A DNA stretch of 45,892 nucleotides from the NCBI GenBank assembly GCA_051439605.1, contig JBFRWN010000056.1:1-45892 (forward strand). Reading direction: 5' to 3'. Below the pieces are notes generated by a model. It saw nothing but the letters and a program-made list of their open reading frames with translations, had not been told where the DNA came from and did not search any database. The position numbers and the translations under genes were made by a program. This document shows, piece after piece, positions 1 to 45,892 of this stretch (positions within the stretch are counted from its first letter, which is position 1; each line of letters starts with the position of its first letter). Origin of the DNA: Synechococcus sp. GTDB taxonomy: Bacteria; Cyanobacteriota; Cyanobacteriia; Thermostichales; PCC-7336.

Positions 1-135
1 TGTCCCGTCTTCAGCCTATTAGTGCCGTTCTTCACCACTTGCTCGCTCTGACAATAAATACAGTTCATGCCCTGAAAGTCATACTGCATCTATATCCTAG
101 ATGTCACTCGCTAAGCAGACAGAGCCCGTTAGCGT

Positions 136-478
136 TTAGGTTAGCAGCCAAGTGATACAGATCGTGAATAAAGCTCCATTCGCAATTGTAAAGTTGCGCG
201 AATTGTCCATTGTTTCCTGCCAGTTTCCAAGGCAAATATCAAGGCCACAATGGGGTTGATTAATGGTACGACAATCATAGCACCGACAATTGTCGCAGCA
301 CTGTTAAAGAGGAGTCCAAGCTTTGCAATGACGCTGACACAAGCCAGCATGAAATAAAATTCAAAATATGGACTGGAAGCAACCTCAATTGAAAAAGTTA
401 TGGCTCAGATAAAACAGGCTCAATCAAAACATTAAAGAGAGTTTTGCTGAGCTGCCTAAAAAAATCGGCTACTTTCAC
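136..478 (-). pseudogene. DUF389-family membrane protein pseudogene (N-terminal fragment, paralog of 12568..13608)
   Basis: Translating across breaks gives VKVADFFRQLSKTLFNVLIEPVLSEP*...IEVASSPYFEFYFMLACVSVIAKLGLLFNSAATIVGAMIVVPLINPIVAL...IANGALFTICITWLLT*, colinear with the N-terminus of the intact DUF389 gene. It has an internal stop, two frameshifts and is truncated. Confidence 0.75.
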
Positions 479-560
479 GTTCGTCTCACTATTTTGAATC
501 ACATTTCTTGGACGGCAGACCTATTTTCGGGTTGCTAGATAATCCATTCAAAGAGTTATT

Positions 561-1358
561 TCATTCCAAGAGATCGGGTTCTTGGCGCACAATCATGTCG
601 TACAGAGGCTGAAAACTAAACCGTCCGATGGCATGAGACCCAACTTGGCTACAGGTTAAACGAGCGGTGTCAGGATCGATTGACACTGGTTGGCCAGCTG
701 CTTCAGCCATCAATTGAGCTTGGCAGGAGCGCTCCATTGTGATGAACCACCATGCAGCCTCATCTAATGACTTGCCAACAGTTAGTAAGCCGTGGTTGCG
801 CAAAATTGCGGCCTTGTTAGTACCCAGTGTATCAGCTAGGCGCTTGCCCTCTTGTGTATCTAAAACAACTCCGGTGTAGTCATCGAACAACGCATGGTCT
901 TCGTAAAAAGCACATGCGTCCTGGGTTAAGGGATCGAGCAAGCGACCCAGCGAAGACCAAGCTTTACCGTAAACAGAATGCGCGTGGGCTGCCGAGTTCA
1001 CATCGGGTCGGGCGAGGTGGATTTGGGAATGGATTGCAAAAGCGGCAGTATTGATAGGCTTGTTCCCTTTGATAACTTCACCGTTGCGATCGACCAGGAG
1101 CAAGTCAGACACGCGAATGTGGCCGAAGTACGTGCCTATAGGATTCACCCAAAAGCAATCCGGGAATTCCGGGTCTCGGACTGTGATGTGTCCCGCGATG
1201 CCTTCATCGAATCCGTAGCGGGCAAACAAGCGAAATGCAGCTGCCAATCTCTGTTTGAGATAATTTCGCTCCTCATCTACCCGCTCGAACGTCGGTGGTG
1301 TGGGAAAGTCTAATTGTGGCAAAGATTTACCTCCTGAAGGAATCTGGGACCGGTCCAA
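561..1358 (-). CDS. Class II aldolase/adducin family protein
   Basis: 265 aa with EGIAGHITVRDP, AFAIHSQIH, AAHAHS and ILRNHGLLT zinc-binding motifs typical of class II aldolase/adducin heads; TTG start uncertain. Confidence 0.88.
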   Translation of the reverse strand: MDRSQIPSGGKSLPQLDFPTPPTFERVDEERNYLKQRLAAAFRLFARYGFDEGIAGHITVRDPEFPDCFWVNPIGTYFGHIRVSDLLLVDRNGEVIKGNKPINTAAFAIHSQIHLARPDVNSAAHAHSVYGKAWSSLGRLLDPLTQDACAFYEDHALFDDYTGVVLDTQEGKRLADTLGTNKAAILRNHGLLTVGKSLDEAAWWFITMERSCQAQLMAEAAGQPVSIDPDTARLTCSQVGSHAIGRFSFQPLYDMIVRQEPDLLE

Positions 1359-1608
1359 ACTTTATTAGCGGTAGGGTAACACTTGTTCTGGATGCGTTCA
1401 TCCCGCTGGTCCCTGACCCGCCTTCGGTCCATCAGCATGTCCGGTTATCCCATTAAAAATACCAACGAAATACGACCCGGAAGTTTGCCACCTATCTTCA
1501 TCTCCCGATCCGCCTCCCACAGCTTCCTAGATGTTTTGATGGAAAGTGGAAGCTGTCAGTCTCTAGTCTGGCAGATAAAAATCTTTAAGTTGCGAGCAGC
1601 AAAGCACG

Positions 1609-2655
1609 ATGGCAAAAGCGAAGAAATCGGAAAAAGTGCCCAAGGCCATGCAGACAAAATTCAATCGCATCGTTGAAATAACCGATGCGTTTTGTCAAGA
1701 GCATCTAAACGATGAATACGCTCAGCTCATCCGTTCTGCCACTGCAGCCCTAGCTCGAAAACGTCCATCCCCTCTAACCAATGGCCTCCCCAAATCTTGG
1801 GCTAGCGGCATTACCCATGCGATCGGGATGGTCAACTTTTTGTTCGATCCAGCTCAGGATCCCTACTGCAGTGCCAAAGATTTGTACAAGTGGTTTGGGG
1901 TTGCTTCCAGCACCGGCCAAGGGAAATCCAAACAAGTGCGGGATCTGTTGGACATGAGTCAGATGGATCCCGATTGGTGTCTGCCTAGCATGCTCGATCG
2001 GAACCCAATGGCTTGGATGATTTCGGTCAACGGATTGATTGTCGATGCACGCTCGGCTCCGCGAGAATTTCAGAAAATTGCCTACGAGAAAGGTCTAATT
2101 CCCTATATCCCTGACGATGACAAGATAGGGGAGCTTAACGCAGCAGAACCGTCCGAAGCAGAACCGATCGTGCCCGGCTCTCCCGACGCTCTGTACAAAT
2201 TAGAGGTGTTTCTGATGGACGGTCCTGTAACAGAGCAGTTCGTAGAGAACAATCCAGTGGTGGCTCGCAGCATCTCCATCAAGGGGAGCAATACCCTGCA
2301 AGATCTCCATCAAATCCTATTCAAAGCGTTCGATCGCGAAGAAGAGCATCTGTACGAATTTCAAGTGGGTGGAAAAAGACCGAACGATCCTATTGCAAGA
2401 AGATATGGGTTGACGAGTGTGTTGATGGGGAGTCAAAGAGACATCGGGCTCGATGGAAATGTGGCGGACACGACGATCGCCTCTTTGGGGCTATCTGTTA
2501 ACCAATCTTTTGGCTATTGGTTTGATTTTGGTGACAGTTGGTGGCATCAGGTGAATGTACTGGAAATTGTTGATAAAGCCCCGAAAGGAAAGTATCCCAA
2601 AGTGACTGACAGAGAAGGAGATAGCCCACCTCAGTACGCCGATTTTGATGAATGA
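1609..2655 (+). CDS. DUF6398-like N-terminal domain fused to a plasmid pRiA4b ORF-3-like domain
   Basis: N-half TDAFCQEHLNDEY...LARKRPSPL...NFLFDP; C-half TLQDLHQILFKAFDREEEHLYEF...YWFDFGDSWWHQV...GDSPPQY, characteristic of pRiA4b ORF3. Confidence 0.75.
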   Translation: MAKAKKSEKVPKAMQTKFNRIVEITDAFCQEHLNDEYAQLIRSATAALARKRPSPLTNGLPKSWASGITHAIGMVNFLFDPAQDPYCSAKDLYKWFGVASSTGQGKSKQVRDLLDMSQMDPDWCLPSMLDRNPMAWMISVNGLIVDARSAPREFQKIAYEKGLIPYIPDDDKIGELNAAEPSEAEPIVPGSPDALYKLEVFLMDGPVTEQFVENNPVVARSISIKGSNTLQDLHQILFKAFDREEEHLYEFQVGGKRPNDPIARRYGLTSVLMGSQRDIGLDGNVADTTIASLGLSVNQSFGYWFDFGDSWWHQVNVLEIVDKAPKGKYPKVTDREGDSPPQYADFDE

Positions 2656-2802
2656 TTTGATATGGAGTTTTCAGTCATGACAGGGGTTTCCCTCTTATTT
2701 AAGAGGACTTCGCGATCTCACCCAACTTGAGCGAGTTTTGCGAGCGATCTTGATGGATTTTGGTGAGGATTTCAGCTTCAGCGATGCAAAATCTTACTGG
2801 AG

Positions 2803-3651
2803 TTACTCGGGTTGCTGAAGAGTCTCGGGAAACTCCTTCTCAACGTACTCCAGAACAGATCGAGAGGGAATAAATTCAATTTGATTGATATTGGTTTCCG
2901 CATTGGGATCGATCATAGATTTCAACACTTGGTCTAGAGAGACAACACTAATTTGTGTACTGTCGAGGACAGCAGCATTTTCGCCGCCGCTCGCACGTTC
3001 CAATGTTGCCTCTAAATCGTTGAGGTCAAAGAAGAATGGAACAACTTCGCTGCCGTTCGCTTCGATGGTCAGGACTCCTTCTTGAGACTCCCCAAAAAAC
3101 AAGGGAATACCAGGGAAACTTTCGACAGATTCTTCCACCTCTCCACTCTCATTGAATATTGAGGTGGCTGTCTCCAACGTTTTCGCATCAGGTAAGAAGC
3201 TGAAGGTGATTTCGCCATTCTTTGCCCGCTCGTTACTAGCCAAACGCATGGCTTTGGTTAAAGATATGACAATCAAGCGAGCTTGGGCACTCATCTCAGA
3301 ATTAGTCTTGCGAATGTTATCCAATGCAGTTTGTGCGGCATTGTGATCCAGCCAAAACACAATCACTTGTACGGATTCCCCCTCCCGATCGACTGTGGCA
3401 ATCACTGGGGCGTTGTCCTCTGACACAACGGCAAATACCGGTACGGAACTCAGGCGCTCTGCCACTTCTTCTTGGGTGAGGGGGCCAGCTTCATCTGCCT
3501 GGCCCACGATCGAGGGACTCGTTCCCTCGCGAACGCGCTCGGAATATTGTGGGGTGTCTGAAGCTTCTTGGGTGGCTGACAGCGCGGATGATGAGGCGAT
3601 CGCGATGCTACAGGCGACAAGCATAAATGCCAGACATTGCATGGGTTTCAT
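2803..3651 (-). CDS. Tic22 family periplasmic chaperone
   Basis: Signal peptide after ATG 3651 (MKPMQCLAFMLVACSIAIA); L..VPVFAV, FPGIPLF, VPFFFDLNDL and EFIPSR motifs of cyanobacterial Tic22. Confidence 0.75.
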   Translation of the reverse strand: MKPMQCLAFMLVACSIAIASSSALSATQEASDTPQYSERVREGTSPSIVGQADEAGPLTQEEVAERLSSVPVFAVVSEDNAPVIATVDREGESVQVIVFWLDHNAAQTALDNIRKTNSEMSAQARLIVISLTKAMRLASNERAKNGEITFSFLPDAKTLETATSIFNESGEVEESVESFPGIPLFFGESQEGVLTIEANGSEVVPFFFDLNDLEATLERASGGENAAVLDSTQISVVSLDQVLKSMIDPNAETNINQIEFIPSRSVLEYVEKEFPETLQQPE

Positions 3652-4179
3652 TAGATTTCCTTTCATCACGAAGAACAGGCTAGCGTTCAAACAGGTTGGC
3701 TGCCTACCTCTGCACAAAACTCCCAAGCCTACAAATATGACTTATGCTATTACAAAATTGTTTCGCAGATCTTGGTATGCGCTCTTTCTGACAGCAATTC
3801 TTGAAAAGCCATGCGATGGCCCCACCAAATCGGCCCGTAGGGTTGCATCGCTTCATGTCGCTGGAGTTCGTATCCCCCTTGCCTGCCAATCGCCTATTCT
3901 TCCTCGGTATAGTTCAAAACCTGCCTATAGTGCTCTCTGCTAGAGCAGAGACAGTAAACTTCATCCAAAATATAAACACTCGATCAGTCAAGGATGTGAA
4001 AAAGCATCAAGACAGTGATGCATTGATTTACTTTCCACAGCTGACTTTTGCAGTGGTGATGACATCGGATTTCCCTCCCGATGTTCGTACGTTATTACTG
4101 TCCTCTTATTCAATACTCCCATCGGCTGATTCCCGATGAATCTAGAGTTGGAGTGATTGCAAATAAAGGCTTGAAGAAT

Positions 4180-5043
4180 TTAACACTCTTCTTCCTGACC
4201 GAGCAACTGAGTGAGTTGTTTCAACCCTTTCTTCACTTGACGACAAACCATTACCACGCTGAGATTTAAGCGGACAGCCGTCTCCTTCTGGGTGAGGTCG
4301 TGCAAGAACACAAACTCCAGAACCTTGCGGGTGCGATCCTCCAACTGAGACATTGCCTGACTCAAGCGAATTCGATCTTCTTGAGCAAGCTGAAAGCTTT
4401 GATAACGGGCATCGGGAACGAGATCTCCAAAGGAATTTCCTTCATTATCGGACTGGCCTAGCGGTGCATCTAGGCTTAGGGTTGATTGATTTTGCCTTGC
4501 CAGCTTAAATTGCTCCCACTCTTCGGGGGTCAGTTCCATGGCTTCCCGAAGCTCATCATCGCTGGGGGAGCGTCCCAAATCCTGAAGTAAATGCGCAGCT
4601 TCTCTCTTGCTGCGATGCAGCAACTCCGACCATTTACGAGGAATTTTGACAGTAGGGCTTTTATCTCTTAAATAATGTTGGATTTCACCGCGAATGTAAG
4701 ATATGGCAAACGAGCTAAATGCATAGCCGCGGGTCACATCAAACCGCTCGATAGCATGAATTAAACCAATACAGCCAATTTGGAGTAGGTCGTCAAAGGA
4801 TTCCTGGCACTGGTTTTTCCAGTGATAGGCTTCTTTACGTGCTAAGCCCAGATTCATCTCTACTAAACGGTTTCGAATCGCAGCCGAATGAGTTTCTCTG
4901 TACTGTTGTAGCAGTTCCAGTGTTTTTGCTTTCAAGTCCAAGGACGAAGAAGCAGCAGACTGTTTTGATGAATTGCTTCTTTGAGCTGCCTGATTTTTAT
5001 TGACAGAACGCGATGGAGGACTGACACTTTGGATCATTACCAT
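4180..5043 (-). CDS. sigF: Group 3 RNA polymerase sigma factor, SigF-type
   Basis: RNRLVEMNLGL, DLLQIGCIGLIHAIERFD, FSSFAISYIRGEIQHYLRDK, SLDAP and region-4 LTQKETA; YQSFQLAQEDRIRL is typical of cyanobacterial SigF. Could be a SigF paralog. Confidence 0.8.
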   Translation of the reverse strand: MVMIQSVSPPSRSVNKNQAAQRSNSSKQSAASSSLDLKAKTLELLQQYRETHSAAIRNRLVEMNLGLARKEAYHWKNQCQESFDDLLQIGCIGLIHAIERFDVTRGYAFSSFAISYIRGEIQHYLRDKSPTVKIPRKWSELLHRSKREAAHLLQDLGRSPSDDELREAMELTPEEWEQFKLARQNQSTLSLDAPLGQSDNEGNSFGDLVPDARYQSFQLAQEDRIRLSQAMSQLEDRTRKVLEFVFLHDLTQKETAVRLNLSVVMVCRQVKKGLKQLTQLLGQEEEC

Positions 5044-5326
5044 TCAATCTCCCGTTATCCCTTATATAAAGATGCGTGGGATGAATTCCAAGCAAGAACG
5101 CTTAAGAACCCTTGAGCGCCTTAAGCTGCCAACAACGAGGATAAGAATAAAATGTGAAGTTTTTGCGAATGGCGAAGTATAAAACTTTCATAAACATGAA
5201 GTTTGTATGAAGTTGCGACAGGATGATCTTGGCAGATTGGGGTTGAGTGGGATGAGATCTTGCACTGTTCATCCAAACCAGGGCATCATTCGAGCACTCC
5301 AAAGCAGCTCCAATAGATACCGGTAG

Positions 5327-5460
5327 TCAATAGTGTTTTTTGGTAGGAAGCCAGTTCTCAAGAGTCAGGTTGGAGATGTTTTCAAAGTGACGGGTATTGT
5401 CAGTCACCAGTCCATCCTGTTGGGAACGAGCGACTGCAGCAATTAAGGTATCAACTTTTG
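5327..5460 (-). pseudogene. PIN-domain (VapC-like) toxin C-terminal remnant
   Basis: DTLIAAVARSQQDGLVTDNTRHFENISNLTLENW matches the VapC C-terminus; the upstream frame lacks the N-terminal DTN motif. Confidence 0.65.
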
Positions 5461-6237
5461 CTGTGAGTCTACTGCCTCGCAGAGGGTCGCTCGCCTCCGA
5501 ACTAATGCTCCGCTTAACCCATCCCCGATAATTGATTGCTGAGATTATTCTTGCTCTGCTCCTAAAAGCGCTCATAACAGCAGATCTTGCCATTAAAGTA
5601 AAATAATATATATACAATTAAGATTCTTGTACTGATTTCTGGGTGCAATTATGACCCAACTCCTGTCTTCTTAATATGAGATTCATACAACGTTCTGAGT
5701 TTATAAAAGACAAATGAAATTCCTTCTTATCCTCGGGAACTTTTTAGGGAGTACAGGTTTATGGAGCAATGTCTGATGTACACAAAAAGCGCAAAGTCGA
5801 TCCTGCTTGAATCTATGAGATGTAAAATTCTATCGATTGAAAGCTGTAAATACTTACAAGCTTTGAAGTCTCAAGTAGATCTAGATATTGAAGATAGGCT
5901 GGCTATCTGCATATTAGAGCAGTCTGTCTGGAATGGTGATATTGAGATTGAAGACTAAAGTCAACATTCATCGAGCGAAGAAATCTCATGAAATAAACAA
6001 AAGAAGCCGGAGTTTACCCCTTCTGCTAAACTTTATTTCACTTGATACCTAGTTTTAGGGAAGTCATTGATTCTCAGTCAACATCCCGGATAGTTTTTTA
6101 CAGAGTCTTGCGGCAAGCTAAGTAGAATACTTTCTGCAATCGCTATGATAGTCCTAGAGCAACCTGACAATATCGAGCAAACCAGCTTCTAAATCCGTTG
6201 CTACTGCAGTTGGGCCATTAGAACAGGATATAAAACG

Positions 6238-6900
6238 ATGTCGCTAACCCCTTCGACAATGTTGGAGCTGGGCACTCCAGCCCCCGATTTTCAGTTGCCT
6301 GACACGGTATCTGGCAAGAAGATCTCCCTGGCCGATTTCTCAAATCGACAAGCGCTATTGATCGTATTTGTCAGTCAGCACTGTCCGTTCGTGAAGCACG
6401 TTCGAGAGGAACTAGCCAGAATTGGGCGCGATTACGCAGATAAAAGCATCGGTATCGTTGCCATCAGCGCCAACGATGTAACCAAATACCCGGATGATGC
6501 TCCCGAGAAATTGAAGTGGATGGCTGAAACTTTGGAGTTTACGTTCCCTGTTTGCTATGACGAAAGCCAAACAGTTGCCAAAGCCTACAAAGCTGCCTGT
6601 ACGCCGGACTTCTTTCTGTTCGATGCCGAATGCAAATTAGTGTATCGGGGGCAGTTGGATGGCAGTCGGCCGGGAAACAACGTGCCGGTCGATGGGCGCG
6701 ATTTGCGGGCGGCAATTGATGCGGTGTTGGCGGGCCAAGCTGTACCCTTCGACCAAAAGCCGAGTATTGGCTGCAACATCAAGTGGAAGGCTGGGAACGA
6801 ACCCACCTACTATACGGGAGCTGCTCAGCGAAAAGGAATATTGAATTTCATTAGGGATCAACTCAGGCCTCGCCTTCAATGGCTCAAGTCTAATCGATGA
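6238..6900 (+). CDS. Thioredoxin-fold AhpC/TSA family protein
   Basis: LGTPAPDFQLPD, HCPFVKH, AISAND, AACTPDFFLFD, YRGQLD, SIGCNIKWK motifs. Confidence 0.88.
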   Translation: MSLTPSTMLELGTPAPDFQLPDTVSGKKISLADFSNRQALLIVFVSQHCPFVKHVREELARIGRDYADKSIGIVAISANDVTKYPDDAPEKLKWMAETLEFTFPVCYDESQTVAKAYKAACTPDFFLFDAECKLVYRGQLDGSRPGNNVPVDGRDLRAAIDAVLAGQAVPFDQKPSIGCNIKWKAGNEPTYYTGAAQRKGILNFIRDQLRPRLQWLKSNR

Positions 6901-6921
6901 ATTCTAAGTTCGTTACTGAGT

Positions 6922-6950
6922 AAAGCCGGGTAACACTATCTGGCTTTTCT
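6922..6950 (+). terminator. Possible intrinsic terminator between convergent genes
   Basis: AAAGCCGG...CTGGCTTT stem (one G-U pair) ending in TTTTCT, just after the thioredoxin-like stop codon. Confidence 0.35.
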
Positions 6951-7038
6951 ATGCAGTTTAAATACTTCCTCAATACCCATCGTATTGAAATCGCACAGAA
7001 GCAAGAGAATCGTTGAGTTATCTCGGATTACGGCACCA

Positions 7039-8229
7039 CTAGATACGAGCTTCTACTAACGCTCCGATCTCGCCTCGGAAAAGTTTTATGGGGTTGTTGC
7101 GATTCTTAGTACTATCCAAAATCTTCTCTAAATCGGCAGGTTGTAAGCCATATTCACCGAGTCGAGGAATTTCTAACTGTTGAGTCCAATCTTCCAGAGT
7201 ATCCACCAGTAACTGCACGTAAAAAGCGTCGGTTTTCCCCTGTTCGTCAGTCAGCAATCGTCCGACCCGAGCCAACTTGGAAACAGCTGGGTTGTTAGGC
7301 TCCCTCTCTTGCATAGCCTGCCAGTTAGCCCTGAGTGCCGATGCCATCAGAGTGCCGCAGACCACACCGTGAGGAATTGGGTAATACCCCCCAATGGGGG
7401 AGGCCAGTCCGTGAACGATGCCTAGGCCGGCATTGGCCAGAGCGATACCAGAACACAGAGAGGCATAGGCCATGGATTCTCGCACCCCAATGTCGCCGGA
7501 CTGTTCCCCGCAGGCGGGAAGCAAGTTGGGAATGAGGTGTTCTAGGCCGCTCCAGGCGATCGCGTCTGTCAGGGGGGAAGCCGTTGGAGACAGAAAGGGT
7601 TCCAGCAACTGGGTAAACGCATCCAACCCACAGGCTGCGGTAACATTTCGGGGGCAGGAGGCAAGCAGGGTTCCATCGACGATAACAGCATCAGGAATCA
7701 AATTGTCGTGACGCAGGGACTTCTTGTACCCGTTCGGTCCAACGTTGCTAATGACGGCATTTTTGGTGACCTCTCCCCCCGTACCCGAGGTGGTGGGGAT
7801 GGCGATGAAGGGCACCTTGTCACCGCTGTGGGGGATTCCTCGCCCCACCCCTTCCAGATGATCCAGAATCGAGTTGCTGTGGGGCAGCATGGCGGAAATA
7901 GCTTTTCCCATATCGATCGCACTACCCCCACCGATGCCTACAACGGCATTAATACCTCGATCGCGATAGTCTCTACAGATACGATCTACTTCGTGGGTGC
8001 TGGGTTCGTTCCGACACTCTACCCGCTCAAACTGAATGTCGGCCCCATCGAGCATCTGGCAGATTTCCGAAAGTTTGCCAGATGCCTCTAACGAGTGCCC
8101 TCCAGTGATCAGCAGAATGGCCTGACTGTTGTAGGCCTTCAAGAGCGGCACTAATTGCTGAAGTTTGCCGGTGCCGAAATGTATGGGTGGAACTTTGGCA
8201 AAAAAGAAGGAGGAAATGGGGGCTGACAT
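7039..8229 (-). CDS. Iron-containing alcohol dehydrogenase
   Basis: GIGGGSAIDMGKA, IPTTSGTGGEVTKNAVI, DAFTQLLE, GIVHGLA, PHGVVCG; ATG 8229 chosen because the longer ORF overlaps the upstream gene. Confidence 0.9.
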   Translation of the reverse strand: MSAPISSFFFAKVPPIHFGTGKLQQLVPLLKAYNSQAILLITGGHSLEASGKLSEICQMLDGADIQFERVECRNEPSTHEVDRICRDYRDRGINAVVGIGGGSAIDMGKAISAMLPHSNSILDHLEGVGRGIPHSGDKVPFIAIPTTSGTGGEVTKNAVISNVGPNGYKKSLRHDNLIPDAVIVDGTLLASCPRNVTAACGLDAFTQLLEPFLSPTASPLTDAIAWSGLEHLIPNLLPACGEQSGDIGVRESMAYASLCSGIALANAGLGIVHGLASPIGGYYPIPHGVVCGTLMASALRANWQAMQEREPNNPAVSKLARVGRLLTDEQGKTDAFYVQLLVDTLEDWTQQLEIPRLGEYGLQPADLEKILDSTKNRNNPIKLFRGEIGALVEARI

Positions 8230-8243
8230 AAGTGGATTGCACG

Positions 8244-8534
8244 TTATGGGGCAATAACCGTATACGGAATTCCTTTGCGAGGTTCTGCCATCCAGGGGGC
8301 CACGGATTCTCGCCATGCCAGGTAGTGGTTGGTTTGCTTGTGGGCGGCCGCTCCCGCCTCGCTCTCGTAGGCTTCGTAAAGGATGAAGCAAGTCGGGTCA
8401 TCTTTGTCTTGCAGGATATCGAAACGGCGATTCTCAGCCTCCTGGATAGAACCCTGATGGTTTAACACGGACGCTTCAATAAAGTCCTCTACATGCTCTG
8501 GCTTTACCCGCACATGGACACAAGTAACGATCAT
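8244..8534 (-). CDS. Antibiotic biosynthesis monooxygenase (LsrG-like) dimeric barrel protein
   Basis: MIVTCVHVRVKPE...NRRFDILQD...FILYEAY...AAHKQTNHYLAWRESVAPWMAEPR; lies 14 bp upstream of the Fe-ADH start. Confidence 0.85.
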   Translation of the reverse strand: MIVTCVHVRVKPEHVEDFIEASVLNHQGSIQEAENRRFDILQDKDDPTCFILYEAYESEAGAAAHKQTNHYLAWRESVAPWMAEPRKGIPYTVIAP

Positions 8535-8699
8535 CTGATTATTTCACTCACTTGATGATAAAGTCCTCAAATTGTAAATACTCGACTGAGAACCTACCTT
8601 TTGCGTATTCCACAGAAAGAATGCTGATTTTCTCTCGAAACATCTCTCGGACTGTAACCCACTGAGTTGAACTAGCCCGGAAGATTGAATCGACATGGA

Positions 8700-9074
8700 T
8701 CAACAGGTCGAGTGAAAGAGTCCGCCAACGGGCTGCGAGCGCTGAAGTTCGTTGTAGATTCGTACTGCTTCCTGGGTTGGATGGACGTGGAAAGAAACAC
8801 CACGGGATTTGAGCATTTCAAGAGTCTGGGGACAGACCTGAAGGCGCTTCCACATGCCCTTTGAGAGGACGACGGCAGTCGCTCCACGATCGAGGAGCTC
8901 CTCGACATCCGCGGGCTGGATCCCGGGGATATGACGGGTACCGGTTTCAGTCCAGTTCCATTCGCGCGCTCCACCGGGGAACAACTTCGCGTCCTTGAAC
9001 GAACGCCCGTTCTCGATTTCAAGGTGGCCCCATGATAGGTGCGTAATGCGAGGTGAGGAGGCGGTTTGGTTCAT
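8700..9074 (-). CDS. Mth938-like (DUF498/AAMDC) protein
   Basis: SPRITHLSWG, FKDAKLFPGGAREWNWTETGTRH.PGIQPADVEELL and C-terminal GGLFHSTC are diagnostic. Confidence 0.88.
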   Translation of the reverse strand: MNQTASSPRITHLSWGHLEIENGRSFKDAKLFPGGAREWNWTETGTRHIPGIQPADVEELLDRGATAVVLSKGMWKRLQVCPQTLEMLKSRGVSFHVHPTQEAVRIYNELQRSQPVGGLFHSTC

Positions 9075-9365
9075 TGGGTGGCCCTCGCAGCTAGAGACCC
9101 AAAGTTCAGTTGAGCGGTGTGCGAGTCAGTTGAACTTGCACCCCTATTCTAATGAACTACCCTGCCGCAAGCGGACGGGGTAGTTCGTTGTGCATCCCAT
9201 GAAGGCATGGAGAAGACAATTCAAACTAAGCAAGCACACCCCCAAAACCTTGAGTGATATGTAGGTTCATCACTTCAAGCCAAGCCATCCAGTAGCCTGT
9301 GCTTAGATTGAGAACTATTGCTCCTTGCAACACTCTCAAGCCCATTCGTTCAAGGTTCGCGCATT

Positions 9366-10286
9366 ATGAGACAAGTTATCCTTACGAGCATTCTCAGCAG
9401 TCTCTGTCTGCTCGCCATCCCAGCAGGAGTAAATGCTGAAACGGTTGTAGAAAAAGTTGCTCGAACTGGAGTCCTTACTGCCGGGACCCGATCGGATGCC
9501 GTCCCATTTGCCTATACCGACGATGCGGGAGAATGGGTTGGTTTCTCCATTGACCTGTTAGAAAATATTCGGTTGCAGCTAGAAGTAGAACTGGATCGCG
9601 ATATTGAATTAGAACTGGTCGAAGTCGATATCGACGAGAGCATTCCGATGGTCCGTAACGGCGAAATCGATATTCTCTGCGGTATCACCAGCTTTAGCTG
9701 GGAGCGCGATCGCTACATCGACTTTTCGCTCGGGTACTTTCCCACCGGCACTCGCCTGCTGGTCAGTGCGGACAGCACCATCGATGGCACCGACGAATCC
9801 CTCGTGGGCGCTCAAATTGGCATCGTTCCCAACAGCATCAGCGGGCAGGCGATCGCCTTGGTGCAGCCCGAAGCTGATGTCATCGAAATGACGTCAAAAG
9901 AAGAAGTCCTGACCGGTTTATTGAATGGCGAACTGGATGCCTTTGCCTTTGACGGCATCATCCTAGAAGCAGCTCGGAGAAACATCGACAACCCCGACGA
10001 CTTCACCGTTATTCCTGCCTATCCCGCACCACCGTACAACCGCCAGAACCTTGCCTGCATGGTGCCCGAAGGCAACTCCAAATTCCTAGACTATACGAAC
10101 TTCGCGATCGCCCAGTTTATGATGGGTGTGCTCACCGAAGATGAGTTCTTCCTGTCCCAATTTGAAAGCTCCTTTGGAGAAAACGGTGCCTTTCCACTCG
10201 GTCCCGTCCGCGAGTTTGTTCTGGACTATTTCAGAAGCGTGATTAATATGCGCGAGCAAATTAATTTGGATCGTAATGCCGAGTAA
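9366..10286 (+). CDS. grrP: Extracellular substrate-binding-like orphan protein GrrP (SBP family 3 fold)
   Basis: Signal peptide, then AETVVEKVARTGVLTAGT, PFAY, SFSWERDRYIDFSLGY; convergent with a GrrM/GrrA pair and no permease nearby. Confidence 0.8.
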   Translation: MRQVILTSILSSLCLLAIPAGVNAETVVEKVARTGVLTAGTRSDAVPFAYTDDAGEWVGFSIDLLENIRLQLEVELDRDIELELVEVDIDESIPMVRNGEIDILCGITSFSWERDRYIDFSLGYFPTGTRLLVSADSTIDGTDESLVGAQIGIVPNSISGQAIALVQPEADVIEMTSKEEVLTGLLNGELDAFAFDGIILEAARRNIDNPDDFTVIPAYPAPPYNRQNLACMVPEGNSKFLDYTNFAIAQFMMGVLTEDEFFLSQFESSFGENGAFPLGPVREFVLDYFRSVINMREQINLDRNAE

Positions 10287-10304
10287 TGCCTGCTTGCGTG
10301 CTAC

Positions 10305-11513
10305 TTATCGCAGCCCCATAGACTCTTCGAACTTTTCTAGAACGACATCGGTCACGATTTGTTCGTAGAGTCGGCAGGCCATTGTTTCCGTCGAGCGAAA
10401 CGTGCCATTTTCCCAATACTTATTGCAAGCAGATCCCCCACCGCAAACCCGAAAGTACTGACAGGATTCTCGGCACTGCGCTACCCCTGCTTGGATGTCA
10501 GCATAAACCTGACGAAACTTTGCTGTCTGGCAAATAGACTCTAAGCTGTCCTTCAGAATATTGCCGAAAACAAATTTGCCGTAGGGCTCCACATCCACTC
10601 CCAAGAGCTCGGGATCGAAAGTTGTGAAGTTCCCGTTCGTATCGAAATTAATCATTTCAAACGGACGCGTTAATCCGCTTCTGAGTTTTTCGCCAGATCC
10701 ATGCAAAATCGTAGCAATGCGTTCGAATTCCCTCAGGCTCAACCGACCCCTCGACTCAGCCACCAAATCCCAGAAACGCCCGATAAATGCCCGAAACTTT
10801 TCCTCAGTTTGCCGAGTGGCTAAAGAGGATGATTTGTGAACCCCCTCCAGCTCTTCAATATTGAACCCAACGTCGGTAATGCCGTTCTCGACAAAGAATT
10901 CAAAAATCTCCTCGGGGTAATCGAGGGAATCTTGGGTTAAGACGCAGATTACAAAAAAATCGATGCCATTCTCGTTTAAGAAATTGACACCGCGCATCAC
11001 ACTGGTATGAGTGCCCAATCCCTTGCGGTTTTTTCGATGGGCATCGTGTAAGAATGCGGGACCATCCAAGCTCAGTCCCACTTCGACGTTATGTTTTAAA
11101 AAGAGTTCGCACCAAGCCTGGTTAATCAAAGTGCCATTGGTTTGCACAGACTGGCGTACGAGACAGTTTCTAAGGTTGTACTCTTGCTCGACTCTAGCAA
11201 TCGCCGCAAATGCTGTTTGGTAAAAAGATCGCGGTACGGCCAAGGGCTCGCCAGCATGCCAACAAATACTGACTTCGGGGCCCAAAAAGCGGCTGGTAAA
11301 AATCTCTTTAAAGATCGGCTCAATCAGGTCGAGATTGAAAACATTCTTTACCGTGCGATCGGGCAGGTAACAGTAATCGCAATCGAGATTGCAAAATGAT
11401 GTTGCTTGAATGATGACGAGGTCGATCGAGCCGTACTCTTCCACCTCTAGTTCTGGTATTCGGCCGTTCGCAGGGGAAGGCTCTACCTCTTTAGCAGGAT
11501 TCTTAGGGGACAA
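10305..11513 (-). CDS. grrM: Cyclophane-forming radical SAM/SPASM peptide maturase GrrM/OscB
   Basis: IQATSFCNLDCDYCYLP (CxxxCxxC), WHAGEP, QTNGTLI, TFDPELL and SPASM CRESCQYFRVCGGG..NKYWENGTF..TETMAC; directly downstream of a Gly-rich precursor. Confidence 0.9.
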   Translation of the reverse strand: MSPKNPAKEVEPSPANGRIPELEVEEYGSIDLVIIQATSFCNLDCDYCYLPDRTVKNVFNLDLIEPIFKEIFTSRFLGPEVSICWHAGEPLAVPRSFYQTAFAAIARVEQEYNLRNCLVRQSVQTNGTLINQAWCELFLKHNVEVGLSLDGPAFLHDAHRKNRKGLGTHTSVMRGVNFLNENGIDFFVICVLTQDSLDYPEEIFEFFVENGITDVGFNIEELEGVHKSSSLATRQTEEKFRAFIGRFWDLVAESRGRLSLREFERIATILHGSGEKLRSGLTRPFEMINFDTNGNFTTFDPELLGVDVEPYGKFVFGNILKDSLESICQTAKFRQVYADIQAGVAQCRESCQYFRVCGGGSACNKYWENGTFRSTETMACRLYEQIVTDVVLEKFEESMGLR

Positions 11514-11521
11514 GACTTACT

Positions 11522-11878
11522 TCACCACCGACGATTCAAAAAGCCACCACCATTGCGGAAGCCATTGCCCCAAGCACCGCCTCGATTGACAAAAGCACCG
11601 CCGCCTCGATTGACAAACCCCCCACCTCCACGACGGTTGAGGAAACTGGCGATCGCCGCTCCTAGACCTTCAGGCTTTATCTCAGAAATCGATTGTTCTG
11701 CAACTTGCTCCCGCTCTTGTAAGGCATCTGCAACTCTAGCAATGCGTTGGTCGACACTGAGGGGGACATCGTCCCCGTCTGTGCCCGTCTGATGGGTTGC
11801 TGCTGCAGATGTAGGAGGGTTGAGAGTCGCAAACGCGAGCAAAATTCCCAAAAGAGTTAGTCTCGATGTTGGCTTCAA
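11522..11878 (-). CDS. grrA: GrrA/OscA-type cyclophane RiPP precursor
   Basis: Hydrophobic leader, DQRIARVADALQERE segment, Gly-rich core with FLN, FVN, FVN, WGN, FRN, FLN aromatic-X-Asn motifs. Confidence 0.88.
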   Translation of the reverse strand: MKPTSRLTLLGILLAFATLNPPTSAAATHQTGTDGDDVPLSVDQRIARVADALQEREQVAEQSISEIKPEGLGAAIASFLNRRGGGGFVNRGGGAFVNRGGAWGNGFRNGGGFLNRRW

Positions 11879-12065
11879 GATAAACCCCTAACCATTCGTA
11901 ATGTTTAGCTTAATATAAGCACCCCGAATGCTAGTTCCTTCATTTCTTCTGCATAATTCAAACAATTATTTGCATATACAGCTTCGTATCCAATACTACA
12001 CAATACGAGCGGTTGGAGTGTTAAATTTTCAGCGAAATTAAGTCGACCGCAGTCATTTCTATTAT

Positions 12066-12341
12066 TCAGCGAGGAAAACTTAATACCGAAAGCCTGAACT
12101 GCCGAAAATCTTCCAGCCTTTTTAAATACCTATACAACTCATTACTACTTTTAACCATCAAAAACGATCCCGCAACGAAGAGCGATATTAAAACTGGAGT
12201 AAAATCGATGCCCCAAGCAATTGCTTTCCGTTGTTTCTGGATAGGCAAGCCTTCAACCATTGAGGTCATGTAAATCGCATGATCGACATTCAAAAGGGTT
12301 ACGAAGAGGCTTTGCCTCAACAAGATTAGAAGTTGAACCAT
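12066..12341 (-). CDS. Small hypothetical membrane protein (possibly a fragment)
   Basis: 91-aa ORF with hydrophobic stretches; no family recognised. Confidence 0.25.
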   Translation of the reverse strand: MVQLLILLRQSLFVTLLNVDHAIYMTSMVEGLPIQKQRKAIAWGIDFTPVLISLFVAGSFLMVKSSNELYRYLKRLEDFRQFRLSVLSFPR

Positions 12342-12567
12342 TCATTTGCCTGCACGGTGCGATCGCCAATTCAATTAGAACTATTGGGAGTAAATAGACT
12401 TACAGTTCAAAATGATATTTGTCGAATCTTGCTTTGAGAGTTTAAAACAAGGTTTATCAGCCTTTCAAATGTTGTAGTCATAAAATGCTTATTTTATCCC
12501 AACCTGAAGCCAGACCTTTGTCTATGACGTCTGTAAATATTCAAGAAGTCTTACCGAAAATAAATAG

Positions 12568-13608
12568 TTATTTCACCTCGATTTCCTTTATGTTAAGAGG
12601 AACCCAGCGAATCCGTAACTGGATTGGTCTTCCTATATATTCGGACAGAAAATCTCCAATTGATTGAATTTCTTCAGTTGTAAAGTCACGCAGTAGAAGT
12701 CCTTCAATTTCTACAAATAGATAGTCTTCTCTCAGATCTACAGAATATGAAATTAGTCTGGCTCCAGCCAGCTCTTCTGGATGCGATCGCCAATATTCAG
12801 TCATTCCCCTTCGAACGCGATTTCGAATTAACAACTCTTGGAACGATCTACCTAGGGGTAGAAAGATAATTGCAGCGAACGCCACCCAGCCGCCTAGACC
12901 CAACACAGCTTTTTTAAGAGAACCGTACCCTTGAACCGCAAAGACTAAACCGCTGCTTAATACTATGGCCACGAGGTTGGTCAAAAATAATAATGTTGCT
13001 CCGTAAGCGATGCCATTGTGATCGACGATCAATCCAATTCCGGGAATGGCATCCTTCCCAAGAGCCAATCCGATGCCGATAACGCTCAGGGGCGGAACGA
13101 GAGCAACGGCGATTGCCACTCCTGCAATACTGCTTGCAATATTTTGTCTGGTATTTACAAACCCTCCTGCGGCACCTGCAGCAATAGCAACCCCCAAGTC
13201 TAAAAGTGTGGGATTGGTTCTCGCAATAACTTCAGAATCTACGACTGTGACGGTTAGTAATTCTGTCAATAGCCAGGCAATAAATATCGTCAAAAAAGCT
13301 CCGTTGGCGATCGAGAACATCGAACGAATTGCCCATTGCCTTCTGCCGGTTACTAAAGCAAACGCTAATGCAACAATAGGATTCATTAATGGTGCCACTA
13401 TCATGGCACCGATGATGATGGCAGCACTGTTGTATAGCAAGCCTAATGTGGCGATGATGCCTGCAAGAGCCAGCATGAAGTAAAAGCCAAAATAAGGACT
13501 TGAAGCAATTTCTAGCGATTGATAGAGTTTTGACTCGGGTAAAGCGGGCTCTACAGAAATATCAAAAAGAGTTCTACAGAGCTGTTTGATAGTGTTAATA
13601 ATATTCAT
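12568..13608 (-). CDS. DUF389 family multi-pass membrane protein
   Basis: IATLGLL.NSAAIIIGAMIVAPLMNPI, ARTNPTLLDLGVA, GVAIAVALVPPL and LLFLTNL motifs. Confidence 0.9.
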   Translation of the reverse strand: MNIINTIKQLCRTLFDISVEPALPESKLYQSLEIASSPYFGFYFMLALAGIIATLGLLYNSAAIIIGAMIVAPLMNPIVALAFALVTGRRQWAIRSMFSIANGAFLTIFIAWLLTELLTVTVVDSEVIARTNPTLLDLGVAIAAGAAGGFVNTRQNIASSIAGVAIAVALVPPLSVIGIGLALGKDAIPGIGLIVDHNGIAYGATLLFLTNLVAIVLSSGLVFAVQGYGSLKKAVLGLGGWVAFAAIIFLPLGRSFQELLIRNRVRRGMTEYWRSHPEELAGARLISYSVDLREDYLFVEIEGLLLRDFTTEEIQSIGDFLSEYIGRPIQLRIRWVPLNIKEIEVK

Positions 13609-13810
13609 AGCGAATTCTCAGTAGAACGGAGTCTATTTCTTGTTTTGTTTCTCGAGTGCCGTTGATTTTATATCGTTGCCTCCCTAATTCACGAGAATGG
13701 ATCGAGATCAATTTTTAAAACAGTTCCATCTTCTTACCGCAAGGATCGGTGATGAGTATCAAGAGATTAGAGCCGAGATCGATGAAACTAGAGAAAATAC
13801 TATCAGTACT

Positions 13811-13949
13811 GATGTACGGTATTCCGTTTGCCGCTGATGCCCCTCTCACCGATGCCCAGTTTGTAGAACTGTGTTGGAGTAATCCTGACATTATTTGCGA
13901 AGTCACCGCCAAAGGGGAATTGGCTGTGACTTCACCTACTGGTGGCTAG
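13811..13949 (+). pseudogene. Uma2-family endonuclease N-terminal remnant
   Basis: LTDAQFVELCWSNPDIICEVTAKGELAVTSPTGG* parallels LTPDQFFDLCRANRDWKLERTAQGDLVVMAPTGG of the neighbouring gene, then stops. Confidence 0.65.
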
Positions 13950-14211
13950 GGCAGCATTCCAGAAAGCCAGTTAGTTCATAGCAAGCAGACACACGCGGCT
14001 ATGTCACTAGTCCTACCGGGCTGCACCTGATGCCAAATGGAGCCTAACGATCTCCCCTCTCCAGAAGGTGTTTCAGCCGGCCCCGTACAGCAACAAGAAT
14101 TGTTTTGACTTCAAAAAAGCAAAACCTAGCGCTTGAAAGTCTCCGATGGCAATGGGAACATACAGCATTTTGCAAGCGCTAAAATGCTACTAGTTTGCGT
14201 CCGGTAAGGCT

Positions 14212-14787
14212 ATGTCGCAATCCACTCTCAGGATGCCCGCTACTGCTCCTCTGACACCAGACCAGTTCTTCGATCTCTGTCGAGCGAACCGGGATTGGAA
14301 ATTAGAACGGACAGCACAAGGAGATCTGGTAGTGATGGCTCCCACAGGAGGTGAGACGGGGGCGCGAAATGCCCGGCTTCTGATGCAGCTAAGTTTGTGG
14401 AACGAACGCTCTCAACTGGGAGTTGTGTATGACTCCTCAACGGGATTTCTGCTGCCAAATGGAGCCGTTCGTTCACCAGATGTTGCATGGGTTAAGCGCG
14501 AACAATGGAATGCGCTCGCAACAGAACAGCGGGAGAAATTTCCTCCCCTTGCCCCCGATTTCGCGATCAAATTGATGTCTCCCAGTGACAATTTGACAGA
14601 GGTACAAGCCAAAATGCAGGAGTATATCGACAATGGCGTGCAGTTGGGTTGGTTATTCGATCGCGAAGCAAAACAGGTTGAAATTTATTGTTCCAGACAA
14701 TCTAAAGAGGTGTTGCAGCAACCCAAAGAACTATTGGGAAGTCCGACTTTGCCGGGGTTTGCGATCGACTTGGATGGATTTTGGTAA
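14212..14787 (+). CDS. Uma2 family (DUF820) endonuclease-fold protein
   Basis: DSSTGFLLPNGAVRSPDVAW, LAPDFAIKLMSPSD, KMQEYIDNGVQLGWL; the usual Glu of the PDF.IE motif appears as Lys. Confidence 0.9.
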   Translation: MSQSTLRMPATAPLTPDQFFDLCRANRDWKLERTAQGDLVVMAPTGGETGARNARLLMQLSLWNERSQLGVVYDSSTGFLLPNGAVRSPDVAWVKREQWNALATEQREKFPPLAPDFAIKLMSPSDNLTEVQAKMQEYIDNGVQLGWLFDREAKQVEIYCSRQSKEVLQQPKELLGSPTLPGFAIDLDGFW

Positions 14788-14847
14788 GGATTTCAGTTAC
14801 AAAGCTGTGATTGCTACTATTGCCATAGTTCAAAAGTGACAGTAGCC

Positions 14848-14910
14848 ATGATTTTTGACATTGAAATAGAGCAGGAAGAAGATGGGCGTTTGATTGCAGA
14901 GATCCCAGAG
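14848..14910 (+). pseudogene. HicB-like antitoxin N-terminal remnant
   Basis: MIFDIEIEQEEDGRLIAEIPE matches the HicB N-terminus, after which similarity is lost. Confidence 0.5.
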
Positions 14911-15262
14911 CCATATGCAATACTTCGGGCAACATCAAGTCGCTATACCCCCTTAGACAAGTAGGTTCATTTAGTTGCGATCTAATGCTTAATGAATAAC
15001 CAAAGGCAAGACTTAGTTCGAAGTTTGCTCTCGCTATCGTCCGGCTGCCCGCGAAGCCCAATCGACAGATACGGGAGCCTCGCATATTGGCTTTCGATTG
15101 GTTCAGAATTTGGCAAAAAGTTGAGCATGATAGGTTCTCAATTGTCCCAGAATAGCCAAGATGCCAATGCCAGGAAGGGCGATCGCCATCACCCCTGAAA
15201 TCTCTTCTCTACAATTAGAACTACAGGCGTGTAATACTCAAAACCCGCAGGGATTCAGTGCA

Positions 15263-15895
15263 ATGGTCCTTTTAAACGATTTGGCAAACCAACTAGCCCT
15301 TGATGACCCCGAGGAACGGCGTGTCTTGAGTCGAGTGTCGTGGACACAGTACGAATCACTGCTAGCAGATTTGGGAGATGCATCTACTTACCGGGTGCAT
15401 TATTTAGATGGGGTGCTAGAAATCTTGGCTCCGAGTCACAACCATGAAAGTGGAAAGACCCAACTGGGCAACTTGCTGGAACTCTATTTTTTAGAGACAG
15501 ACACAGAATATTTCCCCATGGGTTCAACAACCCTGAAACAGCCAGAGCAGCAGGCGGGGGGGGAACCCGACGAAAGCTACTGCATTGGTACCGATAAGGA
15601 ATGTCCCGATTTGGCGATCGAGGTGATTGTGACCAGTGGCAGCATCAATCGCCTGGAGTTGTACCGCCGCCTGGGTGTACGCGAAGTATGGTTCTGGCGA
15701 AAGAATCGCCTCTCCCTTTATTACCGTCGGGAATCCACTAACGCACAGTTTGCCGATAATGCTGGTTACGAACCGATTCAGCGCAGCGAAGTTTTACCCG
15801 ATCTAGATTTGGAATTGCTAACCCGCTGTCTACAAAACCCTAATCCATTAGCGGCTGCGAAAGCATTTCGACAGGGCCTTCGAGTTGAGAGGTGA
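15263..15895 (+). CDS. Uma2 family (DUF820) endonuclease-fold protein
   Basis: VSWTQYE, YLDGVLEI, GSTT, EPDESYC, PDLAIEVIVTSG, LGVREVWFW; ATG 15263 is the likelier start. Confidence 0.9.
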   Translation: MVLLNDLANQLALDDPEERRVLSRVSWTQYESLLADLGDASTYRVHYLDGVLEILAPSHNHESGKTQLGNLLELYFLETDTEYFPMGSTTLKQPEQQAGGEPDESYCIGTDKECPDLAIEVIVTSGSINRLELYRRLGVREVWFWRKNRLSLYYRRESTNAQFADNAGYEPIQRSEVLPDLDLELLTRCLQNPNPLAAAKAFRQGLRVER

Positions 15896-15988
15896 GATTT
15901 ACTCTTTTAGCTGTTGACATTTCAGTTAAGACATTGAGTTCGATAGCCTGGCAGAGATCGGGTTCATCGAATGATATTGACTGAGGAC

Positions 15989-16339
15989 TCATTGCGACAT
16001 CAAGGTAAAAAACTCTCTAATTGCCCCAGTAGCTCCGGTAGGATTGCCGTCACAATACCCCCATAACACCTGTGGATCGACTTGCTCGTAGCGATGGATA
16101 ATCACATTCCGAAGGCCAACAATCTTACGCCAATCAATTTCTAGATGGCTATCTCGAAAATTATCAGAGACCCGGCTAGCAGCCTCACCCAATATCTCAA
16201 AATTTCTTTCAACAGCTCTGCGTACCGTTCGATTGCGTTCGAACTCTGCATAGGTTAGACCATCTGTATCTTCCTGGATTTCTCGGATAGCCTGCCTCAT
16301 ATCCCAGAGTGAAGCCAGATCGCGGTCGTTACCTTGCAT
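15989..16339 (-). CDS. HepT/DUF86 HEPN RNase toxin with probable C-terminal frameshift
   Basis: AVERNFEILGEAA and WRKIVGLRNVIIHRY (RxxxxHxY). The tail is atypical; removing one G from the G5 run at 16058-16062 restores LWGIVTAILPELLGQLESFLP*. Confidence 0.8.
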   Translation of the reverse strand: MQGNDRDLASLWDMRQAIREIQEDTDGLTYAEFERNRTVRRAVERNFEILGEAASRVSDNFRDSHLEIDWRKIVGLRNVIIHRYEQVDPQVLWGYCDGNPTGATGAIREFFTLMSQ

Positions 16340-16667
16340 AGATGACTCGGTGTGTCTTCAAGATTGCCTCTCGTCGGTAAGGATTCAGCAATTCTTTCTT
16401 CTGCAGGAGATCGACAGGCCTTTTGAATAACTTCTCTAGTTCATCTTGCATATCGATTAAATTAAATAATGTCCATCTATGCTCTGTTGTAAAAACGACC
16501 AGGACATCTACATCGCTATCGTCTCGAAAATCATCGCGGAGTACCGATCCAAATAGAGATAATTCGACAATCATCCATTTTGCACAAAAATTCTCAATAT
16601 CGTGCTGAGAGACATGTAACCGATCTCTCAACACGAGTTGTAAATCTGCTTCAAGTTGAATAGCCAT
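16329..16667 (-). CDS. MntA-like minimal nucleotidyltransferase antitoxin
   Basis: LFGSVLRDDFRDDSDVDVLV (GS-x10-DxD) and LFKRPVDL; overlaps the DUF86 start. Confidence 0.88.
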   Translation of the reverse strand: MAIQLEADLQLVLRDRLHVSQHDIENFCAKWMIVELSLFGSVLRDDFRDDSDVDVLVVFTTEHRWTLFNLIDMQDELEKLFKRPVDLLQKKELLNPYRREAILKTHRVIYAR

Positions 16668-16925
16668 ACTTTCAGGCTTATCAATGCGTTCAATCCTCCT
16701 TCAATTATCTAGCCTTCTGGCATATTGTCCAAAAAGTCACCATGCTTTAGGGGCTACTACGAGCTTTCTGAAGAGATTCATCTAGCAGGCATCGTTTTCC
16801 CCTTAGCTGAATAGTCCAGAGTAGTATCCGCTAGCGATCGCCAAGAAGTATTTATTTATATTTCGACACTGCAGTACATTTTTGGCTTGATATCGAGTGA
16901 ACTTTTTTCCAGATTGGAATGCTGC

Positions 16926-18329
16926 TTAAAAGCGATCGCCAGCGGTGAAATGCAAGACAAAGTCTCCATCATCCCCAAAGGCCGGTTCCAATCGAAATAG
17001 CCCTACCACCGTGCGGAAGTGCAATCCCACACCGTAACCCAAGCCTTCGCCATCCTTATCTCTGGCCAGACCCGGTTCGCCAATAACTTCCCCTTGCGTG
17101 CCCAATACATCGCCGTAGTCAACAAACGCCGCCCCATTAAAATCGATGTCGGTACCGAACATCTTGAAAGAAACAATGGGGAATCGGTACTCGGCTGTCA
17201 GTTGAACAAAACTGCTACCCGTACCAATTTCTCCGGTGTCAAACCCCCTGACTGTCCGGCTGTTGCCTAAAGAAAATGCTGCGTAGGGGGCAACATCGTC
17301 GAAGATCGTTCCCCCCTGTGCGTTGAGGATCAAGATGTGGGGTTTTTCCGGGGAACCGAATAACGGAATAAATTGGGAGACATTGGCTGCCAGTTGAGTC
17401 GAAGAGATGTCGGCATCGCCAATAGGAATGGATTGGTCGAAACTAAACCGGATTCGAGTGCCGCGGGTGGGAAAATCGATATCGTCCACGGCATTCCAAA
17501 TGCCCGCCAAGTTGAGGGTGAGCCAAGGGTCCTGGCCGTCGTCACTAACGGTAACTTGATTTCCCAGCTCGTCCTCCGATGCAACTTTGGTAGTGAACAC
17601 CCCAGGTCGAACCGAAACTACGCGGTAGTTGATCGCCGAGGCGATATCTAACTCGTCTGTCACCTCGTGGAAATACTCGAACCCTCCACCCATTTGGGTG
17701 ACGTAAGCGTCCGAACCTCCACGCAGACCGACGTCTTCATCGCCATTTCCAAATGCCCCCGATTGATTGCTTTGATATTGCAAGTTGAGGGCAAAGAACC
17801 CCGGCACGAAATCGGGTGACGTGGTGTAAACCACTTCAGAGGCAAAAGCATTTAGGTCGCCTAAGGTTTCCCATAGCAGGCTGCGTGTGGGGCCAAGTCC
17901 CTGTCGCAAGAAACCCGCGATCGGGAAAAACAGATCTCTTTGTTCGTTGGCCGGTACCGTCTTAATGCGGGTTCCGCCAAATAAGGCATTGGGTTCTCCC
18001 AGGCGGGTTCCAAACCCATAGGAAAAGCCCCAAGGTTTTTCTCGACCCAGTTCGATGCGTACCCGATCGCGGGTGGGGGTCAAATCAAAGGCTGATGGCT
18101 CGGTGGATTCCGCACTGTCGGCAGTGGATTCCCCTTCGCTAGCTTGGCTCAACAGGACATCGCTGTTTCGATGCTTTGGAATTTGACTGGCATAAGTTTC
18201 TGGTCGATCTCCTTGGGGCGTTGACTGCGCCCAAGCACTCGTAACAAAGCAGCCATGAAGTACTATTGCAAGTGCAGAGCCTAGGAATACAAGCAAACAA
18301 TTTGTGGGGGACTGATTCTGAGAACCCAT
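16926..18329 (-). CDS. Omp85/BamA-TamA family outer-membrane beta-barrel, apparently lacking POTRA domains
   Basis: Signal peptide (...TSAWAQ), DFPTRG, FSLG...TVRGF, AEYRFPI, GYGVG and C-terminal GDRF; start codon uncertain. Confidence 0.75.
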   Translation of the reverse strand: MGSQNQSPTNCLLVFLGSALAIVLHGCFVTSAWAQSTPQGDRPETYASQIPKHRNSDVLLSQASEGESTADSAESTEPSAFDLTPTRDRVRIELGREKPWGFSYGFGTRLGEPNALFGGTRIKTVPANEQRDLFFPIAGFLRQGLGPTRSLLWETLGDLNAFASEVVYTTSPDFVPGFFALNLQYQSNQSGAFGNGDEDVGLRGGSDAYVTQMGGGFEYFHEVTDELDIASAINYRVVSVRPGVFTTKVASEDELGNQVTVSDDGQDPWLTLNLAGIWNAVDDIDFPTRGTRIRFSFDQSIPIGDADISSTQLAANVSQFIPLFGSPEKPHILILNAQGGTIFDDVAPYAAFSLGNSRTVRGFDTGEIGTGSSFVQLTAEYRFPIVSFKMFGTDIDFNGAAFVDYGDVLGTQGEVIGEPGLARDKDGEGLGYGVGLHFRTVVGLFRLEPAFGDDGDFVLHFTAGDRF

Positions 18330-18815
18330 GTTAGATCTCTTCATTGACCGTCTCAAAACGTTTTGCTCCGACAGAATGAGTATGCACGTAGTAAATGCGA
18401 TGTGCAATTTGACGATCAACTTATTGCCTAGTGAAATTCAACCGAGGAGGATTCAACAAAATCGGCTTTCAACAGATTAAACCCATTAAGGATTCCTAAT
18501 ATCTCAAAGAAATAGATAGAAGTATATTGCTTGGGGAAGATAGAAATGCATCTTCTATCGTAAGGAAGGTTTTGAAATAACTAAAAAAAGAAGTTAAAAT
18601 GTTTACCTCTAGCTGAAAGATATTGCTCGAGTTTATTACCATCGCTAATCCAATCAAGGCATTCATCTTCAAGGGAATTTCCTAGAAACGGCAACGTTTG
18701 GGAATGGACGCAAGATTGGTATCACATAGGTCGCAACGGCAAATCTCATCAAGTCAATCCTGCGATGAGAACGGTGAAAGCTTCGATCCCAGAGAACCGG
18801 CGGTTCCAAAAAGAC

Positions 18816-20210
18816 TCAAACACCCACAAAGTTATTTGAGGCCGATCGAAGTCCTACCTTCTCCACCCGCACGGGGGTTGTTGGGCCTAAAGTTACCCCT
18901 CTTCTTCCAGGCTGAACTGGATTTCGATTGGCAAGGCGCAGTTCTACTTGTGTCAGGATGATGCCTAAAACAATCTTCATCTCGTACTGGGCTAGGGCCG
19001 CACCAACACACCGACGAATTCCTCCACCAAACGGCATAAATTCGTAGGGTGAAAACCGCCTATCCAAAAACCGCTCTGGACGAAATTGTTGTGGCTGGGG
19101 GTAGAGGTCTTCCCGGTGGTGAATCAGATAAATACAGCCCATCAGCAACATTCCTGGCTCTAGCTGACATCCACAGAGTTCCATAGGCATTTCAACCCTG
19201 CGAGGGAACGTCAACATTGCAACGGGGTGAATCCGCAGCGTCTCGTTACAAACTGCAGTCAGATAAGAAGCCTGAGAAAACTGGCCAGGCTCGTCGGTGG
19301 AGCCGATGGCATCTACCTCTGCCAGCAAACGTTGTTTGACCTCTGGCAAAGAATGAATCCAATATATGGCCCAGGTTAGGGCTGTGGCTGTTGTCTCGTG
19401 ACCGGCCACTAGCAGGGTCATCAACTCATCTCGTAGCTCTACATCTGTGAGTCCGCGACCCCCTTCATCTTTGGCAGCCAACAGTAGAGAGAGAATGTCG
19501 TTCCGGTCGGGATCTGGTTTAGCCCGTCGATCCTTAATTTCGGCCAACAGGAGTTTATCAGTATCCTCGGCCAACCGGCGGATCTTTGCCCCGGGGCTCC
19601 AGTCTCCAAAATCCTGTTGCAGCCACGGGACAAAGATCAACATGGAAGCCAAGGGAGTGTTGGTCATGTCCAAGCGCGTCCCGAGTAACTGGCTCAGTTG
19701 TTCGTATCGTTCACCTTGGTGCAGCCCAAAGACGACCTGCAAAATGACGGCCATCGTAATTTTTTGCATGGCGCTGCGCACGTCAATCGTTTCGTTGGTG
19801 GGCCATTGGGCAATAACCTCTTGAGCGATCGATTGAATCATCTTGCCGTAGACATGCAGGCGTTCTCCGTGAAAAGGAGGCATGACCAATTGCCGGCGCT
19901 GTCGGTGCTGATTTCCACCCAGCATGATTAAGTTATGCCGTCCAAGCAGAGACTCCAGCAAATAATTGACATCTCCTGGTGCGGAAAATTCACGGCCTGA
20001 ATCGTGGGTCAGCATATACTGAACCGCTTTTGGCTCGTTCACAAACGTTAGCGGTCCAATACTGTCCCATGACACGTAAGCAGTGAAGATATCCCCGTAG
20101 TGCTTAAAGTTTTCTTTCATGAATCCCACCGGATCGAGAATCCAATGGATTGTTTGGAGCAGCGTTGGAGAGCTGGAAACAGGAACCGGGTTCGCAAGGT
20201 TGGTTTTCAT
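18816..20210 (-). CDS. Cytochrome P450 (CYP110-like)
   Basis: AGHETT I-helix, ETLR (ExxR), FRPERF and PFGGGIRRCVG heme motif. Confidence 0.93.
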   Translation of the reverse strand: MKTNLANPVPVSSSPTLLQTIHWILDPVGFMKENFKHYGDIFTAYVSWDSIGPLTFVNEPKAVQYMLTHDSGREFSAPGDVNYLLESLLGRHNLIMLGGNQHRQRRQLVMPPFHGERLHVYGKMIQSIAQEVIAQWPTNETIDVRSAMQKITMAVILQVVFGLHQGERYEQLSQLLGTRLDMTNTPLASMLIFVPWLQQDFGDWSPGAKIRRLAEDTDKLLLAEIKDRRAKPDPDRNDILSLLLAAKDEGGRGLTDVELRDELMTLLVAGHETTATALTWAIYWIHSLPEVKQRLLAEVDAIGSTDEPGQFSQASYLTAVCNETLRIHPVAMLTFPRRVEMPMELCGCQLEPGMLLMGCIYLIHHREDLYPQPQQFRPERFLDRRFSPYEFMPFGGGIRRCVGAALAQYEMKIVLGIILTQVELRLANRNPVQPGRRGVTLGPTTPVRVEKVGLRSASNNFVGV

Positions 20211-20489
20211 GAGTGAGGTTGGAATGCCTCCATGCGCTACTGCTTCTATAGTGCAACCAGATTGAGATTTGTTAGAAATATTGTCGCGGGTCGTCTCGAA
20301 CATTATCGTTCGGGAAAACTTCGCCCGCGATCGCTAAACTATTCAACGACAGTCAGCTCTGTGCAGCACGATCGAAGACTGAAACTGAGGTCGCTCGTAA
20401 ATGGCCCAAAGTATTGCCATTTATTAAGGTCTTTGTTCTCTTCGATAAAATGGATCTGCCCCATCTCTTTTCACACACCTTCGTGCCTC

Positions 20490-21272
20490 ATGATTAAAAG
20501 ACGAGTTGTCTCACTCTTTTTGGCGTCTGTTTGCCTGCTTGGATCGAGCGCGATCGCCACCTACCAAGCACAAATCAATTCAGAATCGTCCCCTGAAGGG
20601 ACCGAATTCGTATCTGAAGATCGGGCGATGGAACTATTAGTCAGTGCCTTTGACTATTTATCCACACAAGATAAGTTTTTGTTCGATTTAGACATAACTT
20701 ACGACAATATTTTGGTGACTGGCGAAAAAGTTGAATATAGCGCTTATCAAGAGGTCATCGTTAAACGCCCCGATCGCCTGTTTGTCAACTACGTGGGGGA
20801 TCTGAATGTCAAACAGTTTTACTACGATGGGGAAACACTCTCTCTGCTCGATCCCGATGCAGGACTATACGTCACCGAAGATGCCCTGTCCACCATTGAC
20901 GAGTTAGTGCTCGATCTAGAGGAACGCAAAGGAATATCGATCCCGCTATCTACATTGCTTCTATCCAAGCCCTTAGATCGAATTTCTAACTCCATTAACA
21001 GCAGTTCTTACCTGGGGACGGGCTACGTCAATCGAGCCCCCGCCCACCACTTGCTCTTTACAACGGATGAGAAGGATTTTCAGATATGGATTAGTGAAGG
21101 GGAGACTCCGCTAGTTCAAAAAGTCGTCATTACCTATAAAGCACTGTCCGGTCAGCCTCAATATAGTGCTGTACTCAGCAATTGGGACTTTGACCACACT
21201 GGCAACGAAGATATCTTTACCTTCACGCCGACGGAAGAAGACCGTCAGGTTGAATTTTTGCCTCAAGAGTAG
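20490..21272 (+). CDS. DUF2092 family periplasmic protein
   Basis: Signal peptide from ATG 20490; VKRPDRL, FYYDGETL, HHLLF, DFQIWI, PQY.A.LSNW, FTFTP motifs. Confidence 0.75.
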   Translation: MIKRRVVSLFLASVCLLGSSAIATYQAQINSESSPEGTEFVSEDRAMELLVSAFDYLSTQDKFLFDLDITYDNILVTGEKVEYSAYQEVIVKRPDRLFVNYVGDLNVKQFYYDGETLSLLDPDAGLYVTEDALSTIDELVLDLEERKGISIPLSTLLLSKPLDRISNSINSSSYLGTGYVNRAPAHHLLFTTDEKDFQIWISEGETPLVQKVVITYKALSGQPQYSAVLSNWDFDHTGNEDIFTFTPTEEDRQVEFLPQE

Positions 21273-21322
21273 CCTTCAAACGACTCATTAAACTACCGTT
21301 CATCCGTCGAGATATCCGTTTC

Positions 21323-22312
21323 ATGAAAGTCAGTGTTCGGCTCATTACCTGTTTCATCCTTTCTCTAATACTGAGCTTCAGTTTTAACGAAGGACTATAC
21401 GCGCAAAGAGGCGGATCGAGAGGTGGCCGAGGAGGTTCGAGGCCGCAGCGCAGCCAAGCGCGCAGCCGTACCAACAGTCGCTCAAGACCCTCTCGGAGTA
21501 GCACCCAAAATCGAGGCAATATCAGCCGTCCATCCAGCAGACCGTCAAGCCCTTCTTCTCGCCCTTCAAGACCGTCTACTCGACCGTCAGGTTCCGGTAC
21601 CCGTCCCTCCTCGAGACCATCCAATCCATCGCGACCGACGGGGGGTGATGCTCGCCACAACCTCCAAAATAGAGGCAACTTAAACCGATCACCTTCAAAT
21701 CGCCCCACCCAATTACCTGCCAGACAGGGCCCCACCCGAGACGGTCAGCGTCCCAATCAACGACTGGGCACGGGAGAAGGGGTGACGAGAGGCGATCGCG
21801 CTTCATCGCGTCTTTCCAATCGACCGGATGTGCAAAACAGTTTGAGAAATCGAGAAAGTAACATTAGCAGGTCTCCCGATAACCGAAATATCAACATCGA
21901 TAACAGTCGCAATGTCAACATCGGCGATATCGACGTCAATCGGGGAGGAGGTTGGTACGGCGGCGGTTGGTACGGTCGCGGATACTATACGCCCCCCGGT
22001 TGGGGCTTAGTCGGTTTTGCGACGGGGTTGGCGATCGGGGCATCCTTATCTTCTCCCCCTCCTTATTACTCAACGGTGTACGTGGGAACAACCCGCTACA
22101 TCTATTCCGACGGTGTCTACTTGTTACCCCAAAACGACACGTACGTTGTCGTAGAGCCACCCCCTACTGCAGTCGTGACCTACTTGCCGGAAGGATGCGA
22201 GGCGTTTGTAATTGAGGATTTTCAGTTCTTCGACTGCAGCGGTGTATATTATGAACCCTTCTCTCAAGATGGAGCCATTGTGTATCGCGTTGTGGAGTTC
22301 CAATCAGAGTGA
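21323..22312 (+). CDS. Secreted protein with R/S/P/N-rich disordered region and DUF6515-like C-terminal domain
   Basis: Signal peptide, low-complexity SRPS repeats, GGWYG repeats, then YYxDGVY...YVVVEPP..AVV..LP.G-type module. Confidence 0.65.
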   Translation: MKVSVRLITCFILSLILSFSFNEGLYAQRGGSRGGRGGSRPQRSQARSRTNSRSRPSRSSTQNRGNISRPSSRPSSPSSRPSRPSTRPSGSGTRPSSRPSNPSRPTGGDARHNLQNRGNLNRSPSNRPTQLPARQGPTRDGQRPNQRLGTGEGVTRGDRASSRLSNRPDVQNSLRNRESNISRSPDNRNINIDNSRNVNIGDIDVNRGGGWYGGGWYGRGYYTPPGWGLVGFATGLAIGASLSSPPPYYSTVYVGTTRYIYSDGVYLLPQNDTYVVVEPPPTAVVTYLPEGCEAFVIEDFQFFDCSGVYYEPFSQDGAIVYRVVEFQSE

Positions 22313-22376
22313 AGGGAGCTAGATGAGGGGCAGTTTTGTTCGTGAACGACCGTAACTTTCTTGCGAAAGCGATCGG

Positions 22377-22871
22377 CTAATCCACGAGACTGTCGGCCAG
22401 CTCTTGAATCAGTTCGTGAACTTTTTCCCGCTGTTCGACGGTAAGGATGGCCCGTACCTCCATGAGGCGATTGAACAGCAACTCTCTCAATTCTTCTCCA
22501 GAAGAAATGGCATTTTGTCGCGCGATCCGGATTTCAGCCTCGCTACTTGTAGGCATTAAGACAGCATTTAGTTCAACTAGGGATGCTTGAAACCTACTGA
22601 ATGACTCCTCAATCTCAGGCTGATAAAGCTCGAAAGTTGACATCAATTCCATCTGCTGTTCTTCAGTCAGCTCGAGCTTTTGGATCAAGGCTTCTTCAGT
22701 AATGACTACTGTGCCTTCTGCTGCGCCTTGCGAGATTAATACCTCTTGTATAGGGGTATTTGAGGGGCGATCGCCACTATCAACACGAGTATTGGCGGCA
22801 AAAGCACACTGAGCACTCGTGACAACACCGAGGATACAAATCGCAATTGAAGACCGTATAAATCTTTTCAT
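22377..22871 (-). CDS. Spy/CpxP (LTXXQ) family periplasmic helical protein
   Basis: Signal peptide; LELTEEQQ and ILTVEQRE motifs. Confidence 0.75.
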   Translation of the reverse strand: MKRFIRSSIAICILGVVTSAQCAFAANTRVDSGDRPSNTPIQEVLISQGAAEGTVVITEEALIQKLELTEEQQMELMSTFELYQPEIEESFSRFQASLVELNAVLMPTSSEAEIRIARQNAISSGEELRELLFNRLMEVRAILTVEQREKVHELIQELADSLVD

Positions 22872-23223
22872 GTTTTATCCCATTAGGGGCAACTGAATTT
22901 AATGAGGCAATGTGTCAAAAATATTATGACACTCAAAGCACAGCTAATCTATATATTACGCCATATGTCAATACTCTAATTCTTTTGAACAAATTAAGAT
23001 TCAAGCGAGCGTATTTTCTTTGATATCAGGCTTAAGCTATTCAAATTCAATACACTCCCTGTTCAAGTTTTTCCAATCGAACTCCCCCGTAATGGGAGGT
23101 AGGTGGGGTGAGCCTGTCACGTACTCCGATTGATTTGCTGAATGTTAGACAGCATTCAGAAAAAGACTACAAGCAATACTGGAACGCGTTAGCAAAAGGT
23201 AGAACGGTTTTGGCATATTTTTA

Positions 23224-24972
23224 TCACTTAGAGTCCATCTTGATGGTTTTGAGGGGAAAGGAAAACGCAATTCCGGCCTCTTCAAATGCTGGTTTTAATC
23301 TGAGTCGATATTCTCGAGCAACATCCCACTGACGCATGGGTAAAGTTTTGATCAATAAGCGAATCGTAATGTAGTCTTGACCGAATTCGTCTACTCCTAA
23401 AACCAATGGGGGCTCCAGAATAAGTTGGTTCCATCTGGGTTCTTTTTTCAGGCTTCTGGCGACTGATTCCATCACTGCGATCGCCTGTTCGAGATCGGTA
23501 GTGTACTCTACATTGATACCTAAATTGAGCCGTGACCACTGATTGGTTAGGTTTTTGACACTCGTAACCCGGTTATTTGCGATCGATATCAGTTCGCCAT
23601 CTAAGGTTCGAATCTTTGTCATTCTTAAGGTTAAATATTCGACAATTCCTGTCTGATTTTCTATCGAAACTACATCCCCTAGCGCATACTGATCTTCAGA
23701 TAAAATCAGGAATCCACTGATATAATCGCGAAATAGATTTTGCAAACTCAGACCCGCTATGCCAGCCAAAGTCAATATCGAGACCGTTGGTAGACGGAGT
23801 ATCTCAATAGCAACAATGATGAGAATAACTGAATAAGCAATTACGTGGATCGTATGTTTGCTAGCAAGGGCAATACTTGGGGCTCTTTTTTGATGTCTGG
23901 AAACGCCAACCCCTTGAATCGATTGCTGGTCGATCCATGCTTGCAGCAAGAAATCAACGAGAAAACTGGCGAATCTAATAGCAACAAGAGCTACGACAAG
24001 TAAGCCAAAAATCTGTAGAGGCAAACCAGATAGCCATCGGCCAAAATCACGGCTTTGGGGAAACAGACTCGATATCCAACTGGCTGATACGAGTAAGATA
24101 GATATTTGTAAAAAGCGTAAGAAAAGACGGATCGACGAATTCATCCGTCCTAACTCTAAAGGCTGCCACTTTGGAATTGATGAATCATTGTTAAATGCCC
24201 AGGCTAGTGTATTCAATTGGATATCAAATCCCGACCGATTAATTAAGTTTTCGGATTCTTGCAGGTTTTCTCGCTCTTGTTTTGCTTGTTTCCAACCTTT
24301 GAGTAGCCTTCTTTGGACAAACGCCACAACAATGCTACTGGGAATAGCTGTAAATAGAATAATTGCAGCCCTGCGAGTTTGCTGGATAATGTTGTCTGAC
24401 TGACGTTCTAGCTTGGCCGACAGTATTCCAGACAATACAACTTCGGCCCTAGACTTAGCCAAAGAGTCGATCGATTGACCCGCCAGCTGTGCATCTAGAT
24501 CGGTCACCACTAGAACCACTTGCTTGGGCAAGTTAGGTTCGGCCTCAACAAAGATGGTCAACTCTTCATCCAAGATTTCCACATCAACTTCTAACTTGTC
24601 CAAGTTGAACTGTGTTGCAACAATTTGACGTAAATTATTCTCAATCCGGATTACGCGTTCCTCTATTGGCCTCAGTTCCCCCTCTTCAGTCCTCAACTGA
24701 ATCTCCGTGGCTACCTGAAATTGGGGAATGCCATCGATGCTTACACTGGCATATTCGAGATTTCCCAACTGGTAAACTCTGATGTTAGTGCGGGAAAACT
24801 GCCGGCTATTATCTGGTGCCAATAAGCGTTCGAAAATATTCGGTATCTGGCCTACTGAGGGGGCAGCTCCACAGGATACAAAGCCAAAGGATAGCAAAAG
24901 AGCGATCGCCGACATCCAGATGAGTCGCGCAAGTCTTTTTCGACTGAGGTAAATGTCTATTTTAGAGAGCAT
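23224..24972 (-). CDS. MscS-family mechanosensitive channel with periplasmic N-terminal domain
   Basis: QNLFRDYISGFLILSEDQYALGDVV, GIVEYLTLRMTKIRTLDGEL, NLTNQWSR, KTLPMRQWDVAREYRLRLK. Confidence 0.88.
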   Translation of the reverse strand: MLSKIDIYLSRKRLARLIWMSAIALLLSFGFVSCGAAPSVGQIPNIFERLLAPDNSRQFSRTNIRVYQLGNLEYASVSIDGIPQFQVATEIQLRTEEGELRPIEERVIRIENNLRQIVATQFNLDKLEVDVEILDEELTIFVEAEPNLPKQVVLVVTDLDAQLAGQSIDSLAKSRAEVVLSGILSAKLERQSDNIIQQTRRAAIILFTAIPSSIVVAFVQRRLLKGWKQAKQERENLQESENLINRSGFDIQLNTLAWAFNNDSSIPKWQPLELGRMNSSIRLFLRFLQISILLVSASWISSLFPQSRDFGRWLSGLPLQIFGLLVVALVAIRFASFLVDFLLQAWIDQQSIQGVGVSRHQKRAPSIALASKHTIHVIAYSVILIIVAIEILRLPTVSILTLAGIAGLSLQNLFRDYISGFLILSEDQYALGDVVSIENQTGIVEYLTLRMTKIRTLDGELISIANNRVTSVKNLTNQWSRLNLGINVEYTTDLEQAIAVMESVARSLKKEPRWNQLILEPPLVLGVDEFGQDYITIRLLIKTLPMRQWDVAREYRLRLKPAFEEAGIAFSFPLKTIKMDSK

Positions 24973-25233
24973 CGCATCGCTAGGAATCTCGTGACAGTCT
25001 GATGAATAATGTCCCTTCTATGTAGAGTTAACACACCTTCAGTGTGGAGTCTGAGACGCTTTAACCCAACATCTTCTGAGACTGATTCGGAATACACTGC
25101 ATTCAAGCCTCGTCGAGCATCTAGGTTTCTAAGTGAATAGCTAAAGCCAAACGAGCATGAAAACGACGGTTGTCGATTGACGGTACTGTGACAAAGACGA
25201 CAGTCTAGATCGATACAGCCTTGGAGATCGAAA

Positions 25234-27756
25234 GTGGCGATCGCACGTTCGCGACAGTATCGGTTCTGGTGGATGCTGCTCGCCGCCATCCTCGCCATCC
25301 TAACGCTACTGTTACTTCATCCAGGTTCCCCTCCCCCAGACCGCCCATCCAGCTACGAGATCGCTATCCGCGACCCCTTCAATCAACCCGATTTTTATCC
25401 AGTGCAACAGGCTGGCGATGGCGGGCTCTACATACCCGTTGGGGATTGGGTCGGGCGTTTGCTGTTGCCGTCCAGCCAAGAATACGAGATCGGGTCAACC
25501 GATGGGTCACTGAGTTCGGATTGGGCTTGGTTGCAGGTGTATAGTGCCCCCCCCGAATGGCAGCGGTGGGTGGGAACCGTTGTTCGCCTCGAGTGGCAAG
25601 ACCTACCTGAAGGCCAAAGACTCCTGCCGATATTGAGCAGCGATATCCATTTTAGAAAAGATGCTTGGGAAGCCAACCGCGTCGGCGATGTCGTTCCCCA
25701 ACGCTTGGACGGTCGCTCTCGAGTGGGACCACTACAATCTCTGGCTGGAGCTCGCCCTTTAGATGACGTTATTGTGGCCCTAGAAGCTGGAAACGTTATC
25801 GTTAACGCTGAAAGTACTCCCGCTCTGCAGGTTAAACAATTCCCCCTTCAAGTTCCAGAGCGCTTTTACGGACTGGTGAAAATTCTCGGTGTTGCTGAAC
25901 CCGCGCCCGATTTTTCAGCAGTCAAAGGCTGTTCTCGTGAAAGTGGGTGTGCCATAGAATTCTTGCGCGTTCAACATTTCAACTCCCAATCTCAGCAGTT
26001 TGATGGGCCGATCGAGATCGTTCGCTTCCCCCAACAGCCTGCCGATCGCAACGGTCGCTGGCCTTCCACCCCAAGTCAGTTAGAAACATCCCCTGCAGGC
26101 AGCGAAGGCTGGTATATCTATGGCGCCCGCACTGCCGATGGAATGTTCGTCGTACGGGCCCTTCAGCCGCGATCGCTCTTTCAACTCCATTCCGACCGCT
26201 CGATCCGGGGACTACGCGCTGGCTTTCACTACATCTCCGGCCAGAACTGGAAGAATACAGAGGCGCTGAAAGGGACAACTCAAACCGCCGTCATTCGGAC
26301 AGACGGTCGCACTGATGTCACTGAGAACCCCTGGCAAGAGGGGGATCGGGCTCTGGTGATTCATTTATTTGGCGGGATTGGCGGGGAAAAGGGGGAACCG
26401 ACCTTAGCGGGCACGGTGACCGGTCACTTTGCCTACGGCACGGCAACCGTTGTCCGCGAACCGTTGGCTGGAGAGCTGCAGCTGGCGATCGATTACGAAC
26501 AAGTTTACGCCCACAACCCCAACGGCATCGTGGCGGGATCTGCATCGTGGGCCAACTATATGGGGGATTTACAGCGGGGCTGGCTGGGCACTCGTCCGGT
26601 TTCTGATGTTGTGGTCAAACTCGAGGCCATCACCCAAGACTATGACTTTGGTGGCGATCGCCTCTCTCCTTTAGAAGAACTGCAAGGACAATTGCAGGTA
26701 ATGGCTGCCCGCTATCGCACCGGAGACGGCACGGGCGTCGCCATCGTCACCCCCTCCACCTCTTGCGTACAGGACTCTAATCAGGCCCTTTACATTGCGA
26801 TCGAGAGTCTCAAGCTGAAAGTTCTGTCAAATCCCAATATTCAGCACTGGCTGGAGGAGCATCCCACCCATCCGCAAACCCTCCGCTTTCAGACCCTGAT
26901 CGATCTCGAACGGGATTTAGTCAAAGCCCTAGCACCGTTTGGATCGGTGCGCCAGGATTGGCAACACAATGCGGAACGGCTGGAGGGGATCGGCAACGGG
27001 CAGGGGTTTATCCGCAATCCAACATTGCAAGCCGGATGGGAGAGTCTGGTGACCATGTTGCCCAGACGCGCCCACGATGAACTGAGCCACATTTTTCTGG
27101 AGCACGGAGCCACGCTGTGGTTCGTCCGCACCAATCAAGTGGGGGGCACCGATCCAACGATCGTTCCGGTTGCCCCGACCATAGTGTTCGGGCAATTCCC
27201 CATCGTTTCTACTTTGCTGCGTCGCACTGTCATTGCTGCCGCGACCGGTCCCGCGCCCCTAGAGTGGTTAGCTGCTGCGGGCATTTTGGGGCTGTATGCT
27301 GCCATTGCCTTGCCAGTGGGATTCCGAACCGGATTGTTTCGGTTTGAGTGGGTTGCCGAACCGCGCGACGCACGGGCTCTGGGCCTACTGGGAACTTTTT
27401 TCAGTCCAGCTCTCTTAGAAGAACTGATATTTCGCGTGGCCATTGTGCCCCATACCGTTGAACGGGTGTCTGAATGGACGTGGCTGGCTGGGGCGTTCGC
27501 CAGCACGGCATTGTTTGTCCTTTATCATCCCTTGCTGGCGGCCACTGTTTACCCGCAAAGCAAATCAACCTTTTTCCGACCCGCGTTTCTCTGGTTGGCA
27601 GGGTTGCTGGGGGTTGCCTGCTTACTGGCATACCGATTCACCAGCTCCATCTGGCCAGCAGTCGCTATCCATTGGATCGTTGTGGTGGTCTGGTTGTATT
27701 GGTTGGGAGGGCAGGCTGTGTTGAACGGTGGGCGGTCCAAATCTAGGCATTCCTAG
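25234..27756 (+). CDS. Large cyanobacterial protein with C-terminal CPBP (CAAX/Abi) intramembrane protease domain
   Basis: C-terminal PALLEELIFR, LFVLYHP and AIHWIVV CPBP motifs; long extracytoplasmic domain with HLFGGIGG, GHFAYG, SCVQDS. Confidence 0.8.
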   Translation: MAIARSRQYRFWWMLLAAILAILTLLLLHPGSPPPDRPSSYEIAIRDPFNQPDFYPVQQAGDGGLYIPVGDWVGRLLLPSSQEYEIGSTDGSLSSDWAWLQVYSAPPEWQRWVGTVVRLEWQDLPEGQRLLPILSSDIHFRKDAWEANRVGDVVPQRLDGRSRVGPLQSLAGARPLDDVIVALEAGNVIVNAESTPALQVKQFPLQVPERFYGLVKILGVAEPAPDFSAVKGCSRESGCAIEFLRVQHFNSQSQQFDGPIEIVRFPQQPADRNGRWPSTPSQLETSPAGSEGWYIYGARTADGMFVVRALQPRSLFQLHSDRSIRGLRAGFHYISGQNWKNTEALKGTTQTAVIRTDGRTDVTENPWQEGDRALVIHLFGGIGGEKGEPTLAGTVTGHFAYGTATVVREPLAGELQLAIDYEQVYAHNPNGIVAGSASWANYMGDLQRGWLGTRPVSDVVVKLEAITQDYDFGGDRLSPLEELQGQLQVMAARYRTGDGTGVAIVTPSTSCVQDSNQALYIAIESLKLKVLSNPNIQHWLEEHPTHPQTLRFQTLIDLERDLVKALAPFGSVRQDWQHNAERLEGIGNGQGFIRNPTLQAGWESLVTMLPRRAHDELSHIFLEHGATLWFVRTNQVGGTDPTIVPVAPTIVFGQFPIVSTLLRRTVIAAATGPAPLEWLAAAGILGLYAAIALPVGFRTGLFRFEWVAEPRDARALGLLGTFFSPALLEELIFRVAIVPHTVERVSEWTWLAGAFASTALFVLYHPLLAATVYPQSKSTFFRPAFLWLAGLLGVACLLAYRFTSSIWPAVAIHWIVVVVWLYWLGGQAVLNGGRSKSRHS

Positions 27757-27878
27757 CGTTCGAGTCAGGTATCGATCGATCTTGGTTCAACAAGATGTCT
27801 ATTTCGGCAAGCGATACCGAACCTGTGGCTGCACGATCGGGCCTAAACGGGATGACAAAGGCCGTCGTTGGATTTGGG

Positions 27879-29207
27879 CTACTCAGATTGCCGATCGCCA
27901 TAGAGCGTCCCTCGACATTCCCCAAACCCCACGCGAGCGTAACCTTCTTTCTGGCAATATCCGCGCAAAATCACTTCGTCACCATCGGCAAGAAACGTGC
28001 GCTGTTCCCCCGTGGGCAAAGCGATCGCCCGCTCTCCCCGACGCGTAATCTCCAGCAGGGACCCTTGTGTCCCCTCTGCTGCACCGGAAACGGTACCGCT
28101 GGCGAGCAGATCCCCCGGCCGCAGATTGCAACCGTTACTGGCGTGGTGGGTCAGCATTTGGGCGACGGTCCAATACATTTGTGAAAACGAAGCCCGGCTC
28201 AATGGCAGGGGATCGAGCCCAGCCTCCCGCATTTGGGCCGAACTGAGCAGCACTTCAACCGTTAGGTCGATTCCCCCTCCACTGTCATTTTCCGCCGCGC
28301 AGAGGTAGGGCAGCGGTTGCGGATCTGACATGGGGCGAGAATAGGCCGGACATCGAAACGGGGCCAGCGCATCTAACGTCACCACCCACGGCGAGATTGT
28401 GGTGGCGAAACTCTTGCCAAGAAAGGGACCGAGAGGGCGATATTCCCAGGCTTGGATATCTCGTGCCGACCAGTCGTTTACCAGGCAAAGGCCAAAGATA
28501 TGGTCCTCGGCTTCCTCGATTGCGATCGCCTCTCCTAATGCGTTGCCAGCCCCAATCAAACACCCCACTTCCATCTCGTAATCCAGCAGTTGGGACGGGG
28601 CAAAAATTGGGGCGGCAGCGTCAGGAGGTTTCCGCTGGCCTCGGGGGCGCTTGATGGGGGTGCCGCTGGAAACGATGGAGGAAGCTCGCCCGTGATAGGC
28701 GATCGGGATGTGCTTGTAGTTGGGCAGGAGAGGATTGTCAGGGCGGAAGAGCTTACCAACGTTGGTGGCGTGATAAATAGAGGCGTAGAAGTCCGTGTAG
28801 TCGCCGATTTGGGTAGGTAGTAACAGGTCAGCTTCGGCGATCGCCACGAGGACACTCGCTTCTGGAGGAGACGTTTGTTCGTCCAACTGCAGCAACTGGC
28901 TGAGATGAAGGCGCAATGCTGACGCAGCCCCTCTCCCTATAGCCATCAACGGATTCAAGATCGGCGCGGCACAAGCAGCCTGAAGCGACTCGGGCAACCC
29001 CAGCAACAGCCCTGCTGACCGACAGGCAGCTAAGTCCAAAATGGAGTCTCCGATCGCCACCCCAATCCGCGCGGGTTCAGAGGTTCCCCGCCGTCGAAAC
29101 ATCCCAAACGGCAAGTTCTGAATGGGAAAATCGCAGTTGGCTTGATTGGCAGCTGTCACCCAACTGCGCAGGTGCGGGTCGTGGGTGCGATCGAGCGGAT
29201 CGCTCAT
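27879..29207 (-). CDS. fahA: Fumarylacetoacetase
   Basis: DFPIQNLPFG, IGDYTDFYASIYHATNVG, YHGRASS, LDYEME, NDWSARDIQAWEY.PLGPFLGKSF, VGFGECRG. Confidence 0.95.
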   Translation of the reverse strand: MSDPLDRTHDPHLRSWVTAANQANCDFPIQNLPFGMFRRRGTSEPARIGVAIGDSILDLAACRSAGLLLGLPESLQAACAAPILNPLMAIGRGAASALRLHLSQLLQLDEQTSPPEASVLVAIAEADLLLPTQIGDYTDFYASIYHATNVGKLFRPDNPLLPNYKHIPIAYHGRASSIVSSGTPIKRPRGQRKPPDAAAPIFAPSQLLDYEMEVGCLIGAGNALGEAIAIEEAEDHIFGLCLVNDWSARDIQAWEYRPLGPFLGKSFATTISPWVVTLDALAPFRCPAYSRPMSDPQPLPYLCAAENDSGGGIDLTVEVLLSSAQMREAGLDPLPLSRASFSQMYWTVAQMLTHHASNGCNLRPGDLLASGTVSGAAEGTQGSLLEITRRGERAIALPTGEQRTFLADGDEVILRGYCQKEGYARVGFGECRGTLYGDRQSE

Positions 29208-30073
29208 AACAGGTTCAGCTCCTTGAGACCTTCAATGGGTTCTGTAACCGAGCAGGAACCGAAGGAGCGGAATAACTGCTGGCGGGCTTCGATCAATTGC
29301 GAGAGGGTGAGAAAGAGATCGCCACAGCCGATTCCCCCATCCTCGATTTGGAAGCGATCGATACGGGCTTCGTGCAAGATAACGAGTCCTTCTTCAGTCG
29401 TTACCTCGTGTGAATAGGCCAATGCTGCCAAGATGGCTAAATTGAGAAAACCATGCATGGAGGCAAGTCTACCGTTGGGCAGAGAATGACGAGCGTGCAA
29501 CGGATGGTGAAGTCCTGCAGTGGCCTTGAACGGCACCTGAAGTTCAGCGCAAGTCATGACAAACTGACACACGTGTGCAGTGTTGGGAAATGCCTCGGGA
29601 TTGAGCCCCCCCATGCGCACTTTGGCTGCTGCACCGGTCTCTTGCAATACCGCAATGTAGGAATCTGAATCTTCGAATGAAGGAATTTCGAAGAAGGCAT
29701 CCACCCCCGTTGGTAGGTGGGGCAGCATGCTTTCAATGTCAGCAGGTTGCAGTAGGGGAGGAAACTCTAGCGCGGCGATATCCCCTTGTCCTCGCAGATC
29801 GCTGGACTCAATTCTCTCCAAGTCCAGCTCCCAATCTTTGGAAACGATGGCAGCGATCGGGATCGGCTCCACTGCCCCTAAGAATGGCAACCAATCTTCG
29901 AATTCTGGCAACCGAGATATCGGCAGCACAAACCGACCCAACATCCAACCCCGATCTGAGGAGCGGTATCGAGCGTAATGGCGCATGGCTTGTGGTAGAT
30001 CGAGCCGAGCGGGGGGAAACAACCCGGCATAGTCAACAATGGACGATAACAAGGTCTTGACTGAAGCATGCAT
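29204..30073 (-). CDS. Conserved hypothetical protein coupled to fahA
   Basis: VDYAGLFPPA, KVRMGG, FKATAGLHHP, HGFLN, SFGSCS..EP motifs; its stop overlaps the fahA start (ATGA). Confidence 0.75.
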   Translation of the reverse strand: MHASVKTLLSSIVDYAGLFPPARLDLPQAMRHYARYRSSDRGWMLGRFVLPISRLPEFEDWLPFLGAVEPIPIAAIVSKDWELDLERIESSDLRGQGDIAALEFPPLLQPADIESMLPHLPTGVDAFFEIPSFEDSDSYIAVLQETGAAAKVRMGGLNPEAFPNTAHVCQFVMTCAELQVPFKATAGLHHPLHARHSLPNGRLASMHGFLNLAILAALAYSHEVTTEEGLVILHEARIDRFQIEDGGIGCGDLFLTLSQLIEARQQLFRSFGSCSVTEPIEGLKELNLL

Positions 30074-30115
30074 AGGGCTCTTGCCTCTGAAATGCGCCAA
30101 TCAACTCTTGGGGGG

Positions 30116-30673
30116 TTAGTCCAAGGGCAGAGAGGTAGATACTTTTATTTCATCTAAGACGATGCTGGTACGAATTCGGTCCACCCCCGGAATTTGGGCA
30201 ATCTGTGCGGACAAGAACTGGGCTAAATGCCGGTGGCTGGCCACCACCACTTTCAACAGATAGTCAAATTCGCCGCTGAGATGGTGGCACTCTAACACCT
30301 CGGGCAACCCCCGCACGCGATCGCAAAATTGAGCCACGCATTCCGGCTGATGGCGGGTCAAGGTCACCTGAGCAAAACACAAGACATCCAACCCCAGCGC
30401 CTCTCGATTAACCAGAGCAACGTAGCGATCGATGCAACCGTTGCTTTCCAGCTTTTTCAATCGCTTCTGCAGACCAGGGGCAGACAGATTGACCCGACGG
30501 GCCAATTCAGCACTGCTCAGCCGACCGCTCTCCTGTAGTAGATGAAGGATCTGCCGATCCTTGTCGTCGAGCTGCCTGAGTAAATCTCGATTCAAAACAG
30601 TCGATTGTGCCTGAGTGGCGTTGTCGTCATATCGCCTCTCCAATTGCGTGCCCTTTTGAATTGAGCAGCCCAT
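30116..30673 (-). CDS. Lrp/AsnC family transcriptional regulator
   Basis: LDDKDRQILHLLQESGRLSSAELARRVNLS HTH; EVLECHHLSGEFDYLLKV ligand-binding domain; divergent from hppD. Confidence 0.92.
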   Translation of the reverse strand: MGCSIQKGTQLERRYDDNATQAQSTVLNRDLLRQLDDKDRQILHLLQESGRLSSAELARRVNLSAPGLQKRLKKLESNGCIDRYVALVNREALGLDVLCFAQVTLTRHQPECVAQFCDRVRGLPEVLECHHLSGEFDYLLKVVVASHRHLAQFLSAQIAQIPGVDRIRTSIVLDEIKVSTSLPLD

Positions 30674-30959
30674 TTGTTTGATTGCTCAGCCCATCTAAGG
30701 GCGCGGAGCGATAGCGTTTAACTGGCTAGCAAGTTAAATAATGAATCTAAATCAAGCTTATCGGTTAACTTTCAATAGTAGGCAATCCGATCCTAGAAAA
30801 TTTAAAATCAGATAAGAGGGCACATGGTTTGAGACCGCTACTTTATACCTAACGCCAACTGCCCCACCCATTCTTCTGTGTGAAGAGTTATTCGATCGCC
30901 TTGGGAGAGGCGGCCGCACATCCTGGCAGCTGGCTAAGCTACGGGAGAGGAGGATTTTC

Positions 30960-32048
30960 ATGAGCGACTTTTGCCCCATGCTGGGATTCGACCATCTCGA
31001 ATTTTATGTCGGGAATGCCCGCCAGGCAGCTCTCTATTACTCGAAGGGATTTGGATTTACCAATACTGCCTATCGAGGGTTGGAAACGGGTTATCGCAAG
31101 GCAGCCTCCTACGTCATGGAACAGGGGGATATCCGCTTGGTTCTCACCACTGCCCTCGGTTCAGACCTTCCCATGGCTCAAAGCGTATTGACCCACGGCG
31201 ATGGCATTGCCGTCATTGCCCTAGCGGTGCCGGATGTCGAAAGTGCCTACCGACAGGCGATCGCGCGAGGGGGGGGTGGAGCCATTCCCCCCACCACAGA
31301 ATCGGATGACGGGGGAACAATGTATTACGCTGCCGTCCGCGCCTACGGCGACATCCTGCTCAAGTTCGTCGATCGCAGCCGCTACAGCGGTGCCTTTGCC
31401 CCCCATTTTCATCCTCGCCAGCAAGGTGAGCTAAAGGGTGTCGGACTGACCCACATCGACCACGTCGTTGGCAATGTCGAGGTGGGGGCCATGGATCGGT
31501 GGGCTCAATACTTGGCGGATACCTTGGGGTTCGAGCTGCTGGTTCATTTCGACGAGAAAACTATTGCTACAGAGTATTCGGCGCTCCGTTCAAAGGTGAT
31601 GCAAGACCCATCGGGCCGGATCAAATTACCCATAAACGAACCTGCGGAAGGTCTGCGTAAGTCTCAAATTCAAGAATATTTGGACTACAACAACGGTCCT
31701 GGCATTCAACATGTCGCCTGCGCCACCCGCGACATCATCGCCACCGTTTCCCAATTACGCGCCGCTGGCGTGGAGTTTTTGGCAATTCCCCCCACCTATT
31801 ACGAGAACTTGCTAGAGCGAGTGGGTCCGATTGACGAGCCTGTGGAGAAACTGGCTGAATTGGGCATTCTGGTGGACCGGGATCGAGACGGGTACCTACT
31901 ACAGATTTTCACCCAGCCCGTGGAAGACCGACCGACATTGTTTTTCGAAGTCATCGAACGGCATGGAGCGCACGGATTCGGTGAAGGCAACTTTAAATCG
32001 CTGTTTGAAGCGATCGAACGAGAGCAGGCCCGACGAGGGAATCTCTAG
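30960..32048 (+). CDS. hppD: 4-hydroxyphenylpyruvate dioxygenase
   Basis: DHLEFYVGNA, IDHVVGNV, PINEPA, SQIQEYL, GIQHVA, GYLLQIFT, FFEVIER, GFGEGNFKSLFEAIEREQARRGNL. Confidence 0.96.
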   Translation: MSDFCPMLGFDHLEFYVGNARQAALYYSKGFGFTNTAYRGLETGYRKAASYVMEQGDIRLVLTTALGSDLPMAQSVLTHGDGIAVIALAVPDVESAYRQAIARGGGGAIPPTTESDDGGTMYYAAVRAYGDILLKFVDRSRYSGAFAPHFHPRQQGELKGVGLTHIDHVVGNVEVGAMDRWAQYLADTLGFELLVHFDEKTIATEYSALRSKVMQDPSGRIKLPINEPAEGLRKSQIQEYLDYNNGPGIQHVACATRDIIATVSQLRAAGVEFLAIPPTYYENLLERVGPIDEPVEKLAELGILVDRDRDGYLLQIFTQPVEDRPTLFFEVIERHGAHGFGEGNFKSLFEAIEREQARRGNL

Positions 32049-32070
32049 CGTCTAGCTGCAAGGTGCAGCA

Positions 32071-33249
32071 ATGTATTACTACACCCTGGGGCAAGTGCCC
32101 CACAAACGCCACACTCAATTTCGCCAACCGGACGGTTCTTTGTATCACGAAGAGGCGATCGGTACCCACGGTTTCTCCGGGGCGCAATCGTTGCTCTACC
32201 ACCTGCGCCCACCCACCCAACTGCACAGAATCGTGATGGAGGCCCCCCCCGAGATTGCCTACGAAGGGGCTGGCCCCCTGCGGCCCCGCCACTTGCGCAC
32301 AGCAGCCGTGACTCGGGGAGGAGATGCGATCGCCGCTCGAACCCTGCTGATGAACAACGCAGATATCGCCATTTCCATCGCTTGCCCGACGGAACCGATG
32401 TCCTATTGGTATCGCTATGCCCACGGTGACGAGGCAGTGTTCGTTCACGACGGCAGCGGCTTACTAGAAACTCAGTTTGGCAACCTCCGCTATCGTCCAG
32501 GGGATTACGTCATCATCCCCACCGGTGTCTTGTGGCGCATCCTCCCCGATGCTGATGTGGAGCAGCGCATGCTGGCGATCGAAGCGAACGGACATATCGA
32601 CCCCCCCCCGCGTTACCTCAATTCCGAAGGCCAATTCCTGGAACATGCTCCTTACTGCGAGCGAGATATCCGTCCGCCAGAGGAGCTGGTGACCCACGAT
32701 GAAGCCGGAGAGTTCGAGGTGCGGGTCAAAGCCAGAGGATGTACGACTCGATACCTCTACCGCCACCATCCGTTAGATGTTGTCGGCTGGGACGGGCATC
32801 TTTGGCCGTTTACGTTCAACATCGAGGACTTCGAACCAATTACGGGTCGCGTTCACCAACCACCGCCGGTGCATCAGACCTTTGCCGGTCCTGGTTTCGT
32901 CGTGTGCTCTTTTGTGCCGCGCCTGTTCGACTACCATCCCCAATCCATACCAGCCCCCTACAACCATTCCAATGTGGATTCAGACGAGGTGCTCTATTAC
33001 GTAGAAGGCCAATTTATGTCTCGCAAGGGCATCGAACGGGCCTCCATCACCTTCCACCCCAGCGGCATTCCCCACGGTCCCCATCCAGGCACCTACGAAG
33101 GGTCGATTGGCCAACACCGTACGGAGGAATTGGCGGTGATGATCGACACCTTTCGACCGCTGAAACTCACGGCGATCGCCGCTGATTTAGAAGACAAAGA
33201 CTATCCCTACAGCTGGACCCCTGCACTCACCGGAGGAACAACATCGTGA
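32071..33249 (+). CDS. hmgA: Homogentisate 1,2-dioxygenase
   Basis: HKRHTQFR, HPLDVVGWDG, RVHQPPPVHQTF, PAPYNHSNVDSDEVLYY, HPSGIPHGPHPG, ELAVMIDTFRPL. Confidence 0.93.
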   Translation: MYYYTLGQVPHKRHTQFRQPDGSLYHEEAIGTHGFSGAQSLLYHLRPPTQLHRIVMEAPPEIAYEGAGPLRPRHLRTAAVTRGGDAIAARTLLMNNADIAISIACPTEPMSYWYRYAHGDEAVFVHDGSGLLETQFGNLRYRPGDYVIIPTGVLWRILPDADVEQRMLAIEANGHIDPPPRYLNSEGQFLEHAPYCERDIRPPEELVTHDEAGEFEVRVKARGCTTRYLYRHHPLDVVGWDGHLWPFTFNIEDFEPITGRVHQPPPVHQTFAGPGFVVCSFVPRLFDYHPQSIPAPYNHSNVDSDEVLYYVEGQFMSRKGIERASITFHPSGIPHGPHPGTYEGSIGQHRTEELAVMIDTFRPLKLTAIAADLEDKDYPYSWTPALTGGTTS

Positions 33250-34169
33250 CCCAAGCCTTTACCACTCCCCCCACTCGACTATCCCTATCCGAGCGCATGC
33301 GCGAGCGCTGTCGTCGGGGGGAACTCACCCAGGCTCAAGTGGATGACTTTCGGTCTTTTCTGCTGGAGGTGGAACTGAAACTCCTGCGGCATCCCATCAT
33401 CCTGCACAACGCCTATACCCATTGGTTCCAGAAGGGGACAGCCACGGACGAAGAACTGCGCCACTTTATCCGCCAGTTCTCGGTGTTTTCCAACCAATTC
33501 CTGGTTGCGGCGCTACAAAAGGTCATTAACACCCCCACCCTGCAACAATCGCGAGCCAGCCGGGAAATTTTGCTGAACGAGTTGGGGGTGATTTACCGCA
33601 AACCCGGCGAATCCAAAGGCGATCGCGCTGCCATGACGGCAGTGGAAAAAGATTTGGAGGGGGACCCCGAGCTGGTCAGTACGGAAGGGACGGTGGATGG
33701 TGGAACCTGCCGCTTCCGAGCCGCCCACTTCGAGTGGCTGTTAGGGGTGGCGCAGGGGTTGGGCCTGACGTTTGCAGACATCGGCCAGCGCAAGCACGCT
33801 CGACCCACCACCCTACATTTTTGCGACGAGCTGATTCGCCTTTACGGCAGCGACGACCCCCAAATTGCCGAGGGGGCCAGCTTTGCGGTGGAAAATTGGG
33901 CGGCGGCTGGATTCTGGCAGGAGCTGGAGGACGGATTGCTGCATATCAAACTGACGCGCCATCCCCAGTTGCGGTTGGCCTTCTTTAGCTGGCATAACCG
34001 AGTGGAGGCGCAGCACGCCGGGCATACGCTGGAGGAACTGGAAACGGTCTATTTCAGCCCGAATTTCGATCGCGATAAGTTCTTCCAAGGGGGACGAGAA
34101 ATTCTGGCGGCGATCGCAATTTTCTGGGATGGCCTCAATGGCGATCGCTTGAATGGGGTTTGCAGTTAG
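33246..34169 (+). CDS. Heme-oxygenase-like (TenA/PqqC/CADD-like) putative dimetal redox enzyme
   Basis: Helical protein with NELG, AAHFEW, FAVENW and FFSWHNRVEAQHA (H-x3-E-x2-H) ligand-like motifs; GTGA overlap with the hmgA stop. Confidence 0.6.
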   Translation: MTQAFTTPPTRLSLSERMRERCRRGELTQAQVDDFRSFLLEVELKLLRHPIILHNAYTHWFQKGTATDEELRHFIRQFSVFSNQFLVAALQKVINTPTLQQSRASREILLNELGVIYRKPGESKGDRAAMTAVEKDLEGDPELVSTEGTVDGGTCRFRAAHFEWLLGVAQGLGLTFADIGQRKHARPTTLHFCDELIRLYGSDDPQIAEGASFAVENWAAAGFWQELEDGLLHIKLTRHPQLRLAFFSWHNRVEAQHAGHTLEELETVYFSPNFDRDKFFQGGREILAAIAIFWDGLNGDRLNGVCS

Positions 34170-34315
34170 GAGCCAATCGGGAAACCCAAGACTATTATTT
34201 ACCTTCGCCTACTTCCTTTTAATTTTGCCATGGCTCCCTAAATTACCAATTCTGGGCAGGTCAGTAGTGGAAGGTCGCGATAGTCTGGAGGCAATCTGCA
34301 CTCGAGGGCGATCGC

Positions 34316-35161
34316 GTGGCTGCTGCATCCGAAACCCTTCCTGAGAATTTGAGCCTGTATCGGTACAAGCGGACTAACAAGGCTTACACCGAGGATTTGG
34401 GGGATGGCGTACAGCTGACGCTGATGCTGATTCCGTCTGGGGAATTTATGATGGGGTCTCCCGAGAGCGAGCCGGAAAGCAACGATAGCGAGCGGCCGCA
34501 GCACAGGGTAACGATCCGGCAGTTTTTGATGGGACGATATCCAGTTACCCAGGCCCAGTGGAGAGTGGTGGCGGGTTACGACCGCAGCGATCGGGATTTG
34601 AAGCTCGACCCATCAGATTTTAAAGGAGATAACCGCCCGGTGGAGAACGTGTCTTGGGATGATGCCCAAGAGTTTTGCAAGCGACTGTCTGTCAAAACGG
34701 GTAAGGACTATTGCCTGCCCAGCGAAGCGCAGTGGGAATATGCTTGTCGGGCCGGGACGGAAACTCCGTTTCACTTTGGCGAGACGATTACAACCGATCT
34801 AGCGAACTATCACGGTAGTTATTCTTATGGTGGTGGCCCGACAGGAGAGATTCGAGGAAAAACAAGCGAGGTCGGTATCTTTCCTGCCAATGATTGGGGG
34901 CTGAACGACATGCACGGCAACGTTGTGGAATGGTGCGAGGACGTCTGGCATGACAGCTATGAAGGAGCCCCTAAGGATGGTAGTGCCTGGATAAAGACGA
35001 ACCGCGAAAAGACAAGCAGGCTGCTGCGGGGCGGTTCCTGGTTCAACAGTCCTTGGTATTGCCGTTCGGCCTCTCGCAGCTTCTATTCGCGCGGCCTCAT
35101 CGACGACTTCGTGGGTTTTCGTGTCTGTTGCGTGCCCCCGAGGATTCTTCTTAGCGATTAA
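34316..35161 (+). CDS. Stand-alone FGE-sulfatase (CLec-fold) protein, DGR target 1
   Basis: FMMGS, PVTQAQW, PVENVSWDDA, LPSEAQWEYACRAG, DMHGNVVEWC, RGGSW, GFRVCC; the 3' end is VR1. Confidence 0.92.
   Translation: MAAASETLPENLSLYRYKRTNKAYTEDLGDGVQLTLMLIPSGEFMMGSPESEPESNDSERPQHRVTIRQFLMGRYPVTQAQWRVVAGYDRSDRDLKLDPSDFKGDNRPVENVSWDDAQEFCKRLSVKTGKDYCLPSEAQWEYACRAGTETPFHFGETITTDLANYHGSYSYGGGPTGEIRGKTSEVGIFPANDWGLNDMHGNVVEWCEDVWHDSYEGAPKDGSAWIKTNREKTSRLLRGGSWFNSPWYCRSASRSFYSRGLIDDFVGFRVCCVPPRILLSD
35021..35140 (+). repeat. DGR variable repeat VR1
   Basis: 120-nt ungapped match to TR 43587-43706; 16 mismatches at TR adenines and 1 at a non-A (CGC>CGT). Confidence 0.95.
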
Positions 35162-35229
35162 GCCCTTAGTCCCTTAGCCCTTGGCACTTTGTAGGGATTT
35201 TACGATTTGTTAAAGGAATGGGTGAGTGA

Positions 35230-36282
35230 TTGATGCTGAAACTTTCAAATGAGGATCGTGGGAAACTTCTTGAAGCTATTTTGTCTGCCTACCCCAATCC
35301 AGAAGACCTTGAAACCTTCGTTAATTTAGAACTAGATAGAAACATTCATGTGGTTGCCGGCAGTGGAAACCATAGAACCGTTGCATTCAAGTTGATTCAA
35401 TGGGCGATCGCCAAGGGATATATTGATGACTTAATCCTTGCGCTACAGAGAGACATCCCAAACCGTCCGGATATTCAACATTTTTGTGGACAAGTGTTGC
35501 ATCAACGTTTGAATCTGAACGTTTTCGATGTGCCTTTAGAGGGATTGCAATTAAAGCTTGAAGCGTCTGCTTGGGATATAGATATTCGTTCTGAAGAACT
35601 TGAGCGATTCCTTCCCAAGAGATTTAGCTTTGAAGCAGATGTAGGTGAACTGCTTCGAGGGTTGAAACTTGCGAACTCAGTTTGCAAAATAACGTTTGCC
35701 GATCGCAGCCCAGATGAAAGTGGTACGGGGGTTTTGATTGCCCCGAACTTGGTGTTAACCAACTACCATGTCTTGAGTTTGGAAAGAGATGCCGATCTAA
35801 ACGAGGTTGCGCGGGTCTGTCGATTTGAGTTTGGTTACGTCAGCCCTAAGTTTGGTGAATTCCGTCGCACCCAAACCTTGAACGCTGATGTGGATACTCC
35901 TGTAATTGTTGCAAGTCCGATTGATAAGCTCGACTATGCGCTCATACGTCTCGGTGGCGGAGCGGACGTTGCGATTGACCCCGTCCCGCTCAACCATTCA
36001 ACGGAATTGGGAAAAAACTCACCCCTCAATATCCTTCAACATCCTGAAGGAGAACAAATGAAAGTGTCCCTGAGTAACAATGGAGTGATAAAAACTAATA
36101 AGGCGCGTGGACTGGTGCTATACGTCAATCCGACTAAGCAGGGTTCGAGTGGGTCTCCGTGCTTTAACGAAAACTGGGAGCTGGTGGCGCTGCATCATAA
36201 AGGCTTAGCCACACCCTTTGGCAGTATCCGGGAAGGTATTCTGTTCAGTGCAATTTATCCAGAAATCTCGTTTGTTCTTTAA
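35230..36282 (+). CDS. EAD1 domain + trypsin-like serine peptidase effector
   Basis: N-terminal LLEAILSAYP...LELDRNI...VAFKLIQWA..G...L (EAD1-like); catalytic triad LTNYHV / LDYAL / GSSGSP, then LVALHH. Confidence 0.85.
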   Translation: MMLKLSNEDRGKLLEAILSAYPNPEDLETFVNLELDRNIHVVAGSGNHRTVAFKLIQWAIAKGYIDDLILALQRDIPNRPDIQHFCGQVLHQRLNLNVFDVPLEGLQLKLEASAWDIDIRSEELERFLPKRFSFEADVGELLRGLKLANSVCKITFADRSPDESGTGVLIAPNLVLTNYHVLSLERDADLNEVARVCRFEFGYVSPKFGEFRRTQTLNADVDTPVIVASPIDKLDYALIRLGGGADVAIDPVPLNHSTELGKNSPLNILQHPEGEQMKVSLSNNGVIKTNKARGLVLYVNPTKQGSSGSPCFNENWELVALHHKGLATPFGSIREGILFSAIYPEISFVL

Positions 36283-36304
36283 TTGCAGGAGTTGTATGAA
36301 CTAG

Positions 36305-36721
36305 ATGGGCCTTCGCATAGTTTCCGAACAATTTGAGAGTAAGACTGCCCCCAATATTCCATCAGATGGGTACAGCGATCGCCTCAGGAAGTACATTCCT
36401 ACGGAGGCAGTAGCATATTGGCTGGCTGTAAGTAGCATGATTCAAAGTGCTGGTGACGATATTCCAAAGGACATTTTGCTCTGGATTGTTTTTGCCATTG
36501 GTTTAGCGTTCACTTTTGGCTGGACGCGTATGAAAACTGATGAGTCTGGTAAGTCAGTGGCATGGACGCAGATAGTCCTTTCCTGCGGTGCATTTGTGAT
36601 TTGGGTTTTTGCTACCGGTGGGCCGTTCTCTGCGTGGGAGTGGTACCGACCGCTATATGGTTCTTTGGCGTTAGCGACCTATACAACTGCGATTCCCTTA
36701 GTTATCCCCCCTGAGAAATAA
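36305..36721 (+). CDS. Small multi-pass membrane protein in the conflict operon
   Basis: YSDRLRKYIPTEAVAYW followed by about 4 hydrophobic segments; 22 bp after the protease and 3 bp before the next gene. Confidence 0.75.
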   Translation: MGLRIVSEQFESKTAPNIPSDGYSDRLRKYIPTEAVAYWLAVSSMIQSAGDDIPKDILLWIVFAIGLAFTFGWTRMKTDESGKSVAWTQIVLSCGAFVIWVFATGGPFSAWEWYRPLYGSLALATYTTAIPLVIPPEK

Positions 36722-36724
36722 GCT

Positions 36725-38191
36725 GTGGCGATCGATTGGAACAAAGCAAACTTCGAGGTTTTCTTAGACGCACTACAGGAGGTTTACCCAAGTGCAAATG
36801 AGCTAGAAATATTTGCCGATTTGAGACTGGATAGAAATCTTTCAGAGATTACTAGCCCCAATGATAACTTGCGCGTCGCAGTATACAAATTATTGAAGCT
36901 GGGAAAACGAGAGGATAGCCTCGATGAGTTTTTTGCTGCATTTCGTCAGGAGAACCCAAATCACCTTGCGGTAAAAAGAATAGAGAATCCTCTTGTCAAG
37001 AGAATTTATAAGATTTCACAGGAAAACTGGGACGCTCTATTCGATTGCTTTGATGAGAGACGCGATAGTATTTACATACCCACATCATTTATTCGTGCGT
37101 TCCAACGCCTAAAGAGAGATTTTTGGAAAGAACGGCCCGAGCATCCTCCGCTAACAAACCTTTCACAAATCCGAGATTTACTAATAATTTTCGACGAACC
37201 TAAGCTTGCTGTTCGGTTTGTAGAGCAATTTATCATTGAGGTAAAGCGCTCAGATAGCAAAAGAGATTTCTCAGAACTGCTTGATTGGCGCGATCGCATT
37301 GTTGGGGAATTTGATGTTGATTCTGAAGAACTCGAACCTGATAAGATCGTTGAAAAACATGGTTACTTGCTGATCTCGTTGAGACTAAGTGGTCGGCTAA
37401 CTCGAGATGGCCCCGATGTGACTGTCTTGCCCGAGCTATATGTAGAGAACGAGCCAGAATCTTTAGAGTTCAATGTTTCTTCAGTGACCTGTCCATTAGA
37501 GGAAGTTGCCAGTCATATATCAGACTGGGTTCGTAGTGCAGAAGAAGCTTTAATTCCTTATAACTGTGCACGCCGCCTAACACTTGAGTTGTTCTTGCCC
37601 TGCGTACATTTAGAAGAAGATGTTGCTGCTCGGTGGGAAATTCGAGATAGGCTAAACAATTCCCGTTTTATGGGGACTGAGACTAGATACATCGTTCGTT
37701 CCACAGAGCGTGCTTTAGATAAAATCCTTCGCTCGTTTATCGAAGACAATTGGGCAAAGCTGCAAACAGTTGATGAAAACAGTCATGCAAGCAGTTACGT
37801 TCACGTACAAAAAGATTGTCCTAAGGTAGGAGAGCTCACAGCTGCATTAGATGACAAATTACTCTTAAATCTAGCCGCCGAGCTACCAGCTGAGCGAGAA
37901 GAGCGCATAGAGATTTACTACGACATCATAAATTCAGGTGTGCCCATTGCCGTTTGGTCTTGTGAATGTGGCGATCGATCTGTTGATGAGCGAGAGACTG
38001 AGTTTAACTATCTGACAGAGGAGAGCCAATTGACTAATTTTGCGGATTTGGCCAAAAAGTGGAGGACAAGACGAGTCCAGCCAGAAAACAAAGTTGCCAA
38101 ACATATGAGAATCTTATGTGACTGCCCGGAGCGATGGCCCAATTTCCCAGACCTCGATCGCGATGAAGACTTGCTGATTGCAATTTATTAA
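36725..38191 (+). CDS. EAD1 + VMAP (vWA-MoxR associated protein)-like component
   Basis: N-terminal EAD1-like (ALQEVYPS..ELE..LDRNL...VYKLL...ENP); C-terminal LELFLP, IVRS.ER, GVPIAVW, DCPERWP motifs as in VMAP-C; directly upstream of MoxR. Confidence 0.72.
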   Translation: MAIDWNKANFEVFLDALQEVYPSANELEIFADLRLDRNLSEITSPNDNLRVAVYKLLKLGKREDSLDEFFAAFRQENPNHLAVKRIENPLVKRIYKISQENWDALFDCFDERRDSIYIPTSFIRAFQRLKRDFWKERPEHPPLTNLSQIRDLLIIFDEPKLAVRFVEQFIIEVKRSDSKRDFSELLDWRDRIVGEFDVDSEELEPDKIVEKHGYLLISLRLSGRLTRDGPDVTVLPELYVENEPESLEFNVSSVTCPLEEVASHISDWVRSAEEALIPYNCARRLTLELFLPCVHLEEDVAARWEIRDRLNNSRFMGTETRYIVRSTERALDKILRSFIEDNWAKLQTVDENSHASSYVHVQKDCPKVGELTAALDDKLLLNLAAELPAEREERIEIYYDIINSGVPIAVWSCECGDRSVDERETEFNYLTEESQLTNFADLAKKWRTRRVQPENKVAKHMRILCDCPERWPNFPDLDRDEDLLIAIY

Positions 38192-38210
38192 TACCGCTAT
38201 TGGAAGACCT

Positions 38211-39302
38211 ATGACCTGGAAGTACTTCTCCGGTAATTGCCCTGACAAACCTAATCCACTTACCGAACTACCCGAACGTCCCCCTTGGCGGGAGTTTTTA
38301 CCTTTGGAGGATGTTGATGAAGATAATGACAATAAATATTGGAAGTCTCTACGTAGTTTGGCTGAGGCGGATAAGCGATCGCAGCAACGGGGAAAAACCT
38401 TTCGGGTGGAACTTAAAGATGGATATTCTAAGGTAATCGATGCTGTCAATGCAGCCATCCATTTACGCCGTCCGCTGTTGATTACTGGAGTCCCTGGATC
38501 GGGAAAGACCTCTTTGGCCTATGCGATCTCCTACGAGTTACAACTTGGCCCCGTGTTGGTATGGCCGATTACCGCAAAATCGAACCTGACGGATGCGTTG
38601 TACCAGTACGATGCGATCGCTCGCTTGCAGGATGCTCAACTCGATAAAACACGAGAGGGGGATAAGAGCAAAAAAGAAGAAGGGCAATTGGGGGACTACA
38701 TCCAGTTAGGGCCAGTGGGAACGGCCTTTTTACCCTCCCGTCTTCCTCGGGTTTTATTGATAGATGAGATCGATAAAAGCGATCTGAACTTGCCCAACGA
38801 TTTACTCAATTTGTTTGAAGAGGGGGAATACGAGATCCCGGAATTGGTTCGCCGCAAACGCAGTCAGGACAACGCGAATGAAGAATCGGTAGTTGAAGTA
38901 CGAACCGCGGATAAAGGGGAAACAAAGCCCATCGTTAAAGGTCGTGTGAAGTGCTGCGAATTCCCCATCACGATTATGACCAGCAATGGTGAACGCGAGT
39001 TTCCTCCAGCCTTTCATCGCCGGTGTTTGCGGGTGAAAATGCCCGATCCCACCCCCGCATCGTTGCTGCCAATTGTGAAATCGCACTTCGAGCAGGCAGA
39101 TAAGAACGGATGGAGCCAGAAGGAAGAGAATCTGACCGATCTTATTGGCGAATTTTTAGATCGGGGGAATAAAGCCGATCGCGCCACCGACCAACTATTG
39201 AATGCCATCTACTTAATGACCCGCGAGGAAAGTCCTGACGCGCAAGAAATGGAACGCCTCAAAACGTTACTGTTTAAGCGTCTGGGCGAGGCGGATTCAT
39301 GA
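38211..39302 (+). CDS. MoxR-type AAA+ ATPase
   Basis: AVNAAIHLRRPLLITGVPGSGKTS (Walker A), VLLIDEIDKSD (Walker B), TSNGEREFPPAFHRRC, RATDQLLNA. Confidence 0.92.
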   Translation: MTWKYFSGNCPDKPNPLTELPERPPWREFLPLEDVDEDNDNKYWKSLRSLAEADKRSQQRGKTFRVELKDGYSKVIDAVNAAIHLRRPLLITGVPGSGKTSLAYAISYELQLGPVLVWPITAKSNLTDALYQYDAIARLQDAQLDKTREGDKSKKEEGQLGDYIQLGPVGTAFLPSRLPRVLLIDEIDKSDLNLPNDLLNLFEEGEYEIPELVRRKRSQDNANEESVVEVRTADKGETKPIVKGRVKCCEFPITIMTSNGEREFPPAFHRRCLRVKMPDPTPASLLPIVKSHFEQADKNGWSQKEENLTDLIGEFLDRGNKADRATDQLLNAIYLMTREESPDAQEMERLKTLLFKRLGEADS

Positions 39303-42067
39303 GTGAACGGGAAGAAACAGACGGACTGAAGAACCGAATCGGTCAGGTTGTAGCGCTTCTGGCCGAGGAACGCAAATATACCAGTATTGAAATTGCCGAG
39401 ACATTGTGGCTGGCGTTGCAGATCGAGCCAGCAGCCAAAGTTGAGTTGTCTCAGAAACCGGAAAAAACGCCAACAGCGACCGCAATTGCCTCAAAGCTTG
39501 AGGTTAACACTTCAAACATTAATACCCCTCTCATCGAACCCTCTAGATCGGGGCCCCAGGCTAAACTAACTGCTCAGGCTCCCGCAGGTGTATTGCCACG
39601 CGATGTACTCCCTGTTTGGCTTCCCGACCCGACCATGCTGAAGGATCCCCTTGCGATCGTTGGGGCTCTTAAACCTCTACTGCGAAAAGTGAGGGCTGGA
39701 GATGGGAAACGTCTGGACGAACGTGCAACCGTCAATCGCATCGCTCGCACGCGGCTGTGGTTGCCGGTATTGCAAGCAGAGCAAGAGCCGTGGTTTGACA
39801 TCGTGCTGGTGGTAGATCGCGGTTCCTCGATGCATCCTTGGCAGCGTTTAGTTGACGATTTAGTCGGTATTTTTCGGCGTTACGGTGCGTTTCGAGATCT
39901 TCAGGTGTTCGATCTGGAGGTTCACGATCCAACGGAGGAGCCTGAAGATAGAGTTCTGTTGCGAACTCATGCCAACCATCCGGGGCACCGTCCCAGCGAA
40001 CTGATTGATAAACGCGGGAGACGGATCGCGATTGTGTTGAGCGACTGTGCTGGTAAGTATTGGTGGGATGGAACGTTGCTGCCAATGCTGCAGGCTTGGG
40101 CCAAGATTATGCCCACTGTGGTGTGGCAGATGTTGCCAGAGTGGATGTGGGAGAGGACAGCTTTAGGTCGAGGTGTGGAGGTGACTCTACGAAATGACAG
40201 ACCTGGAGCGGCGAATCAGCAGTTAATTCAGCAGCTGTTGGAGCAAATGTCTGAGGAACCTAGTGATATCGATCGACGGGTTTCTGTCCCGGTGGTGACT
40301 AGCGAATTACGAGATCTGGAAAATTGGAGTGCGATGCTGGCGGGGGATAGCCGCGAGGCCACGCCTGGGTTTCTGTTGCCCCAACAACAGGGGCAGCTGG
40401 TGCCGAGGTCAAGAACGATTGAACAGCTGGCTCGGGAACGGGTGGATCGAAATTTTGAAGGGGATGGTGCTGTTGAACGGGCTAGAGCGATCGAGCTGGA
40501 GGTGGAGGCAATCGCCCGTACCAGAGTGCAGCGGTTTCGCAAGCTAGCGTCACCTCAGGCCCGCCGGTTGGTGATGCTGCTGGCTGCGGCTCCCGTGATT
40601 ACATTGCCGGTGATGCGCTTGATTCGCGATTCCATGCTGCACGACACGCGATCGCCGCTACCAGTGGCGGAGGTGTTTTTGAGCGGGCTGTTGCAGCGGT
40701 TGGAGGGGCAGGAGGGTGTCAAACGTAGGGAGCAGGTGCAATATGACTTTGTGAAAATGGTGCGTGAAGTGTTGTTGGGGGTGTTGCCAGAGGCGGACAC
40801 GATTGAGGTGATTAACAGCGTGTCTGCGGAAGTGGAGAGGAATTGGAGTAAGACGTCAAAGCAGGATTTTCGAGCATTTCTGACCGATCCCAATTCCGAT
40901 ACACCGGAGGGAATGGAGGGGGTGCGATCGTTTGCCAGCGTGACGGCCACGATTCTGGAACAGCTGGGGGGGGAATATAAGGAGTTTGCTCAAGAACTGC
41001 GCTATGGGTCGGGTGAAGGACCAAGGCCACCAAAACGTTCAGAAAAGGAGCCTGACTTTACCCTGCATGACGTGGAATACAAAGTCGCCAAACTGATAGT
41101 AGACTTCCCTCCCTTACAAGAGTGCAAATTCGAGTCCGTCACCATTGCTGCCGTCCAAGATCGCTTCGACTTCGAGACTGCAACCCTAACAAGAAAATCA
41201 AAAGATTTGGGGCCGGATCGAGGATGGCGTCGCGAGAACCGCCGAGGGGTTGCTTGGGGCTACAGCGAAATTCTGAACGACGATCCCGATAATCCCATCG
41301 TCCTAGACACAATCGCGATCCCCGGCGGCAGCTTTCAGATGGGAGCACCCAAGGATGAATTGGAGTGCCGAGATGAGGAACGGCCCCAACACGCAGTCAC
41401 TCTGCAGCCCTTTCACATCGGCCGCTATCCGGTTACCCAAGCCCAGTGGCGAGTGGTGGCAAGTTACGACTCTGTAGACAAAGACCTCAAACTAGATCCG
41501 TCGGAGTTCACAGGAGGTAACCGCCCGGTTGAGAGCGTGACTTGGGAGGATGCGCAGGAGTTTTGCAAGCGGTTATCTGCCAAAACCGGCAAGGACTATC
41601 GCTTACCTAGCGAGGCGGAATGGGAGTATGCCTGCCGAGCTGGAACCACCACCCCGTTTCATTTTGGCGAAACGATTACGACCGACTTGGCAAATTATTG
41701 TGGCACAGATGATAAAAAATTCGGTTGGTCAGGGTCTTACGGCGATGGCCCTAAAGGGGAATATCGCGAGCAAACCACCGAGGTCGGTATCTTTCCTGCC
41801 AACGGGTGGGGGCTGCACGACATGCACGGGAACGTGTGGGAATGGTGCGAGGACGACTGGCATGACAGCTATAAGGAAGCACCGGATGACGGTAGTGCTT
41901 GGGTAGAAACGAGCCGGGAGGGGTCTGATAGGCTGCTGCGGGGCGGTTCCTGGGTCAACGATCCTTGGTATTGCCGTTCGGCCTCTCGCATCGTCGATTC
42001 GCGCGGCGTCATCAACGGCCTCGTGGGTTTTCGTGTCTGTTGCGTGCCCCCGAGGGCTCCTTCTTAG
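39299..42067 (+). CDS. SAV_2336-like vWA domain protein with C-terminal FGE-sulfatase/CLec domain, DGR target 2
   Basis: EIAETLWLA, LDERATV, LVVDRGSSM (MIDAS-like), LSDC, LPEWMWERTAL, AEVFLSGLL; C-terminal FGE domain ending in VR2; ATGA overlap with MoxR. Confidence 0.9.
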   Translation: MSEREETDGLKNRIGQVVALLAEERKYTSIEIAETLWLALQIEPAAKVELSQKPEKTPTATAIASKLEVNTSNINTPLIEPSRSGPQAKLTAQAPAGVLPRDVLPVWLPDPTMLKDPLAIVGALKPLLRKVRAGDGKRLDERATVNRIARTRLWLPVLQAEQEPWFDIVLVVDRGSSMHPWQRLVDDLVGIFRRYGAFRDLQVFDLEVHDPTEEPEDRVLLRTHANHPGHRPSELIDKRGRRIAIVLSDCAGKYWWDGTLLPMLQAWAKIMPTVVWQMLPEWMWERTALGRGVEVTLRNDRPGAANQQLIQQLLEQMSEEPSDIDRRVSVPVVTSELRDLENWSAMLAGDSREATPGFLLPQQQGQLVPRSRTIEQLARERVDRNFEGDGAVERARAIELEVEAIARTRVQRFRKLASPQARRLVMLLAAAPVITLPVMRLIRDSMLHDTRSPLPVAEVFLSGLLQRLEGQEGVKRREQVQYDFVKMVREVLLGVLPEADTIEVINSVSAEVERNWSKTSKQDFRAFLTDPNSDTPEGMEGVRSFASVTATILEQLGGEYKEFAQELRYGSGEGPRPPKRSEKEPDFTLHDVEYKVAKLIVDFPPLQECKFESVTIAAVQDRFDFETATLTRKSKDLGPDRGWRRENRRGVAWGYSEILNDDPDNPIVLDTIAIPGGSFQMGAPKDELECRDEERPQHAVTLQPFHIGRYPVTQAQWRVVASYDSVDKDLKLDPSEFTGGNRPVESVTWEDAQEFCKRLSAKTGKDYRLPSEAEWEYACRAGTTTPFHFGETITTDLANYCGTDDKKFGWSGSYGDGPKGEYREQTTEVGIFPANGWGLHDMHGNVWEWCEDDWHDSYKEAPDDGSAWVETSREGSDRLLRGGSWVNDPWYCRSASRIVDSRGVINGLVGFRVCCVPPRAPS
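41933..42052 (+). repeat. DGR variable repeat VR2
   Basis: 120-nt ungapped match to TR; 16 mismatches at TR adenines and 1 non-A (CGC>CGT). Confidence 0.95.
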
Positions 42068-42124
42068 CTTTTAAGCCCTTAGTCCCTTAGCCCTTAACGG
42101 TTTAATTTTCTTAGCACTTTCTTA

Positions 42125-42139
42125 ATCGCCGCAGGCGAT
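42125..42139 (+). promoter_or_regulatory. Post-VR hairpin ATCGCC-GCA-GGCGAT (candidate DGR target-recognition stem-loop)
   Basis: Perfect 6-bp stem with GCA loop; identical copy at 44786-44800 downstream of VR3. Confidence 0.6.
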
Positions 42140-42148
42140 CGAATTATC

Positions 42149-42505
42149 GTGGCTATATCAACCAAGGGCGAACTCCCCATTGTGCAAAAGACCTACGACC
42201 TCATCAAGTGGTACGTCCCCATCCTGAATCGCCTTCCGCGCGACCACAAATTTGGCCTGGGCGATCGTATGATAAGGTCCCTCTACGATCTGCTGGAAGG
42301 CTTTGTCTCCGCCCGCTATGCCAAAAACAAAGGGGCTATCCTCGAACCCTTGAGCAGCAAGTTAGACGTCCTGCAATACCAAACCCGCCTGCTATTGGAC
42401 TTCGAGCTGGTCAAGGTCAAACGCTACGAATTTGCCAGCCGCAAACTCGAGGAGCTGGGGCGACAATTGACCGGTTGGTTGGGAGCATTGCGAACTCAAC
42501 CATGA
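42149..42505 (+). CDS. avd: DGR accessory variability determinant Avd
   Basis: 118-aa basic helical protein ELPIVQKTYDLIKWYVPILNRLPRDHKFGLGDR...ELGRQLTGW; ATGA overlap with the RT start. Confidence 0.92.
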   Translation: MAISTKGELPIVQKTYDLIKWYVPILNRLPRDHKFGLGDRMIRSLYDLLEGFVSARYAKNKGAILEPLSSKLDVLQYQTRLLLDFELVKVKRYEFASRKLEELGRQLTGWLGALRTQP

Positions 42506-43566
42506 AACGTCATGGCAACCTGTATCCGCAAATTACCGCATTTGAGAACCTGCTAATTGCGGCCAGAAAAGCCGAACGGCAATAGCGCTATCGCCCGTCA
42601 GTCTTGGCCTTTAACGATCGCCTCGAACGGGAGCTGCTGCAGCGGCATCGGGAACTGCAGGCGAAAAGCTATCGACCAGGAAGCTACAAGACCTTCGAGA
42701 TTTACGAGCCCAAGCACCGCGTCATCTCTGCTGCCCCCTACCGCGATCGCGTTGTACACCATGCTCTGTGCAACATCATCGTCCCCATCTTCGACAGAAC
42801 CTTTATCACCACCACCTACGCTAACCGCAAAGGCTACGGCACCCACCGCGCCCTGAAGAAATTCGTCCAATACACCCGCTCCAGTCGCTACGTACTGCAA
42901 TGCGACATCTGCAAGTATTTTCCATCCATCGATATCGCCATACTCAAGCAGCTGATTCGACGCAAGCTCAAATGCAAAGACACCCTGTGGTTAATCGATA
43001 CCATTCTGGACAATCGCAGTGAAGGGGAAACCCCGATCAACTACTTTCCAGGAGACACCCTGCTCACTCCGCTAGAGCGCCCCAAAGGACTGCCCATCGG
43101 CAATCTCAGCAGCCAGTTTTTTGCCAATGTCTACCTCAGCGGCTTCGATCGCTACGTCAAAGAAACCCTCAAAGTCTCGAAATACCTTCGTTACGTTGAT
43201 GATTTTTGCTTGTTCGGCGATGACCGAGAATTTCTGAGTGACTGTCGCACAAAGATCGAAGCCTATCTCGCCAGCCTGCGCTTGAAGATTCATCCCATTA
43301 AAAGTCAGCTAATGCAAACCCGCATCGGTCCCAGATTTGTAGGCTTTCGAGTCTTGCCCGATCGCATTCGGGTGCGTAACCACAACCTGCAAACCGGACG
43401 CAGGCGTCTCAAACAGCTTCAGTTGGCCTATGCAAACGGTCAGCTATCGGAGCAAGAGGTGTCCCAACGTTTGCAGAGTTGGAATGCCCATCTAGCCCAC
43501 GGCGACACCTGGCGACTGCGCCAGAAAATCTTTAACAATCTGAATTTACCAAACCCGCTACAGTAA
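42502..43566 (+). pseudogene. DGR reverse transcriptase interrupted by an in-frame TAG at 42583-42585
   Basis: ATG 42502 [36 protein letters not shown] continues in the same frame into [46 protein letters not shown]. Confidence 0.9.
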
Positions 43567-43586
43567 AGGCGGGGCGGGCAGGGTAG

Positions 43587-43706
43587 CTGCTGCGGGGCGG
43601 TTCCTGGAACAACAATCCTAGGAATTGCCGTTCGGCCTCTCGCAACAACAATTCGCGCGACAACATCAACAACAACGTGGGTTTTCGCGTCTGTTGCGTG
43701 CCCCCG
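43587..43706 (+). repeat. DGR template repeat (TR)
   Basis: Intergenic, 20 bp after the RT stop. In target frame it reads [40 protein letters not shown], with 25 adenines in 11 AAY codons plus AGG, GAC, ATC. Confidence 0.96.
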
Positions 43707-43860
43707 AGCACTCTTCGCCGCGAGAGCTGGCTGGTGGGAATCAGTCGGGAGTGCATGAAGAGTCCAGACCCGTTCCGGCGATGCGCAAGCATCCAAAAAT
43801 CCCCAGCGGTTGAATAGCTTGGTAGGGTTAGCCCGAACAGTCATCCAACCGCTCCTTCTC
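43707..43860 (+). ncRNA. Structured DGR RNA spacer downstream of TR
   Basis: ACTCTTC/GAAGAGT pairing (43710-43716 with 43757-43763), GATGC-GCAA-GCATC hairpin (43780-43793), AGCGGTTG/CAACCGCT stem (43805-43812 with 43846-43853). Confidence 0.55.
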
Positions 43861-43885
43861 TACCTCTTTCCCTTCCAAATCACTG

Positions 43886-44737
43886 ATGGCAGACGGAACT
43901 ACTACCCCTGAACGACGGTTCGTCCTTAACCGACGACCCCATAGCGGGCAGTACTTCACCGAGCCGCTGGGCCAGGGAATCGGCATCGATATGATGCTGA
44001 TACGAGGGGGAACCTTTTTGATGGGTTCCCCTGCTGGTGAAATTGGCAGTAACGACAGCGAGCAACCTCAACACAAAGTCACAGTACCGACGTTTTTCAT
44101 GTCCCGTACCCCCATTACCCAAGCGCAATGGAAGCGGGTCGCAGATCCCATTCCTGATAGAAAAGGTCGAAATTATCTAGAGCCAGATCCTTCTAGATAC
44201 AAAGGGGATAACCGCCCAGTCGAACAGGTGAGCTGGGACGATGCTACCGAGTTTTGTCAGTTACTTTCACAGCAGACCGGACGAACCTATTGTCTACCCA
44301 GCGAAGCGGAGTGGGAATACGCCTGCCGCGCAGGAACTACAACCCCGTTTCACTTTGGGGAAACGATAAGCGACGAACTGGCAAACTACGATGCAAGAAA
44401 GACTTACGGAAGAGGGGTTGTCGGAGAGTATCGGGGTGAGACGACTGAAGTCGGTAATTTCCCACCCAACCGATTTGGTTTATTCGACATGCACGGCAAC
44501 GTATGGGAGTGGTGCCAAGATCATTTTAATAGTAGCTATGAAGGTGCACCTGAGGACGGGAGTGCATGGTTAGAGACGAACGATGAAGGGACAGCAAAAG
44601 TGCTGCGGGGCGGTTCCTGGGACGACGTTCCTGGGAATTGCCGTTCGGCCTCTCGCGTCATCGGTTCGCGCGGCATCGACGACGGCGTGGGTTTTCGCGT
44701 CTGTTACGTGCCCCCGAGGATTCTTCTTAGCTCTTAA
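43886..44737 (+). CDS. Stand-alone FGE-sulfatase (CLec-fold) protein, DGR target 3
   Basis: FLMGS, PITQAQW, PVEQVSWDDA, LPSEAEWEYACRAG, DMHGNVWEWC, RGGSW, GFRVC; the 3' end is VR3. Confidence 0.92.
   Translation: MADGTTTPERRFVLNRRPHSGQYFTEPLGQGIGIDMMLIRGGTFLMGSPAGEIGSNDSEQPQHKVTVPTFFMSRTPITQAQWKRVADPIPDRKGRNYLEPDPSRYKGDNRPVEQVSWDDATEFCQLLSQQTGRTYCLPSEAEWEYACRAGTTTPFHFGETISDELANYDARKTYGRGVVGEYRGETTEVGNFPPNRFGLFDMHGNVWEWCQDHFNSSYEGAPEDGSAWLETNDEGTAKVLRGGSWDDVPGNCRSASRVIGSRGIDDGVGFRVCYVPPRILLSS
44600..44716 (+). repeat. DGR variable repeat VR3
   Basis: Matches TR with 15 adenine-position substitutions, a 3-nt deletion, one internal non-A change (TGC>TAC) and a mismatch at the first base. Confidence 0.93.
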
Positions 44738-44810
44738 GCCCTTAGCCCCTTAGCCCTTGATGGTTTAATTTTTTGCACTTTCCCCATCGCCGCAGGCGAT
44801 CCGAATTATC

Positions 44811-44891
44811 CTGGCTAAATCAATCCAGGGGAATCGCCCTATCGTGCAAAAGACCTACGATCGCATCAAGTGTTACGGCTCCATCCTGAAT
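44811..44891 (+). pseudogene. Degenerate 5' fragment of a second avd copy
   Basis: LAKSIQGNRPIVQKTYDRIKCYGSILN versus Avd MAISTKGELPIVQKTYDLIKWYVPILN; start GTG changed to CTG; similarity ends abruptly at 44891. Confidence 0.8.
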
Positions 44892-45892
44892 ACTGGAGTT
44901 TTAACTAACGACCGGTCAAAAAAAATGTCGATGCATGGCACCGACTGTCATAGGGTCAAGGTCACGAATGCAAATGGACCTGCCCTCTATGATTTTCCAA
45001 CGCCTGAAGCAGTTTCGCCAAACGATCTACGGCCTACTGGGTCGTGGCAAGGATGTGCTGTTTGAGCTAATGGATGCAGCATTAACTACGTCCGAGGTCA
45101 CCTCGTTAGTCAGACTGTCCCAGAGTCCGTTATTTCGCCGTCAGTGGGCGAGCATCTACAGTGCACTCAAGGCAGCTCGCCTGCCTCGCAAGAAGCTGAT
45201 GAAGCAGTTGCTGGCTGAAATTCCCTGTGAACGAGCACCGTTGTTGGCAGGGGACGCGAGCTTATGGCCTCGGCCCGAAGCCAAGACTTTGAAAGACCGA
45301 ACCTTTGGGCGGGGTAGCCGTGGGGGCATCTGTGTGGGCCAAAGCTACAGTACTTTGGCGTGGATTCCCGAGGCAGAAGGGAGTTGGGCGCTTCCCCTGC
45401 AGCACGAGCGCATCACCAGCTTTGAAACGCCAGGGAGCAAAGGAGCCTTTCAACTCAAACAAGTCTGTCGGTATTTACCAGTGCGTCCGTTAGTCGCTTA
45501 TGACCGGGGGTATGGGAATGGTCGCTTTGTCAACGCCACCACTGAGGTCGAAGCAGATCTGCTGCTGCGCTTAGCAGGAAATCGCTGTGTGTGGGGCGCT
45601 CCCCCACCGTACTCTGGCCGAGGAGCGCCCCGAAAACATGGGGTCAAATTCAAGTTCAGTGCCCCTGAGACCTGGCCAGTCGCCGACGAAACTATCGAAG
45701 TGGATGACCCCAAGCTGGGCCGGGTCAAGGTCAGCCGTTGGCACAACTACCATTTTCGCAACTCCCCCAAGCGCCCCATGGACATTCTGCGAGTGGAGGT
45801 GCTGCAGCCGAAAGGCCGCAGGCGCAAGTTCAAACCTCTCTGGTTGGCCTGGGTGAGGGAGAAGCTCCTGCCGCTGGAACAGCTGTGGAAAA
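44892..45892 (+). mobile_element. Insertion sequence (IS701-like DDE element), incomplete at window edge
   Basis: Abrupt break of avd homology at 44891/44892 followed by a transposase ORF; left end is approximate. Confidence 0.7.
44974..45892 (+). CDS. DDE transposase (IS701-like), 3'-partial; absent from the ORF track because it has no stop in the window
   Basis: Manual translation: ...DVLFELMDAALT...SPLFRRQWASIYSAL...LAGDASLWPRPEAKTLKDR...GQSYSTLAWIPE..GSWALPL...AYDRGYGN...GRGAPRKHG...KPLWLAW; start at 44974 or 44989. Confidence 0.8.
   Translation, partial: MDLPSMIFQRLKQFRQTIYGLLGRGKDVLFELMDAALTTSEVTSLVRLSQSPLFRRQWASIYSALKAARLPRKKLMKQLLAEIPCERAPLLAGDASLWPRPEAKTLKDRTFGRGSRGGICVGQSYSTLAWIPEAEGSWALPLQHERITSFETPGSKGAFQLKQVCRYLPVRPLVAYDRGYGNGRFVNATTEVEADLLLRLAGNRCVWGAPPPYSGRGAPRKHGVKFKFSAPETWPVADETIEVDDPKLGRVKVSRWHNYHFRNSPKRPMDILRVEVLQPKGRRRKFKPLWLAWVREKLLPLEQLWK

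Follow-up and report, generated by a model that had tools for sequence, protein, structure and literature searches.

Most cyanobacterial DGRs sit together with MoxR ATPases, peptidases and vWA targets, and the proteins that they diversify have been proposed to act as antigen sensors (Dore et al., PMC10907252). The closest described systems are the cyanobacterial clade 5E DGRs by VMAP/MoxR ternary conflict systems, in which CLec targets, either short or extended by a long N-terminal domain, have MoxR, VMAP-C, trypsin and EAD genes as neighbours, a template repeat (TR) serves several targets, a transposase adjoins and a genome can have more than one DGR (PMC10907252, PMC7517822). Stop avoidance through AAY codons, multiple targets, non-A changes and 3-nt indels have likewise been described (PMC5758913, PMC7826257, PMC12875486). 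DGRs with a reverse transcriptase (RT) broken by a nonsense codon, and with variable repeats (VRs) that differ almost only at adenines, have been reported as recently inactivated (Schillinger et al. 2012, PMC3521204), and in another survey stops, truncations, poor repeats or short contigs led to the exclusion of more than half of the DGR candidates (PMC5758913).

The window, i.e. the whole 45,892-nt stretch of Synechococcus sp. DNA that was analysed (contig JBFRWN010000056.1 of assembly GCA_051439605.1), carries a DGR cassette of a known cyanobacterial kind, with multiple targets, AAY codons, a 3-nt indel and a neighbourhood that are already in print. All the clade 5E traits listed above recur. 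The cassette differs from clade 5E DGRs in the nonsense codon of its RT, in its three in-cassette targets (4 of the 102 RT clusters in the comparative set below had three VRs, within limited flanks) and in the lack of a Pfam vWA match in target 2. With the BPP-1 DGR (bRT-Avd, 8UB7; PMC5703328; 10.1101/344556; 10.1101/2023.10.23.563531; PMC3240598) it shares an RT with the I-G-x-x-x-S-Q motif and a position equivalent to Lys29, Avd, a predicted TR-spacer duplex, Avd stem-loop and cPRT-stop-like elements, an IMH/IMH* difference and a hairpin after two of the VRs, while it differs in its gene order (avd-RT-TR), its chromosomal location and its three targets. Compared with the inactivated DGRs of Schillinger et al., the stop codon here is present in contigs of two samples and the genome holds a second, intact DGR.

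Layout of the cassette and its surroundings

The cassette and its neighbours comprise the following features, all on the + strand and in this order:

34316..35161, + strand: target 1, a CLec/FGE-sulfatase-only protein of 281 aa
35230..36282, + strand: EAD1 plus trypsin-like peptidase, by domain match
36305..36721, + strand: 138-aa hydrophobic protein with no Pfam or NCBIfam match
36725..38191, + strand: EAD1 plus VMAP-C protein, by domain match
38178..39302, + strand: MoxR-like AAA ATPase (AAA_5)
39299..42067, + strand: target 2, 922 aa, with an SAV_2336 N-terminal domain (NF041121, 371 bits) and a C-terminal CLec domain (PF03781)
42149..42505, + strand: avd, an open frame of 118 aa (NF033474, 123 bits against a cut-off of 80; PF22296)
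42502..43566, + strand: DGR reverse transcriptase, 354 codons, with LPIGNLSSQ and YVDD motifs and a nonsense codon inside
43587..43706, + strand: TR, 120 nt, with 25 adenines in 14 codons (from alignment; reading register inferred)
43886..44737, + strand: target 3, a CLec-only protein of 283 aa
44801..44892, + strand: decayed avd 5′ fragment, left over from the duplication of a block that spans target end and avd start
44935..45892, + strand: IS701-like DDE transposase, cut by the contig end

All three targets carry PF03781. The predicted structure of target 1 (pLDDT 90, from a 74-row alignment) matches PvdO, FGE structures and Treponema denticola TvpA (2Y3C, E 3.8e-21), and its VR aligns with the C-terminal segment of 2Y3C. 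TvpA thus shares with the window targets an FGE-type CLec fold and a C-terminal VR, but it is described as an outer-membrane lipoprotein, whereas the window targets lie in a peptidase/ATPase locus. The variable residues of target 1 (243-248, 255-257 and 260-265) fall mostly in loops and short strand or helix segments of the predicted model. No Pfam vWA match was found in target 2, in which the NCBIfam SAV_2336 N-terminal domain, above its cut-off, occupies the expected slot next to MoxR. This domain may be vWA-like.

The MoxR ATPase (AAA_5) and the VMAP-C/EAD1 protein are of the kinds expected in a VMAP/MoxR ternary conflict system, for which a role against phages or in cell death is a published proposal (PMC10907252). 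Among 80 related loci, which were found with the part of the RT that lies 3′ of the stop codon, 28 have a MoxR homologue, or 24 of the 46 with at least 9 kb of upstream sequence. By analogy with the published proposal, the three targets may serve as sensors.

Homologues of the 138-aa hydrophobic protein (36305-36721) occur in 3 of the 80 related loci. The segment 44717-44892 is a copy of the block that follows target 2 (tract, hairpin and avd start) and ends about 40 bases before the transposase gene, which suggests that the 3′ end of target 3 arose by duplication. Directly 5′ of target 1, at 30116-34169, lie a regulator, HPPD-like and homogentisate dioxygenase-like genes and a gene for a 307-aa protein without a Pfam match; these are probably unrelated to the cassette.

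Adenine-specific divergence of the repeats

Each target gene ends in a VR that matches the TR:

35021..35140, + strand: VR1, with IMH 35142-35150 and a repeat tract after it, and no perfect hairpin of at least 5 bp within 200 nt
41933..42052, + strand: VR2, with IMH 42054-42062
44600..44716, + strand: VR3, with an in-frame 3-nt deletion and IMH 44718-44726

Global alignment with the TR gave 16 A-site changes and a C>T at TR 43688 for VR1, 16 A-site changes and the identical C>T for VR2, and 15 A-site substitutions, a G>A at 43696 and an edge C>G at 43587 for VR3, in agreement with the tallies of the first-pass annotation (16+1, 16+1 and 15+1 internal). The deletion in VR3 removes two TR adenines (43660-43662, a placement ambiguous by a few bases). 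Pooled over the three VRs, 47 of 73 A sites but only 4 of 284 non-A sites are changed (Fisher p=5e-35), so the mismatches are anything but independent of the TR adenines. The variable segments read FNSPWY/SFY/GLIDDF (VR1), VNDPWY/IVD/GVINGL (VR2) and DDVPGN/VIG/G-IDDG (VR3), as first reported, and the proposal of one TR serving three CLec targets by DGR-type adenine mutagenesis is supported. In the 120-nt windows 5′ of the VRs the three target genes are only 49-77% identical; the near-identity of the repeats at non-A sites is therefore not plain paralogy. Changed adenines became G in 25 cases, T in 20 and C in 2, and C is likewise the rarest outcome with the Bordetella enzyme in vitro (PMC7826257), T and G being far commoner than C in BPP-1 as well. 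VR1 and VR2 agree at 15 of 25 A-site letters in addition to their common C>T, which may reflect either an altered TR base or a conversion event involving these two VRs.

The adenine codons of the TR are 11 AAY, AGG, GAC and ATC, with 13 adenines in first and 12 in second codon positions. Substitution of A yields stops only from AAA, AAG and AGA, none of which is present, and the stop-proof coding noted at first reading thus held. The same property is found in 87 of 398 forty-codon windows from ordinary genes of the window and in 5.5% of 20,000 TR shuffles, and the stop-proofing is genuine yet modest, a textbook DGR trait. The repertoire of about 1e15 suggested by the first-pass annotation stands as a count (4^25=1.1e15 DNA variants, giving 4.2e14 proteins), but a live repertoire is unsupported given the nonsense codon at RT position 28. 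A BLAST search of the TR against the 143-contig assembly, in which the window's contig ends in a transposase, found no remote VR of this TR; otherwise it returned the TR and VR of a second DGR on contig C88 and three short matches at chance level.

For a comparative set, 196 loci with an RT match were taken, from which 43 without a TR, 14 with a weak TR-spacer duplex, 9 without the spacer motif and 2 that were cut short were dropped. The 128 loci left form 102 clusters at 95% RT identity, of which 84 have VRs, 121 in total, each with at least 7 A changes and at most 4 non-A changes. Across these VRs, 0 of 72 adenines lying 20 to 3 bases before the first IMH/IMH* difference are changed, against 3 of 14 at 21 bases before it. 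The segment from −20 to −3 is a non-mutated 3′ boundary segment. At about 18 nt ahead of the base inferred to be templated first, it is longer than the coconversion boundary of BPP-1 (5-10 nt). In the window the first IMH/IMH* difference is at 43709, and the internal non-A changes lie at −21 (VR1, VR2) and −13 (VR3), at or beyond the boundary. The claim that the non-A changes fall in the A-free, IMH-like 3′ segment is right for the internal ones, which lie 3′ of the last adenine; the IMH/IMH* difference proper begins slightly beyond, at 43709. The window VRs supply 3 of the 12 non-A changes found at −29 to −3 across the 121 VRs, a slight excess.

Spacer RNA elements and the 3′ flanks of the variable repeats

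For the RNA of 43560-43860, folding predicts a duplex between TR and spacer, a stem-loop of 9 bp with a GNRA loop, a duplex between leader and spacer, and a further stem-loop carrying an A-run; no Rfam family reached its gathering score for the spacer RNA. The same elements, cPRT-stop included, have been described for cyanobacterial DGRs (10.1101/2023.10.23.563531). The elements of the RNA and of the VR flanks are:

43570..43579, + strand: 5′ leader strand of the predicted cPRT-stop duplex, with its partner at about 43768-43778 (predicted fold)
43708..43716, + strand: IMH*, complementary to the spacer primer segment apart from C43709
43727..43748, + strand: predicted stem-loop for Avd binding (9 bp, GNRA tetraloop)
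43757..43767, + strand: spacer primer segment with inferred priming A 43766; its complementarity to the VR IMH exceeds that to IMH*
43780..43798, + strand: cPRT-stop-like stem-loop, a GNRA loop and then an A-run
42063..42139, + strand: pyrimidine-rich tract of ~8-nt repeats, with a 6-bp GC hairpin with a GCA loop at 42125-42139
44727..44800, + strand: repeat tract and the same hairpin (6 bp, GCA loop, 44786-44800)

A CAG match to Bordetella Sp55-57 would place the priming base at A43766 and the first template base at G43706, the analogue of Bordetella TR G117. The priming A inferred in this way faces a TR A in 74 of 84 loci, unlike in BPP-1.

Spacer positions 43757-43765 form the reverse complement of 43708-43716 with one exception, C43709; at this position each of the three VRs carries G. 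This diagnostic base follows the spacer across the 84 DGRs, which were chosen on the spacer-TR duplex and not on the VR: 106 of 107 VRs have G where the spacer has C, and 13 of 14 have A where it has U. In the template the complementary base is present in only 4 of 93 clusters with spacer C (G in the TR) and in 6 of 9 with spacer U (A in the TR). When five positions are taken together with wobble allowed, full pairing is found in 103 of 121 VRs but in 5 of 84 TRs. At the next position the spacer has changed from U to C in two loci, whose three VRs have G while both TRs still have A. The change is mostly synonymous (AGG vs AGA). GC content does not account for the pattern: 42 of 75 spacer-C loci fall within the GC range of the spacer-U loci, and G is retained in 50 of the 51 VRs concerned, although spacer-U loci do lean AT-rich. 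Four changes of the spacer base map onto the RT tree; the VR follows in three or four of four independent pairs and never goes the opposite way, while the TR follows in about two. The second position gives 2 of 2. With fewer than six pairs, p<0.05 is out of reach for these tests, and the trees were quick ones (IQ-TREE, FastTree).

Pairing between the primer and the IMH was proposed for BPP-1 from one sequence comparison (Naorem et al. 2017, PMC5703328), and the integration of cDNA into the VR has been called ‘unanswered’ (PMC5703328) and ‘still mysterious’ (PMC12875486). The covariation supports this proposed targeting model. Within the openly accessible literature searched, no covariation study was found beyond the 2017 proposal. 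On balance, we lean slightly towards a clade-wide choice of targets that is read by RNA, in which the spacer primer segment would pair with the IMH of every VR, the diagnostic base being complementary in targets, mostly mismatched in the template and co-changing with the spacer; together with the pyrimidine tract this pairing may form a targeting code.

A short repeat tract follows all three VRs, and its core is found at only those three places in the genome. The 6-bp GCA-loop hairpin is present after VR2 and VR3 but not after VR1. Across the comparative set, 106 of 121 VR flanks are at least 70% pyrimidine, vs 2 of 333 ordinary gene ends at the same loci, with an 8-nt periodicity of 0.49 vs 0.34 in shuffled sequence and a flank likeness of 0.84 within loci (33 loci) vs 0.58 between them. 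The window's own tracts are milder (0.60-0.71 pyrimidine). Five CLec paralogues on other contigs were scored, of which three clearly have no tract, the one on C70 is borderline and the one on C34 runs into a spacer copy. Pairing of the tract with its own DGR RNA was rejected, cognate pairs being no better than GC-matched non-cognate ones (four RNA segments, 78-79 loci, Wilcoxon p 0.29-0.91), as was an intrinsic terminator made of tract and hairpin, none being listed at those places in a terminator scan. At a guess, the tract is a melting or protein-binding site. Cyanobacterial short tandem repeats are a rival origin for it. We found no description of the tract in the literature searched.

In BPP-1 the hairpin directly follows the IMH, whereas in the window it stands about 70 nt after the VR, behind the pyrimidine tract. 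Hairpins help homing but are not required for it (PMC3240598, PMC12875486), and a hairpin 3′ of the VR is not universal (34% in PMC5758913); the consulted portion of a Bacteroides preprint (PMC11601372) yielded no passage on the IMH or hairpins. At 35141-35230, VR1 has the tract and no hairpin, while the matching target of the related locus L013 seems to retain one. Possibly VR1 serves as a target more weakly than the others or has been retired.

The nonsense codon and the state of the cassette

The RT starts at ATG 42502, carries the IGNLSSQ and YVDD signatures of DGR-type RTs ((I/V/L)GxxxSQ and YxDD) and has Bordetella bRT as its best PDB match (E 9e-50). It is interrupted near its start, a feature missed by the first-pass annotation:

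42583..42585, + strand: TAG as RT codon 28, where homologues have an invariant Lys (bRT Lys29)

Among the 80 related loci, all 79 homologues that cover codon 28 carry Lys there, and in 78 of the 80 the alignment begins at residue 5 or before. The position corresponds to bRT Lys29, which touches the initiating template base and lies in the Avd-binding N-terminal extension (10.1101/2023.10.23.563531). Of the five closest homologues, four have AAG at this codon and one AAA, and a single A>T change thus explains the TAG. Otherwise the RT is well preserved, with three deviations (stop included) at 127 conserved sites, where homologues have 0-8, and a dN of 0.11-0.12 vs a dS of at least 1.5, from which we conclude that its loss is recent. 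The TAG appears without any other letter in one unbroken contig of run X1 (depth 29.7) and in one of X3 (depth 2.8). All four runs (X1-X4) are from one study, X1 may be the source sample, and the X2 and X4 pieces shown do not reach the TAG; X5 matched 0.05 of the sequence words and was left aside.

Two of the 80 homologues have internal stops. Related DGR RTs interrupted in this way include those of L055, L088, L003/L010, L114 and L120, and inactivation is no rarity in this clade. Locus L013, whose RT is 83% identical, has the same three-target layout and an open RT. The nearest named RT relatives are cyanobacterial. This type of RT also occurs in records titled non-cyanobacterial (L012, L033, L046, L059 and L060; Xanthomonas, Congregibacter, Parabeggiatoa, Obscuribacterales), of which L012 itself comes from a cyanobacterial genome and groups with L033.

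The genome has two RVT_1 matches, the window RT and that of C88. On C88, positions 25796-34020 hold a second, intact DGR with a TIR-domain-like protein, MoxR, a 1307-aa CLec target, avd, RT and TR. This DGR has its own TR and VR, an RT 63% identical to the window RT, and a spacer identical to that of the window in 104 of 166 columns. Its VR has five non-A mismatches and breaks the spacer-IMH rule at the diagnostic base despite the open RT. On C34 (3629-5002, − strand) lies a CLec gene, TIR-like at its start, whose end passes straight into a copy of the C88-type TR 3′ end and spacer (83% over 295 nt). Neither avd nor RT stands between the two, and the arrangement looks like the scar of a VR-by-TR recombination that removed the machinery. 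C70:127-636 is a decayed remote target of a C88-type DGR, changed at 20 of 30 A sites and at 14 non-A sites.

We consider it probable that the window holds a cyanobacterial CLec-type DGR that was functional until recently and has most likely been silenced. In the intact state, RT and Avd would bind the TR-spacer RNA and prime cDNA synthesis from the spacer, presumably at A43766 with G43706 as the first template base. Misincorporation would occur opposite the TR adenines, and the cDNA would take the place of the VR, which lies at the C-terminal binding site, in three CLec proteins of a trypsin/VMAP/MoxR conflict locus, the RNA primer probably helping to choose the target by pairing with each VR's IMH. 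A single A>T would then have turned RT codon 28 into TAG; the remaining RT, Avd and the RNA are intact, and the three VRs would therefore record past rounds of diversification. From these data we infer that the cassette is probably inactive, and the repertoire of about 1e15 is probably historical unless the C88 RT works in trans. Contigs of X1 run unbroken across the variable part of all three VRs and show no alternative letter, and one from X3 agrees with VR3; this weak sign of invariance covers the variant rows listed, and contigs drop rare variants. One X2 junction of VR2 with VR1 letters requires non-A changes, and it was attributed to a gene from another organism. Active DGRs may also appear invariant at such depth under purifying selection (PMC8144416).

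Diversification might instead continue in trans, with the intact C88 RT and either Avd acting on the local TR-spacer RNA, an explanation that we regard as unlikely. The C88 RT and Avd frames are open, spacer elements are conserved between the two loci, the local RNA is predicted to fold into all the expected elements, and the C88 primer segment pairs with all three window IMHs as well as the local one does; the window VRs are also cleaner at non-A sites (1-2 changes) than the VR of C88 itself (5), and trans activity within one DGR class has been described (PMC10907252). In the consulted portion of that source, however, the activity concerned one class with a matching TR, whereas the C88 RT has only 63% identity to the window RT. 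No VR variant is visible in the X1 contigs or at VR3 in X3, and each window VR has one non-A change in the segment where the other 118 VRs total nine, a mild sign of drift.

That the stop is an assembly error or a minority allele, most cells having an intact and active RT, strikes us as quite improbable: it is a single-base change of a kind that may represent a sequencing error (PMC3521204), and intact variants of degraded loci have been found in long reads (PMC10907252), but both the unbroken X1 contig and the X3 contig read TAG with no other letter. We give slightly less credence to low activity kept by read-through or by a shortened RT from the next start codon, TTG 42604. The 320-codon frame after the TAG keeps all catalytic motifs, but an RT begun at that TTG would lose residues 1-34, including N16, K28, other near-invariant N-terminal residues and most of the Avd-binding extension, and by eye it has no obvious ribosome-binding site. 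As for read-through, no amber suppressor tRNA (CUA anticodon) is present among the 42 tRNAs found, and TAG terminates other genes of the window. Finally, the letters common to VR1 and VR2 and the block duplication after target 3 could be read as marks of ordinary paralogous 3′ ends or gene-conversion products formed without retroelement activity. The mismatch distribution refutes this reading, to which we attach practically no weight: the differences from the TR are confined to adenines, the coding sequence upstream has diverged, and avd, RT and TR are adjacent.

The locus is thus an ordinary, probably frozen member of a well-described family, and it illustrates how one base can silence a DGR with three targets and leave these targets unharmed. 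The comparative result on the spacer and the IMH outweighs the locus itself in importance; compensatory changes that occur in nature, linking spacer RNA with target DNA, single out two positions for swaps. If targets are indeed chosen through the RNA, the 2017 model of primer-IMH integration would be testable by one-base swaps, and such DGRs would be retargetable by design.
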